From the IMG/VR virus record IMGVR_UViG_2718218168_000005: a stretch of 42,656 nt of DNA. One strand, given 5' to 3'. The notes under the pieces are model-generated. The model worked only from the letters and a program-made list of their open reading frames with translations. It was not told the DNA's origin and made no database searches. Below, one piece after another: positions 1-42,656 of this stretch. Position numbers and translations under genes: made by a program. Source of the DNA: a virus. Its lineage: Duplodnaviria; Heunggongvirae; Uroviricota; Caudoviricetes. Positions within the stretch are counted from its first letter, which is position 1. Every line of letters starts with the position of its first letter.

Positions 1-1284
1 TTACAGACTTCTGGAAGGTTGCGCAGCTCTTACAACACGCGGTTGATCTTCCGCAGCGTCTTCCAGCGCACTTAAATCACGGTCTTTCACCTCTGGCATT
101 TTCAGCGCAGAGATTAAACCAATTACTGAATATGCCATGATCATAATGGCGATCGGATACCAGGATTCCGTCATGGTGCAGAAAATACCCGCCAGGATAG
201 GACCAAAACCGGAAGCGATAAGACCACCAATTTCTTTAGAAATAGCCATCCGGGTAAAGCGGTTTTTACAGCCGAACATTTCTGCCATGGTAATGTTTTC
301 CAGAGCAAATAATCCCAGCACCGCACAGTTATGAATCACAATCAGTGCAACCATAATGGTGCTCGGGGCATAGCTTTTATCTACAATGATAGAAAGCATT
401 GGCCATGCCAGCACAATCGCGGAGGTATTCATAATAATATACGGGATCCGGCGACCAATTTTATCGGATAACCAACCAAGGAACGGAATGGTCATAAAGC
501 CGAGAATCGAACTAATCATCAATGCATCTGTTGGAATTGCTTTGTTAAACAATAACGTCTGCACTAAATAGCCTGCAAGGAAAGTCTGAATTAACCCGGA
601 GTTACCCGCCTGACCAAAACGCAGCCCTGTTGCCAGCCAGAAGGATTTGCTCTGGAACATGCTACCAGCAGGTGCAGGTTTTGCTGTGGGTTGGTTGCTG
701 TCATTAACCTTCTCAAAGACCGGGCTTTCTTTCAGATTCATACGTAACCAGATAGCAAAGACCATCACGACAACGCTCGCCAGGAACGGTATACGCCATC
801 CCCACGCCAGCAGTTCCTCTTTACTGAGAATGAAGAACATAAAGGCCCAGATTGCCGTTGCGCTCAAGGTTCCGCAGTTAGTTCCCATAGCTACAAATGA
901 GGAGATAATTCCGCGCTTACCTTTTGGTGCATATTCCGCCAGCATCGTACCGGCACCGGAAATTTCCGCACCTGCACCCAACCCCTGAATAATACGCAGC
1001 GTCACCAGCAAGATGGGGGCAAAAACACCAATCTGTGCATAGGTCGGTAACACACCAATTAAGGTGGTACAGATCCCCATCATGGTGATGGTAATAAAGA
1101 GCACTTTTTTACGCCCTATTCTGTCGCCCATTTTGCCGAAAATAAATGCTCCGACAATACGCGCCACATAACCTGCACCGTAGGTTCCCATTGCCAAAAT
1201 TAACGCCATTGCCGTTGATGATTCAGGAAAAAATATTTCATGAAACACTAACGCTGCGCCGAGCGAATATAACTGGAAATCCAT
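1..1284 (-). CDS. ydfJ: MFS transporter (metabolite:H+ symporter family); 427-aa ORF that appears N-terminally truncated at the prophage junction
   Basis: ORF-track protein has MFS motifs (GxxxDRxGRKK loop) and starts inside what aligns as TM1 of ShiA-type transporters, so about 40 N-terminal residues seem missing; in-frame TGA two codons upstream of the ATG at 1284. Confidence 0.75.
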   Translation of the reverse strand: MDFQLYSLGAALVFHEIFFPESSTAMALILAMGTYGAGYVARIVGAFIFGKMGDRIGRKKVLFITITMMGICTTLIGVLPTYAQIGVFAPILLVTLRIIQGLGAGAEISGAGTMLAEYAPKGKRGIISSFVAMGTNCGTLSATAIWAFMFFILSKEELLAWGWRIPFLASVVVMVFAIWLRMNLKESPVFEKVNDSNQPTAKPAPAGSMFQSKSFWLATGLRFGQAGNSGLIQTFLAGYLVQTLLFNKAIPTDALMISSILGFMTIPFLGWLSDKIGRRIPYIIMNTSAIVLAWPMLSIIVDKSYAPSTIMVALIVIHNCAVLGLFALENITMAEMFGCKNRFTRMAISKEIGGLIASGFGPILAGIFCTMTESWYPIAIMIMAYSVIGLISALKMPEVKDRDLSALEDAAEDQPRVVRAAQPSRSL

Positions 1285-1887
1285 AATTCACAGGTGTTTT
1301 TTCCCATCCTGTGGTTTCCTTGGCGTTTTCTAGGTTTTTTCAGATAGTTGCATTTTTTAAAAAGCATCCTAAGTTCGATCTCTGTGTCTATCTGGGGCCT
1401 ATTTCTGTCCCATATATGCCCCAAAAAAACTCCCCAACAGATAAGTAGTTTTTTCATGGATTTATGCGTAAAATCAAGAACGGCTGGAAATCATTCAATA
1501 CTCACACTATCGAAAAATTTACCAGCCAACCGCAGCACCTTCTTGCATAAGGCGTGTCTGCGGTTTTTCAACTATTCAGATACATCACTCCCATCACATT
1601 CATTCCTCCGCATCAAAGGCATATAGGCTATATCACCTTGATATTTTTCTTTTTCAGATAAAAACTGTTATCTATGTATACTTTTAAACCCAATCCGTGT
1701 AGAGTCTCTGCATAAGATAGTTTGCAGTTGCCGCTTCAGCTTGCGCCATAAACCGCCTGATTTTTGCTGCCACCTGTTAGCATTCCTGTATACCTGAAAC
1801 GACAATGTTTATCTACGAACTTTAAGAACACCCAAGATAAAAATTGTCAACTATATCATATATAACACATTACTAATTCGAGGCTAT

Positions 1888-2001
1888 ATGAACAGCATAC
1901 TGATAATCACATCTCTCCTTATCATATTCAGCATTTTTAGTCATGCCCTAATAAAATTAGGGATTGGCATATCCAATAACCCAGACAAAACCGATGTATA
2001 A
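1888..2001 (+). CDS. hypothetical small hydrophobic peptide (37 aa, [37 protein letters not shown])
   Basis: ATG preceded by AGG 5 nt upstream; single predicted TM helix; below the ORF-track size cutoff; no homolog recognised. Confidence 0.25.
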
Positions 2002-2069
2002 GTCAACATATCCTGAATCAGACATACAATATCGCAATGAAAATCAATAATATTTTAAGGAATATCTTC

Positions 2070-2303
2070 ATGAAATCAAAAGACACCCTAAAGTGGTTCC
2101 CTGCGCAGCTTCCTGAAGTAAGAATTATCCTAGGGGATGCTGTAGTGGAAGTAGCAAAACAGGGAAGACCTATCAATACCAGAACATTGCTTGATTACAT
2201 TGAAGGAAACATAAAGAAAAAATCATGGCTGGATAACAAAGAATTATTACAAACAGCGATATCAGTTCTTAAAGACAACCAAAATTTAAATGGTAAAATG
2301 TAA
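2070..2303 (+). CDS. ydfK: YdfK/YnaE-family prophage cold-shock-induced protein (77 aa)
   Basis: Protein MKSKDTLKWFPAQLPEV... matches recalled YdfK/YnaE; AAGGAA 7 nt upstream of the ATG at 2070; the ORF-track start at 2037 has no SD. Confidence 0.8.
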   Translation: MKSKDTLKWFPAQLPEVRIILGDAVVEVAKQGRPINTRTLLDYIEGNIKKKSWLDNKELLQTAISVLKDNQNLNGKM

Positions 2304-2619
2304 TATAATAAACTTACTTTTTTATCATTTTTCCACTTTAACAACATTTTGCTCCTCTTTTCCACGACCAAACAACTTGAAATCTGGTTAAAATAACACG
2401 CAACACTATTCTTCTTCCTTGAGTCCGCCCGGAACTCGAAAAACAAACCGAGTTAAAGCCATTTTTCACAAAATCGATTTTGGGTCTCACCAAAATTACG
2501 GGGTTGCATACGCATTCGTTTATTTTCGAACGTGTACATACAAATATGCACAAAAATAATCATAATTATTTTCTGAGATGCATTATGATATGAACACCAA
2601 TTTCGTATAGAGTCTCACT

Positions 2620-3210
2620 ATGTCTCAAATTTTTGCTTACTGTCGGATATCAACGCTGGATCAGACCACCGAAAATCAACGCCGGGAAATCGAAAGTGCA
2701 GGTTTTAAAATCAAACCTCAGCAAATAATCGAAGAACACATTAGCGGCTCAGCAGCAACCAGTGAGCGTCCTGGTTTTAACCGGTTGCTTGCTCGCCTGA
2801 AATGTGGTGATCAATTGATTGTGACAAAACTGGATCGCCTTGGTTGTAATGCAATGGATATCAGGAAAACAGTGGAACAACTGACCGAAACAGGTATCAG
2901 AGTGCATTGCTTAGCATTGGGGGGCATTGACCTGACCAGTCCAACAGGAAAAATGATGATGCAAGTAATTTCAGCAGTCGCTGAATTTGAACGAGACCTT
3001 TTACTTGAACGCACTCATTCCGGGATAGTAAGAGCCCGCGGCGCAGGGAAACGTTTTGGTCGACCACCTGTGTTAAATGAAGAACAGAAACAGGTGGTAT
3101 TCGAACGAATTAAGTCAGGTGTAAGTATAAGTGCCATTGCCCGGGAATTCAAAACCTCGCGGCAAACCATTTTAAGAGCCAAAGCAAAACTTCAGACACC
3201 TGACATATAA
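2620..3210 (+). CDS. pinQ: Serine recombinase, Pin/Gin/Hin DNA-invertase family (196 aa)
   Basis: N-terminal catalytic motif YCRISTLDQ and C-terminal HTH typical of Din invertases; position next to ydfK as in Qin/Rac. Confidence 0.9.
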
Positions 3211-3283
3211 AAAATAATCTCGGTGTGAGATGCTTTACGTCTTCCAAGCCCCCTGATCCTACCCACGTAATATGGACACAGGC

Positions 3284-4150
3284 CTAAGCGAGGTTCTTGT
3301 TTTCAAATTGTTCCGGACTGAGGCCGCCACACCAACTGTGCCGCCGCCACCGATTGTAATCACATTCGATATAATTAAACACCGTTGCCCGCATTATTTC
3401 CCGGCTGATAAAGTGTTCTCCATGGATACATTCCACTTTCAGCGAATGAAAGAAGCTTTCCACGCAGGCATTATCGTAGCAGCAACCTTTTGCGCTCATA
3501 CTTCCACGCAGATTATGCCGCTTCAGTTGCGCCTGATAATCTGCTGAACAGTACTGGCCTCCACGGTCCGTGTGAACGATAACGTTCCGGGGCCTCTTAC
3601 GCCGCCACAGCGCCATCTGCAGGGCATCGCAGGCCAGTTGCGCCGTCATGCGTGGCGACATTGACCAGCCAATAACGGCACGTGACCACAGGTCAATGAC
3701 CACTGCCAGATACAGCCAGCCTTCATCTGTACGTAAGTACGTGATGTCTCCTGCCCACTTCTGGTTCGGGCCACTGGCGTAAAAATCCTGCTCCAACAGA
3801 TTTTCTGACACAGGCAGGCCGTGTGCGCGGTAGCTGACCGGGCTGAACTTCCGGGAGGCCTTTGCCCTCAGTCCCTGACGGCGCAGGCTTGCCGCCACGG
3901 TTTTTACGTTAAAGGGGTAACCCTGAGCACGCAGTTCATCCGTCAGGCGTGGGGCACCGTAACGCTGTTTTGACCGGGTAAAAGCCGCGAGGACAACGCT
4001 GTCGCAGTGTTGGCGGAACTGCTGACGCGTGCTTATCCTTGTCCGCCGCTGACACCACGTATACCAGCCGCTGCGGGCCACCCGGAGCACGCGGCACATT
4101 GCTTTGATGCTGAACTCAGCCTGATGTTTTTCAATAAAGACATACTTCAT
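3284..4150 (-). CDS. insF: IS3 transposase OrfB (DDE/rve catalytic domain), normally made as OrfAB by -1 frameshift
   Basis: 288-aa ORF matching recalled IS3 InsF. Confidence 0.9.
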
Positions 4151-4446
4151 TTCAGGCGCTTCGCGAAGTATGTCGCGGCCTTTTGGAGGATAGCCAGCTC
4201 TTCATCCCGTTCTGCCAGCTGGCGTTTGAGACGTGCAATCTCGGTAGACATCTCCAGTTCACGTTCAGAAGACGTCTGCTGATTTTGCTGTTTACTGCGC
4301 CAGTTGTAGAGCTGTGATTCATACAGGCTGAGTTCACGGGCTGCGGCAGTAACACCGATGCGTTCAGCAAGCTTCAGGGCTTCACTGCGAAATTCAGGCG
4401 AATGCTGTTTACGGGGTTTTTTACTGGTTGATACTGTTTTTGTCAT
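4147..4446 (-). CDS. insE: IS3 OrfA (HTH DNA-binding protein, 99 aa)
   Basis: [31 protein letters not shown]... matches IS3 InsE; start taken at MTKTV. Confidence 0.9.
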
Positions 4447-4511
4447 GTGAGTCACCTCTGACTGAGAGTTTACTCACTTAGCCGCGTGTCCACTATTGCT
4501 GGGTAAGATCA

Positions 4512-4683
4512 TCCCATCACTGTCCAGCACCGACGTACTGTTCAGCAGCACGCTTTTTAATCCATCCACCGGACCTTCAATCGGCCCTTCACTGATGGCA
4601 TCAATCACACTCAGCAACTGCGTGGACTTCAGGTTGTCCTTCGCTTCGCGCGGGGTATGCCCCTTACTGCTTCCTTTACCCAT
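4512..4683 (-). pseudogene. J: Lambda J-like tail tip/host-specificity gene, first ~57 codons only, truncated by IS3
   Basis: MGKGSSKGHTPREAKDNLKSTQLLSVIDAISEGPIEGPVDGLKSVLLNST... matches the lambda gpJ N-terminus; reading frame then enters the IS3 end at 4511. Confidence 0.9.
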
Positions 4684-4743
4684 TCCTCACGCTCCATAAA
4701 CGACAAAACCGCCCGCAGGCGGTTTCACATAAAACATTTTGCA

Positions 4744-5415
4744 TCAGCGACCAATCACCACAACCTGACCACCGTCCCCTTCGTCTGCCGTGCTGATCTC
4801 CTGAGAAACCACGCGTGACCCCACGCGCATTTCCCCGTACAGAACAGGCAGAACATTGCCCTGGGCAACCATGTTATCCAGTGAGGAGAAATAGGTGTTC
4901 TGCTTACCGTTATCCGTTGTCTGTGTACGGGGAGTTCTGGCTTTCGGTGCCAGCATCTGCGCCACACCACCGAGCACCATACTGGCACCGAGAGAAAACA
5001 GGATGCCGGTCATACCACCGGCCCCAATGGCTGCCCCCCATGCTGCAAGGGTGGCTCCGGCGGTAAAGAATGATCCGGCAATGGCGGCAGCCCCCAGGAC
5101 AATCTGGAATACGCCACCTGACTTGGCCCCGGCGACTCTGGGAACAATATGAATCACAGCGCCATCAGGCAGAGTCTCATGTAACTGCGCCGTTAACCCG
5201 GACGTGCTGACGTCCCGCCCGGCAATCCGTACCTGATACCAGCCGTCGCTCAGTTTCTGACGAAACGCCGGGAGCTGTGTGGCCAGTGCCCGGATGGCTT
5301 CAGCCCCCGTTTTCACACGAAGGTCGATGCGGCGACCAAATCGTTGTAAATCCCCGTAAAGGCAGATGCGCGCCATGCCCGGTGACGCCAGAGGGAGTGT
5401 GTGCGTCGCTGCCAT
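4744..5415 (-). CDS. I: Tail assembly protein I (223 aa)
   Basis: Matches lambda gpI in sequence and position. Confidence 0.9.
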   Translation of the reverse strand: MAATHTLPLASPGMARICLYGDLQRFGRRIDLRVKTGAEAIRALATQLPAFRQKLSDGWYQVRIAGRDVSTSGLTAQLHETLPDGAVIHIVPRVAGAKSGGVFQIVLGAAAIAGSFFTAGATLAAWGAAIGAGGMTGILFSLGASMVLGGVAQMLAPKARTPRTQTTDNGKQNTYFSSLDNMVAQGNVLPVLYGEMRVGSRVVSQEISTADEGDGGQVVVIGR

Positions 5416-6056
5416 TTGTCGGTGTACCTCTCTCGTTTGCTCAGTTGTTCAGGAATATGGTGCAGCAGCTCGCCGTCGCCGCAGTAAATTGCGGCGTGAT
5501 TCGGCACCGATGAACCAAAACAGCACAGCAGCACATCGCCCGGCTGTGCCGCTGACAACGGCACCTGATACAGCCCTGTGGCCTCCAGATTATCCAGATA
5601 GAGATTCTGGCCGTTACGCCACCAGTCATCCTCACGATGAAAGGCCGGCATCTCAATCCCCGCCAGATGATAAGCATCCCGGAACAGTGTGTAACAGTCC
5701 GTCACACCGTGCTCAAAGCGCCGCCCGGTGAGATGCGGCACACAGCGGAACTTATGAATCGTCCCCCGGCAGACCAGCCACCACGGCAAATCACTCTGCA
5801 CCTGCAGCCGCCGGTCGGCCTCACTCAGCCAGGGCAGACCACCGGGGTGGCTGTGGACCAGCGCCACAATCTCACCCTGCATTTCTGCCTGCAGCCAGTC
5901 TTCCGGCGACATACGGAAATACGCCTCCGGCTCACCGGAGATATTCACGCAGGGGAAATATCTTTCCCCCTCCGGCGTGCTTACCACGAAGCCGCACGAC
6001 TCCGCTGGCGCACATCGCCGGGCGTGCGCCAGAATCGCTGATTCTGTCTGTGTCAT
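5313..6056 (-). CDS. K: Tail assembly protein K (MPN/JAB plus NlpC/P60-like); 247-aa ORF, classical 199-aa lambda start would be 5912
   Basis: Matches lambda gpK; HSHP metal-binding motif present; ORF extends 48 codons upstream of the classical start and abuts L. Confidence 0.85.
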   Translation of the reverse strand: MTQTESAILAHARRCAPAESCGFVVSTPEGERYFPCVNISGEPEAYFRMSPEDWLQAEMQGEIVALVHSHPGGLPWLSEADRRLQVQSDLPWWLVCRGTIHKFRCVPHLTGRRFEHGVTDCYTLFRDAYHLAGIEMPAFHREDDWWRNGQNLYLDNLEATGLYQVPLSAAQPGDVLLCCFGSSVPNHAAIYCGDGELLHHIPEQLSKRERYTDKWQRRTHSLWRHRAWRASAFTGIYNDLVAASTFV

Positions 6057-6061
6057 GGGAT

Positions 6062-6760
6062 TTACTGCGAAAGTTTGTTAATGGAAAGGAAGCCGCCAAA
6101 GTTGCCGACGTTATTGCGGAACTTACAACCGCTCAGGCATTTGCTGCATTTATCCTTCGTGATATCGGACGTTGGCTGGTCATATTCATCCGCGACAGCC
6201 GGACCGCTATAACCGCACTCGTCACCGCGATAGGTCCAGGTGCAGGTGTTGGCCAGCATGATACGTCCCGGAAAAACAGCGCCATCCGTTTCCGTCGGCG
6301 TGGACAGTACAAAGGAGGCACTCACCGCGCTCAGTTCGCTGCACTGCTCAATGCGCCAGCGGCTGATCACCTCCTGCTCCGGATCGGCGCCACTGTTTCC
6401 GTTGACGAAGTTCACCGCATCCAGAAAACGGGCGTAAACCTTACGCCGGACCACCGTTCCACCGACCAGACTCTGCAGATCTTCCGCCATCCCGGTGACC
6501 ATACCGTACAGGTTAGAAACCGTCAGTGTGGGGCGCGTACTGGTGCCTTTGCCATTCAGTTCAAAACCACTCCCCTGAATGGGATACGGCTGATACTGTC
6601 GCCCCTGCCAGGTGACCGGCTCACCTTTTTCGTTCTGCTCATTACAGAAAAAATAACGTTCTCCACCGACCTCTGTCAGGTCGATTTCCCAGAGCACCAC
6701 GCTGGCCGACTGCTCCGCACGGGTGCATTCATTCAGTGTTTCCTGCCGGATATCCTGCAT
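6062..6760 (-). CDS. L: Minor tail protein L (232 aa)
   Basis: Matches lambda gpL; C-terminal Cys cluster. Confidence 0.92.
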   Translation of the reverse strand: MQDIRQETLNECTRAEQSASVVLWEIDLTEVGGERYFFCNEQNEKGEPVTWQGRQYQPYPIQGSGFELNGKGTSTRPTLTVSNLYGMVTGMAEDLQSLVGGTVVRRKVYARFLDAVNFVNGNSGADPEQEVISRWRIEQCSELSAVSASFVLSTPTETDGAVFPGRIMLANTCTWTYRGDECGYSGPAVADEYDQPTSDITKDKCSKCLSGCKFRNNVGNFGGFLSINKLSQ

Positions 6761-7089
6761 CAGTTCACCACCTGTTCAAACTCTGCGCTGAACTCAACAC
6801 GCAGCATACTGACCCGCGACGACCATTTTGCGCAGGTCACCTTTATCTGCCGCCACTCATAAGGCGGCGTCCACAGAAAGGCTTTCCAGCCCCCGTGCTC
6901 TTCCAGAAACGACTCCAGTACCGTGGCCTCCTCACGGGGGACAGAAAGCGTCACGCTGTACGTTTTCAGGTTGGCATTCAGCCCGGCAGGCGCTCGCTGG
7001 GAATAGCCATCACCAAAGCGCACCTTTCTTACAGAAGGGGCCGAAGCCACATCCATACCGGGTTTCACTTTCCAGCGGAAGGTTTTCAT
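6760..7089 (-). CDS. M: Minor tail protein M (109 aa)
   Basis: Matches lambda gpM. Confidence 0.92.
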   Translation of the reverse strand: MKTFRWKVKPGMDVASAPSVRKVRFGDGYSQRAPAGLNANLKTYSVTLSVPREEATVLESFLEEHGGWKAFLWTPPYEWRQIKVTCAKWSSRVSMLRVEFSAEFEQVVN

Positions 7090-9665
7090 CGTCCACCTCC
7101 GGAGAACAGACCACCATCGCGCATCTGTGCCTGGATTTCATCACGGGCACCCTTGCGGGCCATGTCATACACCGCCTTCATCATCTGTGGACCTGGCAGA
7201 CCATTCGTACCGTCGTTCTGAATCACCACGTGATTGTTCTGATTAAAATTAATGCCTTCAGCCCGCCGCATCTGCGCCGGACTTCCGGCACCGCCCACAT
7301 AACCACCTTCCGCATAGCCCCGCATCAGGCGGTACAGGTTGCCGACACCAATCCGGCTGGTTGCCTCCTTCGTGAAGACAAATTCACCACGGTGAACAAT
7401 CCCCGCTGGCTCATATTTGCCGCCGGTTCCCGTAAATCCCCCGGTCGCAAAATGGAATTTCGCCGCAGCGGCCTGAATGGCTGTACCGCCTGACGCGGAT
7501 GCGCCGCCACCAACAGCCCCGCCAATGGCGTTGCCGATACTCCCGACAATCCCCACCATTGCCTGCTTAAGCAGAATTTCTGTCATCATGGACAGCACGG
7601 AGCGGGTGAAGCTGCGCCAGTTCTGTTCACTGCCGGTCAGCATCGCCGCCATATTCTGCGCAATACCATCAAAGGTCTGCGTGGCTGCACTTTTAACCTG
7701 CGACATACTGTCCGTGGCACTCTCTTTCCACTCGCTCCAGCCGGACCTGAGGCCTGCCATCCAGTTCCCGCGAAGCAGGTCTTCAGCCGCCCAGGTCTTT
7801 TTCTGCTCTGACATGACGTTATTCAGCGCCAGAGGATTATCGCCATACTGTTCCTTCAGGCGCTGTTCCGTGGCTTCCCGTTCTGCCTGCCGGTCAGTCA
7901 GCCCCCGGCTTTTCGCATCAATAGCGGCCCGTTTTGCCCGTTGCTGCTGTGCGAATTTATCCGCCTGCTGCGCCAGCGCGTTCAGGCGCTCCTGATACGT
8001 AACCTTGTCGCCAAGTGCAGCCAGCTGGCGTTTGTACTCCAGCGTCTCATCTTTATGCGCCAGCAGGGATTTCTCCTGTGCAGACAGCTGGCGACGTTGC
8101 GCCGCCTCCTCCAGTACCGCGAACTGACTCTCCGCCTTCCACAAATCCCGGCGCTGCTGGCTGATTTTCTCATTTGCTCCGGCATGCTTCTCCAGCGTCC
8201 GGAGTTCTGCCTGAAGCGTCAGCAGGGCAGCATGAGCACTGTCTTCCTGACGATCGCCCGCAGACACCTTCACGCCGGACTGTTTCGGCTTTTTCAGCGT
8301 CGCTTCATAGTCCTTTTTCGCCGCCGCCATCAGCGTGTTGTAATCTGCCTGCAGAATTTTCCCGTCCTTCAGTGACTTGTTCAGTTCTTCCTGACGGGCG
8401 GTATATTTCTCCAGCGGCGTCTGCAGGCGTTCGTAAGCCTTCTGCGCCTCTTCGGTATATTTCAGCCGTGATGCCTCAGACTCGGCCCAGTCCTTTGCTG
8501 CCATCTCTCTGGCCTTTTCAAGATCGGCCTGCAACGTGGCGGCTGAAAGCCCAAGTTGCGCATTCGCTCTCTTCTCCCATGCTCCCCGGAGATTGGCAAG
8601 AAATGCTGAGGTTTTACCGCGCCGGTGGCTCCGGCTCTGATACCACTGCCATTTTTTGTCCGCCTCATCAAAAGCCTTTTCTGCTTTCTCCAGCATTCCC
8701 TGGGCAGTGTCCGGGCGACCAATATCCAGCACCGAATCCCACATGGATTTGAATGCCCGTGCTGTCCTGTCTGCCCAGGTCTCCAGCGTGCCCATGTTCT
8801 CTTTCAGGCGGCGGGTCTGGTCATCAAACCCTTTCGTTGCGGCCTCGTTCGCCGCCTGCAATGCCCCGGCTTCATCTCCGGAACGCTGCAACTGAGCAAC
8901 ATACGCAATCTGCTCCGCCGTCACGTTATGGAACTGACGTGCCATCGCTGTCAGTCCCGACGTCGGGTCTGTGGTCAGCTTCCCGAAGGCTTCAGCGACC
9001 TTGTCCACCTCCACGCCGGATGCAGAGGAGAAACGCGCCACACTCTGGCTGATCGCCTCAAACTGCTCACCACCACGCACACCGGCATTCACCAGCGCCG
9101 TCAGTGACTCGCTGGTCTGGTTAAACGTCAGCCCTGCCGCCTGCCCGGCTCTGGACAGGACCAGCATACGATCTGCCGTCAGTCCCGCCTGATTGCCGGA
9201 AAGGACCAGCGTTTTGTTGAAATCGGACAGGGTTGAGTTGCCCTGATACCAGGCATACGCCAGCGCACCGGTCGCCACCGCCAGCGAGGTGGCCCCCACC
9301 ATCGGCAGGGTGATCGCACCGGCAAGCCCCCTGAACATGGGGATCATCCCGCCGAAGGAGTCCTTAACCTGACCACCCTGTTGCAGCAGGATCAGCCACG
9401 GGCTTTGCCCGCCTGCAAGCTGCGTGGCCACGTCGGTGAACTGTGCAGGCAGCATACGCATGGCGGCTTTATACTGCCCGACGGAAATCCCCGCTTTCTG
9501 TGCAGCCAGCGCCTGTCGGCTCAGCGACTGTTCAACGACTGCCGCTGTTTTTTTCGCATCAGTTTCCGTACCGGAAAAATGACGCCTGACTCTGGCCATC
9601 TGCTCGTCAAATCTGGCCGCATCCAGACTTAAATCAACGACCAGATCGCCTACCGGTTCAGCCAT
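7086..9665 (-). CDS. H: Tail tape measure protein H (859 aa)
   Basis: Matches lambda gpH at both ends, with a divergent central segment. Confidence 0.92.
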   Translation of the reverse strand: MAEPVGDLVVDLSLDAARFDEQMARVRRHFSGTETDAKKTAAVVEQSLSRQALAAQKAGISVGQYKAAMRMLPAQFTDVATQLAGGQSPWLILLQQGGQVKDSFGGMIPMFRGLAGAITLPMVGATSLAVATGALAYAWYQGNSTLSDFNKTLVLSGNQAGLTADRMLVLSRAGQAAGLTFNQTSESLTALVNAGVRGGEQFEAISQSVARFSSASGVEVDKVAEAFGKLTTDPTSGLTAMARQFHNVTAEQIAYVAQLQRSGDEAGALQAANEAATKGFDDQTRRLKENMGTLETWADRTARAFKSMWDSVLDIGRPDTAQGMLEKAEKAFDEADKKWQWYQSRSHRRGKTSAFLANLRGAWEKRANAQLGLSAATLQADLEKAREMAAKDWAESEASRLKYTEEAQKAYERLQTPLEKYTARQEELNKSLKDGKILQADYNTLMAAAKKDYEATLKKPKQSGVKVSAGDRQEDSAHAALLTLQAELRTLEKHAGANEKISQQRRDLWKAESQFAVLEEAAQRRQLSAQEKSLLAHKDETLEYKRQLAALGDKVTYQERLNALAQQADKFAQQQRAKRAAIDAKSRGLTDRQAEREATEQRLKEQYGDNPLALNNVMSEQKKTWAAEDLLRGNWMAGLRSGWSEWKESATDSMSQVKSAATQTFDGIAQNMAAMLTGSEQNWRSFTRSVLSMMTEILLKQAMVGIVGSIGNAIGGAVGGGASASGGTAIQAAAAKFHFATGGFTGTGGKYEPAGIVHRGEFVFTKEATSRIGVGNLYRLMRGYAEGGYVGGAGSPAQMRRAEGINFNQNNHVVIQNDGTNGLPGPQMMKAVYDMARKGARDEIQAQMRDGGLFSGGGR

Positions 9666-10092
9666 ACCGGACTCCTCCTGCGATCCCTTCTGATACTGTC
9701 ATCAGCATTACGTCATCCTCCGTCATGTCCGCCACATCCGGGGAAGCGGGGATAACTTCATTCCCGTCCGGGCCAAAACGAACGCCTCCGGCAAGCCCTG
9801 CCGCTTTCTGCATCAGCACATCATCTTCAGGCTCTTCGTCAGCCTCGCGCCGGTTCAGCAGACTGAAATCCAGCGGATGCATCTCCGGATCGCTGAAAAA
9901 CAGGCTGAGCACGGTGTACGTCAGCCCGGAAAAGTGCATATCCAGCAGAACATCATGAAAATAATGGGTACTGTAAAAGCGGTGCCAGTCGGCATACTCC
10001 GTGGATGACATCCCGGCAAGCATGGCGCGCCAGTCGGGTCGCCCCATCTCACGCGCCAGTTTCAGGGCAAAACTCAGCTCACCGTCGAACAC
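9658..10092 (-). CDS. T: T segment of the G-T tail assembly chaperone, expressed by -1 frameshift from G
   Basis: ORF matches lambda gpT and overlaps the 3' end of G. Confidence 0.85.
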   Translation of the reverse strand: MFDGELSFALKLAREMGRPDWRAMLAGMSSTEYADWHRFYSTHYFHDVLLDMHFSGLTYTVLSLFFSDPEMHPLDFSLLNRREADEEPEDDVLMQKAAGLAGGVRFGPDGNEVIPASPDVADMTEDDVMLMTVSEGIAGGVRYG

Positions 10093-10496
10093 TTTCCCGC
10101 AGAAACAGGCTCTGCAGGCCCGGCGTCCTCTGCCTGTTCAGGAGCATCATTCACCACAAACTCATACATACCGGACAGCCGGTACACCACGTTTTCAGCA
10201 TGAGAAATTGCCTCTGTGGGCCAGGTGGTAAGCACTTCCTGCTCAATCTGTTTAACGGCTTCATTCATGGAAGGCAGCTTTGTCTTCTTCGGATGGTTAT
10301 GCCACAGGGACATCGCCACCAGAAACGCGCCGGTTCTGATGGCGTCTTCCACAGTAAACTTCCGGTTGCTGTCTGACTCCGCCTGTTCTGCCTGCCGTTT
10401 CATCAGGGCGAGATGCTCAATACGCTGCAGGGCTGACAGTTCAGAAAGCGTGACGGTCACACCGTTATGTTCAAATGATTCGGTTTTCAGGAACAT
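10074..10496 (-). CDS. G: Tail assembly chaperone G (140 aa)
   Basis: Matches lambda gpG. Confidence 0.9.
   Translation of the reverse strand: MFLKTESFEHNGVTVTLSELSALQRIEHLALMKRQAEQAESDSNRKFTVEDAIRTGAFLVAMSLWHNHPKKTKLPSMNEAVKQIEQEVLTTWPTEAISHAENVVYRLSGMYEFVVNDAPEQAEDAGPAEPVSAGKCSTVS
10092..10098 (-). other. Programmed -1 frameshift slippery heptamer GGGAAAG (G to G-T)
   Basis: Heptamer read on the minus strand at the G/T overlap, as in lambda. Confidence 0.75.
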
Positions 10497-10511
10497 CGCT
10501 GACTCTCCGGA

Positions 10512-11252
10512 TTAACTGGCGGTGACGTTGATTTCTGCAACCGCAGCAAACTCACCATTACCGGATACGACCGGAATGTTGACCTTGCCTGCAGCAACAC
10601 CTTTCACGGTGATGGTCATACCACTGACCGACACGGTGGCTTTTGTTTTATCCGCAGACACCGCACGGAAGCTCTTGTCGGTTGCGCCATCCGGCTGGAA
10701 TGCCACGGTCAGCGTGGTGCTCTGCCCTTTCACTACGGAAGCACTGGCGGGTGTCACCGTCATGCCGGTTGTCGCCGTCACCGTGCTGCGATCTTCTGCC
10801 ATCGACGGACGTCCCACATTGGTGACCTTCACCGTGCGGGTAATCACTTCCTTCGCCGTCACCGCCTTACCGATACTGCTGACCCAGCCACGGAACACAT
10901 CGACCGTGCCGTTCGGGAAGCGGATTTTATAGGCACGGGTATCGCCTTCATTAAACCACGCCAGCAGCGCCTGCTGCCCCTGCTCTCCGGGCATCCACGC
11001 CAGCGTGAAGCTGGTATCTCCGGCAGATTTCTGCCCCTGCCCGGTCGCAGTCCAGTCTGCATCTTCATCATCGAGATAGCTGTCGTCATAAGACTCAGCG
11101 GTCAGTTCGCCGGGCGTCAGGTCTTTAACTTTTGCCAGACGCGACCAGTCAACGTCTGAAAGCGGATTCGCATAAGGGTCACCACTCCCCTTATAAACCC
11201 ACAGGGTGGTCCCGGCCCCTTTCACCGGCATTACAGGATTTGGTACAGGCAT
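10512..11252 (-). CDS. V: Major tail protein V (246 aa from MPVPNP start)
   Basis: Matches lambda gpV including the C-terminal Ig-like region; ORF-track start at 11282 is probably too long. Confidence 0.92.
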
Positions 11253-11259
11253 AGCGTCC

Positions 11260-11655
11260 TCACATTTCATAGGTAATGACATAAGTCAGATCGGCTGAAC
11301 TCCACAGGCCCGCATCATCGTCGCGCCGATAGTCATAGCCGCTGGTCACCATACTGGTGATCAAATCTGACAGTGCCGGGATATCACTCATCACCGGATA
11401 AATCCGGGACTCCATCCACGCATCCAGCTCTGAATCCGGCACCTGAGCAGGCAGGAAAACTTCAATATGCAGCTCCGCCTGCCAGGTATCGCTGTCCAGC
11501 TCTTCGCCCGTGTATTCAGCGCCGGTGAGATAAACGGCAATTGCCGGAAAATCTTCCTCATCAAAAACAGCGGGGCGACCATCAAAAAGCGTCGCCCCGG
11601 TGTCATGCTTCTCCAGTGCATCCAGTACGGCTGCTCGGAGTTCAGTATGTTTCAT
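11260..11655 (-). CDS. U: Tail terminator protein U (131 aa)
   Basis: Matches lambda gpU. Confidence 0.92.
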
Positions 11656-12230
11656 CGCTTTATTACCATCCTCAGTTGATGCTGCAGCGCATAGCCCAGC
11701 TCTTTCGGAAGACGCTCACGCCGTATCCGCTCAATATTCTGTTTAAACGCCGTGGTCAGCGGCACCGCCATCGGGATTTTCACCACATCAATGGGGTAAC
11801 GATTTTTCCCGGCCACACGCTGCATGACATGCCAGCGGCCATTTTTCAGTTGCTGAATAAACGCGCCGGGAATACGACGGTTTCCCACCACAAGCACGCT
11901 GCCGCCACCTTTCAGGGCTGAACGCTGCCCCTTTTTACGACGCCTGCGTCGGGACAGGACAATCCGCGCGTTACCCAGCTTTATTACGGGCAAATCCCCC
12001 CGGTTAACCTTGATTCTGGCCTGCGGATTTTTGACCGTGGCCCTTTTCAGCCTGGCCCTTTCCTTTACCAGTTTCCGGCGTACCTTTGTCTCACGGGCAA
12101 CCTGTGACGCCGACTGCGATATCGCGGATGAAGCAACGCGGTTAATGGCCATTGCGGCGGCACCGGGCACCGCCGTTCTGCTGATACGGCTGAGGTTTTC
12201 AACGGCCTGCTCAAGACCTTTTATGGCCAT
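11652..12230 (-). CDS. Z: Tail completion protein Z (192 aa)
   Basis: Matches lambda gpZ. Confidence 0.9.
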   Translation of the reverse strand: MAIKGLEQAVENLSRISRTAVPGAAAMAINRVASSAISQSASQVARETKVRRKLVKERARLKRATVKNPQARIKVNRGDLPVIKLGNARIVLSRRRRRKKGQRSALKGGGSVLVVGNRRIPGAFIQQLKNGRWHVMQRVAGKNRYPIDVVKIPMAVPLTTAFKQNIERIRRERLPKELGYALQHQLRMVIKR

Positions 12231-12241
12231 ACATCCCCCTT

Positions 12242-12595
12242 TCAGCGGCGACGGTTAACGGCAGGCGGTACGCCCCGCCCAAGCCAGAGATGACAGCTTC
12301 CGCCATCATCTGGCGAAATCCGGTCTATCCAGAAGTTTTCCTCACCGATGGTCAGCGTGTCGCCGCGCCGCAGCTGCCGCACATCATCAGTCCGGACAAA
12401 CAGGGACGGGCTGGAGCCTTCAACGCGCACGCCCTGTCCGGCATAGCTGATATTTTCAGGGTCATCAAAAACACCACGTATCACAGCACCGGACTGCTCA
12501 CCGGATGTCATGGTGGCTGACGTTCCCATGTACCCGCGTATCGTTTCATCGGCGCGGGCAATGGCAGCATCGAACAGGTTATCGAAATCAGCCAC
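12242..12595 (-). CDS. FII: Head-tail joining protein FII (117 aa)
   Basis: Matches lambda gpFII. Confidence 0.92.
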   Translation of the reverse strand: MADFDNLFDAAIARADETIRGYMGTSATMTSGEQSGAVIRGVFDDPENISYAGQGVRVEGSSPSLFVRTDDVRQLRRGDTLTIGEENFWIDRISPDDGGSCHLWLGRGVPPAVNRRR

Positions 12596-12606
12596 AGCGC
12601 CTCCCG

Positions 12607-13005
12607 TTATTGCATTCTGGCCAGGCCGCGCTCTGTCATTTCAGCTGCCACACCGGCAGAGACACGGAACGCCGTTCCCGGCAGCACAAATGCCACAGGC
12701 TCATCCCGCGTGGCGTGAAGTGCATCAGTATGCAGCGTCACCAGTGCCACGACCGTGACCAGAGCAGCCGTATCAATCACGGTATCCGGCTGCGCTGATA
12801 CCACCTCATTTTCATGTCCGGTCAGCGCATTTTCCGGGCTGACAGATGTGTCCTGACCGGCAGCGTCATCCGTGTCATCAAGCTCCTCTTCCAGCTCTGC
12901 CACACGGAGCACCAGTTCTTCTTTCGTCCCCGTCAGGCTGACATCACGGTTCAGTTGCTCACCCAGCACCTGAAGACGGGCAATCAGTTCATCTTTCGTC
13001 ATGGA
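12607..13005 (-). CDS. FI: DNA packaging protein FI (132 aa from MTKDEL start)
   Basis: Matches lambda gpFI; ORF-track start at 13041 is probably too long. Confidence 0.88.
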   Translation of the reverse strand, partial: SMTKDELIARLQVLGEQLNRDVSLTGTKEELVLRVAELEEELDDTDDAAGQDTSVSPENALTGHENEVVSAQPDTVIDTAALVTVVALVTLHTDALHATRDEPVAFVLPGTAFRVSAGVAAEMTERGLARMQ

Positions 13006-13043
13006 CTCCTCCACAGAGAGAAAATGGCCCCGAAGGGCCATGA

Positions 13044-14069
13044 TTACGCCAGTTGTACGGACACGAACGCATCAGGGTCAGCCAGCAGCATCAGCGGTGC
13101 TGACTGAATCATGGTGAACTCACGCGCCGGATCGCCGGTGGTCACCCAGTTTTTCGGGTAGCGGGCAGAGGCGTTAATACCTTCGCGCTGTGCGTCCGCA
13201 TCCTGAATGCAGCCATAGGTGCGCAGACCGCGTGCCTGAGTGTTCCCCAGCACCATCGTGTTGTCCGGCAGGAAGTTCTTTTTGACGTCGTTTTCCACGT
13301 ACTGTCCGGAATACACGACGATCGCCGTATCGCCATACATCCCCTTATAGGACACCGCTTCGCCCAGGTCTTTTACCGCTGTCTCCAGCTCGGAATTAGA
13401 GCCGCGACGGGTATCCAGCTTCTCCTTGACGGCTTTGAAGGAACGGAACAGCGCCCAGCCTTTCGGATCAAACACGATGATATTCACCACACCGCTGGCG
13501 TTCAGCGCGTAGGCTTCGATATCGTCGGTCGGGTCATACGTGGACTTGTCACGCTTGCTCCACTCCGTACCGCCGGACTGTGTGATGTTGTTCGCCGCAC
13601 TGCGGCCCATATCCACCTCAACCGGATCGAAGGCTTCACCGGTCATGGTGTATTTGCCCTTAAGCACAGCAGAAACTGCCTGCATCTCTTCGACCTGAGC
13701 AATGGCCAGCTCTTCGTCTCGCATGTTCTGCATGATGATGCGACGGCGGCGGTAAGCCGGGTCCGCCAGATTCTGCGGATCTTCATCCGGCAGGCGACGC
13801 AGGGTCATCTGCGGATTCACCTCATGCTTGGGTTTGACATATCCCGGCGTAAATTCAGAGGTGGAGCCGCCACGGGAACGGATAACCTCACCGGAAACAA
13901 TCGGCGAAACGTACAGCGCCATGTTTACCAGTCCCGGAATTTGTGAGAGATAGACTTTCTCCGTGGTGAAGGGATAGCTCTCACGGAAAAAGAGACGCAG
14001 AAACAGCGGATCAAACTTAAATTTCTGCTCATTTGCCGCCAGCAGCTGGGCGGTTGTGTACATCGACAT
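13044..14069 (-). CDS. E: Major capsid protein E (341 aa from MSMYTTAQ start)
   Basis: Matches lambda gpE over its full length. Confidence 0.95.
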   Translation of the reverse strand: MSMYTTAQLLAANEQKFKFDPLFLRLFFRESYPFTTEKVYLSQIPGLVNMALYVSPIVSGEVIRSRGGSTSEFTPGYVKPKHEVNPQMTLRRLPDEDPQNLADPAYRRRRIIMQNMRDEELAIAQVEEMQAVSAVLKGKYTMTGEAFDPVEVDMGRSAANNITQSGGTEWSKRDKSTYDPTDDIEAYALNASGVVNIIVFDPKGWALFRSFKAVKEKLDTRRGSNSELETAVKDLGEAVSYKGMYGDTAIVVYSGQYVENDVKKNFLPDNTMVLGNTQARGLRTYGCIQDADAQREGINASARYPKNWVTTGDPAREFTMIQSAPLMLLADPDAFVSVQLA

Positions 14070-14124
14070 AAAAAAATCCCGTAAAAAAAGCCGCACAGGC
14101 GGCCTTTAGTGATGAAGGGTAAGG

Positions 14125-14457
14125 TTAAACGATGCTGATTGCCGTTCCGGCAAACGCGGTCCGTTTTTTCGTCTCGTCGCTGGCAGCCTCCGGCCAGAGC
14201 ACATCCTCATAACGGAACGTGCCGGACTTGTAGAACGTCAGCGTGGTGCTGGTCTGGTCAGCATCAACCGCCAGAATGCCAACGGCAGTACCGTCGGTGG
14301 TGCCATCCCACGCAACCAGCTTACGGGTGGAGGTGTCCAGCATCAGCGGGGTCATTGCAGGCGCTTTCGCACTCAATCCGCCGGGCGCGGTTGCCGTATG
14401 TGCCGGGTCACTGTTGCCCAGCGGCTGGTAATGGGTAAAGGTTTCTTTGCTCGTCAT
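14125..14457 (-). CDS. D: Head decoration protein D (110 aa)
   Basis: Matches lambda gpD from [12 protein letters not shown]. Confidence 0.95.
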
Positions 14458-14466
14458 AAACATCCC

Positions 14467-15766
14467 TTACACTGGTGTGTTCAGCAAATCGTTAACGGCA
14501 TCAGATGCCGGGTTACCTGCAGCCAGTGGTGCCGGTGCCCCCTGCATCAGACGATCCAGCGCAGTGTCACTGCGCGCCTGTGCACTCTGTGGTGCAGCTG
14601 CCAGAATGCGGCGGGCCGTTTCCACGGTCATACCGGGGGTTTCGGCCAGCACACGTGCCTGTTCTTCGCGTCCGTGAGCTTCCTCACAGTTGAGGATCCC
14701 CATAATGCGGCTGTTTTCTGCCGCAACCGCAGCGGTGATCTGCGCGTTCACGTCCGGCTGCGCCGCGCTGGCGTTTTCGCCCTCCGTCGCTTGCACCACG
14801 TCAGTAACGTCAGCCTGCGAAGCAGTGGCTGAAACAGTTGTTGATTGAGTCTCTTTGGTCATTCGCCCTCCTGAGAGACGGGATTTACGTGCATCCAGTG
14901 CATCACGCATAACGGTGATCGCATCGGTGCTGTTGACAAGTTCATCAGCCAGTCCGGCATCAATGGCCTCCTGACCGCTGTACATTGCAGCCTCGGTATC
15001 CAGCACAGCCTGCACGGACAGGCCGGTATATGCCGACACCTTCTGCGCAAACATCCGGCGGGTTGCATCCATCCGGGACTGCAGTGTCTCCCGGACATCA
15101 CCCGGTAGATGGCTGTAGGGGTTGCCATCCACCTTATGGCTGCCGCTGTAAATCAGCGTGATTTCCACGCCCTGTTTCTCCAGCGCAGCGCCGTAATTAC
15201 TGTGAGCCATCATGACGCCGATGGAGCCTGTCCGGGCGGTCTGCGTGACCAGACGCCGGGAGGCGGCGCTGGCAAGCAGCTGACCTGCACTGCAGTTCAT
15301 GTCGTTGGCCAGCGCCCATACCGGCTTTATGTCACGCACACGGGCGATGATGTCAGCACAGTCAAATGCTCCCGCCACCATCCCGCCCGGTGTGTCCATA
15401 TCGAGCAGAATGCCGTCCACCATCGGATCGCTGGCAGCCTGTTGCAGACGAGCGATAATGCCGTTGTAACCGGTCATTCCCGAATACGGCTGCAGCGCCC
15501 GCGTCCGGCTGACCAGCGTACCGGACACCGGCAGCACGGCGATGCCGTTCATGACCTGATAACTGCGGGCCTGTCGTGGTCCGTCATCATCACCGGATAA
15601 CGCCAGCGCCGCGGGTGCCTCTCCGGCAGTCAGGCTATCGCCGGATACTGCATCCGTCAGGCGACTGATCCCAAGCTGGCCTGCAAGCGCACAAAAGAAA
15701 ACCCGCGCATAGGCGGGTTCAAGCATCAGCGGCTCATTAAAAGCCATGCTGGCAATATGCGGGAGA

Positions 15767-15786
<20 letters not shown>
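14467..15786 (-). CDS. C: Capsid assembly protease C (439 aa) with in-frame Nu3 scaffold in its 3' part; GTG start
   Basis: Matches lambda gpC from (V)TAELRNLPHIASMAF; GTG codon at 15786..15784 overlaps the end of B by 20 nt as in lambda. Confidence 0.9.
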
Positions 15787-19467
<3,681 letters not shown>

Positions 19468-19493
<26 letters not shown>

Positions 19494-20013
19494 TCAGCAA
19501 CCCCGGTATCAGTTCATCCAGCGCGGCTGCTTTGTTCATGGCTTTGATGATATCCCGTTTCAGGAAATCAACATGTCGGTTTTCCAGTTCCGGAAAACGC
19601 CGCTGCACCGACAGGGGGATCCCGTCGAGAATACTGGCAATTTCACCTGCGATCCGCGACAGCACGAAAGTACAGAATGCGGTTTCCACCACTTCAGCGG
19701 AGTCTCTGGCATTTTTCAGCTCCTGTGCGTCGGCCTGCGCACGCGTAAGTCGATGGCGTTCGTACTCAATAGTCCCTGGCTGGAGATCTGTCTCGCTGGC
19801 CTGCCGCAGTTCTTCAACTTCCCGGCGCAGCTTTTCGTTCTCAATTTCAGCATCCCTTTCGGCATACCATCTTATAACGGCGGCAGAGTCATAAAGCACC
19901 TCATTACCCTTGCCACCGCCTCGCAGAACGGGCATTCCCTGTTCCTGCCAGTTCTGAATGGTACGGATACTCGCACCGAAAATGTCAGCCAGCTGCTTTT
20001 TGTTGACTTCCAT
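19468..20013 (-). CDS. Nu1: Terminase small subunit Nu1 (181 aa)
   Basis: Matches lambda gpNu1 (MEVNKKQLADIFGASIRTIQNWQEQGMP...). Confidence 0.95.
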
Positions 20014-20230
20014 TGTTCATTCCACGGCCAAAAACAGAGAAAGGAAACGACAGAGGCCCAAAAGCTCGTTTTCAGCACCTGTCGTTTCCTTTCTTTTCAG
20101 GGGGTATTTTAAATAAAAACATTAAGTTACGACGAAGAAGAACGGAAATGCCTTAAACCGGAAAATTTTCATAAATAGCGAAAACCCGCGAGGTCGCCGC
20201 CCCGTAACCTGTCGGATCGCCGGAAAGGAC
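20014..20230 (-). other. cos region (cosB, cosN, cosQ); cosN 12-nt cohesive-end sequence at 20191..20202
   Basis: Reverse complement reads GGGCGGCGACCT followed by CGCGGGTTTTCGCTATTTATGAAAATTTTCCGG..., the lambda left-end sequence, directly upstream of Nu1. Confidence 0.9.
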
Positions 20231-20401
20231 CCGCAAAATGATAATAATTATCATCTGCATGTCACAACGTGCATCTACGCCATCAAACCACGTCAAATAA
20301 TCAATTATGACGCAGATATCGTATTAATTGATCTGCATCAACTTAACGTAAAAACAACTTCAGACAATACAAATCAGCGACACTGAATACGGGACAACCT
20401 C

Positions 20402-20635
20402 ATGTCAACGAAGAACAGAACCCGCAGAACAACAACCCGCAACATCCGCTTTCCTAACCAAATGATTGAACAAATTAACATCGCTCTTGAGCAAAAAGGG
20501 TCCGGGAATTTCTCAGCCTGGGTCATTGAAGCCTGCCGCCGGAGACTGTGCTCAGAAAAAAGAGTTTCTTCTGAAGCAAACAAAGAAAAGAGTGACATTA
20601 CTGAATTGCTCAGAAAACAGGTCAGACCAGATTGA
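20402..20635 (+). CDS. Conserved lambdoid right-end ORF, putative small DNA-binding (ribbon-helix-helix-like) protein (77 aa)
   Basis: ORF next to cos; basic N-terminus then a short conserved segment; I recall this reading frame from the lambda right end but cannot name the family with confidence. Confidence 0.5.
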   Translation: MSTKNRTRRTTTRNIRFPNQMIEQINIALEQKGSGNFSAWVIEACRRRLCSEKRVSSEANKEKSDITELLRKQVRPD

Positions 20636-20692
20636 AGCAATTTAGATAATCGTGCAGACTACGCCCCCTCATATCACATGGAAGGTTTATCT

Positions 20693-21103
20693 ATGGATCA
20701 GGTAGTCATTTTTAAACAAATATTTGATAAAGTTCGAAACGATTTAAACTATCAATGGTTTTATTCTGAGCTAAAACGTCACAATGTCTCACATTACATT
20801 TACTATTTAGCCACAGAGAATGTTCATATTGTATTAAAAAATGATAATACAGTGTTATTAAAGGGCCTAAAAAACATTGTGTCTGTCAAATTTTCAAAGG
20901 ATAGGCATCTTATAGAAACGACCTCTAATAAGCTGAAATCCAGAGAGATCACATTTCAGGAATACAGAAGAAACCTTGCTAAAGCAGGAGTTTTTCGGTG
21001 GGTTACAAATATCCACGAACAAAAAAGATATTACTATACCTTTGATAATTCATTACTATTTACTGAAAGCATCCAGAAAACTACACAGATCTTACCACGC
21101 TAA
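20693..21103 (+). CDS. ydfO: YdfO-family prophage protein (DUF1398-like, 136 aa)
   Basis: Protein [38 protein letters not shown]... matches recalled YdfO; GGAAGG 7 nt upstream of the ATG at 20693. Confidence 0.75.
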
Positions 21104-21254
21104 ACCATAACGTCCGGCTTCTCTCACTCCTGAGCCGGACTGCATTGGTTTAATAAAAACCATCAACAATTGTGATTTAGATATTCGGAACCATTCAAAT
21201 ATAACAAAACCCCGTAAAAACGAGGTTTATGGATAAATTTTATTATTGAATACA

Positions 21255-21428
21255 TCAGATTAAATTAATCTTGACATCATAGCTTTCAAGACCCGTCATT
21301 TTTTCCCGTGCGGTAAACTGAATACTGGTAACTTCTTTCCCGGTCTTTTTCTTAAGTTCAATAATTTTTTTTGTTATATATTCAGAAATATCTGCTTCTG
21401 CTTTTGTTTTTAAGTTTTCAATATTCAT
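21255..21428 (-). CDS. gnsB: GnsA/GnsB-family small protein (57 aa)
   Basis: Translated by hand as MNIENLKTKAEADISEYITKKIIELKKKTGKEVTSIQFTAREKMTGLESYDVKINLI; AAGAGGA SD upstream; not in the ORF track (under 60 aa). Confidence 0.75.
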   Translation of the reverse strand: MNIENLKTKAEADISEYITKKIIELKKKTGKEVTSIQFTAREKMTGLESYDVKINLI

Positions 21429-21599
21429 CATTTCCTCTTTTAGTCTGTTATGACTTTCCAGTTACACAGTAAGTCGATTATATGGTGCAAACGTGTAAAA
21501 GATAAGATGAAACATCGCAATAATCAACATACGATAGTCTAAATTTTACACAAACAGACAAAGAGAATTTTCCTGAATTATCAATGCAATAGCATCAAA

Positions 21600-21830
21600 T
21601 CAACTCAAGAGCCTTATTGCTGCTTCCAGAATTTCTTCTGAAGTAACATGTCGATCCGCGGCTACATAAATGACTTTATGATCTCCGGTCAGAGATGGAA
21701 ACCCTGCGGCCATTACAGTAAGGTGTGTTTTTTCGCCATTTGGATATTCACGCATGATGGTGTTAACTCCAGTCATCGCTGGCACTACCACTGCTGGTTC
21801 AGAGTTAAAAAAAACTATGATTTTTTTCAT
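21600..21830 (-). CDS. ynfN: Small prophage protein, YnfN-like (76 aa from MKKIIVFF; ORF-track start at 21872 gives 90 aa)
   Basis: Position between gnsB and cspI as in Qin; the name is assigned from gene order and recalled length, not from a sequence match. Confidence 0.45.
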   Translation of the reverse strand: MKKIIVFFNSEPAVVVPAMTGVNTIMREYPNGEKTHLTVMAAGFPSLTGDHKVIYVAADRHVTSEEILEAAIRLLS

Positions 21831-22101
21831 GATGTTACCGTAGTATGTGAGTATCCATCGAATAGACACCAAGCCAAAAAGCTCCCGAAGGAGCCTTCAT
21901 TTTCACTTTTTTAAATCCAACGACAGACGGCTGGCATTTAAGTATTGTGAAATATTATCAAATGTAATCATCATTGATTTACAAAAGATACATTTTGCCC
22001 CGAAAGGATTCATGTCAGAAACATCAAAAGATGATGTTCTATACTGGGAACCATGACAACACGGGCATCTAAAGTGAATATGGTTTGTAATATTGTCTAC
22101 C

Positions 22102-22314
22102 TCAAAGCGCCACTACATGAACAGCGGCAGGACCTTTAGGTCCGTTCTCAATACCAAATTCAACTTCCTGATTCTCAGTTAATGTTTTGAAATCGTTGCT
22201 CTGAATTGCTGAGAAATGGACAAACACATCTTTGCTGCCATCTTTCGGCGTGATGAAACCAAAACCTTTTTCAGGGTTAAACCATTTCACTAAACCAGTC
22301 ATTTTGTTAGACAT
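22102..22314 (-). CDS. cspI: Cold shock protein CspI-like (70 aa)
   Basis: CspA-family motifs ([20 protein letters not shown]); Qin position. Confidence 0.9.
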
Positions 22315-22676
22315 AATTATTACCTTTTGAAGAAATTAGCCCTTGGGCAGAATGGTCCGAAAAAAAATATCAGAGAGAAAAACCAACAAGGAAATCTCAA
22401 GAGGTACAAATAATAAAATTATAACAATGACTGCTTCAGATAAATTTGTAACAAACCAGAACACCATTAACGCATGATTAACCACCCATAGCAAGGATTA
22501 CTTTTGTAAAGAAAAACACAGCAATGAAAGAATAGCTTTATTTATTAATAAAACGTGTCATTCTGATTAAGACCTTTTATCTTACCCTTAAGATTTCAGG
22601 AATTTTGGCTCATGGAAGAGTCCTTTTTATTTAAATTTTACATTCCGCGATGTAAATGTTCCGATTTAATATTACC

Positions 22677-23700
<1,024 letters not shown>

Positions 23701-23704
<4 letters not shown>

Positions 23705-24012
23705 AGATATTTATGATGAGGACGCTCGTGCTTATTGGCAGGATTTTCAATCTTAAAGGAGTACTGATGCTGCAGATAAGACTCAACTTTTTCTGACAAT
23801 TTTTCTGCTACTTCCAGGAAGACTTGCCGGACGCTCCTTCTGGCTGCTGCCTCATAAAACTCCAGCGCAGCTCCTTCAACACGGTCCATGGCGACATCCA
23901 GGTCAAAAATTTCACCGTCAAAGCGTTCTTTGTCCTGTAAGGCTACAGTTACCGTAACTTTATTCTCAAAATTACGGACTCCTTTCACAACCAGTTCATA
24001 GTCTTGAGTCAT
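23701..24012 (-). CDS. ydfR: YdfR-family protein (DUF1327-like, 103 aa)
   Basis: Position between holin and lysozyme as in Qin; function unknown. Confidence 0.6.
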
Positions 24013-24016
24013 TGGA

Positions 24017-24232
24017 TTACTCTCCTCTCGCAGCCTTACGCCTGTCTTCTTTAATCTTGAAATAAAGATTTGTCAGATACGTCAGCAGGCCAAAAACCAG
24101 GCTACCCAGCACACCGATTGCAGCCCACTGTGACGGAGTTACTTTATCGAGTAACTGCAATGCCCAGAAACCAGCATTACCCGCCGATGTGCCATAGGCA
24201 ACACCTGTTGTTAACTTATCCATTGATTTCAT
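24017..24232 (-). CDS. essQ: Class II holin (phage 21 S-like, 71 aa) with dual-start motif MKSM
   Basis: [26 protein letters not shown]..., two TM segments, charged C-terminus; GAGG SD upstream. Confidence 0.85.
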
Positions 24233-24450
24233 ATCCTCACCCCGATGTACACGGATGGTGCAATATGTTTGAAAAGATCGGAGTCTACGGGGTAGTTTTG
24301 ACAGCACACGTTGTTCTCAACGGCGCTAAAAAACATACACATTAAAAATGTGGGTAATTATTTTGAAAGAAAATCATATATAAAATAATAATACGAGAAA
24401 TGTTTTCATATTTAGTGTACTGTATACGGCCATTTATACAGGAAATGCCT

Positions 24451-24621
24451 ATGTCAGAACGTAAAGACTCAAAATCACGCCGTAATTATCTCGTTAAATG
24501 TTCCTGCCCAAACTGCACCCAAGAGTCAGAACACAGTTTTTCAAGAGTACAAAAAGGTGCCCTTTTGATCTGCCCTCATTGCAACAAAGTATTCCAGACA
24601 AATCTTAAAGCTGTAGCCTGA
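24451..24621 (+). CDS. Small zinc-ribbon protein (two CxxC pairs, 56 aa), possibly YnfU-like
   Basis: CPNC...CPHC motifs; GGAA upstream of the ATG at 24451; opposite strand to the lysis genes. Confidence 0.45.
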   Translation: MSERKDSKSRRNYLVKCSCPNCTQESEHSFSRVQKGALLICPHCNKVFQTNLKAVA

Positions 24622-24683
24622 TTGATTTTATTAGTAACAAGTATTTTTTATATTTTAATAATATATTTAAAGCAGATAATAAA

Positions 24684-24703
24684 AAACCCGCCTGAGCGGG
24701 TTT
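24684..24703 (-). terminator. Rho-independent terminator for minus-strand transcripts downstream of cspB
   Basis: Hairpin aaacccgc-ctga-gcgggttt followed by a T-run on the minus strand. Confidence 0.6.
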
Positions 24704-24984
24704 GAGATTGTGGTGCTTTTTGTGGGAGTCATCCACTTACGCACTTTGTTTTGCGATGCCAGCAGTTAGCTTCTGCTGTGAAACTATTCATGCAGCAAAC
24801 CTGCACTTCACCACAATGGTTAGCATACTTTTCCTGATTAAGATTTTGCCAAATATGCTGGCCATTGTTTCATGTATTGGACCTCCTTACTTTTTATTAA
24901 AGAGATCCAATATTCACTACTCTGTCCGTATCTCTACTCAGGCATCAGCCTTCTTCGTTATCGTATACAGACGAGCGATGAATT

Positions 24985-25200
24985 TTAATCAGTAATGATG
25001 ACATTTACTGCTGCAGGACCTTTAGCACCACTCTCTATAGAGAAGGTAACCTTTTGACCTTCAAATAAGGTTCGATAATTATCATTCTGAATCGCAGAAA
25101 AATGCACAAACACATCTTTACTACCATCAACAGGAGAAATAAAGCCGAAACCTTTATCAGCGTTAAACCATTTTACTAAACCAGTCATTTTATTTGACAT
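24985..25200 (-). CDS. cspB: Cold shock protein CspB-like (71 aa)
   Basis: CspA-family motifs; divergent from cspF. Confidence 0.9.
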
Positions 25201-25510
25201 TCTACATTCCTTAACTTGAGCCTTTCGGCATAAATGGTTTGCATAACAGAAACGACTTCGTACTTAATTGGAGAGACTCAAAGAAGGAATAAGTGAATAA
25301 CACCTGAAATGAGAACTGCTTTAGTAAACTACTTCGTATATCGTCTGTTCTTCAAACCGACGCAGTCATTAACTCATAGTTGAACATATGAAGCAATGTT
25401 TATTTTAGACATCCAGCCACCTTCAATCCTATCAAAAAAGTAGTTTTCTCCAGGAACGTGTGTATGGTGCACCAGGTTATCAGTATTAAGGAGTTTTTCT
25501 GTCCCCTAAA

Positions 25511-25711
25511 ATGACAGGAATTGTCAAAAACTTTGACGGCAAAAGCGGCAAGGGTCTTATCACCCCATCCGATGGTCGTATCGATGTCCAGCTTCATGTT
25601 TCAGCGCTCAATCTCCGCGATGCAGAAGAAATTACCACCGGATTACGCGTGGAATTTTACCGGATAAATGGTCTGCGTGGCCCTTCAGCTGCCAATGTTT
25701 ACCTTTCATGA
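25511..25711 (+). CDS. cspF: Cold-shock-domain protein CspF-like (66 aa)
   Basis: Divergent CSD ([22 protein letters not shown]...); in-frame TAA just upstream fixes the start. Confidence 0.8.
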
Positions 25712-25765
25712 GCTATATTAAAGCTTTAATTTCAGGCCCCATCGGATCACACATGGAGAGTTTTT

Positions 25766-25855
25766 ATGAATAACCCCGTCTGTCTTGATGACTGGTTGAT
25801 TGGCTTTAAAATCTTATGCTGTACTTTGGCCGTAATAGCTCTGCTAATAATATAA
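25766..25855 (+). CDS. hypothetical 29-aa hydrophobic peptide downstream of cspF
   Basis: GGAGAG 6 nt upstream of ATG; [29 protein letters not shown]; no homolog recognised. Confidence 0.25.
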
Positions 25856-26004
25856 TAAGCAGACTCATTGTGTTTAGGGACATTGTACTGGAAGAAAACA
25901 TTTTAAACATCAGGCAAATAACCAAGTCACCAGCTAAATAATAAGTTAACAGACATGAGTCCCGGGATGAGATTCAACATTACCATTGCCCCATTTAAAG
26001 CACA

Positions 26005-26026
26005 AAACCCGCTCATCAGCGGGTTT
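26005..26026. terminator. Bidirectional intrinsic terminator between convergent cspF and Q (candidate tR' for the late promoter downstream of Q)
   Basis: Hairpin aaacccgc-tcatca-gcgggttt with T-rich tracts on both strands. Confidence 0.55.
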
Positions 26027-26132
26027 TCTACTTTTTCTTAACGTCGGGTATACAAAGCCCATCGTTGAAAAAATTTTATCCATATTTTTTGAAAAATGCA
26101 AACATCATGTCGCCATCTTCAGCAAAAATCAT

Positions 26133-26885
26133 TTATCTCGTCACCTTCCTCAATTGCGCTTCCGCGTATGCTTCTTCCTGCCAGCACTTTGTTACCAGTT
26201 TACCAATGACGTCCGCATACCCCTTATACCACTGATAATCGGTCAGGTCTGGTACCAGCTTCTGGACATGACGTCGTGCCAGCGTGGTCGGTAAACGACT
26301 AAACCGGTTTCCATTACAACGCCCACAAATCTTATATACCGGTACGCCATGAAACCGGGTTCTTTTTTCATCCAGAACAATCCCTTTACCCTTACACCCT
26401 CTGCACGCTGTGCTGGCTTCGCCCTTACCATGGCAATGCTGACATAGTTCCTTCACCCATTCTTCCTTGATTACAGATTCCCCGCGTCTGTAGTGTTTCA
26501 CCACTTCGCGCAATACATTATAAAATCCCGTACCTGAACAATGCTCACAGCGAGCCTTACTTGCCGCAGACCTGGAGTAATCAGCAAAGGCAAAACTCAC
26601 GAGGTAAGGAATAATCTGTAACCGGATTTCTTCACTCAATTTGTTCAATGTCGGGTTATCCAGTGCCATCGCGTAATTTAGCAGGCCTTCAATCGCAAAC
26701 TGAGGGTCCTGAACACCAACTTTTGCCAGAAATAAGGCCAACCCAAGTGGTGCTTTCGACTGCACCATCCCCTGCGCTGCCATTACATCCGTAATTGTTA
26801 AACAACCGGTGCCTGTCGCTGGAGCGTCATCGCTCAATTTTGGAGATTTTGGGGAGTAATATTTTGGTAAGGCTTCAAGGTTCAT
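26133..26885 (-). CDS. quuQ: Late-gene antiterminator Q-like protein (250 aa from MNLEALPKYY)
   Basis: Cys-rich C-terminal half (CEHCSGTG...CQHCHGKG...CRGCKGKG) typical of Q-family zinc-binding antiterminators; position upstream of the lysis genes. Confidence 0.75.
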   Translation of the reverse strand: MNLEALPKYYSPKSPKLSDDAPATGTGCLTITDVMAAQGMVQSKAPLGLALFLAKVGVQDPQFAIEGLLNYAMALDNPTLNKLSEEIRLQIIPYLVSFAFADYSRSAASKARCEHCSGTGFYNVLREVVKHYRRGESVIKEEWVKELCQHCHGKGEASTACRGCKGKGIVLDEKRTRFHGVPVYKICGRCNGNRFSRLPTTLARRHVQKLVPDLTDYQWYKGYADVIGKLVTKCWQEEAYAEAQLRKVTR

Positions 26886-26898
26886 GCTCGTTCTCCAC

Positions 26899-27948
26899 TT
26901 ACGCCAGTACGCCAATTGCCAGCGCGCGATCGATAAAACGAAATATCAGCTCCAGTTGGGAGCCATACTTATCTTCAAATGCCACTGTATCCGTATGCAG
27001 CTCGTTGTGATGCTTTCTGCACAAAGGCAACACAAAGAGATCATGTGCTTTTGTTCCCATTCCGCCCTGCCCGTGACCAATCAGATGATGCGGATCGTCG
27101 GCTGGCATACCGCAGCAAGCACACGGCTGTGTCTTAACCCAACGTGTGTATTTCTCCTTAACCCAGCGGCGACGTTTAGGCAGCTTCATGAAAGATTCCG
27201 GAGACTCTGGATCAACGGTGATGCTTACCACCGTCTTTTCCTGTGGTGATTTTTGTTGCTGGTGGGCGTAAGGCAACGGTGCAAGATTTTTTGTGCGTTG
27301 TTTCAATATGCTGGTGGCGGTCTGCTCTCCCGGTACGATGTCGCTTTCGCGGTACACCGAGCAGATTTTTTCCGCTGGTAATCCCAGCGAACGACGCGAT
27401 ACAGCCTCAGGTAGTGCATCCACCACCTGATTGCAGACCGTCCACCAGGATAATTCAGCCAAAGATAATTCCCGCTCCTGCGTACCGCTTATTGCGTGAC
27501 GGATGACGTCAATCACCCATGCTGTCAGATTTTGTTGAGCAAGCAGCTCCAGTGATTCCGATGTCTGGTCACGCAGTTGGTTGTCGCAGTGCCAGCACAA
27601 CACCATTGCGCCGGTACCATAACGGTGAATGACTGTTTCAGTGTGATGGTAATCGCCATTAGGCCACTGGCAGGATGTAACATGACGTAATAGCCAGTCG
27701 GACAATGCGCCAACGCCGCCAGCAGCACGAATCACCCGTTCGTTACTAAAAAACGGCAGCAATGTTTTGTCTTCCGCCAGCGGCTGGCGAACGGCAGGAA
27801 CGACTCCGGATGGCAGATTACGCATGCTTTTTGGTTCCGGTTCCACCAGCACTCGAGGATTATGAAATATCTGTATGGATTCACGGCCCGGCTTAAGGAC
27901 CACCAGCCCAAGCTCAGGCACCAGAACAGGTCTAAGTAATACCCGCAC
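26899..27948 (-). CDS. ydfU: DUF968-type prophage protein with C-terminal HNH-like Cys/His cluster (349 aa, GTG start)
   Basis: GTG at 27948..27946 gives 349 aa and lies 1 nt after the TAA of the upstream ORF; C-terminus QPCACCGMPADDPHHLIGHGQGGMGTKAHD. Confidence 0.65.
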   Translation of the reverse strand: MRVLLRPVLVPELGLVVLKPGRESIQIFHNPRVLVEPEPKSMRNLPSGVVPAVRQPLAEDKTLLPFFSNERVIRAAGGVGALSDWLLRHVTSCQWPNGDYHHTETVIHRYGTGAMVLCWHCDNQLRDQTSESLELLAQQNLTAWVIDVIRHAISGTQERELSLAELSWWTVCNQVVDALPEAVSRRSLGLPAEKICSVYRESDIVPGEQTATSILKQRTKNLAPLPYAHQQQKSPQEKTVVSITVDPESPESFMKLPKRRRWVKEKYTRWVKTQPCACCGMPADDPHHLIGHGQGGMGTKAHDLFVLPLCRKHHNELHTDTVAFEDKYGSQLELIFRFIDRALAIGVLA

Positions 27949-27949
27949 G

Positions 27950-28228
27950 TTACCTCCAGATCCGTTGCTGGAAAGTGCGGGACGCACGTGGTGGGCGTTC
28001 GGAATAAGGCAGCCTGACAGAGATTATCCAGTGCCGATAGTCGAGACTGAGAGCTTTCTTAACCTCGAACCCGCGCCTGCGGTAAGAATGAATCAGCCAT
28101 TCGGCCTGTTCTGCAGTGCATGGAGGGTGCTGGAACCATTCAGACTTGAATGCGTGAGAATACCGCCCGTGCGTGCAGGCAAGAACGGGCGAATTATCAG
28201 AATTGTAATATTTTGCGTTGCGTGCCAT
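27950..28228 (-). CDS. hypothetical protein (92 aa), translationally coupled to ydfU
   Basis: ORF MARNAKYYNSDNSPVLACTHGRYS...; stop codon adjacent to the ydfU GTG start; no family recognised. Confidence 0.5.
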   Translation of the reverse strand: MARNAKYYNSDNSPVLACTHGRYSHAFKSEWFQHPPCTAEQAEWLIHSYRRRGFEVKKALSLDYRHWIISVRLPYSERPPRASRTFQQRIWR

Positions 28229-28294
28229 CGGTTTTCTCCGGTGGCACGGTGTTACTCAGCGGGAGTTCAGCCCCGCGCAAGATTGTAGATGAGT

Positions 28295-28546
28295 TTATTC
28301 TCCTGAAAAAGCAGAAAAGCCAGCTTTTATTCCGATCTCTTTCAATGCCTGTAATGAAGTGACAAACTCACCTTCGCGCAAGATAAATCCGTCCGTGACC
28401 CGAGCATCCACAAAATTAATTAACGCAGCCCCATTCTTTCGCAAACACATAATGCGGTAATGACTAACAAGATTTCCATTTTCAACGCACACAGCATAGA
28501 GGCCATCTTCACAAAAAATTTTACGCAGTTCTTCGATGTTCATCAT
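28295..28546 (-). CDS. hypothetical protein (83 aa); probably the Rem ORF historically found beside relB-relE-hokD
   Basis: GGAAGGA SD upstream of ATG; first gene after the hokD terminator; the Rem assignment rests on length and position only. Confidence 0.55.
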   Translation of the reverse strand: MMNIEELRKIFCEDGLYAVCVENGNLVSHYRIMCLRKNGAALINFVDARVTDGFILREGEFVTSLQALKEIGIKAGFSAFSGE

Positions 28547-28674
28547 CAGAATCCTTCCGGATAATTAGCTCTCCCCTTTAAGGGACCATCCCTCTTATCC
28601 CTGCGCGCTACTTAAGTATTTTTGATTCTATTCCGGCACCGTCCAGAACTTCAAACGCGTTGAAAATAAAAACA

Positions 28675-28694
28675 AAAACCCGCCGAAGCGGGTT
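28675..28694 (-). terminator. Rho-independent terminator of the relB-relE-hokD operon
   Basis: Hairpin aacccgc-cgaa-gcgggtt followed by T-run on the minus strand. Confidence 0.7.
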
Positions 28695-28762
28695 AAGTGC
28701 GGGTGCGTTGAGGATGCCTGCCACATCAGAGGTGGCGAGGGATTTCTCCCCCGCCGGGTCTC

Positions 28763-28918
28763 TTACTCCTCAGGTTCGTAAGCTGTGAAGACAGCGACCT
28801 CCGTCTGGCCGGTTCGGATTCGTACCTCGCAGAGGTCTTTCCTCGTTACCAGTGCCGTCACTATGACGGTTAAACAGATGACGATCAGGGCGATTAACAT
28901 CGCCTTTTGCTGCTTCAT
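28763..28918 (-). CDS. hokD: Hok-family type I toxin (51 aa)
   Basis: Translated by hand: MKQQKAMLIALIVICLTVIVTALVTRKDLCEVRIRTGQTEVAVFTAYEPEE; below the ORF-track cutoff. Confidence 0.9.
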   Translation of the reverse strand: MKQQKAMLIALIVICLTVIVTALVTRKDLCEVRIRTGQTEVAVFTAYEPEE

Positions 28919-28989
28919 AGCCTGCTTCTCCTGTCAACGCAAAGCAGAAGTGTCACCTTCGGTGCGAAACAGAGATGTCATGCTTTGGT

Positions 28990-29277
28990 TCAGAGAATGC
29001 GTTTGACCGCCTCGCTATATACTTCCGAGCGTTCTCTTTTCCCAACAGAAATCACGAAAACGACAACTTTCTCGTCTATAACCTGGTATACAAGGCGATA
29101 GCCTGAAGACCGGAGCTTAATCTTGTAACAATCAGGCATACCACGGAGCTTGTTTGCTTCAATCCGGGGTGACTCAAGTACTTCAACCAGCTTCTTTTTC
29201 AACTGTTCACGTACCGTCGAGCCCAGCTTTCGCCATTCCTTTAGTGCCCGCTCGTCAAAATCCAGAAAATACGCCAT
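28990..29277 (-). CDS. relE: RelE mRNA-interferase toxin (95 aa)
   Basis: Matches recalled RelE. Confidence 0.92.
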   Translation of the reverse strand: MAYFLDFDERALKEWRKLGSTVREQLKKKLVEVLESPRIEANKLRGMPDCYKIKLRSSGYRLVYQVIDEKVVVFVISVGKRERSEVYSEAVKRIL

Positions 29278-29516
29278 CAGAGTTCATCCAGCGTCACACG
29301 TACTGGCTTAGGATTACGAAGCCGTTCTTTCACTATCTCCACAAGTTCAGCATCTTCATCACTCAGGAGTGTCTGTTTGAACGGCAAGCGTTCATTGTCA
29401 GCGATATACTCGAGCATGAGACGAAGCGCTTCAGAAGGAGTTACACCCATTTTTTCAAGCGCGGCGTAAGAACGCGCTTTAAGTTCATCGTCAATACGCA
29501 GGTTAATGCTACCCAT
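29277..29516 (-). CDS. relB: RelB antitoxin (79 aa)
   Basis: Matches recalled RelB; overlaps the relE start. Confidence 0.92.
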   Translation of the reverse strand: MGSINLRIDDELKARSYAALEKMGVTPSEALRLMLEYIADNERLPFKQTLLSDEDAELVEIVKERLRNPKPVRVTLDEL

Positions 29517-29540
29517 GTCTTACACCTCTTGTAATTACAA

Positions 29541-29846
29541 ATGTCATTACAAGTATCGCACTACAACATGCTTAGGGCAAGTCACGAAGGAAGTCAGAAA
29601 GTAGTCGTAAGAACGGTGATCACTGTCCGCTTTGTGCCAGGAGCAGCCATTGCTAAGTCCATCCTGTATTGTGCAGGTCAGCTCGTTTTTAAAGAGTCCG
29701 GCCATCATCTTACTGGTACAGACACCATATACTTTGTGACGGTCAGGCTACATATGCACAACTCAACTTATTCATCTATTTTTTGCTTTAGCATGTCAGT
29801 GTTGCTTTCTCGTCGGCGGGTGAGCGGTGACCTGACCTGTCGATAA
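29541..29846 (+). CDS. ydfV: hypothetical protein YdfV-like (101 aa)
   Basis: Position between relB and flxA as in Qin; function unknown. Confidence 0.5.
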   Translation: MSLQVSHYNMLRASHEGSQKVVVRTVITVRFVPGAAIAKSILYCAGQLVFKESGHHLTGTDTIYFVTVRLHMHNSTYSSIFCFSMSVLLSRRRVSGDLTCR

Positions 29847-29998
29847 AGGAACGTAACACGTTTTATGCAACACCCGCATGCGGCAGAAAATTATTGCCGA
29901 ACGTTTACCCCTGTCAACAAGCTTTACTTTCTGAGGCGCGCCAGCCCGCGAGGAAAACAATCTGAACATCAAACAATTAATGACACAAGAAATACGAT

Positions 29999-30025
29999 TA
30001 AAGATTTTTTTGTACATGCCGATAG
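29999..30025 (+). promoter_or_regulatory. Sigma-28 (FliA) promoter for flxA
   Basis: TAAAGATT-N11-GCCGATAG, close to the class III consensus TAAAGTTT-N11-GCCGATAA, about 25 nt upstream of flxA. Confidence 0.7.
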
Positions 30026-30048
30026 TGCTTTTTTAAAAGGAGAAATCT

Positions 30049-30381
30049 ATGTCTGTCACAATTCAGGGAAATACCTCAACCGTTATTTCAAACAACTCCG
30101 CCCCGGAAGGAACATCAGAAATAGCCAAAATCACAAGACAAATTCAGGTGCTGACTGAAAAGCTTGGGAAAATCTCATCGGAAGAGGGGATGACGACACA
30201 GCAGAAAAAAGAAATGGCTGCATTGGTACAGAAGCAAATTGAAAGCCTCTGGGCTCAACTGGAGCAGTTGTTAAGGCAGCAGGCAGAGAAAAAGAATGAA
30301 GACGCGACAGTTCAGCCTGATAAAAAAGAAGAGAAAAAAGACGATACAAATACCGCTGGCACCATTGATATTTACGTCTAA
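30049..30381 (+). CDS. flxA: FlxA (FliA-regulated protein, 110 aa)
   Basis: Matches recalled FlxA; AGGAGA SD upstream. Confidence 0.85.
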   Translation: MSVTIQGNTSTVISNNSAPEGTSEIAKITRQIQVLTEKLGKISSEEGMTTQQKKEMAALVQKQIESLWAQLEQLLRQQAEKKNEDATVQPDKKEEKKDDTNTAGTIDIYV

Positions 30382-30395
30382 GTGACAGCCGTATT

Positions 30396-30420
30396 GTGGC
30401 CCTCATCGGGCCACTTTTCG
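30396..30420 (+). terminator. Rho-independent terminator downstream of flxA
   Basis: Hairpin gtggccc-tcatc-gggccac followed by TTTT. Confidence 0.65.
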
Positions 30421-30817
30421 CCATCAGCCTTTTCTTTAAAGACATATTATCTTTGTATCATTTCTGATAGTTAACATTACAAGATATAAGTAATGGACGC
30501 ACTCCCAATTAGTCTATTTAAATCGCCACGAGTTTAACTGACAACCCATGATCAATTATGAATTGCAACTATTTCTGTAGTCACTTTTGTGGGGACAGTC
30601 CACAAAACTGCCAACTTCCGCTTCTTGCTCTTAGCGGACATTAGCATAGGCTATTTACCATAACGCCTCATTACGCGCACCGCCCAGACTGACTCAGCGC
30701 GTTTCTGGCATATCCCCGGTAAAACAAGTAACAAACCACCCGAAAATGAACACCAGAAACGCGACTTAAGAATCTACCCTATGAATGGATATGCACTCAA
30801 CCGAATCGATCTTGGTT

Positions 30818-32158
30818 TCAATCTTTTTTATCGGGATCAGGCTTCTTTTTAGGTAACTTCGGGGGCTTAACTTGCTGATGACTTTGCGTTCGGCGCGTAA
30901 GCCAGGGATGGTCAGCTTTAGGTTTAACATAGTATTTTGAGCGTAAATCAATACGGGCATTATCCACTCGTTCATGGACACTCTTTTCATCATCCAGTGG
31001 TATAGGCTCCGGGCCATCAACATACTTTTCCCAGCCCAGCGCTTTCCCGTCATACAGAACGTTAATTTCACCGTCAAAGTTCTCGCATACAGTAACAACC
31101 GAATGCCTAAGTCGATATCCCCGGCTCTCACTGCGTACCTGAAACGCACTGCTTTTGTACTGGAAAGTGAGATTTTTAGACAGAACGCGCTTCGCCTGTA
31201 GGCTGAAGATATAACCCAGTTCCTCTTCAGAATGGTGCACATCAAGATGAGCATTATCAGTAGTACGAGGCGACGTAGCGAACCGGTTGTTATAGGCTTC
31301 AATAAAGGTCGGCAACCATGCATTTGCTGTTTCAATATCACTGATATTCTGAAGCCGCATTTCTTTGACCAGCCTGTCCTGTAGTGTCTGATTGGCGCGC
31401 TCTACCCGCCCTTTTGCCTGCGGGCTGTTGGCATGGATTGGCTCGATGCCCAGTGTCTTTATCGCACGAGTGAACTGGGTCAGCTCACCTTCCCGCTCTG
31501 GGTTATTTACCCTGAATATACTGTGTCTATCAGAGTAGAGAGCGAGCGGTACGCCATGATCATTAAGGTAACCCCGGAGGGTTTCCATGTAAGCCCGGGT
31601 TGTTTCAGCAGGCACAAAACGCAACGCCATCAACGCACTGGTGGCATCATCAATGAAAACGATCAGTGTACATCTGGGGCCTCGATTTTCAAACCAGTCA
31701 TGAGGTGAGCCATCAATCTGGATCAGTTCACCGTAAGATGGTCGTCGCATGCGGCGTTGATATATACGGGCAATTTTACGACGGCGTTCACGCCATAACC
31801 CCTCTTCTATCATCCACTTTCTGAGAGTTTCAACGGATAAAGATAAACCGTGTATCTCGCGCAATTTTTCGCACGCAAACGTAGGTCCAAAATCAGCGTA
31901 ACGGCCTTTGAGGAGTGAAATTACTGTTGCTCTGAATTCAGTAGAAAAGGAATTATTAGGACGCTTTCCACGTCGGTGGGAAACCAGACCAGAAGGCCCT
32001 TCATTTCTATACCGTTGCACCAGACGTTTAACCTGCCGAATAGAAATGCCAATGCGTGCCGCAGCTTGTTCCTGAGTAATATGTCGATTAATTGACTCCT
32101 GAATAATCTGAAGTCGGTGGAGTTCCTTATGACTCATCGTAACAGTCTCTTTGATCAT
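30818..32158 (-). CDS. DDE transposase with rve (integrase core) domain and N-terminal HTH, IS481/IS1202-like (446 aa)
   Basis: Motifs IQIDGSPHDW, FIDDATS and ANSPQAKGRVERANQTLQ form a DDE triad; element boundaries not identified. Confidence 0.75.
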   Translation of the reverse strand: MIKETVTMSHKELHRLQIIQESINRHITQEQAAARIGISIRQVKRLVQRYRNEGPSGLVSHRRGKRPNNSFSTEFRATVISLLKGRYADFGPTFACEKLREIHGLSLSVETLRKWMIEEGLWRERRRKIARIYQRRMRRPSYGELIQIDGSPHDWFENRGPRCTLIVFIDDATSALMALRFVPAETTRAYMETLRGYLNDHGVPLALYSDRHSIFRVNNPEREGELTQFTRAIKTLGIEPIHANSPQAKGRVERANQTLQDRLVKEMRLQNISDIETANAWLPTFIEAYNNRFATSPRTTDNAHLDVHHSEEELGYIFSLQAKRVLSKNLTFQYKSSAFQVRSESRGYRLRHSVVTVCENFDGEINVLYDGKALGWEKYVDGPEPIPLDDEKSVHERVDNARIDLRSKYYVKPKADHPWLTRRTQSHQQVKPPKLPKKKPDPDKKD

Positions 32159-32166
32159 GAAAAATC

Positions 32167-32186
32167 CCCCAGAGAATTGTCTGGGG
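32167..32186 (-). promoter_or_regulatory. Hairpin overlapping the transposase Shine-Dalgarno sequence
   Basis: Perfect 7-bp stem ccccaga/tctgggg with 6-nt loop; on the minus strand the GGGGGA SD lies within and next to the 3' arm. Confidence 0.4.
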
Positions 32187-32492
32187 ACATTTTAGAATGG
32201 TTCAAAGGGGACATTACAGCTTGGTGTTAACAATAGCCTGCTTCTCCGTGCCTTTCGGCACGTAAGAGGCTAACCTACATGTGTCTAGCATGAAATTGGC
32301 CTCAGATTAATGTTAAGCGTCTTGCAGGACGCGTAATGTTAACTGGGGCTTTTCTCTATCTGCCGTTGGTGTCCATGCCCGAGGCAGATAGCCTCAAGCA
32401 CCCGCAGTCATTCTACTTAACTAAGATTTCCCCGCAAACCGTTTTTGTCCAGCACAGTAAATATCCAACTAAACCAATGGAGTTCGCTGTAT

Positions 32493-32672
32493 TTACCGCC
32501 AGTATTCAATGCACATGACCGCCATGAACACCCCTAAAAAAAGGGCATTTATATATCCAAATATTAATATCAAAACATCAACTTTTTCCATATACCTTGC
32601 TGTGAAGATGATGGGCATACATGATGCGAACAACCAGAACGCAACAAACAAAAACTGCAATGCGTTTTTCAT
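32493..32672 (-). CDS. hypothetical small membrane protein (59 aa, two predicted TM segments)
   Basis: AGGAGG 5 nt upstream of ATG; MKNALQFLFVAFWLFASCMPIIFTARYMEKVDVLILIFGYINALFLGVFMAVMCIEYWR. Confidence 0.45.
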   Translation of the reverse strand: MKNALQFLFVAFWLFASCMPIIFTARYMEKVDVLILIFGYINALFLGVFMAVMCIEYWR

Positions 32673-32958
32673 TATTCCTCCTACAATCAATGTGCAATTA
32701 CATTTAAACACACCTCAATTTGGCCGGACATATAAATATCTAAACCAGAAAAAATCACTTACATAGCGTTACAAACTCTTTAGTCTAAAGGTTCATCGTA
32801 AAACATTCCCCATACTTATCAGTCCGTTCCGCGCCAGGTAGCTCATTGCCTTATCTGGCAACCTGTAATCAGGTTTCCGCTTTTTCAGTTGGCTGGTCGT
32901 TTAACCGACATAGTTAATCCATTAATCTAGTTGCCGGATGTTGGTGGATTTTCGCGTT

Positions 32959-33213
32959 TTAGTTGTTCATAAAAGTGCACAGCTTTAACCAGTTCTTCTG
33001 ATGTAACCGGGACTGGTGAGGCAGTGAATAAGGCCTGAATTTGATAGTTCGGCCTGTCGTTACAATCCTCTTTTTTCGGTACATATTTCCAGTCACCAGA
33101 CCACTACTTCCCCTGAAAGTCCGTAACGCTTTTTTCACGTAGCGATATCGCCATGCCACTGGTTTTGCTTGCCCCGCCGTTTCATGCCCTTCCTGATAAT
33201 TAATCTCGCTCAT
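32959..33213 (-). pseudogene. Possible disrupted gene: best-looking reading frame is interrupted by an in-frame TAG and flanked by A6 runs
   Basis: Hand translation in three frames; the frame ending ...PVPVTSEELVKAVHFYEQLKRENPPTSGN looks protein-like but is cut by TAG, and the ORF-track 84-aa frame looks low-complexity. Confidence 0.3.
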
Positions 33214-33823
33214 TCATCGCCCCACTCATCACAATATGCTTCGACCGGAGTTTTTCCCGCTTCATAGTCATCACGTTAGGATTCGACATCAGCAGCACTT
33301 CCACCGCGTAATTCACCATAGTCCATTAATAGTTCATCCCGCTCTTCAAAACTGATGTTATATTTAGCTGAACAAAAATCAGCCACTTTGTTCTTCCTCA
33401 TCGTCTTTTATTTCGTGGTATGAGTAATTGCAGTAGTTAAAGAAAATTTCTTATGCTCCGTCATGAATTTCATCAGGTGTTGCGTCATCGTCCACTTCGA
33501 ATACATCCTCAAAATCTCCACCAGCTATTTCCGTTTCAATAATAATTTTGAACTTTCGCATTTCACTACCGCCCTTTCGGGCGGCCTCCTGATGTTCTGA
33601 GGGTGCAGAAATCCATCCGGTTAAGGATTAAGTTTTATTTACAGAACTGAATTTAATTATTCAGATATACGTATCTGTAACCTTACGAATCTACTCACTG
33701 GATGCCTCTTTCATAAAAATAATCCAGTGGGTTTTATCGTTTTTTCCCTGTTCGTTGACAGATAACAGGCTTTCTATCTGTCAGTGCCAGAATCTGGCTT
33801 ACCGGTATTTGCGTTTCATTCCA

Positions 33824-34180
33824 TTAAAAAATCAGAACGCCGTGCGGCCTCAACACCCGAAAAGCTTCTTTAAATCTCTGTCGCAAATCATCACGCCAGG
33901 CATCTTTATTCAGCCGTCCATATTTCTTTCCCATCCAGGCGTTATCACCAACACGCTCAAGATGCGGAGGGTCTAATACAACCATCGAAAAAGATGCGTC
34001 TGCAAATGATAATGCACGAAAATCTGCGATAATGTCAGGGCTGATAATCAAGCGTCTCCCATTGCGTAATGTGTATCCTTCTTTTCTGATATCGCTGAAT
34101 ATCGCCCGTTTGTCAGACTTATCGAACCAGAACATGCGGCTGCCACAGCACATATCAAGAATGGTTGCCGGTGCACTCAC
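33824..34180 (-). CDS. SAM-dependent DNA methyltransferase fragment (118 aa; motif I-like and DPPH motif IV, no target-recognition domain)
   Basis: ILDMCCGSRMF (motif I-like) and VVLDPPH (motif IV-like); ORF stops at a T6 run and no extension exists in any frame. Confidence 0.5.
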   Translation of the reverse strand: MSAPATILDMCCGSRMFWFDKSDKRAIFSDIRKEGYTLRNGRRLIISPDIIADFRALSFADASFSMVVLDPPHLERVGDNAWMGKKYGRLNKDAWRDDLRQRFKEAFRVLRPHGVLIF

Positions 34181-34599
34181 TGCGCCACGTCCTGAAAATT
34201 ACCCTGATAGAAAGCCAGTATGCGCTGCATAACTTCGCTCTTCCGGCACTCGCGACAGATTATGTTTAGGCGACTGTCGTAGCGACGTATTTCTCCGTCA
34301 GGTGATGACCAGATAAGGTCCGGATCAACCATAGCAGGTTTCTTCACCTTTGCCCTCGAGAGTTTTTTGCGGGCGTTTTGCCAGTCCTTACGCGCCTGTT
34401 CAGAGGGGAATAACCCGTAGCCGGAGTTGTATACATCGCCACTGGCTACCAGCTCTCTGGCAAGAACGCTCATCAGATATCTAGTCGCACCTGTTTTAGC
34501 TTCCAGTTGCCGTAACGTCTCACGGCCGCTCTGGCGCACGAGTTCCACCACCTGCCATTTAATTTTTTCCCGCTCTTCTTGTGTAAAAACTTTTGCCAC
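34177..34599 (-). CDS. hypothetical protein (140 aa) downstream of the replication gene
   Basis: 4-nt overlap with the methyltransferase fragment start; basic central region, C-terminal CxxC; no family recognised. Confidence 0.5.
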   Translation of the reverse strand: MAKVFTQEEREKIKWQVVELVRQSGRETLRQLEAKTGATRYLMSVLARELVASGDVYNSGYGLFPSEQARKDWQNARKKLSRAKVKKPAMVDPDLIWSSPDGEIRRYDSRLNIICRECRKSEVMQRILAFYQGNFQDVAQ

Positions 34600-34639
34600 A
34601 AGTCCCCCTTAAAATTACCTCATGACCTGAAATCAACAC

Positions 34640-35605
34640 TTATCCTCTGAAACCAGGCGGAATTTCTGTATCCGGTTCAGAAATATGATTAACACAACGC
34701 TGTACAGGTGAACGTCCCAGGCGGATGACCAGTTCGTCCCATTTTTCGCGGAGCTTTGACGGGCTCATGATGTTTTTTACCCAGAATGGATCTCGCTGAA
34801 CCCGACCAAACATTTCGCAAATTTGTCTGTGGCTTCTGCCATCCAGCATCCGCATTGTGCGCACGTCATTGGCCCAGGCAGTCCAGTTAGGCTCTTTTGG
34901 TCGCATGATCTCGCCATCATCACTGGCTGCCTGTTCGTAGAGACCCACGATCCGCCCCCAGATCCACTGCGCACACGCCAAATCCTCCCTGCTACCCCAC
35001 TGGCGTTTTTTCGCACTAAACACAACCGCGTCGGAGTTCCGGGTTAAAGAATCCTGTTCAGTCGTCTGCGGGTCCGGTTGCGAAGCTTCCGGACGAAAAG
35101 TGTTTTTATTCTCTGTAGTAATCTCTGTTGTATTCTCTGTAAGATCATCAGGCCATTTTGACCCGATGACATTGGGTCGTTTTGAACCAATGGAGCGTTT
35201 CATTTTGACCTCTTCCATCGTGTCATTTTGACCTGATGGAGCGGCGCATTTTGAACCGATGGATTCGCTCAATTTGCCACCATCTAAAAGCTCGCTCCCA
35301 TAGTTGATCGTGTAGAAATTGGTCATATCGCGCTTTGATTTATTGAGCTTTTCACAACGCAAAAGCCCCAGCGTTTTCAGACTTGCAAACGCGCGCTTTA
35401 ACGTTGACTCTGACCAGAATGGGAACTGTTCCAGCCATTGTTCCGTTGTGTTATAAATCCAGCGAACACCATCACATTCCATGCCGGAGTTGGTATCTCT
35501 CAACCAGTAGTGCAGTTGTTGCAAAACAATGGCTTCGTTTAAGCCAATTTTCATTGCCAGCTGCGTGTTTATAACCAGTGGGCGTTCAGCAAAAAGAAGG
35601 CTCAT
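34640..35605 (-). CDS. Phage replication initiation protein, lambda O-like organisation (321 aa from MSLLFAERP; ORF-track start 35659)
   Basis: Position after cro/cII-like genes; iteron array lies inside the coding sequence; GGATGG upstream of the ATG at 35605. Confidence 0.6.
   Translation of the reverse strand: MSLLFAERPLVINTQLAMKIGLNEAIVLQQLHYWLRDTNSGMECDGVRWIYNTTEQWLEQFPFWSESTLKRAFASLKTLGLLRCEKLNKSKRDMTNFYTINYGSELLDGGKLSESIGSKCAAPSGQNDTMEEVKMKRSIGSKRPNVIGSKWPDDLTENTTEITTENKNTFRPEASQPDPQTTEQDSLTRNSDAVVFSAKKRQWGSREDLACAQWIWGRIVGLYEQAASDDGEIMRPKEPNWTAWANDVRTMRMLDGRSHRQICEMFGRVQRDPFWVKNIMSPSKLREKWDELVIRLGRSPVQRCVNHISEPDTEIPPGFRG
35154..35284. repeat. Iteron array (5 to 6 copies of CATTTTGA(C/A)C(C/T)GATGG at about 23-bp spacing) plus adjacent TCTCTGT repeats: putative replication origin
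   Basis: Repeats start at 35154, 35179, 35201, 35224, 35247 and 35270; TCTCTGT x3 at 35110..35140. Confidence 0.7.
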
Positions 35606-36107
35606 AATTCCATCCAGCTTTTTGTTGGTATTGCTGTCGATACGCAAGCTTGAAAGCAATTGCTTTTTCTATAAGTTCGTCAGTTTCACGATCCACTACG
35701 GCAGGATCAGCAAAAAGCAGTCCGGACTCCACCACATCGCCATATTCTTTGTTTAACCCGGCGATCATGCACGTGATGCTTTTTCCGTCAGTAATTTCAC
35801 GATACAACCTGAAATCACTAATCCGGATAGCCTCCATAATCGCAGGCACTAGCGCCGTGAACTTTTCACGCTTATCCCTGGTGTCGATAGCCTTCCAGCG
35901 TTCGAATATCTTCACTCGATTAACACCAAGCGCTCGCTGATCAACCGCGCCACCTTCATCTGTGACACGCTGAACATCGATGTTCGGGCGCTCTTTCAAA
36001 GCCCAGAATGCTTCAGTGATTAATATCGTCGCCTGCTCCTGTGTCATTCCTGGTCGACATATCCAGGCATCCAGAGCCTCACGAGCCTGTTCAGGAGTGA
36101 TTTTCAT
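35586..36107 (-). CDS. hypothetical protein at the cII position, possibly YdaT-like regulator (173 aa)
   Basis: Directly downstream of the cro-like dicC with 17-nt overlap; YdaT-likeness is from weak recalled similarity only. Confidence 0.45.
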   Translation of the reverse strand: MKITPEQAREALDAWICRPGMTQEQATILITEAFWALKERPNIDVQRVTDEGGAVDQRALGVNRVKIFERWKAIDTRDKREKFTALVPAIMEAIRISDFRLYREITDGKSITCMIAGLNKEYGDVVESGLLFADPAVVDRETDELIEKAIAFKLAYRQQYQQKAGWNYEPSFC

Positions 36108-36318
36108 TGTTCAACCGCCCCGCCCGCTTCGTCTTACGATATTCATCATAAACTTTGGGATCATACTGAAGCTCCCCGCCAGATGCCTCCTGTAGACGCA
36201 TCGCGCGACCTTCAGGAACCAGTATCCCCCAAGCAGCAACACTTGCCAGCCTCACTCCTGCGGCATTGGCAAGCTTTGTTTTGCTGCCAAAAAAAGTAAT
36301 TGCGTCAACTTTAAGCAT
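36091..36318 (-). CDS. dicC: DicC, Cro-like regulator (75 aa from MLKVDAITFFG)
   Basis: Matches recalled DicC; GAGGGGGG SD upstream of the ATG at 36318; divergent from dicA. Confidence 0.85.
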   Translation of the reverse strand: MLKVDAITFFGSKTKLANAAGVRLASVAAWGILVPEGRAMRLQEASGGELQYDPKVYDEYRKTKRAGRLNNENHS

Positions 36319-36332
36319 CAAAGCCCCCCTCT

Positions 36333-36350
36333 TGTTAGACTTTTCTAACA
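36333..36350. promoter_or_regulatory. Operator palindrome TGTTAGA-N4-TCTAACA in the dicC/dicA intergenic region
   Basis: Perfect 7-bp inverted repeat with 4-bp spacer just upstream of the dicC start. Confidence 0.6.
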
Positions 36351-36399
36351 TTATTGTGCGCGGGATACCTAAGTCAAGAAAAATTAGAATTACCTAACT

Positions 36400-36807
36400 A
36401 TGGATACAAGAACCCTGGGCCAGCGAGTTCTGGCGCGACGAAAAGAATTACGCTTAACACAACGAGAAGCCGCGCGCCTCGCTGGAGTTGCTCACGTCAC
36501 AATTTCACAATGGGAAAGAGACGAAACCCAGCCAGTCGGAAAACGATTGTTTGCTTTAGCGGATGCTCTGAAGTGCTCACCTACATGGCTAATGTTTGGT
36601 GACGAAGACAAGGCACCAGTGCCTGCACAAGAACTTCATGTGGAAACAGAGCTAACTCCCAACCACAAAGAATTGATCGAATTATTCGATGCTCTTCCAT
36701 CTTCCGAGCAGGAAGCCTTGCTGTCTGAAATGCGCGCAAGAGTAGAAAACTTCAACAAACTCTTCGAAGAAATGCTTAAAGCGCGTAAAAATAAATCAAT
36801 AAAATAA
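36400..36807 (+). CDS. dicA: DicA, CI-like HTH repressor (135 aa)
   Basis: Matches recalled DicA (MDTRTLGQRVLARRKELRLTQREAARLAGVAHVTISQWERDETQP...). Confidence 0.92.
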   Translation: MDTRTLGQRVLARRKELRLTQREAARLAGVAHVTISQWERDETQPVGKRLFALADALKCSPTWLMFGDEDKAPVPAQELHVETELTPNHKELIELFDALPSSEQEALLSEMRARVENFNKLFEEMLKARKNKSIK

Positions 36808-36842
36808 CATTCTTTTCAAGTGATTAGTTGCGCCCACCCTTT

Positions 36843-36862
36843 TTGTTAGATCAATCTAACAA
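36843..36862. promoter_or_regulatory. Second operator palindrome TTGTTAGAT-CA-ATCTAACAA between dicA and ydfA
   Basis: Perfect 9-bp inverted repeat with the same TGTTAGA-N4-TCTAACA core as 36333..36350. Confidence 0.6.
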
Positions 36863-36879
36863 AAAACACTTGCCTCTCA

Positions 36880-36897
36880 TGTTAGGTTATTCTAAAT
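36880..36897. promoter_or_regulatory. Third, degenerate operator-like site TGTTAGG-N4-TCTAAAT
   Basis: One mismatch per half-site relative to the other two sites. Confidence 0.35.
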
Positions 36898-36975
36898 TAT
36901 TTTCCATCAAGACACCGCACGGTGTTCTCAGCAAACAGTTCCGCTACCCCGGCGTTAAGGGGAAATGAGGTCAGC

Positions 36976-37131
36976 ATGGATACTATCGATCTTGGCAACA
37001 GCGAATCTCTGGTATGTGGCGTGTTCCCCAACCAGGACGGTACGTTCACCGCGATGACGTATACCAAAAGCAAAACGTTTAAAACCGAAAATGGTGCCCG
37101 TCGCTGGCTGGAAAGAAACCCAGGTGAGTGA
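36976..37131 (+). CDS. ydfA: YdfA-like small protein (51 aa)
   Basis: MDTIDLGNSESLVCGVFPNQDG...; GAGG SD upstream of the ATG at 36976. Confidence 0.75.
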   Translation: MDTIDLGNSESLVCGVFPNQDGTFTAMTYTKSKTFKTENGARRWLERNPGE

Positions 37132-37132
37132 T

Positions 37133-37261
37133 ATGGATTTCGACACAATCATGGAAAAGGCTTACGAAGAATACTTCGAAGGTCTTGCCGACGGCGAAGA
37201 AGCTCTCAGCTTCAACGAATTTAAACAGGCGCTTTCCAGTTCGGCAAAATCTAACGGCTGA
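37133..37261 (+). CDS. ydfB: YdfB-like small acidic protein (42 aa)
   Basis: Hand-translated MDFDTIMEKAYEEYFEGLADGEEALSFNEFKQALSSSAKSNG; starts 1 nt after the ydfA stop. Confidence 0.7.
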   Translation: MDFDTIMEKAYEEYFEGLADGEEALSFNEFKQALSSSAKSNG

Positions 37262-37290
37262 TAAGCGAAACAGCACCGCGAGGAATCAGT

Positions 37291-37509
37291 ATGCAGAAAC
37301 GAGAACCCGTCATCATCGCGCCAGACTATACCGATGATGAACTTTATGAGTGGATGCGCCAGAAAATTAATGCAGCGCAGGATTTGAAATGGGCCAATGA
37401 AACCAGGGCTAAGCAGGCTGAAAATCTGTCCGCTCTGGAGCAGGATATCACCAATCTGGAAAAAGCAGCGGCATTAAGCATTGCCAGAATGATTACATAC
37501 CCGCGTTAG
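37291..37509 (+). CDS. ydfC: YdfC-like protein (72 aa)
   Basis: ORF-track protein; position in the dicB operon. Confidence 0.7.
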   Translation: MQKREPVIIAPDYTDDELYEWMRQKINAAQDLKWANETRAKQAENLSALEQDITNLEKAAALSIARMITYPR

Positions 37510-37849
37510 TAGCTAATCAACAAAGCTAAGGTTAGTAATTAAGGAGTTCTCCACGGGTGAGGTGGAGTGCGTGCGCCGGACACGGGTGAGCATCCGGCAC
37601 TGACAGTTTACTGAAAGGATATTTCCCTGAAAAGTCAGACCATAACGCGAAAGCGCACGGCGAGGTAGCTGGTTCATAGATAGCCTGTCGTTAAATTTTC
37701 GTCGACCGTGCGCTTCCGGTTGTGGCAACCCGCGAAATGGCGCGGCGGTAAGTATGGCGGGGTTATTCCTTCCCCGTTGAGGACACCGGGTTGTCAGGTT
37801 GACCATACGCTTAAGTGACAACCCCGCTGCAACGCCCTCTGTTATCAAT

Positions 37850-37906
37850 TTTCTGGTGACGTTTGGCGGTATCAGTTTTACTCCGTGACTGCTCTGCCGC
37901 CCTTTT
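37850..37906 (+). ncRNA. dicF: DicF small regulatory RNA (ftsZ-targeting sRNA) with intrinsic terminator
   Basis: Sequence TTTCTGGTGACGTTTGGCGGTATCAGTTTTACTCCGTGACTGCTCTGCCGCCCTTTTT matches recalled DicF; ends are approximate. Confidence 0.85.
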
Positions 37907-38076
37907 TAAAGTGAATTTTGTGATGTGGTGAATGCGGCTGAGCGCACGCGGAACAGTTAAAACCAAAAACAGTGTTATGGGTGGATTCTCTGTATCCGGC
38001 GTTAATTGTTAACTGGTTAACGTCACCTGGAGGCACCAGGCACTGCATCACAAAATTCATTGTTGAGGACGCGATA

Positions 38077-38265
38077 ATGAAAACGTTATTACCAAACGTT
38101 AATACGTCTGAAGGTTGTTTTGAAATTGGTGTCACTATCAGTAACCCAGTATTTACTGAAGATGCCATTAACAAGAGAAAACAAGAACGGGAGCTATTAA
38201 ATAAAATATGCATTGTTTCAATGCTGGCTCGTTTACGTCTGATGCCAAAAGGATGTGCACAATGA
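38077..38265 (+). CDS. dicB: DicB cell-division inhibitor (62 aa)
   Basis: MKTLLPNVNTSEGCFEIGVTISNPVF... matches recalled DicB. Confidence 0.9.
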   Translation: MKTLLPNVNTSEGCFEIGVTISNPVFTEDAINKRKQERELLNKICIVSMLARLRLMPKGCAQ

Positions 38266-38453
38266 ATTCAGCATTTGTGCTTGTTCTGACAGTTTTTCTT
38301 GTTTCCGGAGAGCCAGTTGATATTGCAGTCAGTGTGCACAGGACAATGCAGGAGTGTATGACTGCAGCAACCGAACAGAAAATTCCCGGTAACTGTTACC
38401 CGGTCGATAAAGTTATTCACCAGGATAATATCGAAATCCCGGCAGGTCTTTAA
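38262..38453 (+). CDS. ydfD: YdfD-like small membrane/lysis protein (63 aa)
   Basis: ATGA overlap with the dicB stop; N-terminal hydrophobic segment. Confidence 0.8.
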   Translation: MNSAFVLVLTVFLVSGEPVDIAVSVHRTMQECMTAATEQKIPGNCYPVDKVIHQDNIEIPAGL

Positions 38454-38545
38454 AACAGTTCCGTAATAAATATCCGGTTTCATTCTTATATGCCAGCAAT
38501 GGCAGGGATTTGTTCATCCTTAAATCTGTCATGAGGTTAAAACAA

Positions 38546-41017
38546 ATGAGTAAAGTCTTTATTTGCGCCGCTATTCCTGACGAACTGGCAACAAGGGAAG
38601 AAGGCGCTGTGGCTGTAGCCACAGCCATTGAAGCTGGCGACGAACGCCGTGCTCGAGCAAAATTTCACTGGCAATTCCTGGAACATTATCCGGCTGCTCA
38701 GGACTGCGCTTATAAATTTATTGTCTGCGAGGATAAACCTGGCATACCCCGCCCTGCCCTCGATTCATGGGATGCTGAATATATGCAGGAAAACCGCTGG
38801 GATGAGGAGTCTGCTTCTTTTGTCCCGGTTGAGACTGAATCCGATCCGATGAACGTCACTTTTGACAAGCTGGCCCCTGAAGTACAGAACGCTGTCATGG
38901 TTAAGTTCGACACATGTGAAAACATCACCGTTGATATGGTTATTAGCGCACAGGAATTGTTGCAGGAAGACATGGCAACATTCGACGGACATATCGTTGA
39001 AGCGTTGATGAAAATGCCAGAAGTTAACGCCATGTATCCGGAGCTTAAGTTGCACGCCATTGGGTGGGTTAAGCATAAATGTATTCCTGGTGCTAAATGG
39101 CCCGAAATTCAGGCAGAGATGCGCATCTGGAAAAAACGTCGCGAAGGTGAACGCAAGGAAACCGGAAAATACACGTCTGTTGTTGATCTCGCCCGCGCCA
39201 GAGCCAATCAACAGTACACTGAAAATTCAACAGGAAAAATCAGCCCGGTCATTGCTGCCATTCATCGCGAATACAAGCAGACATGGAAAACACTGGATGA
39301 CGAACTGGCCTACGCTCTCTGGCCTGGTGATGTGGATGCCGGAAACATTGACGGCAGCATCCATCGCTGGGCAAAAAAAGAAGTTATCGACAACGACCGC
39401 GAAGACTGGAAGCGTATCTCGGCATCAATGCGCAAACAGCCTGATGCCCTTCGCTACGACCGCCAAACTATTTTTGGCCTTGTCCGTGAGCGTCCGATCG
39501 ACATTCACAAAGATCCCGTAGCACTGAACAAATATATCTGCGAATACCTGACGACAAAGGGCGTGTTTGAGAATGAAGAAACAGACCTGGGCACTGTTGA
39601 TGTTCTCCAGTCATCAGAAACACAAACTGATGCAGTGGAAACTGAGGTATCTGATATCCCAAAAAATGAAACCGCGCCGGAAGCTGAACCATCTGTAGAG
39701 CGTGAGGGGCCGTTCTATTTCCTCTTCGCAGATAAGGACGGAGAAAAATACGGTCGCGCAAACAAACTCTCTGGTCTGGATAAGGCACTGGCTGCTGGCG
39801 CCACTGAAATCACAAAAGAAGAATATTTTGCCCGAAAAAATGGCACATACACGGGCTTACCGCAAAATGTAGATACCGCTGAAGATTCAGAACAACCAGA
39901 GCCGATAAAAGTTACCGCTGACGAAGTAAACAAAATTATGCAGGCAGCCAATATCAGCCAGCCTGACGCCGATAAGTTGCTTGCTGCATCACGTGGTGAA
40001 TTTGTTGAAGGGATTAGTGACCCGAATGATCCGAAATGGGTTAAGGGGCTCCAGACCCGCGATTCTGTGAACCAGAACCAGCATGAATCGGAACGGAACT
40101 ACCAAAAAGCGGAACAAAACAGTCCAAATGCGTTACAAAACGAGCCAGAAACGAAACAGCCTGAACCAGTAGCGCAACAGGAAGTGGAAAAAGTCTGCAC
40201 CGCCTGCGGTCAGACCGGCGGCGGCAACTGCCCTGATTGTGGCGCGGTGATGGGCGACGCAACATACCAAGAAACATTCGATGAAGAGTATCAGGTTGAA
40301 GTTCAGGAAGATGATCCGGAGGAAATGGAAGGCGCTGAACATCCACACAAGGAGAACACTGGCGGCAATCAGCATCACAATAGCGATAATGAAACTGGCG
40401 AGACGGCAGATCACCCAATTAAGGTGAACGGTCATCACGAAATCACATCCACCAGCAGGACGTGTGACCATCTAATGATCGACCTTGAAACCATGGGAAA
40501 AAATCCTGATGCCCCGATCATCTCAATAGGTGCAATATTTTTCGATCCGCAAACCGGAGATATGGGACCGGAATTTAGTAAGACTATCGATCTGGAAACT
40601 GCTGGCGGAGTCATTGATCGGGACACCATTAAATGGTGGCTTAAGCAATCACGCGAAGCGCAATCTGCCATTATGACCGATGAAATCCCGTTAGATGATG
40701 CACTGTTACAATTGCGAGAATTTATCGACGAAAACTCCGGTGAATTTTTTGTTCAGGTTTGGGGAAATGGAGCCAACTTCGACAACACGATTTTGCGCCG
40801 TTCATACGAACGGCAGGGGATCCCCTGCCCGTGGCGTTACTACAACGATCGCGATGTACGCACAATCGTTGAGCTGGGGAAAGCCATAGACTTCGATGCC
40901 AGAACGGCTATTCCATTCGAAGGTGAGCGCCATAATGCACTTGATGACGCCCGTTACCAGGCAAAATACGTTTCAGTTATCTGGCAAAAACTGATCCCGA
41001 GTCAGGCTGATTCTTAA
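38546..41017 (+). CDS. ydfE: Large prophage protein (823 aa): N-terminal domain of unknown function, CxxC-x10-CxxC zinc ribbon, C-terminal DEDDh (DnaQ-like) 3'-5' exonuclease domain; intact counterpart of the K-12 ydfE fragment
   Basis: Exo motifs DLET (I), WGNGANFD (II), HNALDDARY (III); GAGG upstream of the ATG at 38546; the ORF-track frame begins at a TTG at 38510. Confidence 0.8.
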   Translation: MSKVFICAAIPDELATREEGAVAVATAIEAGDERRARAKFHWQFLEHYPAAQDCAYKFIVCEDKPGIPRPALDSWDAEYMQENRWDEESASFVPVETESDPMNVTFDKLAPEVQNAVMVKFDTCENITVDMVISAQELLQEDMATFDGHIVEALMKMPEVNAMYPELKLHAIGWVKHKCIPGAKWPEIQAEMRIWKKRREGERKETGKYTSVVDLARARANQQYTENSTGKISPVIAAIHREYKQTWKTLDDELAYALWPGDVDAGNIDGSIHRWAKKEVIDNDREDWKRISASMRKQPDALRYDRQTIFGLVRERPIDIHKDPVALNKYICEYLTTKGVFENEETDLGTVDVLQSSETQTDAVETEVSDIPKNETAPEAEPSVEREGPFYFLFADKDGEKYGRANKLSGLDKALAAGATEITKEEYFARKNGTYTGLPQNVDTAEDSEQPEPIKVTADEVNKIMQAANISQPDADKLLAASRGEFVEGISDPNDPKWVKGLQTRDSVNQNQHESERNYQKAEQNSPNALQNEPETKQPEPVAQQEVEKVCTACGQTGGGNCPDCGAVMGDATYQETFDEEYQVEVQEDDPEEMEGAEHPHKENTGGNQHHNSDNETGETADHPIKVNGHHEITSTSRTCDHLMIDLETMGKNPDAPIISIGAIFFDPQTGDMGPEFSKTIDLETAGGVIDRDTIKWWLKQSREAQSAIMTDEIPLDDALLQLREFIDENSGEFFVQVWGNGANFDNTILRRSYERQGIPCPWRYYNDRDVRTIVELGKAIDFDARTAIPFEGERHNALDDARYQAKYVSVIWQKLIPSQADS

Positions 41018-41089
41018 TGTTCAACTGTCGCCGGTTGTGACTGGTATTCTGCAACCGGCGCTCGTCTGATGTAAGAGATAAAGAAATCG

Positions 41090-41341
41090 ATGAGCGAAGT
41101 AATCATGATTGTCTCTCCCGGCAAATGGGTATCCGAAGAGCAGTTAATTGCGCTGAAAGGAATAAAAAAAGGTACGTTAAAAAAGGCCCGGGAAAAATCG
41201 TTTATGGAAGGAAGGGAATATAAGCATGTCGCTCATGACGGTATGCCATGGGATAACAGTCCATGCTTTTACAACCTGGAAGAAATTGATCGCTGGATTG
41301 AGCGCCAGGCATCAGCGAGACCAAGACGTCATCTTACTTGA
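41090..41341 (+). CDS. Excisionase-like protein (83 aa)
   Basis: Small protein immediately upstream of the integrase gene; start uncertain (41090 or 41105). Confidence 0.55.
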   Translation: MSEVIMIVSPGKWVSEEQLIALKGIKKGTLKKAREKSFMEGREYKHVAHDGMPWDNSPCFYNLEEIDRWIERQASARPRRHLT

Positions 41342-41375
41342 CTAAAAGTCACACTAACTAATGAGAGAAGTTGAA

Positions 41376-42656
41376 ATGAAATATCCGACAGGCGTGGAAA
41401 ACCATGGAGGGAAATTACGTATCTGGTTTGTTTATAAAGACGTAAGAGTCAGGGAAAATCTGGGGGTTCCTGACACAGCAAAAAACAGGCGCGTTGCAGG
41501 TGAACTACGCTCCTCTGTTTGTTACGCAATAAAAACTGGTGTTTTCGACTATGCAAAACAGTTTCCCTCCTCACGCAATCTGGAAAAATTTGGTGAGGCC
41601 CGACAAGATTTAACCATAAAAGAACTGGCTGAAAAATTTCTGGCGCTGAAAGAAACTGAAGTCGCCAAAACATCACTCAACACATACCGTGCCGTCATCA
41701 AAAATATCCTGAGCATAATCGGTGAAAAAAATCTTGCCTCATCGATTAATAAAGAAAAATTACTGGAGGTTCGTAAAGAGTTACTGACTGGATACCAGAT
41801 CCCCAAAAGTAACTATATTGTTACACAACCAGGGAGATCGGCTGTAACTGTAAATAATTACATGACAAATCTTAACGCCGTGTTCCAGTTTGGTGTTGAT
41901 AACGGTTACCTGGCAGATAATCCGTTTAAGGGGATCTCGCCATTAAAGGAATCAAGAACCATTCCGGATCCTCTTTCGCGGGAAGAATTTATCCGTCTTA
42001 TCGATGCGTGCAGAAATCAGCAAGCAAAAAATTTATGGTGTGTTTCTGTTTATACTGGAGTTCGCCTTGGTGAGCTGTGTGCACTTGGATGGGAGGACAT
42101 AGATCTGAAAAATGGAACAATGATGATCAGGAGAAATTTAGCAAAAGACCGTTTCACGGTACCAAAAACACAGGCGGGAACCAATCGGGTCATTCATCTT
42201 ATTAAGCCAGCAATCGACGCTCTCCGGAGTCAGATGACATTAACGAGACTGAGCAAAGAGCATATCATTGATGTTCACCTCAGAGAGTATGGCAGAACAG
42301 AAAAACAAAAATGCACCTTTGTTTTTCAACCTGAAGTGTCAGCGAGAGTAAAAAATTATGGTGACCATTTTACCGTTGACTCAATAAGGCAGATGTGGGA
42401 CGCAGCGATAAAACGTGCCGGACTCCGCCATCGAAAATCATATCAGTCGAGACATACTTATGCCTGCTGGTCGCTGACAGCTGGTGCTAACCCGGCATTT
42501 ATAGCAAACCAGATGGGCCATGCAGATGCGCAAATGGTATTTCAGGTATACGGAAAATGGATGTCTGAAAACAATAATGCACAGGTAGCTTTGTTAAATA
42601 CACAGTTAAGCGAGTTTGCCCCAACCATGCCCCATAACGAAGCAATGAAAAATTAA
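41376..42656 (+). CDS. intQ: Tyrosine integrase, lambda Int family (426 aa), apparently intact
   Basis: C-terminal catalytic region with R (GVRLGE), H-x-x-R (SRHTYACW) and HADAQMVFQVYGKW containing the catalytic Tyr; stop codon at 42654..42656. Confidence 0.85.
   Translation: MKYPTGVENHGGKLRIWFVYKDVRVRENLGVPDTAKNRRVAGELRSSVCYAIKTGVFDYAKQFPSSRNLEKFGEARQDLTIKELAEKFLALKETEVAKTSLNTYRAVIKNILSIIGEKNLASSINKEKLLEVRKELLTGYQIPKSNYIVTQPGRSAVTVNNYMTNLNAVFQFGVDNGYLADNPFKGISPLKESRTIPDPLSREEFIRLIDACRNQQAKNLWCVSVYTGVRLGELCALGWEDIDLKNGTMMIRRNLAKDRFTVPKTQAGTNRVIHLIKPAIDALRSQMTLTRLSKEHIIDVHLREYGRTEKQKCTFVFQPEVSARVKNYGDHFTVDSIRQMWDAAIKRAGLRHRKSYQSRHTYACWSLTAGANPAFIANQMGHADAQMVFQVYGKWMSENNNAQVALLNTQLSEFAPTMPHNEAMKN

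Follow-up and report, generated by a model that had tools for sequence, protein, structure and literature searches.

The window analyzed here (the whole stretch of DNA, 42,656 nucleotides long) runs from a fragment of the chromosomal gene ydfJ to the stop codon of an integrase gene. With these boundaries it is one whole prophage (1-42656), a full-length form of Qin with all the head and tail-shaft genes that are missing from the Qin prophage of K-12. Integration in ydfJ, together with the set of Qin accessory genes, identifies it as a Qin-type lambdoid prophage. The same ydfJ' flank is also common to strains S43, ZYB62, MB06022, and UC4224. Transfer of the annotation of the prophage of Escherichia coli N1286 gives the gene order ynfT, ydfK, pinQ, and IS3, then (in N1286) tfa, stf, lom, and J, and then I through nohA. 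Beyond nohA, the transferred genes are ynfO, ydfO, gnsB, the csp genes (cspI/B/F), lysis genes, and a Q-like antiterminator, and further ones are relBE, hokD, flxA, dicA/dicC-like repressors, dicB, an exonuclease, xis, and int. The features needed for what follows are these, in window coordinates:

1-1284, minus strand: ydfJ' fragment, the chromosomal gene interrupted by the prophage and the Qin attachment locus; equal to 1-1284 of N1286 locus L006
2620-3210, plus strand: pinQ, an intact serine DNA invertase gene reading toward the tail-fibre genes; Pfam Resolvase (2.5e-36) and HTH_7; the identical gene is named pinQ in RefSeq
3211-3253 (43 bp): pinQ-proximal piece of the former pinQ-tfa spacer, ending in CCC, the surviving left copy of the duplication
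3254-4511, minus strand: complete IS3, 1258 bp
about 3254-3292: right inverted repeat (IRR) of IS3, starting TGATCCTACCCACG... at 3254
3284-4150, minus strand: orfB of IS3, with HTH_21, rve, and rve_2 (DDE) by Pfam
4147-4455, minus strand: orfA of IS3, with HTH_Tnp_1 by Pfam
4179-4186, minus strand: A4G frameshift motif CCAAAAGG, within the orfA/orfB overlap
about 4473-4511: left inverted repeat (IRL) of IS3, TGATCTTACCCAGC...; the window strand reads ...GCTGGGTAAGATCA to 4511
4474-4683, minus strand: J'-IS3 fusion ORF, 57 residues of J and 11 encoded by IS3 (MILPSNSGHAAK tail), then a stop; no Pfam domain
4512-4683, minus strand: J' remnant, the first 57 codons and one base, joined directly to IRL; its translation equals residues 1-57 of N1286 J
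4744-20013, minus strand: rest of the late operon (I, K, L, M, H, T/G, V, U, Z, FII, FI, E, D, C, B, W, A, nohA/Nu1), intact
20446: position in ynfO that matches the endpoint of the deletion in S43 and MB06022, given for comparison only
30818-32158: remnant of an ISEsa1-like (IS1202-like) transposase gene, with HTH and partial rve; common to N1286

The cryptic Qin of K-12 shares with the window the ydfJ locus and an orphan pinQ that reads toward tfa, and its accessory genes ynfT, ydfK, pinQ, ynfO, ydfO, gnsB, cspI/B/F, rzpQ, rrrQ, relBE, hokD, flxA, and dicB are also found here. It differs in that the head and tail-shaft operon is complete in the window and an integrase is present, and in that the loss of the tail-tip and fibre genes in the window is anchored on IS3.

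The element next to pinQ belongs to IS3 (IS3 family, IS3 group), as its length, its repeats, the two overlapping ORFs, and the frameshift motif fit that element. Its terminal inverted repeats are of the TG...CA type and imperfect, with 28 matches in the first 39 positions. The copies in N1286, S43, ZYB62, MB06022, ZYS9073, and MB06172 show 0 differences from it, in all six cases, and the identical sequence is labeled in RefSeq as [quoted passage not shown] The initial annotation had described a complete IS3 flanked by ccc on one side and tcc on the other, and this is what the window holds: CCC at 3251-3253 on the left, TCC at 4512-4514 on the right, and no 3-bp target-site duplication. It had placed one flank at about codon 57 of J, in agreement with the 172 bases of J that are kept (57 codons plus one base). 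The other was said to lie 44 bp past the pin stop codon; IS3 does lie just past the stop of pinQ, which ends at 3210, but the distance between them is 43 bp and the element starts at the 44th base. If the IRL boundary were shifted outward by a single base, the flanks would become CCC and CCC. This redefinition was rejected because T4512 is J's own base (N1286 J reads ...GGTAT/TCCCATC across the breakpoint) and because the other IS3 copies all end in ...GATCA. The possibility that redefined ends would reveal an identical duplication is thus not borne out, as no alternative definition of the ends yields one. For annotators, the absence of a target duplication at this IS3 is to be read as the signature of a deletion, not of wrongly drawn IS ends.

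The undeleted state of the locus is present in the Qin-locus prophage of N1286 (NZ_CP178401.1), which differs from the window by 5 SNPs in 41.8 kb (99.99% identity). The two align in two blocks, 1-4511 and 4512-41798, separated by one gap of 8,202 bp. There is 1 SNP in the left 3,253 bp of the window, and on the other side of the gap, where window position 4512 corresponds to position 21661 of N1286 locus L003, the following 2,740 bp contain 0 mismatches. N1286 has the same IS3 (0 differences) at the same site, reading ...AAGCCCCC-IS3-CCCTTCC..., with CCC duplicated. Beyond IS3 it carries tfa (191 aa, Caudo_TAP), stf (phage_tail_N/Collar), lom (Ail_Lom), and a full-length J of 1159 aa in which all gpJ domains are present by Pfam.

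Relative to N1286, the window lacks exactly 8,202 bp, namely 13459-21660 of L003, or 4512-12713 of L006. Gone with this segment are the IRL-side copy of CCC, tfa, stf (1176 aa), lom, and all of J beyond the first base of codon 58 (codons 58-1159). On the left, the break falls at the base immediately outside IRL, and the endpoint, 4511/4512, is unambiguous and shows no microhomology. The right flank consists of DNA that was once distal, collinear and in unchanged orientation, joined exactly at the IS terminus, and the duplication is lost. The ORF lengths from I through nohA equal those of the intact N1286 coding sequences, with only 2 SNPs against N1286 across 4744-20013 (at 7531 and 18244); as the late operon is intact over this range, the deletion stopped inside J. 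The initial annotation had proposed, from the window, an IS3-associated adjacent deletion that removed the rest of J and the side-tail-fibre and assembly genes, and the clean loss relative to N1286, starting at the IS3 terminus, supports this. Its list of lost genes holds for the rest of J, stf, and tfa, and was too short by one gene, since lom was also deleted. The 69-codon ORF at 4474-4683 should be annotated as a J'-IS3 fusion remnant. The IS3-J' junction of the window was found in none of the 5,426 complete E. coli genomes, the GTDB species representatives, and the metagenome contigs, and this deletion allele looks private to the source strain.

The arrangement CCC-IS3-CCC between pinQ and tfa is seen in N1286, ZYB62, and ZYS9073. 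This indicates that the duplication formed first and that one copy of it was deleted later; it leaves the membership of the element in IS3 unaffected. Both junctions of the simple insertion are found in seven complete genomes (N1286, ZYS9073, MEI005, MEI2A-0323, JNEC-KY180, TUM1880, and ZYB62). A comparison with related prophages that retain J-stf-tfa-pin had been put forward with the initial annotation, and such prophages exist and give the predicted result: the order J-lom-stf-tfa-IS3-pinQ is retained in N1286 and five other genomes, with the same IS3 and the CCC duplication. We also rebuilt the empty site in silico, by removing IS3 and one CCC, and searched for it in genomes. Many genomes contain this sequence, with one CCC only, at 100% identity, and the query is covered to at least 80% in 2,648 genomes. 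The existence of such a site implies that the ends of IS3 are rightly defined and that the element came as an ordinary insertion into the pinQ-tfa spacer.

Nine complete genomes and the window, ten carriers in all, have the pinQ-IRR junction. The IRL-tfa junction is kept in seven of them and lost in three, through two different deletions on the IRL side. In S43 and MB06022, the pinQ-IS3 junction is the same as in the window, but IRL abuts the interior of ynfO (at the equivalent of window position 20446) and the whole late operon is gone. Hence, there are distinct IRL-anchored endpoints, although from two events only: codon 57 of J in the window and ynfO in S43 and MB06022. Classically, IS-anchored deletions are recognized by this pattern, in which one end is fixed at the IS and the distal end varies. 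Deletions of the same insertion on the IRR (pinQ) side were not found, and all 7 genomes with the IRL-tfa junction keep pin-IRR. This bias toward the IRL side stems from two events, too few for proof, and selection or chance could also produce it.

We are highly confident that the best overall explanation of the locus is a simple insertion of IS3, followed by an IS3-dependent loss of the DNA adjoining IRL in which IS3 was retained. The prophage, a full-length lambdoid one seated in ydfJ, first received one copy of IS3 in the spacer of about 100 bp that separates pinQ from tfa, and CCC was duplicated. Subsequently, the 8,202 bp outside IRL were lost with IS3 intact, and the 3' flank of pinQ is now joined via IS3 to codon 57 of J. 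As for the chemistry of this second step, we favor, with moderate confidence, an intramolecular "adjacent deletion" mediated by the transposase: the IS ends would attack a TCC in the neighboring J gene of the very molecule that carries them, and the stretch in between would be released as a circle. IS3 is known to make deletions of various lengths beside itself quickly (PMC8860574). Of the 83 IS events in the long-term evolution experiment, 14 were deletions by IS150, another member of the IS3 family, that lacked a target duplication; each arose beside a copy already in place, and they often became longer with time (PMC11708052). The same end product could instead have been reached by a longer path, in which J received a second, directly oriented IS3 at codon 57/58, with duplication of TCC, and RecA-dependent recombination between the two copies then deleted one of them along with the 8.2 kb. 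This path, to which we give a lesser but substantial weight, predicts the observed structure exactly (one intact IS3, CCC from the first copy, and TCC from the second), and the rbs deletions anchored on IS150 in the long-term evolution experiment are attributed to insertion followed by recombination (PMC7881107). The final sequence is alike under the one-step and two-step routes, and holds no sign of transposase involvement in the second step. We nevertheless prefer the adjacent deletion because the two-step route demands a local, rightly oriented hop twice at one IS3 copy (once for the window and once for S43/MB06022). In addition, the IS3-J junction of its intermediate is absent from the same 5,426 complete genomes, GTDB species representatives, and metagenome contigs, which is weak evidence since such an intermediate would be short-lived.

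Two other explanations do without any IS3-dependent loss of DNA. The window could be an artefact in which the assembler collapsed two real copies of IS3, one between pin and tfa and one in J, and dropped the 8.2 kb between them. IS3 is indeed multicopy, with a median of 3 places per genome, and the collapse of repeats is a known failure mode of assembly. However, the contig crosses this 1258-bp multicopy repeat and otherwise follows a finished genome collinearly over 41.8 kb at 99.99% identity, which argues for a long-read or finished assembly and makes a collapse very improbable. Even a collapse would leave J broken by IS3 at codon 57. More improbable still is a deletion independent of the IS (by slippage, illegitimate recombination, or the action of Pin) that ended at the IS3 terminus by chance. 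Prophages also decay in IS-independent ways, for example in the K-12-like Qin of ZYB62, but nothing in this is specific to the window, and three observations speak against it: the endpoint coincides to the base with the IRL terminus of IS3 and lacks microhomology, a second independent deletion ends at the same base, and a pin-J' junction lacking IS3, a possibility already raised with the initial annotation, was sought in related genomes and found in none of the 5,426.

The IS3-dependent deletion that we prefer closely resembles the adjacent ("IS-del") deletions of IS3-family elements. Both involve a pre-existing and intact IS, start at its terminus, and lose the target-site duplication, and both show variable distal endpoints, with nested or extended deletions from one copy. 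The window differs in that it comes from a natural isolate and not from a laboratory population, and in that the deleted genes are prophage tail genes. A further point of comparison is the IS excision enhancer (IEE), which usually removes the IS as well; in the window, IS3 is intact. The deletions that IEE promotes beside IS3-family elements in EHEC (PMC8860574) are similar in that they begin at the IS end. Both IS-anchored deletion and prophage decay are already well documented, and only this allele is new to the databases searched. Its interest lies in being a clean natural example of an insertion sequence that turns a nearly complete prophage cryptic. The example is unusually clear because there is a "before" state of 99.99% identity and a second, larger deletion from the same IS end.

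The two deletions, taken together with the intact form, suggest a broader scenario, which we regard as possible but rather unlikely. A single IS3 downstream of pinQ could act as a fixed, one-sided generator of deletions, always on the IRL side, and erode the late operon of full-length Qin stepwise. The isolates would then form a series, from the intact state (the N1286 type), through the loss of 8.2 kb (the window), to the loss of everything up to ynfO (S43 and MB06022). If this were true, erosion driven by IS3 would be a route from a complete lambdoid prophage to a cryptic Qin of the K-12 style, and the IRL bias would reflect the chemistry of transposition and not chance. The K-12-like form found in ZYB62 is different in this respect, as its late genes were lost via other internal deletions.

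The loss of J may have consequences for the prophage. The gpJ central fibre, the side tail fibres, their assembly chaperone, and the outer-membrane protein Lom would all be missing, while the genes for the head, the tape measure, and the tube are intact. In the work of Katsura and co-workers on the assembly of the lambda tail, heads could reportedly form without gpJ, and there were no functional tails. Tal, Dit, and the tape-measure protein constitute the tail initiator complex of siphoviruses, and gpJ is the Tal and receptor-binding protein of lambda (PMC7291167). The 57-residue stub of J encoded in the window has no Pfam domain. Since gpJ is part of the initiator complex and the stub lacks domains, tail assembly is expected not to start, and the probable outcome is a complete lack of tails, not tails defective in adsorption. 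The initial annotation had predicted that no adsorption-competent tails could be made although the head and tail-shaft genes look intact. These genes are indeed intact, as judged from ORF lengths equal to the N1286 coding sequences, but the expected defect is a stronger one. The J-defective mutants of lambda are the closest parallel in that gpJ (Tal, the receptor-binding central fibre) is lost (PMC7291167). Unlike them, the window also lacks stf, tfa, and lom and has additional lesions in the early region. For annotators, the prediction is that this prophage cannot yield tailed particles.

These additional lesions are older than the deletion. Besides the ISEsa1-like transposase remnant, two early genes are frameshifted according to the annotation of N1286 (the remnant and the frameshifts lie within 30818-34135 of the window). 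Since the older lesions are common to N1286, the prophage was probably already defective before the deletion in J, and the loss of J would not be the first disabling lesion. It may even have been non-inducible by then.

The product of pinQ, the invertase gene next to IS3, has a Resolvase catalytic domain and a C-terminal HTH_7, as in the serine invertases Pin, Gin, and Hin. In N1286, where the region is undisturbed by the deletion (L006 3211-5144), about 100 bp separate tfa from the stop of pinQ, and there is no invertible or alternative fibre cassette. We found no gix- or hix-like sites (up to 6 mismatches in 26) in the window or in the tail-fibre region of N1286, in a search that is a weak test. 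From these observations, pinQ is best described as an orphan invertase here. Pin-mediated recombination was also considered as a source of the deletion and rejected, because the breakpoint lies on the IS terminus and such sites were not found, the site search again counting as a weak test.

Two of the other records with this IS3 insertion have features of their own. In ZYB62 (NZ_CP074366.1, L004 4201-8253), a K-12-like eroded Qin holds the same insertion with its CCC duplication, together with tfaQ, a C-terminal piece of stf, an internal fragment of J, and an N-terminal piece of nohA. Either the insertion is older than the K-12-type internal deletions, or the pinQ-IS3-tfa segment was spread by recombination. 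In ZYS9073, the record named "plasmid pZYS9073-B" (NZ_CP159531.1, L008) is a linear sequence of 115 kb on which the Qin prophage lies together with chromosomal ydfG-rspR-ydfZ-ydfI-ydfJ'. Despite its label as a plasmid, this record looks like a piece of the chromosome that was left unplaced.

Finally, IS3 is found at other positions of the same gene module. At the Rac locus of MB06172 (L002 9402-10659), an identical IS3 lies between tfa' and stf', flanked by AAT and CCT, where it replaces 666 bp of the intact tfa-stf; with flanks that do not match, this is a second IS3-associated deletion in the module. At the Qin locus of UC4224 (L007 7502-8759), an IS3 with 2 differences from the copy in the window sits inside tfa with a clean CCG duplication. 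Judged by these insertion sites, the pin-tfa-stf module has been struck by IS3 at least three independent times.

Follow-up and report, generated by a model that had tools for sequence, protein, structure and literature searches.

The region between the antiterminator gene Q and the holin gene in the DNA analysed here (the window, meaning the whole 42,656-nucleotide stretch of IMG/VR record IMGVR_UViG_2718218168_000005) is very probably a canonical lambda-type late-control region of the Qin family into which passenger genes have been inserted. Roles can be assigned to the two hairpins that lie between these genes, one being the Q-controlled terminator tR' of the phage backbone and the other a cargo terminator and probable insulator; the late promoter and pause site of a Qin-type Q can be placed to single bases, and the boundaries of the inserted slot are exact. 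The architecture is already known and brings no new principle, and the significance of these assignments beyond annotation is small.

All of the genes and hairpins described in the initial annotation, and the gap between Q and the holin, were found where it had placed them (Table 1), the gap running from 26132 to 24233 and measuring exactly 1,900 bp. The window represents a lambdoid Escherichia coli prophage of the Qin type, nearly full-length, that has kept its terminase, head and most tail genes. It is collinear with phage record PhiR42_1 (48.7 kb), also in the terminase, head and tail genes, with ~6.5 kb of the PhiR42_1 tail-fibre region absent from the window. At the Q-to-holin locus it shares 98.9% nucleotide identity with E. 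coli K-12, where the same genes occur in the same order, the flanks of the mapped RNA 3' ends match those of the window exactly and the annotation covers all genes of the interval (quuQ, ynfS, cspF, cspB, ynfU and essQ). The Qin prophage of K-12 is a truncated remnant of ~20 kb, whereas the copy in the window is near full-length with terminase, head and tail genes, and the annotated start codon of cspF is TTG in K-12 Qin and CTG in the window. Of 5,426 complete E. coli genomes, 1,615 (~30%) contain the csp arrangement. The locus is already annotated as the Qin prophage region of K-12, and the arrangement is not unusual, the genes occupying the standard moron slot of lambdoid late operons, which ranges from 0.4 to >4 kb in relatives. 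A gap of 1.9 kb is ordinary because this slot is the usual place for passenger genes in lambda-like phages and the genes within it are well-known Qin cold-shock genes. A literature search on late transcription of Qin-type phages (quuQ, ydfT, essQ, PhiR42, mEp460, Stx2k phage) returned nothing.

Table 1. Features of the Q-to-holin region, in window positions and in the order of late transcription.
Feature	Position	Strand	Size or basis
Q (quuQ/ydfT)	ORF 26133..26915; K-12-type ATG at 26885, stop 26135-26133	minus	250 aa
Predicted late promoter pR'	26101-26073: -35 TTGCAT (26101-26096), 17-nt spacer, -10 TAAAAT (26078-26073)	minus	promoter scan 9/12
-10-like pause element (qut core) AACGATGGG	26066-26058	minus	6 nt past -10 hexamer, as in lambda
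Predicted short pR' transcript	26066-26000	minus	~67 nt; 5' end by lambda analogy, 3' end from K-12 Term-seq
tR' hairpin	26004-26027	both	10 pairs; bidirectional intrinsic terminator
Replaceable cargo (moron) slot	26003-24245		1,759 bp; homology breakpoints, GC profile
ynfS, small protein	25766-25855	plus	29 aa; Pfam PF23697, E 3e-21
cspF, cold-shock-domain protein	25511-25711	plus	Pfam CSD, E 3e-21
cspB transcription unit	24938..25361; CDS 25200-24985	minus	Pfam CSD, E 2e-31
Second intrinsic terminator	24684..24703	both	8 pairs, then UUUUUUAUU; z = -4.1 vs shuffles
ynfU, zinc-knuckle protein (zinc-ribbon ORF)	24451-24621	plus	56 aa; Pfam PF23499, E 5e-31
S21-type class II holin (essQ)	ATG 24232, stop 24017	minus	Pfam Phage_holin_2_1 (P21 holin S) PF04971, E 4e-34

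Q and the predicted late promoter behind it

Judged from its sequence, Q is a homologue of lambda Q. The protein carries the Antiterm domain (Pfam PF03589, E 4e-54) and matches lambda Q (PDB 7ubm_Q; phmmer, E 4.6e-36) in two stretches, residues 1-120 and 160-250, between which lies an extra zinc-ribbon insert (aa 121-159), and over its full length it is 33% identical to the lambda protein (tblastn). It shares 100% identity with Q of PhiR42_1 and 94% with Q of mEp460. A Q of the phage 82 or phage 21 type, which would go with a different qut architecture, was excluded, as both the PDB and the phage searches show homology to lambda Q.

The initial annotation had pointed to 26027..26132 as the place to look for a qut/pR'-like promoter, and a predicted sigma-70 promoter does lie there, 6 nt upstream of AACGATGGG. 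The spacing of its hexamers equals that of lambda pR' and its -35 hexamer is weak (3-4/6 matches). The AACGATGGG element is identical to positions +1..+9 of lambda, is also present in P22, SF6, HK225, Stx2a_EH1910 and mEp460, and occurs only once in the window. Downstream of Q, the promoter and pause module was kept in all 26 of the sequence variants recovered from 80 viral contigs, mEp460 and the Stx2k phage, the Q proteins upstream of those variants being 93-100% identical. Among these Q proteins the spacer TTTTCAAAAAATATGGA, presumed to be the region that Q binds, is nearly invariant, and it differs from the spacer of lambda. Promoter, pause element and terminator are all intact in the window and match mEp460 near base for base.

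By analogy with lambda, transcription from this promoter would start at 26066. In K-12, a minus-strand RNA 3' end with flanks identical to those of the window has been mapped to the first hairpin (1642356; 55,000-123,000 reads in three conditions; PMC7815308, Supplementary file 1), and this abundant end implies a lambda-6S-like RNA of ~67 nt, the predicted counterpart of lambda 6S RNA and of StxS. The short pR' RNA matched no Rfam family, a limited search found no sRNA annotation for it, and the Cappable-seq and SMRT-Cappable-seq supplements hold no entries for starts at K-12 position ~1642422 on the minus strand or upstream of essQ.

Because the promoter and pause element have the spacing and sequence of lambda pR' and because Q is lambda-like, we assign the first hairpin to tR', and thus to the phage backbone and not to the cargo with which it had originally been counted; homology to mEp460 reaches exactly to its foot. 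A predicted transcript of 77 nt that includes this hairpin folds with -30.4 kcal/mol (z = -6.0 vs shuffles). The U-tract on the minus strand, UUUUGUGCUUU, reads UUUUGUG in the window and is weaker than the UUUUUUU of mEp460, and in relatives the stem sequences differ while the hairpin structure is retained. Our scan scored the same hairpin as a plus-strand terminator located downstream of cspF-ynfS; the K-12 Term-seq lists contain no plus-strand 3' end at tR'. A further K-12 minus-strand 3' end was mapped at ~25832 in stationary phase (PMC7815308), which may reflect leaky termination at tR' or a further promoter. Terminator-like sites in the region numbered 5 against 2.6 +/- 1.8 in shuffles, a total that is not significant, but each of the two hairpins taken individually scored far better than shuffles.

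The replaceable cargo slot and the second hairpin

Homology to mEp460 ends at 26004, the foot of tR', and restarts at 24244, 12 nt before the holin ATG, which is why we regard the interval between these two points as a replaceable slot; homology to the Stx2k phage ends at the same position and restarts at 24223. The ~1.9 kb of cargo proposed earlier thus holds as the length of the gap but not as that of the cargo, which is confined to the slot, the first 129 bp after Q being conserved phage backbone. The GC content of the slot is ~36-40%, with cspF at ~45%, compared with 46-55% for Q, ydfU and the lysis genes. At least three cargo sets are found behind the same Q type, namely the csp genes, a DNA methylase and stx2 (with tRNAs), and genes on the opposite strand are also carried in the slot by HK225, SF6 and Stx2 phages.

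Lambdoid morons, in the concept of Juhala and Hendrix, are autonomous promoter-gene-terminator units expressed from the prophage, as exemplified by bor and lom of lambda and by HK97. The insert resembles them in being an autonomous unit that sits between backbone genes, is present or absent among close relatives, has its own promoter and terminator, is expressed in the prophage and deviates in base composition, and it differs from single-gene morons in comprising four genes in two convergent pairs.

The cspB leader begins at ~25361, 161 nt before the ATG, and its 5' UTR is a cspA-type thermoregulator (Rfam RF01766; 158.9 bits vs a gathering score of 78). In K-12, a Rho-dependent 3' end lies inside the 5' UTR, and the main cspB mRNA ends at ~24872 with 0.6-2.5 million Term-seq reads (PMC7815308). 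A hairpin just past the cspB stop codon (24975-24905) was considered as a third terminator and rejected, as no U-tract follows it and the cspB mRNA was mapped to end slightly further on. Of the proteins encoded on the opposite strand, YnfU reached the highest level of any small protein that one study newly identified in uninduced K-12, where YnfS has also been seen as a tagged protein.

The second hairpin is a cargo element. On the plus strand it terminates ynfU; on the minus strand it stands as a backstop after cspB and ahead of the holin, which it probably shields from the strong promoter of cspB. Its sequence did not vary among 51 loci. K-12 Term-seq has a weak plus-strand 3' end at this hairpin (1641060, ~1,000 reads; PMC7815308) and the same lists hold no minus-strand 3' end for it. 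Rfam returned only the leaders of the cspA type, two in number, and a Trp-leader match below threshold that is just the second hairpin itself.

Proposed late transcription towards the lysis genes

The holin carries an MKSM dual-start motif, with Met1 at 24232 and Met4 at 24223, and is the first gene of a lysis cassette, holin-ydfR-rrrQ-rzpQ, that includes a Phage_lysozyme match (E 1e-23). In K-12 the cassette is annotated as essD-ydfR-rrrQ-rzpQ, essD being essQ in classical K-12 nomenclature, and cspI is located just past the lysis genes. Between ~24872 and the cspI leader, no minus-strand 3' ends appear in the K-12 Term-seq lists (PMC7815308), a pattern consistent with a lysis cassette that is silent in the lysogen.

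In the model that we propose, RNA polymerase in the lysogen would start at a constitutive pR' and halt at tR', yielding the ~67-nt RNA. Q would load onto the polymerase at the sigma70-dependent pause and render it terminator-resistant, and the modified polymerase could then run through tR', the whole 1,759-bp insert and also the second hairpin before transcribing the genes for holin and endolysin, a second block of cargo and the genes for head and tail. The insert itself would consist of autonomous, AT-rich, host-expressed genes, with cspB controlled by a cold-inducible promoter and a thermoregulator leader of its own, and the two convergent pairs of transcription units, pR' against cspF-ynfS and cspB against ynfU, would each meet at one of the hairpins. 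The cspB 3' end at ~24872 and the second hairpin would together hold cspB transcription off the holin in the lysogen. A comparable model has been published for Stx phages, in which pR' is constitutive, the stop at tR' generates a short RNA and Q carries transcription on into the cargo and the lysis genes (PMC7547250).

Two outcomes had been envisaged at the outset, either Q antitermination through the whole interval or a lysis cassette uncoupled from Q. The anatomy supports the former, given the pR' and pause element, their conservation in 26/26 variants and a K-12 RNA that ends at the first hairpin, and from this anatomy we infer that Q acts at the locus and that read-through depends on it. 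If antitermination is real here, the late transcript would therefore contain cspB in sense and ynfS, cspF and ynfU in antisense orientation.

It is unlikely that Q, pR' and tR' are instead a decaying relic in a grounded prophage, with Q inactive, the terminators absolute, the lysis and morphogenesis genes silent and only the cargo of any consequence to the host. Qin is defective in K-12 (PMC6379469), yet the 3' end at tR' shows that the region is still transcribed there. The frequency of the csp arrangement among complete E. coli genomes suggests vertical retention for the cargo, and part of the PhiR42_1 tail-fibre region is absent from the window, but the terminase, the head and most of the tail genes have been retained. 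Likewise, the U-tract of tR' has been shortened, whereas the promoter, pause element and terminator have remained near-identical to those of mEp460, which is presumably a plaque-forming phage, and Q is full length and close to the Q of that phage.

Very unlikely is a Q-independent lysis promoter in the ynfU-holin intergenic region (24233-24450), with the terminators isolating the cassette from pR'. This region is AT-rich and clearly has a working ynfU promoter on the opposite strand, and on the holin strand it offers one promoter-like match (24384-24357; TTTATA, 16 nt, AATAAT; 9/12), but the number of such matches in the region, 9 against 7.0 +/- 2.4 expected, is at the level of chance. The sequence from 24233 to 24450 moreover belongs to the cargo and not to the holin, and in relatives such as mEp460 the homology picks up again just 12 nt ahead of the ATG, which leaves the holin without a conserved promoter of its own. 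Constitutive transcription of the holin would be lethal, and the K-12 Term-seq lists contain no minus-strand 3' ends over the lysis genes; the uncoupled cassette is accordingly disfavoured.

That lysis is triggered by cold, with read-through from the cspB cold-shock promoter and not Q driving the holin at low temperature, is exceedingly improbable, for although cspB lies on the holin strand 750 bp upstream of the holin and is the most abundant transcript of the interval (its 3' end reaches 2.5 million Term-seq reads), two stops separate it from the holin, the dominant 3' end and the canonical, invariant hairpin beyond it, and the K-12 lists contain no minus-strand 3' end beyond 24872, in a dataset that was collected without cold shock and is thus only a weak test of this idea.

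Comparison with related systems

Our reading of the locus as a Q-controlled late region with inserted cargo draws on lambda and on the Stx phages. With lambda it shares a homologous Q, a promoter directly after Q with a 17-nt spacer and the identical AACGATGGG 6 nt past the -10 hexamer, a short RNA that ends at an intrinsic terminator, and a holin as the first late gene. It differs in the 39-aa extra zinc-ribbon insert of Q, in the length of the short RNA (~67 nt vs 194 nt in lambda), in the Q-to-holin gap (1,900 bp vs 676 bp), which here holds four genes, of which three run on the opposite strand, and in the holin, which is of the S21 type here and S in lambda.

Among the Stx-converting phages, phiSTEC1575-Stx2k shares the Q type (93-94% identical), near base-for-base pR', pause and tR' sequences and cargo directly after tR', and it carries an opposite-strand gene, iraM, in a slot of 4.4 kb compared with 1.9 kb here. 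Expression of the cargo from pR' by Q antitermination is established in Stx phages (PMC7547250). Their toxin and tRNA genes lie in sense orientation and depend largely on pR', unlike the cargo of the window, which has its own promoters and is expressed in the uninduced lysogen. As the same slot holds Shiga toxin genes behind a Q that is 93-94% identical, the locus could be used in K-12 as a harmless model of cargo expression under Q and of the short RNAs made from pR'. We consider it unlikely that the ~67-nt RNA, whose 3' end is abundant in uninduced K-12, is an StxS-like trans-acting prophage regulator and, separately, that late-sense cspB, together with cspI past the lysis genes, equips the phage with an RNA chaperone or antiterminator of its own for late transcription in the cold.

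The divergently oriented genes cspB and cspF, taken together with the intergenic region between them, also have a chromosomal counterpart in cspG-cspH (~76% DNA identity), which, unlike cspB-cspF, lies outside any prophage late operon.

The passenger slot between Q and the holin

The interval between the late antiterminator Q (quuQ/ydfT) and the holin (essQ), the first lysis gene, measures exactly 1,900 bp, and the coordinates of the initial annotation were all borne out by an ORF listing and by the sequence of the minus strand. In a Megablast search of complete E. coli genomes the whole interval matched K-12 BW25113 at 98.9% identity and was recovered at ≥80% query coverage in 1,615 of 5,426 genomes. 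Its K-12 counterpart is the Qin prophage, with the annotated order ydfU, ydfT (quuQ), 29-aa ORF, cspF, cspB, ynfU, essD (essQ in classical K-12 nomenclature), ydfR, rrrQ, rzpQ, cspI and onward. Qin is among the best-annotated prophages, and these genes and their order are already present in every K-12 annotation.

Features of the Q-lysis region (window positions)
Feature	Position	Strand	Evidence or remark
Q ORF	26133-26915; K-12-type ATG at 26885	-	Pfam Antiterm PF03589, E 4e-54
Predicted pR' -35, TTGCAT	26101-26096	-	Minus-strand sequence between Q stop and first hairpin
Predicted pR' -10, TAAAAT	26078-26073	-	17 nt after -35; minus-strand sequence
Predicted pause element, AACGATGGG	26066-26058	-	6 nt after -10; minus-strand sequence
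YnfS			29-aa ORF; Pfam
cspF, cspB			Cold-shock-domain proteins; Pfam
YnfU			Zinc-ribbon ORF; Pfam
Holin	ATG 24232, stop 24017	-	Pfam phage 21 S family PF04971, E 4e-34
Genes 3' of holin			YdfR (DUF1327), phage lysozyme; Pfam
cspI	22102-22314	-	Own cspA-type leader, Rfam 112.8 bits
gnsB	21255-21431	-	Second cargo block
Terminator	21228-21207	-	Matches K-12 Term-seq 3' end 1637558, 254,206 reads at LB OD 0.4

Because the window lines up collinearly with phage record PhiR42_1 (PV340562; 48.7 kb; from ECOR13; 95-99.5% identity), including its late genes (a lambda-like terminase, head and tail set 3' of the lysis genes), it is a near full-length Qin-type prophage, unlike the shortened copy in K-12. 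Late transcription from the Q region would need to cover more than 20 kb and must also traverse a second AT-rich cargo block (20014-22676), situated between Rz and the terminase gene, which contains cspI, gnsB and opposite-strand ORFs. The tail-fibre region, about 7.8 kb in PhiR42_1 (J, lom, stf, tfa) and only about 1.3 kb here (window 3254-4512), has been deleted or replaced relative to that phage.

Across ydfU and Q, phage mEp460 matches the minus-strand segment at 90.7% identity (blastn); this similarity breaks off at precisely 26004, where the first hairpin (tR') has its 3' foot, and homology restarts at 24244, 12 nt 5' of the holin ATG. An Stx2k phage has the same upstream breakpoint. Since homology to both phages breaks at the tR' foot, and that of mEp460 restarts before the holin, 26003-24245 (1,759 bp) is a replaceable slot. 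The claim of about 1.9 kb of cold-shock cargo with two terminators thus stands for the length of the gap and for the second hairpin, but by the breakpoints the replaceable part is 1,759 bp, and the first hairpin is tR', to whose foot the mEp460 backbone match runs. With this Q type, the set ynfS-cspF-cspB-ynfU is present in at least 51 loci, the mEp460 class carries a DNA methylase together with two small ORFs (about 2.3 kb), and a third content comprises tRNAs, stx2AB and an opposite-strand iraM (4.4 kb). HK225 and SF6 also have an opposite-strand ORF between Q and holin, whereas the gap in lambda, P22 and phi80 is 0.4-0.7 kb. The slot has a GC content of about 36-40% (cspF about 45%) against 46-55% in its flanks. 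Features of this kind define a moron, and the arrangement is a standard lambdoid passenger-gene slot, not an unusual one.

A predicted late promoter and a probable short RNA ending at tR'

Two stretches of Q align with PDB 7ubm chain Q (E 4.6e-36), and the protein is 33% identical to lambda Q (tblastn); it is a lambda Q homologue, and a lambda-type control site would therefore be expected. The qut/pR'-like promoter that the initial annotation had proposed looking for in 26027-26132 was located there as a predicted TTGCAT-17 nt-TAAAAT-6 nt-AACGATGGG array. Lambda pR' reads TTGACT, 17 nt, TAAATT, 6 nt, AACGATGGG, with the same spacing and the same final element. The lambda +1 is the first A of AACGAT; this hexamer acts as a -10-like element and brings about the sigma70-dependent pause during which Q is loaded. 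A -10 followed after 6-7 nt by AACGAT(GG) is also found 3' of Q in P22, SF6, HK225, an Stx2a phage and mEp460, while phi80 has AACGCT at the corresponding place. In the 42.6-kb window AACGATGGG occurs once. Conservation was assessed in 80 viral contigs, mEp460 and an Stx2k phage, whose Q is 93-100% identical to that of the window; approximately the first 95 nt 3' of Q are kept in all 26 sequence variants, and the terminator beyond them retains both hairpin and U-tract with a varying stem (CCCGC/GCGGG, CCTCGC/GCGGGG, ACCGC/GCGGT). A 51-aa ORF (25946-26101, minus strand; a hypothetical protein in PhiR42_1) extends over predicted pR', the short RNA and the hairpin of tR', and most likely represents an annotation artefact.

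The terminator scan placed both hairpins where they had been reported (26004-26027 and 24703-24684), and each folds much more stably than its shuffled controls (z = -6.0 and -4.1, respectively). Term-seq tables for K-12 (Adams et al., 2021; PMC7815308, Supplementary file 1) contain a 3' end on the minus strand at MG1655 1642356 in all three growth conditions (103,591, 55,368 and 123,305 reads). The sequence on either side of it is the same as window 26050-25990, so that this abundant RNA end maps to about 26000, about 4 nt past the full tR' stem, and the transcript would therefore be about 67 nt if it starts at 26066. The RNA behaves as described for lambda 6S RNA and StxS of Stx phages, where the lysogen transcribes constitutively from pR', termination takes place at tR', and Q lets polymerase continue into cargo and lysis genes (PMC7547250). 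A limited search for an annotation of this abundant K-12 RNA found none. A further minus-strand end, 1642188 (about 25832; 87,904 reads), appears only at LB OD 2.0 (stationary phase; PMC7815308); it is antisense to ynfS, behind the hairpin CUGCUUAUUAUAUUAUUAGCAG, and could reflect read-through of tR' or a separate promoter.

New here, as modest additions, are the exact slot boundaries, the base-level placement of the predicted pR' and pause site for a Qin-type Q, the recognition of the first hairpin as tR' and as bidirectional, and the link of tR' to an abundant K-12 RNA 3' end.

Cargo transcription and probable coupling of the lysis genes

The layout comprises two convergent pairs with a hairpin at each junction: pR' against cspF-ynfS with tR' between, and cspB against ynfU with 24703-24684 between. 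Both hairpins are bordered by an A-run and, on the opposite side, a T-run; K-12 data show plus-strand use for the second hairpin only, and at tR' such use is predicted by the terminator scan. The second hairpin, invariant in 51 loci, coincides with a weak plus-strand K-12 3' end (about 1,000 reads; PMC7815308), consistent with ynfU termination. The cspB gene has a full cspA-type thermoregulator leader starting 161 nt before its ATG (Rfam RF01766, 158.9 bits), and the leader 3' end in K-12 is Rho-dependent according to the authors of the Term-seq study (PMC7815308). YnfU and YnfS proteins have been detected in uninduced K-12. The cspB-cspF pair shares about 76% DNA identity with chromosomal cspG-cspH, a locus present in nearly all E. 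coli; the match (25086-25707) spans the divergent genes and their shared intergenic region, and the two pairs are duplicates. The cspF start (25499-25511, plus strand) is TTG in the K-12 and PhiR42_1 annotations and CTG in the window, where either translation begins at an ATG four codons downstream or it is weaker.

In K-12 the cspB mRNA 3' end lies at about 24872 (0.6-2.5 million reads; PMC7815308). This dominant end of the message, on the minus strand, is 113 nt past the stop, behind a hairpin without a U-tract (GGAUCUC...GAGGUCC); no minus-strand 3' end was found in the same data at the canonical terminator 170 nt beyond, and the cspB end may arise by processing or by non-canonical termination. 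The tables also contain no minus-strand 3' ends between 24872 and the cspI leader (PMC7815308), a pattern consistent with a lysis cassette that is silent when uninduced. The 24872 end and the second hairpin would keep the very strong cspB transcription off the holin in the lysogen, and Q-modified polymerase would pass both. Lysis independent of Q, the other alternative in the initial annotation, is not favoured, its sole support being a promoter match at chance level. The evidence favours Q antitermination, with read-through itself something we infer; this entails that cspB is carried on the late transcript and that ynfS, cspF and ynfU are antisense-transcribed late in infection.

Between its two 7ubm-matching stretches, Q has an extra 39-residue zinc-ribbon insert (residues 121-159; window 26408-26524) that is absent from lambda Q. 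The insert raises the number of DnaJ-like CXXCXGXG motifs in Q to four (Pfam PF00684, E 1.5e-8), which suggests two zinc sites instead of one.

Follow-up and report, generated by a model that had tools for sequence, protein, structure and literature searches.

Organization of the rem–ydfU region

The window analyzed here, the whole 42,656-nucleotide stretch of a Caudoviricetes record (IMGVR_UViG_2718218168_000005), includes the distal nin region of a Qin-type lambdoid prophage, whose genes lie on the minus strand (Table 1). Positions 27850–28700 are 100% identical to E. coli K-12 MG1655, and the 851-bp region comprising rem, orf92 (as we call the 92-codon frame) and the start of ydfU is matched in 4342 of 5426 complete E. 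coli genomes (~80%), with at most seven copies per genome. The hokD terminator stem marks the upstream limit of the rem/orf92 region, and the same hok terminator directly precedes the orf92 leader in loci devoid of rem. A previous sequence-only reading had described the two small genes as forming a three-gene unit with ydfU; the points that go beyond it are the strand, the absence of orf92 from the K-12 reference annotation, the wider orf92 family and a leader of its own.

Table 1. Features of the rem–ydfU region (window coordinates)
Feature	Position	Strand	Details
ydfT/quuQ, Q antiterminator	26133..26885	-	ORF list, K-12 annotation
ydfU, 349 aa	26899..27948	-	DUF968 His-Me/HNH domain; Pfam, PHROG, K-12 annotation
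Coupling junction	27946..27957	-	GGAGG 27957-27953 (Trp91-Arg92), TAA 27952-27950, C 27949, GTG 27948-27946
orf92, 92 aa	27950..28228	-	ATG 28228-28226, TAA 27952-27950
Leader hairpin 2	28221..28248	-	folding z -2.5 to -4.5; covariation
Leader hairpin 1	28259..28276	-	GCGGGG-CUGAAC-UCCCGC; covariation
Promoter-like element of the orf92 operon	28282..28309	-	putative; -35 TTTTCA 28309-28304, 16-nt spacer, -10 TACAAT 28287-28282
rem, 83 aa	28295..28546	-	identical to K-12 b1561
Promoter-like site 5' of rem	28625..28654	-	TTGAAG-18-TAGAAT; weak, predicted, 9/12 match
hokD intrinsic terminator stem	28677..28694	-	AACCCGCTTCGGCGGGTT + TTTGTTTTTA, then T-run

Downstream of the small genes, ydfU and then the Q gene ydfT follow on the minus strand. 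YdfU matches PF06147 (DUF968) with 254.9 bits against a cutoff of 27.8 as well as PHROG 96, annotated as HNH endonuclease; the DUF968 His-Me/HNH domain occupies its C-terminal half, and a published His-Me classification places it in group 7. YdfU is a predicted His-Me finger nuclease, for which a literature search returned no biochemical study. Its N-terminal half, examined for a possible DUF1367–HNH fusion, bears no similarity to DUF1367.

orf92 as a protein-coding gene

Several lines of sequence evidence indicate that orf92 is a real protein gene and the first cistron of an orf92–ydfU–(rusA elsewhere)–Q operon, of which ydfT/quuQ would be the last gene. PGAP calls it as WP_012304870.1; NC_000913.3 has rem annotated but no gene at the orf92 position, which in K-12 is complement 1644306-1644584. 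The frame has a Shine-Dalgarno (SD) sequence of its own (GGAG, 28239-28236) 7 nt ahead of the ATG, indels among its alleles stay in frame, and dN/dS over the whole ORF amounts to 0.14–0.37 at dS values of 0.28–0.93. Two parts can be told apart. Residues 1–26 make up a variable, disordered and poorly constrained N-terminal extension. Residues 27–92 form a domain of 66 residues that has a beta-alpha-beta-beta fold and a basic tail at its C-terminus; its core is modeled by AlphaFold2 at pLDDT >90. Synonymous variation in the C-terminal third is itself low (pS 0.32 vs. 0.57), which could in part be owing to recombination rather than constraint.

The same 66 residues align with positions 1–66 of the 66-position PHROG 1212 profile (E 1.7e-35), and a profile search recovered 527 relatives. 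PHROG 1212 is a small, narrow and uncharacterised family of Enterobacteriaceae prophages; its 66-aa members, ~40% identical to orf92, occur in Gifsy-2, mEp237, PY54 and in Klebsiella, Hafnia, Edwardsiella and Erwinia phages, with T38, Y49, L60, D63, W67, L73 and W91 invariant, and an exhaustive representative search for distant relatives yielded just 105 clusters, none with a domain fusion that was informative. These genes sit in the nin region of temperate phages beside recombination and nuclease genes, almost always directly 5' of a junction-nuclease gene encoding YdfU, NinG, YbcO or RusA. Downstream of the long form, found in Escherichia, lies the DUF968 gene ydfU; at 35 short-form loci, where the gene is internal to an operon and follows DUF1367, the next gene encodes NinG (18), YbcO (10) or RusA (3).

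One could argue that the frame is a regulatory leader ORF only, translated for the sake of coupling and of blocking Rho, with a functionless peptide. That would suit the near-neutral first 26 codons (pN/pS 0.77), the constraint that hairpin 2 places on codons 2–3 and SD function on the last two codons, and the fact that the downstream partner varies. It does not, however, account for purifying selection on residues 27–92 (pN/pS 0.24 in the core and 0.10 in the C-terminal part), for the conservation of this domain and its seven invariant residues across genera, for its confident fold, or for the short-form gene, whose place inside the operon is no leader position. We therefore regard this explanation as unlikely and orf92 as protein-coding.

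As to what the protein does, the sequence-only reading had found neither small gene assignable to a function, and family and literature searches have left it at that. For orf92, scans of Pfam, NCBIfam and PADLOC and a profile search of PDB sequences gave no match, and a literature search gave nothing on WP_012304870. The best Foldseek match in the PDB had an E of 0.35, with R3H, SPOR and RRM-like folds appearing as noise for a small alpha/beta domain, and in BFVD only N15 QD1, a homologue, came near significance. Since the family of the partner nuclease varies, a specific protein–protein partnership with the orf92 product is argued against; a role as a small nucleic-acid-binding accessory of the recombination/junction-nuclease module is conceivable but rather doubtful.

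A conserved two-hairpin leader precedes orf92

Upstream of orf92 lies a promoter-like element followed by a segment in which covariation shows a two-hairpin RNA structure. The -35 hexamer of the Qin element is poor and, in a simple scan, promoter-like sites are no commoner here than in shuffled sequence; nevertheless, the spacing between a -10-like hexamer and hairpin 1 is fixed in each of the 79 unique upstream contexts, and near-consensus promoters are found ahead of the leader in other genera. Hairpin 1 probably forms the 5' end of the transcript. Five of its six stem pairs show compensatory changes and its loop motif CUGAAC is invariant. Hairpin 2 pairs the U and G of the orf92 start codon (the A being bulged), codons 2–3 and half of the SD; 97% of cells in it are paired, again with compensatory changes, and minimum free energy folds pair at least two AUG bases in 57 of 59 unique leaders. 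Across the whole leader, 90.7–91.3% of cells are paired as compared with 20–40% in slid controls, and the covariation score is 0.36–0.37 as compared with 0.03–0.08. The corresponding covariance model matches positions 28217–28279 with 52.6 bits and finds one match per locus in 57 of 62 sources.

The leader is conserved in lambdoid prophages of Escherichia, Salmonella (Gifsy-1/-2), Klebsiella, Citrobacter, Enterobacter and Kluyvera. It also precedes DUF1367–nuclease–Q operons in Gifsy-1/-2 and other phages, as well as operons without the small protein, and the small protein in turn occurs without the leader in PY54 and in Hafnia, Edwardsiella and Erwinia phages; thus, the two are not obligately linked. 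No Rfam family matched positions 27900–28750, either at the gathering threshold or at E <= 1, and a literature search for the leader motifs found no description of them.

Could this conserved sequence act as DNA, namely as an operator or as a recombination linker at a mosaic boundary? It does sit exactly at the junction where upstream modules are swapped, the rem deletion of one locus (L017) ends there, and its inverted repeats would be able to bind proteins. Yet the arms vary with compensation around an invariant central loop, the reverse of what a protein operator would show, only the sense strand tolerates G–U pairs, and the pairing of hairpin 2 is specific to the AUG and SD, one compensatory change even altering codon 2. 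A DNA element is improbable on these grounds, and we take the sequence to be an RNA leader.

Two known types of element were considered for hairpin 1 and rejected on inspection, LexA box and boxB/nut site, since variable arms and an overlong loop speak against both. Nut sites lie shortly after pL or pR and have a boxA, behind which comes a 5-bp stem capped by a GNRA-like pentaloop. The loop of hairpin 1 has 6 or 9 nt (CUGAAC or YCUGAACAA) and no boxA precedes it by inspection, so that it is not a lambda/P22 boxB; furthermore, the site lies in the nin region.

rem is a genuine but facultative gene

The suspicion that the 83-aa gene is Rem has been borne out, its DNA being 100% identical to K-12 sequence annotated as rem, and the good ribosome-binding site ascribed to it is GGAAGGA (28558-28552), 5 nt ahead of the ATG. 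rem is a genuine protein gene: it matches PHROG 340 in a profile search, clusters of its homologues carry the Pfam label PF27490 “Rem”, and indels among these homologues stay in frame. The AlphaFold2 model of Rem is poor (pLDDT 55), rendering fold and profile searches with it meaningless. Promoter-like sites are no more frequent in the region than in its shuffles; at L017, which has no rem, the TTGAAG-18-TAGAAT element adjoins the orf92 leader. The gene is restricted to Escherichia and is a facultative cassette placed between the hok terminator and the orf92 leader.

This bears on the proposed three-gene unit, of which one part stands and the other does not. orf92 and ydfU are an invariant pair, but they are also found at loci lacking rem, where hok, ParDE or other genes precede them; in addition, the promoter-like element and leader intervene between rem and orf92, and it is ydfU, not rem, that responds to impairment of Rho (see below).

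It also bears on whether Rem and the 92-aa protein could be a toxin–antitoxin pair. They are two adjoining small genes beside the hokD and relBE toxin systems, in the phage record ON470583 the 92-aa gene bears the label “toxin to Rem”, and Rem has a faint, sub-threshold match to SocB_toxin (E 0.0099, 14.9 bits against a cutoff of 210). However, ON470583, the very source of the label, has no rem beside the gene, and a literature search did not find the phrase used in such a sense. Apart from SocB, scans of Rem against Pfam (a copy without PF27490), NCBIfam and PADLOC gave nothing, and neither gene has a toxin or antitoxin match in these collections. The two genes lie 66 nt apart, with the promoter-like element and the structured leader in between, and orf92 is common without rem not only in Escherichia but also, after DUF1367, in other genera. 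A type II module is rejected on co-occurrence, obligate pairing being absent, and we consider a pair of this kind very improbable.

The orf92–ydfU junction and probable translational coupling

The orf92 TAA does end one base before the ydfU GTG, as the sequence-only reading had stated. The final sense codons TGG and AGG form a GGAGG, 4 nt (27952-27949) after which ydfU starts. This arrangement is not due to chance because TGG-AGG-TAA-N-GTG is kept in 102 of the 103 Escherichia-type (long-form) loci examined; over 142 loci, the junction is stereotyped as UGG-(A/G)GG-stop-N1-2-start, most short-form loci having the 2-nt version. Codon usage is telling as well. Where the final residue is Arg its codon is AGG in 34 of 35 cases, as opposed to 62 of 625 internal Arg codons, and where it is Gly the codon is GGG in 23 of 29 cases, as opposed to 29 of 116 internal Gly codons. 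The last two sense codons, including these rare ones, constitute the SD of the nuclease gene. Together with the conserved junction, they strengthen the earlier suggestion of coupled translation, so that coupling is well supported by comparison and, judged from anatomy and conservation, very likely. Ribosomes terminating at UGG-AGG-UAA would reinitiate one base further on at the ydfU GUG, in which case YdfU synthesis would follow orf92 translation.

That the 92-aa frame instead forms the beginning of a longer ydfU (from GTG 27987, with a 38-nt overlap, or by frameshift fusion), or a chance ORF opposite an antisense 137-aa ORF on the plus strand (27875–28288), can be dismissed as the least probable explanation of all, given that GTG 27987 has no SD and lies in C-rich sequence, that the K-12 annotation, PGAP and the PHROG 96 profile all start ydfU at 27948, that the small gene also precedes unrelated nucleases, that no slippery heptamer was seen in the overlap by inspection, and that most diverged alleles break the antisense frame while all keep the sense frame open.

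A model for control of the ydfU/Q operon

We favor, with reasonable though not full confidence, an explanation in which both small genes are genuine, orf92 and ydfU are coupled, the pair is gated by the leader and rem is facultative. The gating part is the more tentative one, standing somewhat short of even chances. ydfU was reported to be up by log2 1.4–2.8 in rho and nusG mutants and with bicyclomycin, rem being unchanged (published arrays; PMC9160355), and a strong Rho-dependent terminator was reported ahead of ydfU (PMC9160355). The sense strand of orf92 contains C>G bubbles. In our model, orf92 would be headed by its promoter and two-hairpin leader, hairpin 2 would conceal the SD and AUG such that orf92 is normally poorly translated, and its untranslated C-rich RNA would allow Rho to terminate ahead of ydfU and Q, so that neither the nuclease nor the late-gene activator would be expressed in the lysogen. 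The block could be released by a factor recognizing the invariant CUGAAC loop or, alternatively, by antiterminated read-through. In its most specific form, to which we would give a little less credence still, positions 28217–28290 may be a previously undescribed cis-regulatory RNA gating the nuclease/Q operon, with hairpin 2 as the lock, Rho as the means of abortion, CUGAAC(AA) as a docking site and orf92 relaying the decision to ydfU through its built-in SD.

Several consequences follow. The reference annotation of K-12, the bacterial genome that has been studied best, lacks a conserved 92-aa gene on which purifying selection acts, and the 346-bp rem–ydfU “intergenic” region, used to illustrate strong Rho-dependent termination, is mostly coding. 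In the orf92 family, the C-terminus (Trp-Arg or Trp-Gly, with rare codons) also serves the following gene as its ribosome-binding site, a design that is retained even where one downstream nuclease has been replaced by another. Finally, the leader suggests a checkpoint after initiation and before Q in many prophages, including Gifsy-1/-2 and PPompW prophages in Stx2a-phage records; if true, this would bear on prophage silence and on why Rho inhibition wakes prophages.

Comparison with known systems

The 83-aa gene is indistinguishable from K-12 rem (b1561; PF27490) and was already known. The closest relatives of orf92 are the PHROG 1212 members Gifsy-2 STM1021.1n, mEp237_051, PY54 ORF47, phiES15_017 and N15 Orf QD1, with 36–47% identity; they too lie in the nin region and share the stop/start junction to the following gene. 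The Escherichia form differs from them by its extra N-terminal extension of 24–26 residues and by being the first gene after the leader, always before DUF968 YdfU, whereas the short form comes after DUF1367 and before NinG, YbcO or RusA.

In lambda and P22, small ORFs (ninD, ninE, ninF, ninH, ninX-Z) lie between the replication genes and Q, adjoining the recombination genes orf/ninB and rap/ninG. orf92 resembles them in size, in its location between replication genes and Q and in its recombination-gene neighbors; nonetheless, Pfam, including NinF and other Nin families, gave no orf92 match at E <= 1, and Erwinia phage 59 carries a PHROG 1212 member together with NinF, indicating that the family is not a NinF equivalent.

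Leaders are known that combine occlusion of a start site with Rho-dependent polarity, and Rho silences prophage genes. The orf92 leader is alike in having hairpin 2 over the SD and AUG, a C-rich ORF downstream and a reported Rho terminator; it differs in hairpin 1, the invariant CUGAAC(AA) loop of which has no Rfam counterpart. Classical termination–reinitiation coupling is that of trpE–trpD and trpB–trpA. With such pairs orf92–ydfU shares a stop and start 1–2 nt apart and an SD within the end of the upstream cistron; here, coupling is deduced from anatomy and comparison, and the SD is made of an invariant C-terminal Trp codon and a rare Arg or Gly codon.

The 92-codon frame upstream of ydfU is a genuine gene

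Positions 27850-28700 are 100% identical to E. coli K-12 MG1655, where the annotation around the identical stretch reads relB, relE, hokD, rem, ydfU and ydfT (the Q antiterminator) in the cryptic prophage Qin. All features in question lie on the minus strand. The sequence-only reading of this DNA, which proved correct in its observations, had guessed that the 83-aa gene is Rem; this DNA identity to annotated rem makes it an already known gene, and the ribosome-binding site claimed for it is present. The same reading placed the stop codon of the 92-aa ORF (here orf92) one base before the GTG of ydfU, which the verified coordinates bear out.

Positions of the features discussed (window coordinates unless K-12 is stated)
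Feature	Position	Strand	Remarks
rem, 83 aa	28295-28546	-	GGAAGGA 5 nt 5' of ATG
Whole leader with -10 element	28217-28290	-	two hairpins before orf92
-10-like hexamer TACAAT	28287-28282	-	from upstream alignment
Hairpin 1, GCGGGG-CUGAAC-UCCCGC	28276-28259	-	from upstream alignment
Hairpin 2	28248-28221	-	z -2.5 to -4.5; pairs U and G of AUG (A bulged), codons 2-3 and half of the SD
orf92, 92-aa ORF	ATG 28228-28226 to TAA 27952-27950	-	K-12 1644306-1644584, complement
C>G bubbles of orf92 sense strand	~28280-28110 and 28030-27960	-
ydfU start codon	GTG 27948-27946	-	one base after orf92 TAA
5' extension of ydfU frame	27949-27987	-	rejected; GTG at 27987
137-aa ORF antisense to orf92	27875-28288	+	rejected
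cspA-type thermoregulator leaders	22075-22460 and 24938-25361	-	Rfam
ISEsa1 transposase gene	30818-32158	-	between flxA and ydfW
sok antitoxin RNA	32232-32403	-	Rfam, 104 bits
DicF RNA	37851-37902	+	Rfam

In the reference record NC_000913.3 there are zero features between ydfU (1643255-1644304) and rem (1644651-1644902), but the PGAP annotation of another MG1655 assembly has a 92-aa hypothetical protein, WP_012304870.1, exactly in this gap, so that the supposedly intergenic region of K-12 is mostly coding. Of 5426 complete E. coli genomes, 4342 contain a match to the surrounding 851 bp, which cover rem, orf92 and the beginning of ydfU; a single genome carries at most 7 copies.

Five lines of evidence establish the frame as a genuine gene. 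Its close relatives (63-100% identity), confined to Escherichia and Shigella, keep the frame despite 2- and 3-codon indels, and the sense frame is open in all alleles compared. Pairwise Nei-Gojobori estimates among seven diverged alleles gave dN/dS of 0.14-0.37 at dS of 0.28-0.93, and pN/pS falls along the gene from 0.77 (residues 1-26) through 0.24 (27-66) to 0.10 (67-92). Residues 27-92 align with the PHROG 1212 profile over its full length of 66 positions (E 1.7e-35), and homologues of 66-69 aa, about 40% identical, occur in Gifsy-2, mEp237, SPN3UB, PY54, phiES15 and phages of Klebsiella, Hafnia, Edwardsiella and Erwinia. The fifth line is the confidently predicted protein core described below. 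Two other uses of this DNA were considered and rejected. The ydfU frame stays open for 13 codons further 5', overlapping the end of orf92, yet the GTG there lacks an SD and is used by no annotation or profile; the antisense ORF, which covers the whole of orf92, acquires stops in most diverged alleles and is probably a shadow ORF.

The family is narrow: a profile search returned 527 relatives, none named and none with a Pfam domain, and when 1.84 billion representative proteins were searched exhaustively with an HMM, only 105 clusters and no informative domain fusions came up. AlphaFold2 gives the product, whose tail is basic, a small alpha/beta fold comprising a disordered stretch (residues 1-23), a confident core (pLDDT >90 for approximately residues 31-70) and, in order, strand 30-33, helix 39-52, strands 55-60 and 67-73 and a less confident C-terminal helix 84-91; its resemblance to small nucleic-acid-binding domains was non-significant. 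The position of the gene in the recombination module is constant, with an Orf-like mediator on one side and a junction nuclease on the other. A putative role as an accessory of that nuclease is nonetheless rather unlikely, given that the partner nuclease family varies and that leader and protein each occur alone. We regard orf92 as genuine but otherwise ordinary, a nin-region gene whose family is uncharacterised. The same Escherichia prophage module, with a protein 91% identical to that of orf92, turns up on a contig assigned to a Veillonella parvula MAG (JAGZPX010000007.1), which is probably a binning contaminant.

The window differs from K-12 in an IS1202-like ISEsa1 element between flxA and ydfW; the sok match just beyond it implies a second hok/sok locus there. 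The DicF RNA and the two cspA-type thermoregulator leaders, the 24938-25361 copy being probably that of cspB judging by K-12 gene order, are as expected for Qin.

orf92 and ydfU form a fixed pair to which rem is facultative

Rem is a conserved protein, with homologues 63-100% identical and a 4-codon indel that stays in frame; it is found in Escherichia prophages and phages only, and belongs to PHROG 340 and the recent Pfam family PF27490 'Rem'. AlphaFold2 models it poorly (beta-rich, pLDDT 55), and fold searches with that model gave no usable match. For two diverged Rem homologues, the seven loci retrieved all have the same layout: hok, rem, a gap of 66-69 nt, the 92-aa gene, DUF968, RusA and, where called, a Q-type antiterminator gene. 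Conversely, the pair orf92-ydfU is also found at loci that lack rem, where ParDE, hok or unrelated genes come before it. In the IMG/VR relative L017 rem is lost precisely. Its positions 326-431, compared with 28282-28654 of the window, run from the promoter-like element TAGAAT on the rem side straight into the orf92 leader, the join falling at a short AAT repeat; rem thus behaves as a cassette that was inserted or can be deleted, with duplicated -10-like elements on either side. Hence, of the three-gene unit upstream of Q that had been proposed, the orf92-ydfU pair stands as fixed, whereas rem, accompanied by orf92 but not vice versa, is a facultative cassette. A toxin-antitoxin pairing of Rem with orf92 was rejected, as its single source is the label 'toxin to Rem' on the 92-aa gene of one phage record, which itself has no adjacent rem.

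The end of orf92 encodes the SD of the next gene

The last two sense codons of orf92, TGG AGG, create a GGAGG 4 nt 5' of the ydfU GTG. In a survey of 142 loci, the long (Escherichia) form ended in TGG-AGG-TAA-N-GTG in 102 of 103 cases, and the short form typically in TGG-GGG-TGA-NN-ATG. Where the final codon encodes Arg, 34 of 35 unique genes use the rare AGG, as against 62 of 625 internal Arg codons, and where it encodes Gly, 23 of 29 use GGG, as against 29 of 116 internal Gly codons; together with the family-invariant penultimate Trp, this biased last codon yields the GGAGG or GGGGG that serves as SD of the next gene. That gene is the DUF968 YdfU at every long-form locus examined, and among 35 short-form loci it is NinG (18), YbcO/DUF1364 (10), RusA (3), a Dcm methylase (1) or other (3). 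NinG, YbcO and YdfU are His-Me/HNH-type proteins, and DUF968 and DUF1364 together make up group 7 of the His-Me finger classification. The stereotyped junction and the final-codon bias lend good support to the predicted translational coupling of orf92 to ydfU, the suggestion from which this analysis started. The main curiosity of orf92 is that a gene absent from the K-12 reference encodes in its C-terminus the ribosome-binding site of its neighbour.

A conserved, covarying leader precedes orf92

DNA alignment of loci with unrelated upstream genes revealed three conserved elements 5' of orf92: a -10-like hexamer and two hairpins. The stem of hairpin 1 varies freely while retaining pairing (GCCAG/CUGGC, CUGG/CCAG, ACGG/CCGU, UGUCAG/CUGACA, UGCCG/CGGCA, GCGAG/CUCGC, CAUAGG/CCUAUG), and its loop keeps CUGAAC constant, mostly as YCUGAACAA. 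Hairpin 2 encloses the start site, which has its own SD (GGAG, 7 nt 5' of the ATG); at least two bases of the AUG are paired in the minimum-free-energy fold of 57 of 59 unique leaders, and one of its compensatory changes touches codon 2 (GCG to ACG with GCGCCA to GCGUCA). In a 26-sequence leader alignment, 90.7% of cells are paired as against 20-40% with slid partners, the covariation score is 0.370 as against 0.03-0.07, and five of six hairpin 1 pairs show both-sided changes. A covariance model built from it found exactly one match per locus in 57 of 62 sources and at least six genera (in the window 28217-28279, 52.6 bits); the 47 distinct rows recovered give the same picture, albeit in an alignment fitted to the model and thereby biased towards structure.

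The hexamer ends 5-6 nt from the hairpin 1 stem in 79 of 79 unique upstream contexts, and near-consensus promoters (TTGACT-N18-CATAAT) precede the leader in several genera. This fixed spacing suggests that hairpin 1 is probably the 5'-terminal structure of a transcript. We consider this leader a more interesting result than orf92 itself; no Rfam family matched it even at E <= 1, and we found no description of its motifs in the literature searched.

A possible gate for the nuclease-Q operon

The terminator 5' of ydfU is among the strongest Rho-dependent terminators of K-12 (PMC9160355). In the array data of that study (supplementary table, log2 changes), ydfU rises in nusG G146D (+2.36), V160N (+1.95) and L158Q (+1.4), in rho N340S (+2.77) and with bicyclomycin (+1.76), whereas rem does not (+0.54, +0.41, +0.08, -0.52 and +0.04, respectively), which places the Rho-sensitive step downstream of the rem probe and upstream of that for ydfU, where the leader and orf92 lie. 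The rem sense strand is G-rich, and that of orf92 has two C>G bubbles. The leader may plausibly gate the nuclease-Q operon. If hairpin 2 keeps the start site closed, orf92 would be poorly translated, Rho could load onto its naked C-rich RNA, and ydfU and Q would stay silent; were orf92 translated, the built-in SD would hand ribosomes on to ydfU.

Relation to the operons of other phages

The leader heads two other types of operon: DUF1367 (Orf/NinB-like), 66-aa gene, nuclease and Q, as in Gifsy-1/-2, mEp237, SPN3UB and Klebsiella phages; and DUF1367, YbcO and Q, without the small gene. At the related loci L175, L185, L156, L191 and L198 and in Gifsy-2 (L084:2308-2412) it stands before DUF1367, followed by YbcO or NinG and Q, with the PHROG 1212 gene sometimes missing. 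Since it occurs without that gene, the leader belongs to the operon and not to the small protein. The N-terminal half of YdfU bears no similarity to DUF1367. The long Escherichia form seems to derive from an arrangement that has lost DUF1367, a loss that would have fused the leader, the structurally constrained first codons (Met-Ala-His/Gln/Arg) and a near-neutral linker to the 66-aa domain. Versions of 75-77 aa directly 3' of the leader at two loci (L124, L136) look like intermediates. So does the architecture of Citrobacter phage Chris1 (L088:2280-2616), where a 29-aa remnant ORF separates the leader from the 66-aa gene. Together these architectures suggest that long forms have arisen more than once via DUF1367 loss.

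What the first reader, a model, noticed from the sequence alone, without database searches (positions are those of the whole stretch)
30587..32260. rve-family transposase element with an SD-occluding hairpin and repeated GGGGACA motifs
The 446-aa DDE transposase has a perfect 7-bp stem hairpin (32167..32186) that overlaps its ribosome-binding site, a common way of suppressing read-through translation in IS elements. The motif GGGGACA/GGGACAT recurs on both sides (30591, 30635, 32183, 32207), but I could not define terminal inverted repeats or target duplications, so the element limits are unknown. From memory K-12 carries only an integrase-like pseudogene fragment in this interval, so this may be the intact parent.
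Basis: partly seen in the sequence, partly recalled or inferred. Interest (0 to 1): 0.4.

Follow-up and report, generated by a model that had tools for sequence, protein, structure and literature searches.

The report
Toxin-gene-targeting transposon carrying relBE
The "lone transposase" is one end of a 3.3-kb transposon that carries the relBE toxin-antitoxin genes and has inserted precisely at the start codon of the hokD toxin gene, as its relatives do in many other hok genes; this seems to explain where E. coli K-12's relB-relE-hokD operon came from.

Summary
The ORF (30818..32158, minus strand, 446 aa) is an intact IS1202-family (ISNCY; "ISEsa1-like") DDE transposase. The 7-bp hairpin is real. 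The mobile unit is not the 1.7-kb interval given. It is a 3301-bp transposon, 28932..32232. It has TGT-terminated 19/26 inverted repeats and a perfect 15-bp target duplication (ATAGCCTGCTTCTCC, at 28917..28931 and 32233..32247). It carries relE, relB, ydfV, flxA and the transposase.

It sits in the ribosome-binding-site/start-codon stretch of hokD and separates the hokD coding sequence from its hok leader/sok region (Rfam sok, 104 bits). An E. coli genome with a single copy of the 15-mer and an uninterrupted hokD locus gives the empty site.

Across 168 related loci, about three quarters of the distinct flanks at the transposase-proximal end are hok leaders. They represent at least 15 hok alleles, all joined at the same spot. 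Duplications are 13-16 bp where verified, and element sizes run from 2.3 to 12.8 kb.

K-12 keeps only a decayed copy; its ydfW/intK gene is the last 49 codons of the transposase.

The transposase family is known. I found no description of the true boundaries, the relBE core cargo or the hok targeting in the papers I could search.

The parts
28763..28918 (-). hokD coding sequence (51 aa). This is the downstream half of the split hok locus. It keeps its SD and ATG because they lie within the target duplication.
   Evidence: tblastn with Hok proteins; translation MKQQKAMLIAL...; RefSeq annotation hokD.
28917..28931 (.). Left copy of the 15-bp target-site duplication, ATAGCCTGCTTCTCC (reverse complement GGAGAAGCAGGCTAT = hok SD through the AT of the ATG).
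   Evidence: Identical to 32233..32247. Present once in the empty site L020.
28932..32232 (-). The complete transposon, 3301 bp: IRR, relE, relB, ydfV, flxA, conserved spacer, transposase, IRL.
   Evidence: Ends, duplication and empty site. The same 3301-bp unit, with 8 mismatches, sits in a different plasmid hok with its own duplication.
28932..28957 (+). Distal terminal inverted repeat (IRR), TGTCAACGCAAAGCAGAAGTGTCACC. Its tip reads ...TTGACA facing outward on the transposase strand.
   Evidence: Matches IRL at 19/26 (22/30). It is the single best match to IRL anywhere in the 42.6-kb window on either strand; the next best is 17.
28990..29277 (-). relE (95 aa), conserved core cargo.
   Evidence: ORF list; RefSeq annotation. 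RelE is 97-100% identical in the six size variants examined, 3.3-7.7 kb, and relE is annotated in the 12.8-kb version.
29277..29516 (-). relB (79 aa), conserved core cargo. The relBE promoter reads out through IRR into hokD.
   Evidence: Co-transcription as a relBEF operon is established knowledge (Gotfredsen and Gerdes 1998, as cited in PMC5120126).
29541..29846 (+). ydfV; variable cargo (only its first 20-52 codons are shared by other variants).
30049..30381 (+). flxA; variable cargo specific to the 3.3-kb variant.
30617..30762 (-). Conserved non-coding segment downstream of the transposase gene. It ends in an IRR-like palindrome (here degenerate: TCCGCT 30617-30622 / AGCGGA 30633-30638; in relatives AATGTCCGCT...AGCGGACATT). 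It marks the boundary between the transposase module and the cargo. By my reconstruction, the 1609-bp 'ISEsa1' listed in the literature would end about here.
   Evidence: Sequences diverge completely to the left of it between variants. A homologous segment lies after a different TA cassette in L109.
30818..32158 (-). Transposase, 446 aa. N-terminal HTH; catalytic D149, D170/D171, D210, E253, with Q260 at E+7. Residues 398-446 equal K-12 YdfW.
   Evidence: RefSeq product 'IS1202-like element ISEsa1 family transposase', 446 aa.
32166..32187 (-). Hairpin covering the Shine-Dalgarno-like GGGGGA. It is followed by ATTTTTC and then the ATG, so it also resembles an intrinsic terminator.
   Evidence: Analogous pairing of AAAUGUCC with GGAUNUUUC occurs in L110 (z = -2.3) and L109 (z = -0.8).
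32183..32215 (+). Two direct copies of GGGGACATT (32183-32191 and 32207-32215; AATGTCCCC on the transposase strand). Presumed transposase-binding repeats.
   Evidence: (family D8). Conserved in L109 and L110.
32207..32232 (-). Transposase-proximal terminal inverted repeat (IRL), TGTTAACACCAAGCTGTAATGTCCCC.
   Evidence: Sharp boundary at 32232 in every comparison.
32233..32247 (.). Right copy of the 15-bp target-site duplication.
32233..32403 (-). Orphaned hok mRNA leader with the sok antitoxin region and a truncated mok frame. This is the upstream half of the split hokD locus.
   Evidence: Rfam RF01794 sok, 104.1 bits (gathering score 59), E = 1.2e-23, full model 1-157. The model's final AUG (the hok start) reads AUU here because the G is replaced by the first base of the transposon. 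The mok' frame stops 16 nt inside IRL.

Best explanation
**What it is.** The transposase belongs to a 3301-bp transposon at window 28932..32232. Its layout is IRR, relE, relB, ydfV, flxA, a conserved spacer with an IRR-like palindrome, the transposase gene, and IRL. It is an IS1202-family (ISNCY) element of the ISEsa1 lineage.

**Shown by sequence comparison:**
- It inserted into a Qin-type prophage hok/sok locus, within the 15 bp that run from the hok Shine-Dalgarno GGAG to the AT of the start codon.
- That 15-mer was duplicated.
- The hokD coding sequence is now separated from its own promoter, leader, mok frame and sok antisense gene.
- The same transposase module with the same IRR-relE-relB module, and varying cargo between them, is found at the equivalent position of many different hok alleles on plasmids and chromosomes of Enterobacteriaceae.
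- It is nearly always in the same orientation, with the transposase gene co-directional with hok mRNA.
- So it is a target-selective transposon whose preferred site is the hok translation-initiation region.

**Inferred:**
- The HTH-DDE transposase binds the TGT-terminal repeats and the AATGTCC(C/A)-type motifs near position 20, with a second copy about 24 nt further in.
- It joins the IRR end at a fixed point directly 5' of the hok GGAG. The IRL end is joined 13-17 bp away, which would account for the variable duplication length.
- relBE acts as the element's own addiction module. Its promoter reads out through IRR, so hok, which keeps its SD and ATG in the duplicated copy, becomes the third gene of a relB-relE-hok operon. 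This would be the origin of the K-12 relBEF arrangement.
- The hok promoter reads into IRL. The hairpin plus T-run in front of the transposase ATG probably attenuates that read-through and masks the ribosome-binding site.

**Predicted:** the outward TTGACA at the IRR tip and the TGTAAT at IRL nt 15-20 would form a 17-bp-spaced promoter if the ends were joined with a 3-bp spacer. That would suggest an IS3/IS481-like circular intermediate.
For: **Identity of the transposase**
- NCBIfam ISNCY_2 match at E = 7e-140.
- RefSeq names the same 446-aa product an ISEsa1-family transposase.
- The family signature described in bioRxiv 10.1101/2022.12.17.520857 is present: a DDE triad with two extra D residues and Q at E+7 (D149, D170/D171, D210, E253, Q260).

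**Boundaries of the element**
- IRL ends sharply at 32232 in all alignments.
- IRR at 28932 matches IRL at 19/26. It is the unique best match in the whole window.
- A perfect 15-bp direct repeat flanks the unit.
- The empty site in E. coli 2017-01-4CC has one copy of the 15-mer, with the hokD coding sequence contiguous with its leader.
- In the spread listing for complete E. coli genomes, most rows are two flank pieces spanning exactly 345 bp (172 + 188 - 15), which is the empty site. 759 of 5426 genomes carry the full insertion.

**The target is hok**
- The Rfam sok model matches full-length at 32403..32232 and ends at the hok AUG.
- The HokD coding sequence lies on the other side.

**The unit moves as a whole**
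- The copy in Enterobacter plasmid L003 differs at 8 of 3301 positions. It sits in a plasmid-type hok (Hok 88% identical to R1 Hok, against 45% for HokD) with its own duplication, ATGGCCTTCTTCTCC.
- 68 loci contain both ends. Sizes include 2261, 2575, about 3274, about 3301, 4237, 4487, 4600, 4655, 6093, 7694 and 12843 bp.
- Exact duplications are 15 bp in 53 loci, 16 bp in 4 and 13 bp in 1. Their sequences differ and match the local hok allele.
- One non-hok site also has a 15-bp duplication, with two mismatches.

**Target preference**
- Of 53 distinct 45-nt flanks at IRL, 33 are hok leaders by a sequence test and about 6 more are hok-derived, from at least 15 hok alleles. 13 are unrelated.
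- One insertion is in the opposite orientation at the same 15-mer (L015).
- A second lineage, whose transposase is 80% identical and which carries a different RelE/ParE-type TA, also abuts a hok leader at GGAGAAAAAGGCTAT|.

**Core and variable cargo**
- RelE is 97-100% and RelB 99-100% identical in the six size variants examined (3.3-7.7 kb); the genes between them and the transposase differ.
- The 12.8-kb version also has annotated relB and relE. Its cargo includes ncrABCY and chrBA.

**Hairpin:**
Against: - No transposition experiment exists. Mobility is inferred from comparative genomics only.
- Distinct flanks are not a strict count of independent events. Some differ only by point mutations, and recombination between copies demonstrably shuffles flanks (L106, L171, L002/L005).
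- What the transposase actually recognises in hok is unknown. About a quarter of distinct flanks are not hok.
- A conserved IRR-like palindrome inside the element (30617-30638) leaves open that a 1.6-kb core IS can also move on its own. I saw no such copy with its own duplication, but ISfinder lists ISEsa1 as 1609 bp.
- The IRR of the second lineage could not be located.
- The hairpin's function rests on folding alone. The terminal 76 nt are invariant among close copies, so no covariation test was possible. The perfect stem is not conserved in the 80% relative. The transcription start is unknown.
- The junction-promoter idea is a sequence coincidence until a circular form is detected.
Confidence: 0.85

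Rival explanations
1. An ordinary 1.6-kb ISEsa1 copy (about 30623..32232) landed next to hok by chance. Its duplication was lost through recombination between copies, which is the generic explanation offered for IS1202-family members that lack direct repeats. relBE, ydfV and flxA are unrelated neighbours.
For: - ISfinder data quoted in PMC10132070 give ISEsa1 as 1609 bp, TIR 15/22, no TSD.
- Similarity between the 91% and 99% variants stops at about 30623.
- An IRR-like palindrome sits there.
- bioRxiv 10.1101/2022.12.17.520857 proposes recombination as the cause of missing repeats.
Against: - No 1.6-kb copy with flanking repeats was seen in 168 loci.
- The sequence left of about 30620 is not host DNA. 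It is one of a few cargo types, and each is found joined to several different hok leaders at the other end.
- Perfect duplications flank the long units at different hok alleles.
- The empty site closes up exactly at 28931/32233.
Confidence: 0.05
2. relBE entered hokD on its own, by recombination of a free TA cassette acquired from plasmids (the view attributed to Ramisetty and Santhosh 2016). The transposase arrived separately.
For: PMC6379469 states that hokD was shortened by integration of relBE acquired from plasmids. PMC5120126 argues that TA operons spread horizontally as minimal units.
Against: - The insertion that separates the hokD coding sequence from its leader is one block. It has inverted repeats at both tips and a single 15-bp duplication.
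- The same block, transposase included, occurs with 8 of 3301 differences in an unrelated plasmid hok.
- relBE always lies directly inside the IRR end in the six size variants examined and in the 12.8-kb version.
Confidence: 0.04
3. The long units arise by one-ended or surrogate-end transposition, as with ISEcp1. A 1.6-kb IS would occasionally use a chance IRR-like sequence further away and so mobilise whatever lies between.
For: Cargo is variable and lies between the transposase and the distal end. An inner IRR-like site is retained.
Against: - Surrogate ends should differ from event to event.
- Here every size class with both ends in hand, from 2.3 to 12.8 kb, has the same IRR sequence, and relE-relB lies directly inside it in the seven variants checked.
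- That IRR is a better match to IRL (19/26) than the inner site, which I aligned by eye from the output at about 15/26 at best.
- This arrangement may describe the element's distant origin, not how it moves now.
Confidence: 0.06

Closest known systems
ISEsa1 (ISfinder; IS1202 family, formerly the ISNCY/IS1202 group)
   Same: The transposase is named ISEsa1-family by RefSeq. The transposase-proximal end and the 1.6-kb transposase module correspond in size to the 1609-bp entry. The 439-aa ISfinder protein equals this ORF read from its second ATG (M8).
   Different: The published description has TIR 15/22 and 'no TSD detected' (PMC10132070). Here the functional unit is 3.3 kb (2.3-12.8 kb in relatives), has a 19/26 IR and a 15-bp TSD, carries relBE, and prefers hok. 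I could not run ISfinder, so the nucleotide identity to the reference copy is unknown. The window copy is about 91.5% identical to a second widespread variant.
ISAba32/ISAjo2 subgroup of the IS1202 family (dif/pdif-targeting IS such as ISKpn21, ISLad2)
   Same: Nearest other transposases in the plasmid search (44-48% aa identity). Both have TGT termini, and both show oriented, position-specific insertion next to a short conserved site that is common on plasmids.
   Different: Those elements insert 5-6 bp from the XerC arm of a dif-like site and make 5-6-bp duplications. This one inserts in the hok SD/start codon and makes 13-17-bp duplications. Both 2023 papers report targeting only for the short-TSD group.
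ISTde1 subgroup of the IS1202 family
   Same: Duplication length of 15-17 bp; TGT at both ends; a second conserved block near position 20 of the repeats.
   Different: By the published phylogeny, ISEsa1 is not in that subgroup; it forms a third subgroup with ISCARN112. No target preference has been reported for the ISTde1 group.
Transporter IS (tIS) such as ISKpn21, ISKpn65, ISRel10
   Same: IS1202-family elements that carry passenger genes between the transposase and one end.
   Different: Those have a single passenger of unknown function. Here a relBE toxin-antitoxin pair is a constant module, and up to about 10 kb of further cargo (Ni/Co and chromate resistance, a CDF transporter, a LysR regulator and others) is exchangeable.
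The relBEF (relB-relE-hokD) operon of E. coli K-12 and IS-inactivated chromosomal hok loci
   Same: K-12 has the same IRR junction, the same left duplication copy and the same relE-relB-ydfV-flxA block (100% identity over 28760..31002).
   Different: K-12 has lost the first 385 or so codons of the transposase, IRL and the hok leader/sok. The transposon structure therefore cannot be seen there, and ydfW/intK looks like an orphan.
RBS-sequestering hairpins at IS ends (IS10, IS50 type protection from outside transcription)
   Same: A stem that includes the Shine-Dalgarno region immediately inside the transposase-proximal end. In the usual orientation there is outside transcription, from the hok promoter.
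   Different: In IS10/IS50 the 5' arm lies upstream of the element's own transcription start, so only read-through RNA folds. Here the start is unknown, both arms lie close to the ATG, and the stem is also followed by a T-run like a terminator.

Membership tests
IS1202 family (ISNCY) | Transposase matches the curated ISNCY model above its cutoff. | tested here: met
   NF033594, 466.4 bits against a cutoff of 250, residues 17-377 over model positions 1-365 of 368. The IS481 model scores 132, below its cutoff of 224.
IS1202 family (ISNCY) | N-terminal HTH plus a DDE triad, with two extra conserved D residues between D1 and D2 and Q (not K/R) seven residues after E. | tested here: met
   HTH_28/29/32 at residues 14-116. 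D149, D170/D171, D210, E253, Q260 read from the sequence. The signature is as described in bioRxiv 10.1101/2022.12.17.520857.
IS1202 family (ISNCY) | Imperfect terminal inverted repeats of about 24-28 bp that begin 5'-TGT, with a second conserved block near position 20. | tested here: met
   TGTCAACGCAAAGCAGAAGTGTCACC against TGTTAACACCAAGCTGTAATGTCCCC: 19/26, with TGTC shared at positions 20-23.
IS1202 family (ISNCY) | Target duplication of a subgroup-typical length (5-6, 15-17 or 27-28 bp). | tested here: met
   15 bp here. In 68 related loci: 15 bp in 53, 16 bp in 4, 13 bp in 1.
ISEsa1 as catalogued (1609 bp, Tnp 439 aa, no TSD) | High nucleotide identity to the ISfinder reference sequence. 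| not testable with these tools
   No ISfinder access. RefSeq labels the identical-length product 'IS1202-like element ISEsa1 family transposase'.
ISEsa1 as catalogued (1609 bp, Tnp 439 aa, no TSD) | The 1.6-kb segment is the transposable unit. | tested here: not met
   No duplication flanks about 30623..32232. The empty site closes at 28931/32233. There are no 1.6-kb copies with their own duplication in 168 loci.
ISAba32 subgroup (dif/xrs-targeting) | Insertion 5-6 bp from a XerC/XerD site, with a 5-6-bp duplication. | tested here: not met
   The flank is a hok leader (Rfam sok) and the duplication is 15 bp. I did not scan the flank for a XerC/XerD-type site.
[quoted passage not shown] | A hok mRNA leader/sok region followed by a Hok-family coding sequence. 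| tested here: met
   RF01794 at 104 bits, full length. HokD coding sequence at 28763..28918. The two are contiguous in the empty site.
IS10/IS50-style protection hairpin | The stem sequesters the transposase SD. | tested here: met
   The minimum-free-energy structure pairs UCUGGGGG, which overlaps the GGGGGA SD-like run. Analogous pairing occurs in L110 and L109.
IS10/IS50-style protection hairpin | The stem forms only in transcripts that start outside the element; supported by covariation. | tested here: inconclusive
   The transcription start is unknown. The terminal 76 nt are invariant in close copies. Three lineages keep SD pairing but with different partners.

The most novel reading that the evidence does not exclude
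A previously unrecognised family of IS1202-type transposons homes to the translation-initiation region of hok toxin genes on plasmids and prophages. These elements carry relBE as a built-in addiction module along with exchangeable cargo (up to Ni/Co and chromate resistance). On insertion they rewire a type I toxin so that it is transcribed from a type II toxin-antitoxin promoter. On this reading, the textbook relBEF operon of E. coli K-12 is the decayed footprint of one such insertion, and the catalogued 'ISEsa1 without target duplication' is only the transposase module of the real element.
Probability: 0.6. Interest if true: 0.75.

Novelty: new variant of a known kind. Interest (0 to 1): 0.62.

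Why it matters
- **An open catalogue entry.** It would resolve why ISEsa1 and its subgroup appear to have no target duplication, and it shows that the 1.6-kb definition is incomplete.
- **Targeted insertion in the IS1202 family.** So far this has been reported only for dif/pdif sites. This finding adds a second, unrelated and very common plasmid/prophage target.
- **Origin of a model TA system.** It gives a concrete vehicle and mechanism for how relBE of E. coli K-12 came to sit in front of hokD, and why hokD lacks its mok and sok control elements there.
- **Spread of cargo.** hok loci sit on conjugative plasmids, so this is a route by which cargo such as metal-resistance operons is placed on them.
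- **Annotation.** ydfW/intK should be read as a transposase remnant. The relBE-to-transposase block is one mobile element, present in 759 of 5426 complete E. coli genomes.

Tried and rejected
- **Inverted and direct repeats within 30300..32600.** Only short chance pairs turned up. The partner end lies outside that range.
- **GGGGACA as an enriched motif.** The count is 5 against 4.5 expected. I rejected it as a window-wide signal and kept only the GGGGACATT pair in IRL.
- **A left end at about 30613-30623,** suggested by where plasmid matches stop. Rejected, because the sequence beyond it is cargo, not host DNA.
- **Translational coupling of the truncated mok frame to the transposase.** The mok' frame stops 16 nt inside IRL, 58 nt before the ATG, and the junction offset varies by 1-3 nt between sites. 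Rejected.
- **A covariation test of the hairpin.** Impossible among close copies because the terminal 76 nt are invariant.
- **L092 as a tandem dimer.** On inspection, the left element has only an IRR-like tip (82% over 50 nt) and the right one is a 30-nt IRL stub. It is not evidence for dimers.
- **The distal end of the second lineage (L109/L110/L112).** Not found within 8-30 kb.
- **Ramisetty and Santhosh 2016 (FEMS Microbiol Lett).** Not held in the library, so I cannot say exactly how much of the hokD::relBE junction it described.
- **Literature searches.** ISEsa1; IS1202 with hok; ISNCY with relE and hok; hokD with relBE and transposon. None gave a description of the element.
Full report
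**1. The observation**

The region holds one long ORF on the minus strand, 30818..32158, 446 aa.
- It has N-terminal HTH domains and an rve_3 integrase-core match.
- It scores 466 bits on NCBIfam NF033594 'ISNCY family transposase', whose cutoff is 250. The IS481, IS21, IS630 and IS3 models all fall below their cutoffs.
- RefSeq annotates the same 446-aa product in near-identical copies as 'IS1202-like element ISEsa1 family transposase'.
- The catalytic residues can be read directly: D149, D170/D171, D210, E253, with Q260 at E+7. This is the IS1202-family signature described in bioRxiv 10.1101/2022.12.17.520857.

The 7-bp perfect stem at 32167-32173/32180-32186 exists.
- It is the core of the predicted RNA fold on the transposase strand: -14.5 kcal/mol for 46 nt, z = -2.3; z = -1.7 for the 113-nt leader.

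GGGGACA is exact at three of the four stated positions. At 30635 the sequence is GCGGACAT.
- The heptamer is no more frequent in the window than in shuffles, 5 against 4.5.

**2. Finding the ends**

Repeat searches inside 30300..32600 gave nothing convincing.

Comparison with E. coli genomes and plasmids showed two things:
- a sharp right boundary at 32232 (...GGTGTTAACA|);
- DNA to the right of it that is annotated hokD in many genomes.

Aligning three copies showed identical element sequence up to 32232, followed by three different but homologous flanks.

Rfam places the sok/hok-leader model RF01794 on 32403..32232 of the minus strand.
- The match is full length, 104 bits, E = 1.2e-23.
- The model's last three positions, the hok AUG, read AUU here. 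The G has been replaced by the first base of the element.
- So the transposase-proximal end is joined inside a hok start codon.

A scan of one genome per species for the terminal 29-mer returned 16 loci. In most of them the same end abuts some hok leader at ...CAT| or ...CATG|.

The left side never continued with hok coding sequence. Instead, a hok gene lay 3-6 kb further left in several loci. In the window this is hokD, at 28763..28918, just beyond relE.

Printing the sequence upstream of those hok start codons showed the answer.
- In the window, ...TTCAT-AGCCTGCTTCTCC|TGTCAACGCAAAGCAGAAGTGTCACC... on the left corresponds to ...GGTGTTAACA|ATAGCCTGCTTCTCC-GTGCC on the right.
- The 15-mer ATAGCCTGCTTCTCC occurs at 28917..28931 and at 32233..32247.
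- The sequences just inside the two copies are inverted repeats that begin with TGT, matching at 19 of 26 and 22 of 30.
- The site at 28932 is the single best match to IRL anywhere in the 42.6-kb window on either strand. The next best scores 17.

E. coli 2017-01-4CC provides the empty site. It has rem-hokD, one copy of the 15-mer, and then the leader, with no relBE and no transposase.

In the spread listing of complete E. coli genomes:
- most rows are two flank pieces spanning exactly 345 bp, which equals 172 + 188 - 15;
- 759 of 5426 genomes carry the full insertion;
- K-12-type strains match only 28760..31002.

The mobile unit is therefore 28932..32232, 3301 bp. It comprises IRR, relE, relB, ydfV, flxA, a conserved spacer, the transposase and IRL.

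**3. It moves as a unit and prefers hok**

Enterobacter plasmid L003 carries the same 3301 bp with only 8 differences.
- It is inside a plasmid-type hok: Hok is 88% identical to R1 Hok, against 45% for HokD.
- It has its own duplication, ATGGCCTTCTTCTCC.
- The flanks are essentially unalignable with those in the window.

Metagenome and viral-contig scans brought the set to 168 loci. Sixty-eight of them contain both ends.
- Sizes are 2261, 2575, about 3274, about 3301, 4237, 4487, 4600, 4655, 6093, 7694 and 12843 bp.
- Exact duplications are 15 bp in 53 loci, 16 bp in 4 and 13 bp in 1.
- Most of the rest differ by a point mutation or a truncated contig; a few are recombinants or could not be checked.
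- The duplicated sequence differs from site to site and matches the local hok allele. One non-hok site also shows a 15-bp repeat with two mismatches (L004).

Of the 53 distinct 45-nt flanks at IRL:
- 33 are hok leaders by a sequence test;
- about six more are hok-derived, through a leader deletion, nested ends or another hok-like leader;
- 13 are unrelated.

Grouping by duplication sequence and offset gives at least 15 hok alleles and, by my estimate, some 20 independent events.

All but one insertion have the transposase co-directional with hok mRNA. L015 is the reverse orientation at the same 15-mer.

The IRR junction is fixed at ...CTCC|, which is directly 5' of the hok GGAG. The IRL junction floats by 1-3 nt.

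**4. Architecture of the family**

In the six size variants examined (3.3-7.7 kb), RelE is 97-100% and RelB 99-100% identical. Both lie directly inside IRR, together with the relBE promoter region and the first codons of ydfV. The genes between them and the transposase differ.

The largest version is on Phytobacter plasmid pMRY16-398_1.
- It also has annotated relB and relE directly inside IRR.
- It carries ncrABCY and chrBA between the two conserved modules.
- It has a perfect duplication, GGAGAAGTCAGCTAT.
- It sits in the hok next to psiA/psiB.

The transposase module ends in a conserved segment of about 150 nt and a palindrome (AATGTCCGCT...AGCGGACATT; degenerate in the window at 30617-30638). 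Beyond that point the variants diverge completely.

By subtracting 1609 bp from 32232, the ISEsa1 entry would end at about this point. [quoted passage not shown]

My reading is that the catalogued ISEsa1 is the transposase module of a longer element. That would explain the missing duplication.

I found no 1.6-kb copy with its own duplication. Independent movement of a core IS is not excluded.

A second lineage exists on Klebsiella and Citrobacter plasmids.
- Its transposase is 80% identical.
- It keeps the two AATGTCCC(C) motifs in IRL.
- It carries a different RelE/ParE-type TA pair.
- In K. pneumoniae it again abuts a hok leader, at GGAGAAAAAGGCTAT|.
- Its other end was not found.

**5. How it probably works**

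Shown:
- the structure, the duplication, the empty site and the repeated use of the hok initiation region;
- the consequence for the locus. The hok coding sequence keeps its SD and ATG in the left duplication copy but is cut off from its promoter, leader, mok and sok. It now lies 71 nt downstream of relE.

Known from the literature: relB, relE and hokD (relF) are co-transcribed in K-12 (Gotfredsen and Gerdes 1998, as cited in PMC5120126).

Inferred:
- The DDE transposase makes cuts staggered by about 15 bp, anchored at the 5' edge of GGAG next to the leader stem-loop.
- relBE stabilises the element and its replicon.
- hok loci make good landing sites because they ride on conjugative plasmids and prophages.
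- The hok promoter reads into IRL. The stem is followed by ATTTTTC (terminator-like) and pairs with the SD-like GGGGGA, so it probably limits transposase expression from outside transcription.

The perfect stem is not conserved in the 80% relative. In both other lineages, however, the AAAUGUCC motif pairs with GGAU(A/G)UUUC directly before the AUG (z = -2.3 in L110 and -0.8 in L109). SD masking therefore appears to be a recurring theme.

No sigma-70-like promoter was found in the 75 nt before the ATG.

The IRR tip ends in TTGACA, and IRL has TGTAAT at nt 15-20. Joined ends with a 3-bp spacer would make a consensus-spaced promoter, as in IS3-type circle junctions. This is a prediction only.

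**6. K-12**

The K-12-type locus is 100% identical over 28760..31002 and then continues with ydfX. It therefore retains:
- the left duplication copy;
- IRR, relE, relB, ydfV, flxA and the spacer;
- the last 61 or so codons of the transposase.

ydfW, at 30818..30967 in window coordinates, is in frame with the transposase and equals its residues 398-446. The fragment is a transposase tail, not an integrase.

**7. What is known**

- The transposase family, its termini and its duplication classes are described.
- Targeting has been reported only for the short-duplication ISAba32/ISAjo2 group, at dif-like sites.
- Passenger genes have been reported only as single unknown ORFs.
- That relBE integrated into hokD and came from plasmids is stated in PMC6379469, citing a 2016 paper I could not read.
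- I found nothing that describes the transposon, its ends, its duplication or its hok preference.
- The library is incomplete and ISfinder/TnCentral could not be queried, so prior description remains possible.

**8. Verdict**

The finding as written is an ordinary, common IS-family transposase with a real hairpin.

Followed outward, it is one end of a well-defined relBE-carrying transposon with a strong preference for the hok start region. That appears to be a new variant within the IS1202 family, and it accounts for a classic K-12 operon.

The structural claims are secure. The target-recognition, regulatory and junction-promoter ideas are hypotheses.

Noticed in passing
L111 516..13358 (Phytobacter plasmid pMRY16-398_1, NZ_AP018757.1): A 12,843-bp version of the same transposon. 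It carries ncrABCY (Ni/Co), chrBA (chromate), a methyltransferase and a HupE/UreJ gene between the transposase and relBE. It has a perfect 15-bp duplication and sits in the hok next to psiA/psiB of an F-type conjugative plasmid.
   Followed up: partly
L052 and L072, directly after the 15/16-bp hok target at the IRL end: The hok target is followed by a different TGT-terminated end (TGTGTAAGTTCACACAG...). This may be a second kind of element using the same site.
   Followed up: no
L092 11665..11759: An IRR-like tip (82% over 50 nt) and a 30-nt IRL stub are separated by exactly 15 bp of hok SD sequence. No relBE or transposase lies within 11 kb on the IRR side.
   Followed up: partly
window 30617..30762; L109 9063..9206: A conserved non-coding segment of about 150 nt, ending in an IRR-like palindrome, lies between the transposase stop and the cargo. 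In L109 a different TA cassette is inserted between the transposase gene and this segment. Its role is unknown; it could be a vestigial inner end, an operator or an RNA.
   Followed up: partly
L112 5917..10190 (K. pneumoniae plasmid NZ_CP147641.1): Two further ISNCY transposase genes lie next to a GNAT/DUF1778 toxin-antitoxin pair. Toxin-antitoxin cargo may be a recurrent companion of IS1202-family elements.
   Followed up: no
window 28932..28940 with 32213..32218: The IRR tip reads ...GCGTTGACA (a perfect outward -35) and IRL has TGTAAT at nt 15-20. Joined ends with a 3-bp spacer would give a 17-bp-spaced promoter.
   Followed up: no
window 28673..28754 (-): A weak isrK-like Rfam match (25 bits, below the gathering score of 50) lies immediately 3' of hokD. 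It is probably just the terminator stem-loop.
   Followed up: no
window 31002/31003: This is the end-point of homology with K-12-type strains, inside the transposase gene. K-12 continues with ydfX-dicC, whereas this strain has a different immunity module (Cro/CI, YdaT-like) further right.
   Followed up: partly
L171 (viral contig), IRL flank: The right flank is yet another hok-like leader (CATCATAGCCCCTCC|ATTGCC...), while the left flank is the Qin hokD site. This is an example of flank shuffling by recombination between copies.
   Followed up: no
68 loci with both ends: The E. coli-type element comes in two common lengths, 3301 bp and about 3274 bp (a 27-bp internal indel). I did not locate the indel.
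   Followed up: no

Follow-up and report, generated by a model that had tools for sequence, protein, structure and literature searches.

An AT-rich segment of a probable Qin-type lambdoid prophage of Escherichia coli: remnants of early-right genes beside a hok/sok half-locus apparently orphaned by a relBE transposon

What is a 1.5-kb, AT-rich stretch of small ORFs doing among the genes of a phage? The stretch in question occupies positions 32336-33823 of a 42,656-nt viral sequence, referred to here as the window. A preliminary description, made from the letters alone, had offered two readings: a decayed module, or small-protein cargo such as a membrane toxin with its regulators. Our analysis leads to the former. 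Very probably, the window is a Qin-type lambdoid E. coli prophage, in which the segment is a decayed distal early-right region (four pseudogenes and a 59-codon ORF), bordered by one half of a hok/sok locus that a relBE transposon has orphaned. All genes of the segment lie on the minus strand. The segment corresponds to a region that is conserved in Qin/Rac-type lambdoid prophages and, flanked by the replication genes on one side and the hok-rem-ydfU-Q block on the other, would be the equivalent of the nin region. The features of the segment are as follows.

33691..34180, minus strand: pseudogene of a phage orphan DNA methyltransferase (PHROG match, three-frame comparison, PGAP)
33562..33690, minus strand: conserved leader upstream of the DUF7167 gene, kept in 640R1 and Rac442
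33379..33561, minus strand: DUF7167 (phrog_1997) pseudogene, 60 codons in relatives (alignment with intact copies)
33210..33386, minus strand: pseudogene of a 58-codon early gene, matching the C-terminal part of phrog_519
32793..33213, minus strand: pseudogene of a 171-aa early gene (nucleotide alignment to L007:3046-3561)
32493..32672, minus strand: intact 59-codon ORF with two hydrophobic segments (ORF, start signal, hydropathy)

The lesions were located at base resolution by comparison with intact genes from SMS-3-5, 640R1, Rac442 and an Stx2c phage. Judged by their sequences, four consecutive genes, encoding an orphan DNA methyltransferase, a DUF7167 protein, a 58-aa protein and a 171-aa protein, are pseudogenes killed by nonsense mutations, frameshifts or deletions, and none of them would be expected to yield a functional product. 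PGAP calls three pseudogenes in each of two records, MEI005 and KO11FL, which together cover all four. The three small genes, the 171-aa gene among them, are intact and in the same order beside hok in E. coli SMS-3-5 and in locus L013.

Comparison in three frames with the intact gene of the Stx2c phage EH0430 revealed a premature TAA in the methyltransferase gene at 33826..33824 (AAA in relatives) and a frameshift in an A-run near 33745; the natural stop is at 33693..33691, and the tail of the gene (33691-33823) falls inside the segment. Its open frame matches phrog_954 at 9e-60, over profile positions 52-165 of 229 only, and no single frame holds a complete SAM-binding methyltransferase domain, the remainder lying behind the TAA and the frameshift. 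An intact relative matches the PADLOC model MTase_II at 1e-72; the small genes gave no match in the PADLOC scan. In the 100%-identical genome MEI005, PGAP describes the gene as "frameshifted; internal stop".

The leader of the DUF7167 gene contains an AGGAGG at 33590..33585 and, between this Shine-Dalgarno sequence and the ATG, a GC hairpin (CCGCCCGAAAGGGCGG, 33584..33569); its predicted fold has an energy of −16.9 kcal/mol (z = −3.4). The gene itself is stopped at codon 37 by an AAA>TAA change (33453..33451), which leaves a 36-aa ORF beginning MRK in place of the full-length protein of ~60 aa. An intact relative matches Pfam PF23768 at 7.9e-15 and phrog_1997 at 9e-31, and in KO11FL PGAP marks the gene "internal stop". 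In the 58-codon gene, the start has changed from ATG to GTG (33386..33384) and a TGG has become a TAA stop (33278..33276). A 41-aa ORF, also beginning MRK, is this frame extended upstream to an ATG that was created by a GAA>GAT mutation. Both MRK ORFs are acidic and could have been the proposed regulators. They do exist, at 33451..33561 (36 aa) and 33276..33401 (41 aa), each with ends 2-9 nt away from those first given; the regulator interpretation does not hold, as one is the truncated DUF7167 gene and the other the truncated frame of the 58-aa gene.

Two deletions, of 89 nt and 4 nt, have shortened the 171-aa gene, which in addition lacks 1 nt after an A6 run (~33131) and is interrupted by an in-frame TAG (33106..33104). 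In both MEI005 and KO11FL, PGAP places a "frameshifted; internal stop" gene at these coordinates, and the Rac record likewise notes this gene as frameshifted. A protein-like frame cut by a TAG, with two A6 runs nearby, had been noticed in the preliminary description; the TAG is indeed there, as are both runs, with the 1-nt deletion directly after the first, and the 84-aa ORF listed at 32959..33213 is a frameshifted reading of the 171-aa gene. The two MRK ORFs, the TAG-cut frame and the methyltransferase tail are thus all pseudogene fragments of conserved lambdoid early genes, as the decayed-module alternative had it, and from its sequence the decay of the segment appears advanced. In the hairpin-rich stretch at ~32800-32900 a tRNA scan returned no tRNA genes, and a promoter scan of the segment gave fewer matches than shuffled sequence, none of them usable.

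After the four pseudogenes comes an AT-rich spacer of ~390 nt, in which the 59-codon ORF sits. It lies exactly where it had been reported, with its AGGAGG at 32682..32677, 4 nt before the ATG, and hydrophobic stretches at residues ~4-24 and ~31-56 agree with the two transmembrane segments ascribed to it. Could it encode a real small protein of the inner membrane (toxin, holin-like or exclusion factor, or hok/sok-linked modulator) and be the reason why the segment was kept? The perfect and ideally spaced Shine-Dalgarno sequence, of a kind rare in the window (AGGAGG-N3-9-ATG occurs at 5 sites in 42.6 kb versus 1.9 expected), speaks for this, as do the two clear hydrophobic helices, the company of the hok leader in several contexts (640R1, L012, L013), and the presence of the ORF in 1569 of 5426 E. 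coli genomes. It is also the sole intact frame in a row of pseudogenes; the neighboring pseudogenes have acquired about 8 lesions over ~1350 nt, and at that density roughly one in three neutral ORFs of 180 nt would come through undamaged, so that the intact state of the 59-codon ORF says little either way.

Several observations argue against such a protein. No family match, to a toxin or anything else, was obtained in Pfam, NCBIfam, PHROGs or PADLOC. Among 5.8 billion proteins, homologues were found in E. coli and Shigella only; these are near-identical, and many are shortened or fused, with breakpoints inside the ORF. PGAP annotates it in none of the 40 genomes listed. Five of five polymorphisms are nonsynonymous and none synonymous, although a dN/dS-type test has low power here because all copies are at least 97.7% identical; polymorphism density is 2.8% in the ORF, no lower than in the flanks (4.1%). 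The Shine-Dalgarno sequence reads AGGGGG in other copies, one copy has lost its stop codon through a 23-nt duplication, and another is cut by an IS. Moreover, a T-rich strand yields hydrophobic ORFs through composition alone. We therefore consider a functional membrane protein rather unlikely; most likely, the 59-codon ORF is either no functional gene or a very young, lineage-restricted one.

A membrane-toxin system, hok/sok, is present at the left edge of the segment, where the preliminary description had missed it; it is split from its toxin ORF. The features of this edge, and of the element beyond it, are the following.

32233..32440, minus strand: putative hok promoter and complete hok mRNA leader (Rfam RF01794, alignment to intact hok loci)
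32248..32358, plus strand: putative sok antitoxin gene (fold; hexamers compared with relatives)
32233..32247, minus strand: target-site duplication copy 1, 15 bp (GGAGAAGCAGGCTAT), from the hok Shine-Dalgarno sequence to the AT of the ATG
28932..32232, minus strand: IS1202-family (ISEsa1-like) transposon, 3301 bp, forming the left boundary of the segment and lying outside it
28917..28931, minus strand: target-site duplication copy 2, 15 bp, directly before the hokD coding sequence
28763..28918, minus strand: hokD (relF) toxin ORF, 51 aa, the detached 3' half of the hok locus, downstream of relE

The minus-strand hok leader (32232..32403) matches RF01794 over the full length of the model (1-157 of 157) with 104.1 bits (gathering score 59), and shows the conserved fold with the tac/ucb region and the mok start. 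A putative promoter (−35 TTGCGG, 32437..32432; −10 TAGAAT, 32415..32410) precedes a predicted +1 at ~32403, from which the leader runs as far as the AT of the hok start codon. No Hok toxin ORF (PF01848) follows directly downstream: the transposon begins after these two letters, a mok-like ORF (32291..32214, minus strand) is truncated and reads into it, and hokD is found 3.3 kb from the leader, behind relE. The putative sok gene has a candidate promoter, GTGCCT-17 nt-TAACCT (TTGCCT in relatives), a predicted start near 32283, and a long hairpin at 32298..32350 with a U-rich tail; the predicted Sok fold has an energy of −32.8 kcal/mol (z = −4.3).

The transposon carries a transposase gene (32158..30818, 446 aa), flxA, ydfV, relB and relE. 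Its ends form a 26-bp imperfect inverted repeat with 19 of 26 positions matching and TGT...ACA termini (TGTTAACACCAAGCTGTAATGTCCCC versus TGTCAACGCAAAGCAGAAGTGTCACC), in line with the imperfect 24-29-bp repeats and TGT/ACA ends of the IS1202 family, and the transposase matches NF033594 (DDE transposase ISNCY_2/IS1202 type) at 7e-140. A perfect 15-bp repeat flanks the inverted repeats. In strain PI12, a precise empty site is found, in which the leader allele is the same and the 15-mer occurs once. Of 40 records listed from the whole range of matches, ~23 show this two-piece empty-site match of ~80-105 nt, which suggests that the empty-site allele is probably present in most matching genomes. 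PGAP annotates an "incomplete transposase, missing C-terminus" and a separate ydfW; we rejected this, as the 446-aa frame is full-length and conserved in many genera, being 93-100% identical over its whole length in Klebsiella, Enterobacter, Citrobacter and Kluyvera. We likewise considered and rejected a 1.6-kb IS with its end near 30620, as no convincing left inverted repeat or duplication was found and the distal end of the element lies beside relE.

That the hok half-locus was orphaned is shown by the duplicated target, by the inverted repeats and by the empty sites: the relBE-ydfV-flxA transposon inserted at the hok start codon, duplicating 15 bp, and hokD/relF came to lie behind relE and lost its control by Sok. 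Transcription from the hok promoter presumably continues into the transposon. Sok RNA may likewise be produced, its promoter probably weakened by the T>G change in its −35 hexamer, and would no longer have a toxin to control in cis. Might the orphan sok have been kept for action in trans, neutralizing the hok mRNAs of incoming plasmids and phages (anti-addiction) or of hok loci elsewhere on the chromosome? Nothing is missing from the leader or the Sok hairpin (104 bits), both hexamers of the promoter are outside the inserted element, and the arrangement persists in hundreds of genomes. However, the −35 hexamer has changed to GTGCCT from the TTGCCT of the empty-site allele, the entire neighborhood is decaying, and linkage and young age can explain the persistence because the genomes are at least 99% identical. 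We judge retention for a trans function to be improbable.

The transposon was compared with other copies. Units measure 3.3-6.1 kb, with relBE always at the end, and are mostly found at hok start codons; homology between copies stops at ~1606-1631 of the element. Target-site duplications in six complete copies are 15, 15, 16, 16, 13 and 10 bp long, and a 4600-bp copy, 99.96% identical, occurs at two unrelated sites with different duplications, in keeping with movement of the unit as a whole. On balance, we favor the view that these elements constitute an undescribed group of IS1202-family transposons with relBE always at the far end, duplications of ~15-16 bp and an oriented preference for hok start codons, and that this group is the origin of K-12 relBEF. 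The variable cargo would comprise flxA-ydfV, a CDF transporter with cytochrome b, or nickel and chromate resistance genes. The hok targets would lie on prophages and plasmids and be hit in one orientation, and each such insertion would create a relB-relE-hok operon, with hok third, and leave an orphan sok behind. The relBE element occurs widely on resistance plasmids of the types IncF, IncHI2 and IncR, and confirmation of the group would mean that one toxin-antitoxin system, on a transposon, captures another. A relBE transposon, or ISEsa1, targeting hok was not described in the literature that we searched.

The preferred reading of the segment itself, a decayed early-right region, also accounts for its composition. 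The AT-richness pointed out in the preliminary description is real and modest: the GC content of 32336-33823 is 41.4%, versus 46-48% in the flanks and 49.3% in the whole window, and ~13% of windows of the same size are as AT-rich or more so. This deficit of 5-7 points relative to the flanks, and the acidity of the small ORFs, could be taken to indicate a moron, an AT-rich cargo island gained by horizontal transfer, with genes for a small-protein toxin and its acidic regulators. Such an island is very unlikely. In many lambdoid phages and prophages, these very genes, identically ordered, make up the backbone between the replication and hok/Q genes; intact relatives of the module have a similar GC content (43.5-44.7%), so that the composition is a trait of the module and no mark of foreign cargo; and the acidic ORFs are truncation products of conserved 60- and 58-aa genes. 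With the MRK ORFs being truncations and the 59-aa ORF having neither a family nor coding constraint, the membrane-toxin-and-regulators proposal is not supported. Least credible of all is that the genes still function through programmed recoding, by A-run slippage or stop readthrough: A6 runs adjoin the frameshift and their length differs among relatives (A6 here, A8 in 640R1), but the 171-aa gene also has the in-frame TAG and the 89-nt and 4-nt deletions, the other genes have plain TAA stops in no known recoding context, and the intact relatives have no need of recoding.

How common is this arrangement? Of 5426 complete E. coli genomes, 567 contain at least 80% of the segment, and identity reaches 99% or more in 523 records. 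The order dicA/dicC/ydfABC/dicB/relBE/hokD/rem/ydfU is present in RefSeq genomes that are 100% and 99% identical, and Rfam detects DicF, two cspA-type leaders and sok in the window. From these matches, the arrangement appears to be old and widespread. The same region is present in PhiR42_1, 99.3% identical and deposited as a complete phage genome, so local decay does not prove the prophage as a whole to be dead. Taken by itself, the segment is ordinary, with the hok-targeting relBE transposon as the interesting by-product. The value of the segment lies mainly in annotation: ORFs that look like candidate toxins and regulators are debris of known phage genes, and the small ORFs should not be pursued as small-protein cargo.

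The closest known system is the Qin cryptic prophage of K-12 (dicC ... ydfW-flxA-ydfV-relBE-hokD-rem-ydfU), with which the window shares genes, order and near-identity from hokD through flxA to ydfW, in addition to DicF and the csp leaders. In the K-12-type strain J53, the transposon region is reduced to query positions 1299-3421, so that most of the transposase, the right end of the transposon and the junction with the hok leader are lost. Going by the K-12 gene order, we take this deletion to continue through the region matching our segment to near dicC. The window represents a less deleted state than K-12 Qin.

Members of the ISEsa1 subgroup of the IS1202 family have imperfect terminal repeats with TGT/ACA ends (PMC10132070), and the present element resembles them in its fit to NF033594, its TGT/ACA ends and its imperfect 26-bp terminal repeats, which are typical of the family. 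ISFinder gives ISEsa1 as 1609 bp long, with no target duplication and no known target. In contrast, the unit found here is 3.3-6.1 kb long and makes duplications of 10-16 bp (15-16 bp in four of six complete copies). The proposed transposon group, if real, would explain that entry and correct the definition of ISEsa1.

The putative promoter, folded 5' leader, mok start and predicted antisense Sok hairpin fit the hok/sok model at full length. Unlike in a working hok/sok module, no toxin ORF follows the leader, and the toxin sits 3.3 kb away under relBE. Pedersen and Gerdes, in 1999, reportedly described inactive, IS-associated hok loci on the K-12 chromosome (hokA, hokC, hokE) and a "rearranged" hokD. 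Like hokA, hokC and hokE, the locus analyzed here is a chromosomal hok locus disabled by a mobile element; unlike in the K-12 loci, the missing 5' half is still present, and the insert is delimited to the base by inverted repeats, a 15-bp duplication and an empty site. That relBE integrated before hokD is an idea already published (Ramisetty and Santhosh 2016, as cited in PMC6379469). A delimitation of the insert at base level was not found in the literature searched, most of it outside subscription journals. The familiar hokD/relF of K-12 is the 3' half of a hok locus of which the window preserves the 5' half, and the window thereby documents to the base how relBE came to lie before hokD.

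The window represents an E. coli lambdoid prophage of the Qin type. A search with Rfam models detects one sok leader along with the DicF sRNA (37851-37902) and two cspA-type 5' leaders (cspB/cspI class; 22075-22460 and 24938-25361); DicF and the csp leaders confirm the Qin type, with an early region more complete than in K-12. Strain MEI005 matches the region at 100% identity, and both E. coli W/KO11FL and the ECOR13 phage PhiR42_1 match it at about 99%; in all of these the order is dicB-ydfCBA-dicA-dicC-cII-like-O-DUF977-methyltransferase-segment-transposase-flxA-ydfV-relBE-hokD-rem-ydfU. Here the segment is the stretch 32336-33823, in which every gene lies on the minus strand. Of 5426 complete E. 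coli genomes, 567 contain 80% or more of it, and identity reaches 99% or more in 523 records.

We aligned the segment with relatives whose genes are intact, namely phage 640R1, the Rac prophage of strain 442/2 (Rac442), E. coli SMS-3-5, comparison locus L013 and an Stx2c phage. The alignment reveals four consecutive pseudogenes, followed by a single intact frame:

33826..33691, minus strand: distal part of the methyltransferase pseudogene, broken first by an AAA>TAA change (33826..33824) and then by a frameshift within an A-run near 33745; natural stop at 33693..33691
33561..33451, minus strand: 36-aa ORF beginning MRK, codons 1-36 of a 60-codon DUF7167/phrog_1997 gene, ended by an AAA>TAA stop at 33453..33451
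33401..33276, minus strand: 41-aa ORF beginning MRK, from a 58-codon gene (C-terminal part of phrog_519), with TGG changed to TAA at 33278..33276
33213..32959, minus strand: 84-aa ORF as listed, part of a 171-codon gene cut by TAG at 33106..33104; the pseudogene ends at 32793
32672..32493, minus strand: 59-codon ORF, AGGAGG 4 nt 5' of the ATG

The features of the preliminary description are all present, with small coordinate offsets for both MRK ORFs, and its suggestion of a decayed module was right. Its other suggestion, a membrane toxin with regulators, was not, the MRK ORFs being fragments of 60- and 58-codon genes. The 58-codon gene has lost its start (ATG to GTG), and the MRK start of the 41-aa ORF is an upstream ATG newly made by a GAA>GAT change. 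An end of the methyltransferase at 33824 was rejected, since the TAA there is premature; its open stretch corresponds to no more than positions 52-165 of a 229-position PHROG profile. The 171-codon gene, intact in SMS-3-5 and L013, carries, besides the TAG, three deletions: one of 1 nt directly 3' of the first A6 run, one of 89 nt and one of 4 nt. The NCBI pipeline independently marks the same stretches in MEI005 and KO11FL as "frameshifted; internal stop". The segment is ordinary prophage decay, already flagged in RefSeq, and its pseudogenes would yield no functional product.

The A-run of the 171-codon gene (region of 33131, and its equivalent in comparison locus L002) reads A6GG in the intact SMS-3-5 copy, A6G in the window (1-nt loss) and A8GG in 640R1 (2-nt gain); it is an indel hot spot, at which the window and 640R1 acquired their frameshifts independently. 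In the leader of the DUF7167 gene (33561-33590, minus strand), the AGGAGG is separated from the downstream ATG by 23 nt, which are taken up by a stable GC hairpin, CCGCCCGAAAGGGCGG. Only with the hairpin folded would the Shine-Dalgarno sequence come near the start codon. 640R1 and Rac442 conserve the arrangement, which in Rac includes a G-U variant.

The 59-aa ORF, the sole intact frame of the row, does have the two hydrophobic stretches and the AGGAGG previously noted; start signals of this type number 5 in the window versus 1.9 expected. The proposed HMM searches placed intact versions of the 60- and 58-codon genes in DUF7167/phrog_1997 and phrog_519, respectively, and gave the 59-aa ORF no match in Pfam, NCBIfam, PHROGs or PADLOC. 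Its matches among 5.8 billion proteins, at 74-100% identity, all come from E. coli and Shigella, and many are truncated or fused versions whose breakpoints fall within the ORF. Of the 5426 complete genomes, 1569 contain a 351-nt region that includes it (97.7-100% identity); in all of the 40 listed the region is unannotated. In nine copies compared, all 5 polymorphic sites in the ORF are nonsynonymous, and their density (2.8%, versus 4.1% in the flanks) is not lower. Other copies have AGGGGG as Shine-Dalgarno sequence; one has lost the stop through a 23-nt duplication, and another is cut by an IS. Taken together, these results argue against a gene under selection; a real protein is an unlikely reading, which retains a minor share of our confidence because of the good start signal.

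The segment has a GC content of 41.4%; the 2-4 kb on either side have 46-48%, and the window as a whole 49.3%. It is indeed AT-rich relative to its flanks, but "markedly" was too strong, since its AT content is equalled or exceeded in about 13% of all stretches of this length. Intact relatives of the module have 43.5-44.7% GC, and the low value is a property of the module.

More noteworthy than the segment is the adjacent hok-targeting relBE transposon, which separates a hok leader from its coding sequence:

32437..32410, minus strand: putative hok promoter, TTGCGG-16 nt-TAGAAT, read just 5' of the leader
32232..32403, minus strand: hok mRNA leader/sok model match (Rfam, full model length, 104 bits)
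32232..28932, minus strand: 3301-bp IS1202-family (ISEsa1-like) transposon bearing relBE-ydfV-flxA
30818-32158, minus strand: transposase, one unbroken 446-aa frame
28918..28763, minus strand: hok coding sequence (HokD/RelF, 51 aa), directly behind relE

The intervening stretch bears three marks of a transposon. Its ends, TGTTAACACCAAGCTGTAATGTCCCC at the start and GGTGACACTTCTGCTTTGCGTTGACA at the finish, form inverted repeats matching at 19/26 positions with TGT/ACA termini; a second repeat resembling a transposase site can be read 25 nt inside each end; and on both sides the stretch is bordered by GGAGAAGCAGGCTAT, a direct repeat of 15 bp without mismatch. In strain PI12 the site is found precisely empty: the leader allele is the same, the 15-mer occurs once and hokD is intact. 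Across the ranking, about 23 of the 40 records listed give a two-piece match of about 80-105 nt like that of PI12, an indication that the empty allele is present in most matching genomes. By type, the transposase belongs to ISNCY_2/IS1202 (7e-140). RefSeq/PGAP splits its frame into an "incomplete" ISEsa1-family transposase and a 49-aa YdfW; since the frame is full length at 93-100% identity in several genera, this split is an annotation artefact, and K-12 ydfW (intK) is the 3' remnant of the transposase left by a deletion (breakpoint near 31002). Just inside the transposon end, 5' of the transposase start (32166-32187, minus strand), a hairpin, TCCCCAGACAATTCTCTGGGGG, and the T-run after it resemble a terminator and would keep transcripts started at the hok promoter from entering the transposase gene.

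The last bases of the leader are the first two of the hok ATG. Like the gene lesions, the transposon boundaries and the empty site, the orphaning of this leader is directly shown. The opposite strand carries a promoter-like GTGCCT-17 nt-TAACCT and then a long hairpin with a U-tail (z = -4.3), the predicted Sok gene, whose -35 hexamer shows a T>G change. Transcripts from the hok promoter would now run through a leader without toxin and on into the transposon; the altered promoter may still produce Sok, with no cis target left; and hokD would be expressed only as third gene of the relBE operon.

We compared the copy in the window (28932-32232, minus strand) with those in loci L025, L026, L030, L033, L093 and L095, including:

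L095, Citrobacter IncFIB plasmid: 4600 bp, 16-bp duplication
L026, Kluyvera chromosome: 4600 bp, 16-bp duplication
L033, Kluyvera: 4487 bp, 13-bp duplication
L030, Leclercia: 4901 bp, 10-bp duplication
L093, IncHI2/IncC plasmid: 6093 bp, 15-bp duplication

The duplications measure 15-16 bp in four of six copies. All complete copies conserve relBE at the distal end together with the distal repeat, with variable cargo in the middle. The whole unit is mobile, as shown by the 4600-bp copies of L095 and L026: at 99.96% identity, they occupy unrelated targets, each with its own duplication. In about 10 different flank versions, from prophages and plasmids, the transposase-proximal end meets a hok leader directly at the ATG or only a few bases from it, and in five species the Rfam sok model stops exactly at the transposon repeat. 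In Leclercia sp. EMC7 (L030, 5555-6045), a second, more distant ISEsa1-like element (about 71% identity) directly follows the duplication of the first, placing two related elements at the same hok start site. An Rfam isrO match (58.8 bits; gathering score 42) spans the junction of Kluyvera chromosome and transposase-proximal end (L026, 3837-3950); the isrO model may have been built on sequence with such an end. Loci L094 and L097 (IncR and IncFIB plasmids) continue from the transposon core into nickel (ncrABCY) and chromate resistance genes, with the next relBE-hok pair about 12 kb downstream in L097; the distal repeat was not found within the stretches fetched, and the arrangement suggests large metal-resistance versions of the element.

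That relBE is "integrated" into hokD is already stated in a passage of PMC6379469 citing Ramisetty and Santhosh 2016. The literature searched, an incomplete selection, held no account of the element, its ends or its preference for hok. The ISFinder entry for ISEsa1 records 1609 bp, no duplication and no target (PMC10132070), whereas the element described here measures 3.3-6.1 kb and is flanked by duplications of 10-16 bp.

Follow-up and report, generated by a model that had tools for sequence, protein, structure and literature searches.

The replication origin of phage lambda lies inside the coding sequence of its initiator gene, O, where four iterons are followed by an AT-rich tract, and the gene for the helicase loader P stands directly downstream. 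Iterons within their own gene are also bound by the RepA_N plasmid initiators. A 2025 survey reported that 34 of 314 lambdoid phages encode O only, and described their replication as 'not yet understood' (PMC12315714). Two of these O-only phages, LLS and mEp460_4F5, possess a lone iteron-bearing gene of the O family followed by non-replication genes, with neither helicase nor loader (PMC12315714). The host protein DnaT (primosomal protein i) is a restart factor whose gene lies directly upstream of dnaC. A 2026 preprimosome paper places the C-terminal domain of DnaT on PriA and suggests a role for the N-terminal domain in recruiting DnaB/DnaC; it describes the way in which DnaT recruits DnaB-DnaC as unknown. 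A DnaT C-terminal motif also ends DopC, the O-like member of the domesticated DopC-DopE pair of Cellvibrionales, whose partner DopE is P-like (PMC5509034), so that DnaT-like C-termini are not strictly exclusive of P.

The window, by which we mean the whole 42,656-nucleotide stretch that was analysed, probably contains the vegetative replication origin of a Qin-type lambdoid E. coli prophage, built like ori-lambda and set in a complete O-only module, as far as sequence comparison can tell (Table 1). A candidate pR-like promoter would transcribe cro, cII and O across this origin, and the start of the O gene overlaps the cII-like gene by 20 nt. An in-frame TTG upstream, at 35659, gives an alternative initiator of 339 residues.

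Table 1 Features of the replication module, with positions in the window and the basis of each assignment
Feature	Position	Strand	Basis or remark
Truncated SAM-dependent DNA methyltransferase, pseudogene	33824..34180	-	PHROG 954 positions 52-165 of 229
DUF977 / 'Ren-like exclusion' / LygF gene, 140 aa, lambda ren position	34177..34599	-	Pfam DUF977 E=5.5e-29; PHROG 142 E=1.7e-47
O-like replication initiator gene, 321 aa	34640..35605	-	ATG at 35605; PHROG 391
DnaT-like C-terminal tail, residues 302-321: QRCVNHISEPDTEIPPGFRG	34643..34702	-	Likeness to E. coli DnaT 160-179
Lambda-O-type C-terminal helical domain, residues ~195-296	34718..35023	-	BLASTP to lambda O
AT-rich tract, 3 x 12-mer (TTACAGAGAATA / CAACAGAGATTA / CTACAGAGAATA) + AAAACAC	35100..35145		Presumed unwinding element
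Iteron 1	35146..35168	-	CATCGGGTCAAAATGGCCTGATG; adjoins AT-rich tract; 7-bp inverted arms around TCAAAATG
Iteron 2	35170..35192	-	CATTGGTTCAAAACGACCCAATG
Iteron 3, degenerate half-site	35193..35215	-	GAAGAGGTCAAAATGAAACGCTC; GGTCAAA(A/G)TG kept in relatives
Iteron 4	35216..35238	-	CATCAGGTCAAAATGACACGATG
Iteron 5	35239..35261	-	CATCGGTTCAAAATGCGCCGCTC; core and left arm intact
Iteron 6, weakest	35262..35284	-	GATGGTGGCAAATTGAGCGAATC; 23-bp register; relatives read GAGGTCAAAGTG
N-terminal winged-helix domain, residues ~9-108, presumed iteron binder	35282..35581	-	AF2, Foldseek, iteron co-variation
cII-like / YdaT-family gene, 173 aa	35586..36107	-	PHROG 163 E=2.6e-40; Pfam YdaT_toxin
Cro-like (DicC) gene	36091..36351	-	Pfam P22_Cro E=7e-12; RefSeq DicC
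Candidate pR-like promoter TTGACT-16-AATAAT	36350..36377	-	Consensus scan 10/12, pattern match only
cI-like (DicA-like) repressor gene	36400..36807	+	Pfam HTH_3 E=1.5e-14; PHROG transcriptional repressor families

The initiator matches the PHROG 391 family of O-like replication initiation proteins (E=6e-91). PHROGs was the only resource to assign a family, Pfam and NCBIfam giving none, and RefSeq labels the protein 'phage replication protein O' or 'hypothetical'. Structurally, the C-terminal domain belongs with lambda O: it is homologous to residues ~160-270 of that protein, BLASTP aligning initiator residues 147-294 with lambda O 135-270 at 34% identity over the aligned region only (E=5e-26), and tblastn locates the lambda-O-like segment at 34724-35167. 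The domain alignment (A2) contains 28 invariant columns, and AF2 predicts helices at residues 206-295. The domain search thus bears out the sequence-only reading, which had called the gene an O-like replication gene, with one correction: in sequence, the N-terminal DNA-binding domain does not resemble lambda O, showing no Pfam match to Phage_rep_O (PF04492) at E<0.02. This domain was modelled as helices with a beta-hairpin (pLDDT 64-85), in an AF2 model that is of low confidence overall (pLDDT 54) and was built on a shallow alignment of 17 sequences, at least 69% identical. Foldseek searches with the same model returned, as the best though weak winged-helix matches to the N-terminal domain, RepA_N plasmid initiators (4PQL and 5KBJ, pSK41/pTZ2162 RepA, and 4PT7) and the DnaD N-terminal domain (2V79), with E values of only about 0.02-0.2; these proteins share no sequence similarity with the initiator and differ from it in host range and C-terminal domains. 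The C-terminal domain was matched by nothing. As Foldseek thus gave weak winged-helix matches only, we do not claim that the lambda-O-type domain is related in fold to the DnaT helical bundle.

The initiator ends in a short segment that resembles DnaT. In its last 20 residues, 14 (70%) are identical to E. coli DnaT 160-179 (pairwise E=9e-8; tblastn E=1e-5), and the DnaT tail pattern RDVN.VSEPD..IPPGFRG is present; lambda O ends in DWIYGVDL instead. A phmmer search against the PDB aligned the DnaT chains 2RU8, 6AEP and 9ZBT with the initiator at residues 301-321 only, and the one other match, to YteR, was rejected as spurious. Positions 160-179 of the NCBIfam DnaT model also match the tail, at 16.3 bits against a cut-off of 201 for the model. 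Pfam found no match in the initiator to the three-helix DNA-binding domain of DnaT (PF17948), and the protein does not qualify as a full-length DnaT equivalog. In contrast to DnaT, it lacks both this domain and the DnaT N-terminal domain, and it appears to be an origin-specific initiator and not a restart factor. The tail is disordered in the AF2 model.

The same tail recurs widely among phage initiators. Among 21 enterobacterial loci with O relatives, the tail-ended initiators, including the GFRS/GFRT variants at L016 and L014, have no downstream P, while four loci with other tails, like lambda, possess P; one relative (L010) has neither tail nor P. An unbiased scan of viral contigs for proteins terminating in IP[PA]GFRG recovered about 40 initiator-like proteins, comprising at least nine N-terminal and at least four C-terminal families; the genes that come after each of them encode small wHTH proteins, methyltransferases or a DnaC homologue. 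At 80 viral loci encoding a phage DnaC homologue, the tail lies immediately upstream in all 79 that have an upstream ORF, an arrangement resembling that of dnaT and dnaC in their host operon. Conversely, all 72 lambda-P loci carry the tail DWIYGV(D/E)L, across three N-terminal types; they are the best matches to a P alignment, all lambda-P-like at 98-100% identity, and serve as a low-diversity control. Each set of loci consists of the best matches to a single query and is phylogenetically non-independent, and in a search for relatives with alignment A2 all loci recovered were at least 92% identical and of no use for diversity. In the loci sampled, initiators with this tail are either solitary or followed by a phage DnaC homologue, and no initiator that precedes P ends in it.

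We regard it as a serious possibility, falling just short of probable, that the last ~20 residues, which copy the host DnaT tail, recruit host DnaB-DnaC or the step that DnaT normally serves. A different role is conceivable, in which the tail joins the initiator to the PriA-PriB restart primosome, for instance by docking on PriA, and DnaB is loaded via restart and not by direct capture of DnaB-DnaC. Such a role fits the preprimosome structure, where PriA is the docking site of the DnaT C-terminal domain; it also fits the finding that some tail-bearing phage initiators contain the DnaT DNA-binding domain in full (PF17948 E=4e-18, 63% identical to DnaT 80-173) and the reliance of LLS-type phages on host recombination functions (PMC12315714). 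The tight linkage of the phage tail to an adjacent DnaC homologue nevertheless favours the loader over PriA; the window protein, moreover, has the tail only, lacking the DnaT helical bundle, and the DnaT literature examined assigns no residue-level role to positions 160-179. We therefore consider entry through the restart primosome unlikely. Returning to recruitment of DnaB-DnaC, we tentatively extend it to a broader proposal, which we hold to be possible but doubtful: the ~20-residue tail of DnaT and of many phage initiators would be a portable peptide for recruiting a DnaC-type loader or DnaB-DnaC; by mimicry of this kind, O-only lambdoid phages would load host DnaB via host DnaC; DnaT would use the same peptide to pass the preprimosome on to DnaB-DnaC; and a phage initiator-loader module would be the ancestor of the host dnaT-dnaC pair. 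The survey of O-only phages does not mention a DnaT-like tail, and the terms PriA, primosome and DnaB do not occur in its text (PMC12315714).

The module itself encodes none of P, DnaC and DnaB. A tblastn search of the window with lambda P, two other P types and E. coli DnaC yielded nothing at E<0.1, in agreement with the earlier remark that no P- or DnaC-like loader follows the initiator. The position directly downstream, occupied in lambda by P, holds a DUF977 gene, followed by a methyltransferase fragment of 118 residues that RefSeq annotates as 'frameshifted; internal stop'. Both genes had been noticed in the sequence-only reading, the first of them as a 140-aa unknown, whereas Pfam and PHROG identify it as DUF977/Ren-like. 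Its place directly after O, together with the small wHTH proteins of 130-165 aa that come after many tail-bearing initiators, could suggest an unrecognised role for the DUF977 protein, or for its wHTH/PerC-like analogues, as the helicase loader or adaptor that takes the place of P. We dropped this idea as improbable. The gene is missing from several other O-only modules, with no counterpart after O in LLS or at L014, L016, L111 and L126, and at L146 a DUF977-like gene occurs alongside a DnaC homologue. The protein shows no ATPase or P-like features; its C-terminal 20 residues are 50% identical to lambda Ren, its gene sits at the ren position, and ren is dispensable for lambda replication. The gene is thus probably, to judge by these likenesses, an accessory at the ren position outside the replication machinery.

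With an O homologue and neither helicase nor loader in its early-right operon, the module falls within the O-only class, which includes growing phages. Its initiator is 68% identical to the O protein of mEp460_4F5, which has the same iteron architecture. The O protein of the plaque-forming LLS likewise ends in IPEGFRG, but differs in its HTH_36-type N-terminal domain, its Phg_2220_C-type C-terminal domain and its iterons, which belong to the TCAAAATCTGA type and are spaced at 15 bp. DopC shares the DnaT-like ending with the window initiator and differs in having a P-like partner and no iterons. The sequence-only reading had left the replication module as either unconventional or incomplete, and of these the first description holds and the second does not. 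An incomplete module would have lost a P/DnaC-type loader, for instance during the decay that left the methyltransferase truncated and introduced the IS element, leaving the origin as a fossil. The adjacent methyltransferase is indeed a pseudogene, an IS1202-like transposase lies at 30818-32158, and the O gene itself is broken in Shigella (L013). Against this, the order O-DUF977-methyltransferase without a loader is identical in the deposited phage genomes HannyBb, mEp460_ev081/4F5 and PhiR42_1; the O ORF is unbroken, and many genomes carry it with 100% conservation; P follows no tail-bearing initiator in the loci sampled; and O-only modules form a known class, with a plaque-forming phage among its members. 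At least 80% of the 2.6-kb module is present in 741 of 5426 complete E. coli genomes. We discarded decay as a very improbable explanation and, from its gene order and conservation, the module is a complete O-only module, not a broken one.

The iterons and the AT-rich tract lie in the DNA that codes for the linker between the N- and C-terminal domains, a linker that is disordered in the AF2 prediction. Six repeat units, phased at 23 bp, occupy 35146-35284 on the minus strand (gene nt 322-460). Four are strong and partly palindromic, with the consensus CATCrGGTCAAAATGrCmyGATG, and were recovered by the repeat search with spacings of 24, 46 and 23 (iterons 1, 2, 4 and 5); the remaining two are degenerate and in register. 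Tandem Repeats Finder (TRF) reported a period of 23 with 3.7 copies (score 70). The five to six copies at about 23-bp spacing that had been claimed from the sequence thus stand in location and period, while their number resolves into four good and two half-degenerate units. The 16-mer proposed there matches at 35154, 35178, 35224 and 35247, each with 0-2 mismatches and all packed within 110 bp. When up to three mismatches were allowed, only two further sites, both with three, were found elsewhere in the 42.6 kb, compared with 1.69 expected over the whole window. The full 23-mer consensus has two exact matches against none in 100 shuffles. Both patterns were taken from the sequence on which they were tested, and conservation in relatives is consequently the stronger test. 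Directly after the iterons in the direction of transcription lies the AT-rich tract (G+C about 32%, 0.325), in which the repeat search found a 12-bp repeat three times at 35107-35142 (TRF period 12, 2.7 copies); this is the TCTCTGT x3 tract noted earlier beside the repeats.

Relatives with the same N-terminal domain (46-73% amino acid identity), which have three C-terminal types, keep CATCrGGTCAAAATG..GATG at 23 bp, and all of them retain three to five copies of the 12-mer; the 68%-identical homologue also preserves the 24/46/23 spacing. Relatives with the same C-terminal domain and a different N-terminal domain, by contrast, carry different iterons. As the iteron type co-varies with the N-terminal and not with the C-terminal domain, the former is indicated as the binder. 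The units begin in codon phases 1, 3, 2, 1, 3 and 3 and encode different peptides. Among 10 genes with the same N-terminal domain, gene nt 361-510 show a third-position identity of 0.69-0.85, compared with 0.37-0.59 in the part coding for that domain. Since the repeats fall in all three phases and their third positions are more conserved than those of the DNA-binding domain, the constraint acts on the DNA. By this comparison of relatives, selection acts on the repeats as DNA, and their sequence tracks the DNA-binding domain of the initiator. That the periodicity merely reflects a protein-level repeat or low-complexity linker is barely credible and was set aside, for although the peptide IGSK occurs three times in the linker, 23 bp is no multiple of three, the units are spread over all phases, synonymous positions are conserved above the structured domain, the repeat type follows the DNA-binding domain, and the linker is predicted to be disordered.

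The lambda ori arrangement recognised in the sequence-only reading is supported by the homologous C-terminal domain and by the order and place of the elements within the gene. Both origins have mid-gene iterons that are dyad-symmetric about a TCAAAAyG core and spaced at 20-24 bp, an AT-rich tract on the promoter-distal side, and the gene order cro-cII-O downstream of a pR or pR-like promoter. Relative to transcription, iterons and then AT tract occupy gene nt 348-432 of 900 in lambda and 322-499 of 966 here. The two differ in the number of phased units, four in lambda and six here, in the iteron arms (TCCCTC in lambda, CATCrGG here), in the AT tract, which here is a 12-mer triplet, in the DNA-binding domain and tail of the initiator, and in the absence of P.

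We propose that dimers of the N-terminal domain would bind the partly palindromic iterons to form an O-some-like complex, which, together with pR-type transcription through the gene, would open the AT-rich 12-mers. The DnaT-like tail could then bring host DnaB-DnaC, or the step that DnaT normally serves, to the opened origin, standing in for the contact between lambda O and P.

The origin itself is an ordinary lambdoid feature, and the absent loader matters more. O-only modules are found in about one lambdoid phage in nine (2025 survey, PMC12315714), and the present module is widespread in E. coli. The 20-residue tail offers a concrete candidate for how O-only phages may borrow the host loader. 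As the tail is also found on host DnaT, the comparison with phages names a candidate element for the recruitment of DnaB-DnaC by DnaT.

The 321-aa initiator gene carries an iteron array, detected by both a repeat search and TRF, and an adjoining AT-rich tract of 12-mers (32% G+C); these occupy nt 322-460 and nt 464-499 of its 966 nt, respectively. The strong units consist of 7-bp inverted arms (CATCrGG / CCyGATG) flanking an asymmetric TCAAAATG core. The 16-mer proposed in the sequence-only reading has four matches inside 110 bp and only two elsewhere in the window, with three mismatches each (1.69 expected for the whole window), and the 23-mer consensus had no match in 100 shuffles. The "five to six copies" of that reading form a real array, but only four are good and the other two are degenerate; its description of the repeats is otherwise right.

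Features of the replication region and its surroundings (window coordinates; iterons and AT tract read on the coding strand)
Feature	Position	Strand	Remark
Iteron unit GATGGTGGCAAATTGAGCGAATC	35284-35262	minus	weak
Iteron unit CATCGGTTCAAAATGCGCCGCTC	35261-35239	minus	
Iteron unit CATCAGGTCAAAATGACACGATG	35238-35216	minus	
Iteron unit GAAGAGGTCAAAATGAAACGCTC	35215-35193	minus	half-site
Iteron unit CATTGGTTCAAAACGACCCAATG	35192-35170	minus	
Iteron unit CATCGGGTCAAAATGGCCTGATG	35168-35146	minus	
AT tract: TTACAGAGAATA, CAACAGAGATTA, CTACAGAGAATA, then AAAACAC	35142-35100	minus	
pR-like promoter	36377-36350	minus	pattern match only
Cro-like gene	36091-36351	minus	early-right operon
cII/YdaT-like gene	35586-36107	minus	early-right operon
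Initiator gene, 321 aa	34640-35605	minus	early-right operon
DUF977 gene	34177-34599	minus	early-right operon
SAM-dependent methyltransferase	33824-34180	minus	early-right operon; truncated or frameshifted
IS1202-like (ISEsa1-family) transposase, 446 aa	30818-32158		intact; nin-like region
835-aa ORF	38510-41017		early-left operon, beside dicB/ydfD homologues

Sequence comparison indicates that the repeats are under constraint as DNA. Owing to the 23-bp period, successive units shift in codon phase (1, 3, 2, 1, 3, 3) and encode the peptides DGGKLSES, SIGSKCAAP, PSGQNDTM, EEVKMKRS, SIGSKRPNV, and VIGSKWPDD. Ten genes with this N-terminal domain, 46-73% identical as proteins, were aligned. At third codon positions, their pairwise identity is 0.37-0.59 in the N-domain, itself well conserved, and 0.69-0.85 over gene nt 361-510, which hold the iterons and 12-mers. 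Past nt 540, where differing C-terminal modules are joined, it falls to 0.2-0.35. Protein structure does not explain the conservation of the iteron region, as residues 109-203 are disordered in the AlphaFold prediction.

Initiator residues 147-294 align with residues 135-270 of lambda O (34% identity, E=5e-26), starting in the last iteron and extending through the linker encoded by the AT-rich tract into the C-terminal domain. Lambda has four annotated iterons (gene nt 348-432 of 900), followed by an AT-rich region. Its iterons (ATCCCTCAAAACGAGGGA) have the same TCAAAAyG centre and dyad layout as those of the window, but differ in their arms. The proposed lambda ori arrangement, working like ori-lambda, is well supported by the positions of the iterons and AT tract and by the C-domain homology. 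Membership in the O family applies to the C-terminal domain only, because the N-domain matches no Pfam family and its winged-helix fold matches are all weak, led by RepA_N plasmid initiators and DnaD-N.

In a scan of relatives with one genome per species (26 loci), all loci sharing the N-domain (L009, L010, L011, L014-L018) carry CATCrGGTCAAAATG..GATG at 23-bp spacing and three to five 12-mer copies; their C-terminal halves belong to two unrelated families, lambda-O type and Phg_2220_C type, and their tails differ. Loci with the window-type C-domain but another N-domain have different iterons. The iterons are GTCAAAATCTGACCC at 15 bp in L019-L021 and CCGCAAAC..AGAATGCGG at 23 bp in L012. The mEp460_4F5 initiator (68% protein identity) retains the 24/46/23 spacing exactly, with an identical 12-mer triplet. 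Such co-variation would be expected if the N-domain reads the iterons, a pairing with known parallels in lambda and its relatives, and we consider a phage origin read in this way highly probable. Nucleotide identity among relatives drops sharply past the AT tract, at gene nt ~540 (about 35065). We interpret this drop as a mosaic joint, with the N-domain and origin forming one putative travelling module and the C-domain and tail another. In Shigella flexneri (L013, CP182557.1), the O orthologue consists of two ORFs (71 aa and 192 aa) separated by a break within the iteron region, and this copy is therefore decayed.

The window is a lambdoid E. coli prophage of the Qin type. Its 2.6-kb stretch at 33800-36400 matches many E. 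coli chromosomes with 100% identity; some match is present in 4625 of 5426 complete genomes, and at least 80% of the stretch in 741. In a matching chromosome, one flank comprises dicC, a dicA-like repressor, ydfABC, dicB, a 3'-5' exonuclease, xis, and int, and the other relBE, hokD, rem, Q, lysis genes, terminase, portal, and capsid. The transposase insertion and the broken methyltransferase adjoining the module indicate a partly decayed prophage copy, though its replication module is intact. Other annotations name the 835-aa ORF a 3'-5' exonuclease ('exodeoxyribonuclease of cryptic prophage CP-933P'). Some database entries (P0001/P0002/P0004) merge the YdaT/cII-like and O ORFs, which overlap by 20 nt in the window, into one 448-aa protein; such fusions probably reflect frameshifts or artefacts of annotation. 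The O gene of this E. coli prophage occurs at 96-100% identity in contigs assigned to Bacillota, Veillonella parvula, and Collinsella MAGs (L006, L008, L025), probably through binning contamination.

The reported lack of a lambda P or DnaC-like loader was borne out by tblastn of lambda P, two other P types, and E. coli DnaC, none of which matched anywhere in the window. The 140-aa "unknown" following O proved to be a DUF977 protein (PHROG 'Ren-like exclusion protein'), which resembles lambda Ren in its last 20 residues and is encoded at the lambda ren position; the methyltransferase fragment is present as described. The same O-only arrangement, without a helicase or loader gene in the early-right operon, occurs in HannyBb (bird faeces), mEp460_ev081, mEp460_4F5, and PhiR42_1, and this recurrence leads us to reject a wrecked module. 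Of "unconventional or incomplete", only the first term stands, and the O-only module is very probably complete. The class is already in the literature: plaque-forming phage LLS has an O homologue only, and O alone is found in 34 of 314 Enterobacteriales lambdoid phages, none studied, whose replication 'is not yet understood' (PMC12315714).

The last 20 residues of the initiator (QRCVNHISEPDTEIPPGFRG) are 70% identical to the C-terminal end of E. coli DnaT, a likeness seen in four independent comparisons; mEp460 homologues are already labelled 'Primosomal protein I' in RAST-style annotations. A ~20-aa tail of this type, RD[VI]N..S.PD..IP.GF[RT]G, ends many unrelated phage initiators, and the LLS O protein ends ...VDTKIPEGFRG. 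In the sampled loci, tail type and loader type are associated. Among genome loci, P never lies downstream of initiators ending in (I/V)PxGFRG, GFRS (L016), or GFRT (L014), in both C-domain families. Where the initiator ends in HWNSPEAWENTL, in DWAEGLQI, or in DWIYGVDL as in lambda, a P homologue (39-46% identity to lambda P) comes next. Viral contigs scanned for the pattern IP[PA]GFRG-stop gave 50 stretches. About 40 are the ends of initiator-like proteins (230-352 aa), which show at least nine different N-termini (HTH_36 and DUF1376 among them) and at least four C-terminal families; one such family possesses the entire DnaT DNA-binding domain (PF17948, 63% identity to DnaT 80-173). Downstream of these lie small wHTH/PerC-like or DUF977-like proteins, methyltransferases, and, in two cases, DnaC homologues, with no P gene among those found. 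One viral initiator (L122, IMGVR_UViG_2084038018_000006) bears the tail twice in tandem (...RDINQLPGPDKQIPAGFRGARQERDINQISEPDSTIPPGFRG). A DnaC-alignment search of viral contigs yielded 80 loci, 79 with an upstream ORF; in all 79, the tail ...PD..IP.GF(R/T)G ends just upstream of the DnaC-like gene, on at least 12 N-terminal types. In 72 of 72 loci with lambda P, the O protein has the ending DWIYGV(D/E)L, on three N-terminal types. In these samples, the DnaT-like tail thus behaves as a portable module matching loader type.

Most parsimoniously, initiators bearing the tail would use a DnaC-type loader, their own or the host's. For the O-only prophage, host DnaB-DnaC may be recruited to the origin through the initiator tail. 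We place this proposal just short of an even chance, because the tail and loader sets are best-hit samples and phylogenetically non-independent, the DnaT literature searched defines no function for residues 160-179, DopC, an O-like protein bearing the DnaT C-terminal motif, has a P-like partner (PMC5509034), and L010 departs from the pattern. This Edwardsiella piscicida locus shares the N-domain and iterons, with five 12-mers and a lambda-O-type C-domain, but ends in a long different extension without the DnaT-like tail; P is also absent, and this relative may rely on a third mode of loading. The main alternative is that the tail recruits the PriA primosome, since the C-terminal domain of DnaT sits on PriA in a preprimosome structure of 2026; there, the DnaT N-terminal domain is speculated to recruit DnaB/DnaC. 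Truncation of DnaT 154-179 makes ssDNA binding less cooperative.

A connection between O-like proteins and the C-terminal motif of DnaT was described in 2017 for DopC (PMC5509034). The literature searched holds no report of the tail on O-only lambdoid initiators, of its modular spread, or of a one-to-one link with DnaC-type versus P-type loaders. Taken together, the tail on O-only initiators, its spread, and its association with DnaC-type loaders form a testable hypothesis rather than a result. The viral order of tail-bearing initiator and DnaC-like gene reproduces the host dnaT-dnaC operon, and the comparison suggests that this host pair may derive from a phage initiator-loader pair.

Follow-up and report, generated by a model that had tools for sequence, protein, structure and literature searches.

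The window, which has 42,656 bases and is the whole stretch of DNA analysed here, contains a prophage immunity region of the Qin type. This locus comprises a dicA allele (36400..36807, + strand), coding for a short C2/CI-type repressor of 135 amino acids, the divergent dicC gene (36091..36318, - strand, with its ATG as CAT at 36316-36318), annotated in RefSeq on an identical genome and coding for a Cro-like repressor of 75 amino acids, and, past dicA, the controlled operon ydfABC-dicF-dicB (36976..38265, + strand). This operon includes ydfA (36976-37131), ydfB (37133-37261), ydfC (37291-37509), the DicF RNA (37851-37902; Rfam DicF, 76.7 bits) and dicB (38077-38265), all on the + strand, as assigned from the open reading frames, the RefSeq annotation of the identical locus and collinearity. 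The order is that of Qin, with dicC divergent from dicA and ydfA-ydfB-ydfC-dicF-dicB following on the dicA strand, as seen from the open reading frames and the K-12 and RefSeq annotations. A preliminary description of this DNA had called the operon leftward, which holds in the sense of the lambda map only, since in the window it lies on the + strand, runs rightward and is co-directional with dicA. The prophage keeps int, xis and an exonuclease gene, and collinearity places its rem gene near 28295-28546 of the window.

The DicC protein is 86% identical to K-12 DicC and belongs to the Pfam P22_Cro family (E = 4.9e-12). The repressor, already named dicA in the preliminary description, is indeed a DicA allele, but a diverged one that is just 57% identical to K-12 DicA and is not the K-12 protein. 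Its N-terminal domain matches P22 C2 in a phmmer search of the PDB (1adr, E = 1.3e-18; 2r1j, E = 3.6e-18; also 3jxb), whereas Pfam gives HTH_3 / HTH families only and no S24/LexA-type autocleavage domain was found in its 135 residues. The lengths expected for a Qin switch, 135 amino acids for DicA and roughly 76 for DicC, compare with 135 and 75 in the window.

Three promoters can be proposed. The dicC promoter, equivalent to PR (36350..36377, - strand), has a -35 TTGACT (36377-36372), a 16-nt spacer and a -10 AATAAT (36355-36350), with 10 of 12 consensus matches in a consensus scan, and its start is predicted at A36343; the -35, as AGTCAA, is invariant across the window, K-12 and P22. For dicA we read from the sequence a predicted -10, TAGAAT (36385..36390, + strand), with a start near A36396, and this hexamer aligns with TAAGAT of P22 and with the annotated P22 PRM start, located 4 nt before the c2 ATG. 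Because a Shine-Dalgarno sequence is lacking, the dicA mRNA would be near-leaderless. The predicted dicC and dicA starts are separated by 53 bp, and the two promoters are interdigitated, one having its -35 located between the two hexamers of the other. The dicB-operon promoter, dicBp (PL equivalent, 36870..36898, + strand), was assigned by anchored comparison with K-12 and P22 PL, and has a -35 TTGCCT (36870-36875), a 17-nt spacer, a -10 TAAATT (36893-36898) and a predicted start near A36906, in a conserved CCATCAA. It is absent from the consensus-scan list because its 8 of 12 matches fall below the scan threshold, and both this promoter and that of dicA are putative assignments based on homology.

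The preliminary description had listed three sites bracketing dicA; all three are real, but there are four. Site S1 (36333..36350; TGTTAGACTTTTCTAACA, TGTTAGA-CTTT-TCTAACA; 24.3 bits) is the perfect 7-4-7 palindrome upstream of dicC, as previously given. It begins at a distance of 14 nt from the ATG of dicC and spans approximately -7 to +11 of the predicted dicC promoter, whose start it thereby contains. In the dicA-ydfA region, site S2 has a perfect 7-4-7 core (36844-36861; TGTTAGATCAATCTAACA; 24.1 bits) and lies 8 nt upstream of the dicBp -35. The extended palindrome reported there at 36843..36862 was right but conservative, as the perfect arms, of 12 nt each (36840-36851 and 36854-36865), form a perfect 26-bp palindrome, TTTTTGTTAGAT-CA-ATCTAACAAAAA (36840..36865). 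The degenerate copy at 36880..36897 is also present, as S3 (TGTTAGGTTATTCTAAAT, TGTTAGG-TTAT-TCTAAAT; 16.1 bits), with three mismatches to the 7-4-7 pattern and two to TGTTAG-N6-CTAACA; it occupies the spacer and -10 of dicBp, and its right arm is also the -10 hexamer. The site that had been missed, S4 (36382..36399; AATTAGAATTACCTAACT, AATTAGA-ATTA-CCTAACT; 15.8 bits), is the OR3 equivalent, a degenerate site that adjoins the dicA ATG and extends over the -10 and start predicted for dicA. The overall layout is therefore dicC (cro-like, transcribed away from S1), S1, S4, dicA, S2, the -35 of dicBp, S3 together with its -10, and then ydfABC-dicF-dicB.

The core TTAG-N6-CTAA occurs four times in the window, against 0.18 expected, always in the two intergenic regions flanking dicA, so that all four matches fall within about 250 nt of 42.6 kb; none of 100 shuffles reached this number. 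In addition, a weight matrix trained solely on sites from other lineages was run over the whole window, and the four sites were its top four matches (23.1, 22.3, 15.4 and 14.3 bits; next match 13.7). The scores of the two perfect sites were not equalled in any of 50 shuffles, while S3 and S4, with an equally good match in 3 and 7 of 50 shuffles, respectively, are marginal when taken singly, and so are convincing mainly by their position. Two further candidates, at 34111-34128 (three mismatches) and 22305-22322 (left half-site only), were attributed to chance, their scores being at or below the best in shuffled sequence. No third site near either promoter and no site upstream of dicF scored above 2.9 bits. 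At the positions of OR2 and OL3 a site is not recognisable (scores below 2 bits), and GTGCGCGGGATACCTAAG, found at the former, lacks the left arm.

In order to compare half-sites between repressors, we used a set of about 18 DicA lineages (DicA identity 48-100%), taking the sites by fixed-register extraction, as an automatic choice of the best 7-4-7 match upstream of dicA had picked unrelated palindromes in several of them. The site layout is constant over these lineages, and S1, S2 and S3 change their half-site jointly, following the repressor lineage, with CCTTAGG, TGTTGAG, ATTGAG/CTCAAT, TAAC-TTTT-GTTA and CTTAAC as alternatives to TGTTAG. The sharing of 6-mers is block-diagonal, and the half-site co-varies with both the DicA lineage and the DicA recognition helix. 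Within the present allele the central 4 nt and the flanks vary and the arms are nearly invariant: S1 has invariant arms and a variable centre (20 distinct flanks), the variation of S2 is concentrated in the central 4 nt (38 distinct flanks), and S3 is nearly invariant. Altogether, the sites can be followed, conserved and co-varying, through more than 100 related loci; their existence, positions and significance, like their homology and co-variation, are direct results of the present comparison. Looping between S1 and S2/S3 with a conserved helical phase was considered and rejected: the centre distances of 511, 518-519 and 564 bp correspond to 48.7, 49.3-49.4 and 53.7 turns, so the phase differs between lineages and looping is unsupported.

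Much is known about the corresponding switch of E. coli K-12. There, the operator Oc (TTGTTAGTCATAACTAACAA) binds DicA in vivo, a single A-to-C change abolishing this binding, and it overlaps the dicC -10, with the dicC start determined by 5' RACE inside it; from Oc, DicA acts as a repressor of dicC and an activator of dicA (PMC3441716). Operators in both intergenic regions were already predicted in 1988 (Bejar et al. 1988, as cited in PMC10448788), the switch is bistable, and dicBp is repressed 22-fold by DicA, an effect lost in its absence (PMC10448788). K-12 DicC represses dicA 48- to 84-fold, and in ChIP-seq its peaks flank dicA and show a palindromic motif, TT(A/C/T)G...C(G/A/T)AA (PMC11430063). 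Other sources are less precise: the DicA site at dicBp was graded as low-evidence by the Reg-Seq authors, with neither footprint nor mapped location (PMC7567609), genomic SELEX gives DicA targets at operon level only (PMC8249747), and the main text of a ChIP compendium does not mention DicA or DicC (PMC12059191).

Judging from the sequence, the repeated palindromes are almost certainly binding sites of the prophage repressor that silences the cell-division inhibitor genes, and we put at about 85% the probability that they form the operator set of a P22-type immunity switch carried by a Qin-like prophage. The earlier proposal of OR/OL-like repressor operators controlling the dicC promoter and ydfABC-dicF-dicB is supported by the gene order, the C2 and P22_Cro homologies, the register of the sites and their co-variation, and it also agrees with the published K-12 data (PMC3441716, PMC10448788, PMC11430063). 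In the proposed switch, to which binding of the sites by this allele's own DicA and DicC would be central, DicA dimers would recognise TGTTAG(A)-N-(T)CTAACA through the N-terminal HTH domain homologous to P22 C2, and the Cro-like DicC would most likely bind the same sites. DicA on S1 would turn the dicC promoter off by covering its start site and the edge of its -10, and because that promoter would be off, the interdigitated near-leaderless dicA promoter would be favoured; activation of dicA would then proceed by relief of promoter competition. S4, at the OR3 position, would allow DicC, or DicA in excess, to turn dicA off. At dicBp, S2 and S3 would jointly exclude RNA polymerase, keeping ydfABC-dicF-dicB silent, and S3 may look degenerate because its right arm must double as the -10 hexamer TAAATT.

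A more tentative extension of this scheme, which we consider rather unlikely as it stands, is that the OR2-position operator was lost in this lineage, leaving the switch with one strong operator, at the OR1 position, and with indirect activation of dicA. DicA at S1 would in that case turn dicA on by evicting polymerase from the interdigitated dicC promoter, and a contact activation from OR2 in the style of lambda and P22 would be excluded, because the predicted dicA start is about 55 bp downstream of S1; S4 would mainly be a shut-off site for DicC. If true, this would be a simpler, two-operator form of the three-operator lysogeny switch, typical of short antirepressor-controlled repressors.

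The operator function of S4 is the part of the P22-type switch most open to another explanation, namely that S4 is an ancestral OR3 remnant, conserved only for the dicA -10 (TAGAAT) and the near-leaderless start, and to this we give somewhat less than even odds. The co-variation of S4 is weak, with S1-S4 sharing of 6-mers weak or zero outside the TGTTAG group, so that it may serve as promoter and leaderless start only, and its sequence is better conserved across specificity groups than those of S1-S3. The K-12 counterpart Oa, like Om, showed no DicA binding in the in vivo assay (PMC3441716), and K-12 dicA mRNA is leaderless by dRNA-seq (PMC4681348). In contrast, S4 retains an intact TTAG-N6-CTAA core and is the fourth best matrix match of the window, it has the same position as P22 OR3, a bona fide C2 operator, and in some lineages it follows the local half-site symmetrically (e.g., TATTAAG-ATAT-CTAAAT versus TATTGAG-TTTT-CTCAAT). 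The repression of dicA by DicC reported for K-12 also requires a site (PMC11430063).

A second question is which protein the sites serve. The DicC peaks with a matching motif on both sides of dicA (PMC11430063), the reported binding of YjdC to the dicC operator region (PMC9283627) and the antagonism of DicA by the Cnu-H-NS complex at K-12 Oc (PMC3441716) could suggest that they serve essentially DicC or a host protein (e.g., YjdC or H-NS/Cnu) instead of DicA. This we consider improbable: in K-12 the repression through Oc is DicA-dependent and is abolished by a point mutation (PMC3441716), the DicA N-terminal domain is homologous to P22 C2, which binds 18-bp 7-4-7 sites, and a host factor would not cause the half-site to co-vary with the DicA lineage and recognition helix. 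Joint use by DicA and DicC is in any case expected of such a switch, and does not constitute a true alternative.

Even less probable is that the S2 palindrome acts as an RNA hairpin terminating dicA transcription. It lies 33 nt past the dicA stop codon, and the RNA folds with -12.2 kcal/mol (z = -2.7 relative to shuffles), but the hairpin is A/U-rich and followed by AAAAAACAC, an A run instead of a U tract, and a terminator scan of both strands was negative at 36840-36870, for which reasons this candidate was rejected. Furthermore, the arms have the same sequence as those of S1, which is not in a terminator position, it is the loop that varies, the arms staying constant and free of compensatory changes, the motif shifts in concert with S1 across lineages, and P22 has OL2 in the same place. 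Finally, chance matches in AT-rich intergenic DNA have a negligible probability, because, although the 7-4-7 pattern with up to three mismatches is not significantly enriched in the window (four matches versus 1.24 expected; four of 100 shuffles reach four), the two perfect matches specify 14 bases each, and the clustered core count, the matrix ranking, the polymorphism and the conservation with co-variation in the related loci refute this explanation.

These findings are a refinement of known biology and not a discovery. The promoter dicBp controls DicB and DicF, two products that block cell division, become toxic once repression is lifted, and change both metabolism and the susceptibility to phages. 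It is thus the exact operators that determine when a cryptic prophage is harmful or useful to its host. As its upstream dicBp operator is a perfect palindrome, the window is a cleaner substrate than K-12. The comparative set further provides a register-exact model, in which S2 and S3 correspond to P22 OL2 and OL1, and a small table of recognition-helix/half-site pairs, with at least six specificities, which could help to direct footprinting work or the engineering of repressors.

The switch has already been described for E. coli K-12 Qin and for P22, and the window presents this known biology in a new allele. K-12 Qin shares with it the chromosomal site (rspA/ynfA side), the gene order, rem, relBE and hokD, the half-sites TGTTAG-N6-CTAACA and the dicC promoter elements. 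S1 is the equivalent of Oc in the same register, with the Oc-type repeat TTGTTAG-N6-CTAACAA over the dicC -10 and start, and S4 is the equivalent of Oa; no counterpart of the K-12 Om sequence was found in the window. In both, two sites 35-36 bp apart flank the dicBp -35, but the upstream one, perfect over 26 bp in the window, is degenerate in K-12 (TGTTAGCTATAGCATACA, 14.3 bits, versus 24.1).

The preliminary description had compared the arrangement with lambda, and the logic is indeed the same, but P22 immC is, from the sequence comparison, the closer model. P22 has a homologous repressor N-terminal domain (C2), a Cro of the P22_Cro family and 18-bp operators with 7-4-7 geometry, and in anchored alignments with the annotated P22 record S1, S4, S2 and S3 fall on OR1, OR3, OL2 and OL1 within 1 nt. 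S4, in register with OR3, agrees with it at 13 of 18 bases, S3 is in identical register with OL1 (AATTAAGAAGTCTTAAAT), with TAAATT in both, and S2 and S3 flank the -35 like the best P22-consensus sites at PL. Also common to both are AGTCAA as the PR -35, TAAATT as the PL -10, a CCATCA at the transcription start, and TAACT-ATG at the beginning of the repressor gene. For the dicA-ydfA region we used an ungapped alignment anchored on the -35, as a MAFFT alignment had mis-registered the promoter, and around the promoter 35 of 81 bases are identical (21 of 10,000 shuffles reach 35). The two differ in that P22 has three operators per side (OR1-3, OL1-3) and the window two per intergenic region, in that the 135-residue DicA ends in a short helical C-terminus and is devoid of an S24 autocleavage domain, unlike the P22 repressor, and in the first genes past the PL-like promoter, ydfABC in the window and the N-like gene 24 in P22. 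Given the half-sites TGTTAGA and ATTTAAG, respectively, they are expected to be heteroimmune.

Lambda has in common with the window the divergent repressor/cro pair, the operators over PR and PL, the leaderless repressor mRNA (predicted as near-leaderless in the window) and the bistability reported for K-12 (PMC10448788), but a relationship between the operator sequences is not detectable, and the lambda features of three 17-bp operators on each side, spaced by about 24 bp, of cooperative tetramers/octamers of CI and of RecA-induced cleavage are not evident in the window. The short antirepressor-controlled repressors of the Gifsy type resemble the window in both the lack of a cleavage domain in DicA, K-12 DicA likewise having no Ala-Gly bond (PMC10448788), and the presence of rem in the same prophage. 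Rem relieves DicA repression in K-12 (PMC10448788), and a Rem-DicA pairing, putative for the present allele, would concern the inactivation of the repressor and not its operators.

The two intergenic regions flanking dicA hold four copies of one palindrome, putative DicA operators that we call S1 to S4. The preliminary description had listed three TGTTAGA-N4-TCTAACA sites bracketing dicA, and all three are real: S1 (36333-36350, TGTTAGACTTTTCTAACA), upstream of dicC, and the core of S2 (36844-36861, TGTTAGATCAATCTAACA), between dicA and ydfA, match the 7-4-7 pattern perfectly, and S3 (36880-36897, TGTTAGGTTATTCTAAAT) departs from it by three mismatches. Repeat analysis showed that the S2 core lies inside a larger perfect palindrome whose arms measure 12 nt (36840-36851 and 36854-36865), and revealed a degenerate fourth copy, S4 (36382-36399, AATTAGAATTACCTAACT; pairs I1 and I11), directly 5' of the dicA ATG. 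The core TTAG-N6-CTAA has four matches in the 42,656-base window, exactly S1-S4, where 0.18 are expected, and this count was reached in none of 100 shuffles; the sites occur more often than expected by chance. By its count alone, the looser 7-4-7 pattern, with three mismatches allowed, is not significant. With a weight matrix trained on sites from other lineages only, S1-S4 are the top four positions window-wide (23.1, 22.3, 15.4, and 14.3 bits). The score of the two perfect sites, S1 and S2, was attained by no shuffle; S3 and S4 are each marginal against shuffles, and their weight as sites comes from position and conservation. Rank five, at 13.7 bits, is a perfect left half-site without a right arm (22305-22322, TGTTAGACATAATTATTA), which probably arose by chance inside one of two cspA-thermoregulator matches (22075-22460 and 24938-25361, minus strand; 113 and 159 bits, Rfam). 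These matches are the predicted leaders of two cold-shock-protein genes in the left-hand stretch of the prophage, which is not collinear with the CFSAN064036 RefSeq record.

Many E. coli chromosomes match the 1.6 kb surrounding the sites at 100% identity. In one of them the region belongs to a prophage adjoining rspA and ynfA, with rem, relBE, hokD, a Q antiterminator, an exonuclease gene, xis, and int; window positions 26899-42656 are collinear with the record of this chromosome (CFSAN064036). The dicC-like gene (36318-36091, minus strand) encodes a protein with 86% identity to K-12 DicC and the Pfam domain P22_Cro, and the dicA-like gene (36400-36807, plus strand) a protein of 135 aa with 57% identity to K-12 DicA and HTH_3 as its only Pfam domain. 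The ATG at 36318 is supported as the dicC start by RefSeq annotation and by homology with K-12; a mechanical ORF (36091-36351, minus strand) starts at an upstream ATG, 36351, and would put S1 within coding sequence. The controlled operon is headed by ydfA, ydfB, and ydfC (36976-37509), followed by the DicF RNA (37851-37902; Rfam, 76.7 bits) and dicB, a cell-division inhibitor (38077-38265), all on the plus strand. It had been described as leftward, which holds only on the lambda map; in the window it runs rightward, on the dicA strand. Rfam also gives a sok antitoxin match (32232-32403, minus strand, 104 bits), for which the collinear RefSeq stretch (L002, ~8234-8405) has no annotated hok gene. 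This stretch is flanked by a partial ISEsa1 transposase on one side and a frameshifted ORF on the other, with the annotated hokD ~3.4 kb off, and is a possible second hok/sok locus that has escaped annotation.

The dicC promoter is a good sigma-70 sequence on the minus strand (TTGACT, 16 nt, AATAAT, 36377-36350), whose -10 touches S1 and whose predicted start, A36343, falls within it. For dicBp, the promoter of the ydfABC-dicF-dicB operon, comparison with K-12 and P22 places the -35 (TTGCCT) at 36870-36875 and, after a 17-nt spacer, the -10 (TAAATT) at 36893-36898, followed by a conserved CCATCAA. S2 ends 8 nt before this -35, and S3 occupies the spacer, its last five bases being the first five of the -10; S3 is degenerate because its right arm, TCTAAAT, must double as the -10. 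Inside S4, TAGAAT (36385-36390) forms a predicted -10 located 9 nt 5' of the dicA ATG, which no Shine-Dalgarno precedes. As dRNA-seq shows K-12 dicA mRNA to be leaderless (PMC4681348), and the P22 record annotates the PRM start 4 nt 5' of the c2 ATG, the dicA mRNA is likely near-leaderless, with an OR3-position site on its promoter. The start sites assigned to the three promoters are putative.

A leader of ~70 nt (36906-36975) separates the ydfA ATG from the predicted start of dicBp and is conserved even where DicA and the operators differ between lineages. It comprises a 5' hairpin (ACACC-GCAC-GGTGT, 36912-36925), the motif GTTCCGCT (at about 36941-36948), and a second hairpin (CCCC-GGCGTTAA-GGGG, 36950-36965) that RNAalifold keeps over 10 lineages, with compensatory changes in two of four pairs. 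No Rfam family matches the leader, which takes the place of P22 nutL (boxA and boxB) and is a possible antitermination element of nut or put type, for which no N-like partner is known.

DicA alignment searches yielded 21 loci in genomes and 80 in viral contigs. The four-position layout is present in all lineages, at DicA identities of 48 to 100%, and the half-site follows the repressor lineage and, in most cases, its recognition helix. Helix HV(T/S)(I/V)SQWE is found with TGTTAG/CTAACA, (A/T)(S/T)ISLWES with TGTTGAG/TTAAACA, SSISLWES with ATTGAG/CTCAAT, SVSVFKWE with TAAC-TTTT-GTTA, and HVTIFKWEN with CTTAAC-type half-sites. The Enterobacter lineage (L007) retains HVTISQWE, yet its outer bases change from TGTTAG to CCTTAGG (CCTTAGG/CCTAAG), so recognition must also involve residues outside helix 3. 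Half-site changes are concerted at S1, S2, and S3, and counts of 6-mers common to a lineage's S1 and S2/S3 regions are block-diagonal by group. The DicA-like short repressors form at least six operator-specificity groups concerted at three positions (loci L007, L010, L012, L014-L020). Among the 75 loci with the window's own allele (20 and 38 distinct flanks), most polymorphism falls in the central 4-nt spacers of S1 and S2 or in the DNA beside the sites; hardly any affects the arms, and S3 shows next to no variation. A palindrome bound by protein, its centre uncontacted, should vary in this way; an RNA stem should instead show compensatory changes in the arms.

Doubt attaches only to S4, which may act as an operator or may be no more than the core promoter of dicA; the weak shared 6-mer signal at this site is a point for the second reading. 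Binding of the sites by a host factor alone would leave their co-variation with repressor lineage unexplained. A chance origin is excluded by the core counts, the co-variation, and the weight matrix, and S2 was rejected as a terminator, having no U tract, a negative terminator scan, and arms that share sequence with S1. The data lend no support to looping in helical phase between the two clusters of operators.

We infer that the window allele's own proteins bind these operators. Most likely, DicA dimers on S1 would occlude the dicC promoter, and DicA on S3, aided by the strong S2 a few bases 5' of the -35, would occlude dicBp, keeping ydfABC, DicF, and DicB silent. When the switch flips, the same sites would be used by DicC, for which S4, over the dicA -10 and start, would be the natural place to shut off dicA. 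DicA may activate its own gene by clearing polymerase from the interdigitated dicC promoter, the predicted starts being 53 bp apart. Since DicA has no S24 domain, derepression would proceed via the antirepressor Rem or repressor instability, not RecA cleavage (PMC10448788).

The model is already published. In K-12, the operator Oc, which overlaps the dicC -10, shows DicA-dependent repression in vivo that a single A-to-C change abolishes; DicA bound there represses dicC and activates dicA, and no DicA binding to Om and Oa was seen in the same in vivo assay (Yun et al. 2012, PMC3441716). The passage of Ragunathan et al. (2023, PMC10448788) that cites Bejar et al. 1988 states that lambda PR/PL-like operator sequences occur in both intergenic regions; that study showed 22-fold derepression of dicBp without DicA, an antirepressor, Rem, and bistability that depends on DicC. 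DicC ChIP-seq peaks flank dicA, and their MEME motif TT(A/C/T)G...C(G/A/T)AA (PMC11430063) agrees with the TTAG-N6-CTAA core of the window. The Reg-Seq authors consider the DicA site for dicB low-evidence, its binding location unknown (PMC7567609). The S1 equivalent is validated in K-12, where the individual sites at dicBp are putative.

K-12 Qin follows the same layout: Oc (TTGTTAGTCATAACTAACAA) and Oa (ATTTAGCATTAGCTAACT) are the counterparts of S1 and S4, and a pair of TGTTAG sites, spaced by 35 bp, surrounds TTGACC. In contrast, the upstream dicBp operator has decayed in K-12 (TGTTAGCTATAGCATACA, L001 1078-1095, 14.3 bits), whereas the window site (36844-36861) is perfect (24.1 bits), so that repression of dicBp may be tighter here. 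The preliminary observation is confirmed and its OR/OL-like interpretation supported as to operators at the dicC and dicB-operon promoters, with strand direction, site number, and closest model corrected, the last being P22 rather than lambda. At the positions of P22 immC OR2 and OL3 the window has no recognisable DicA-type site, and alignment with the annotated P22 region shows that S1, S4, S2, and S3 share the register of OR1, OR3, OL2, and OL1. OR1 and S1 each lie about 14 nt from the cro-like start, with registers equal within 1 nt, and OR3 and S4 both adjoin the repressor ATG, with 13 of 18 bases identical. AGTCAA (PR -35), TAAATT (PL -10), and CCATCA are also common to both regions. The N-terminal 70 residues of DicA match the P22 C2 DNA-binding domain (E = 1e-18). 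The locus represents a diverged allele of a known switch, that of DicA and DicC in Qin, itself a P22-type immunity region in trimmed form.
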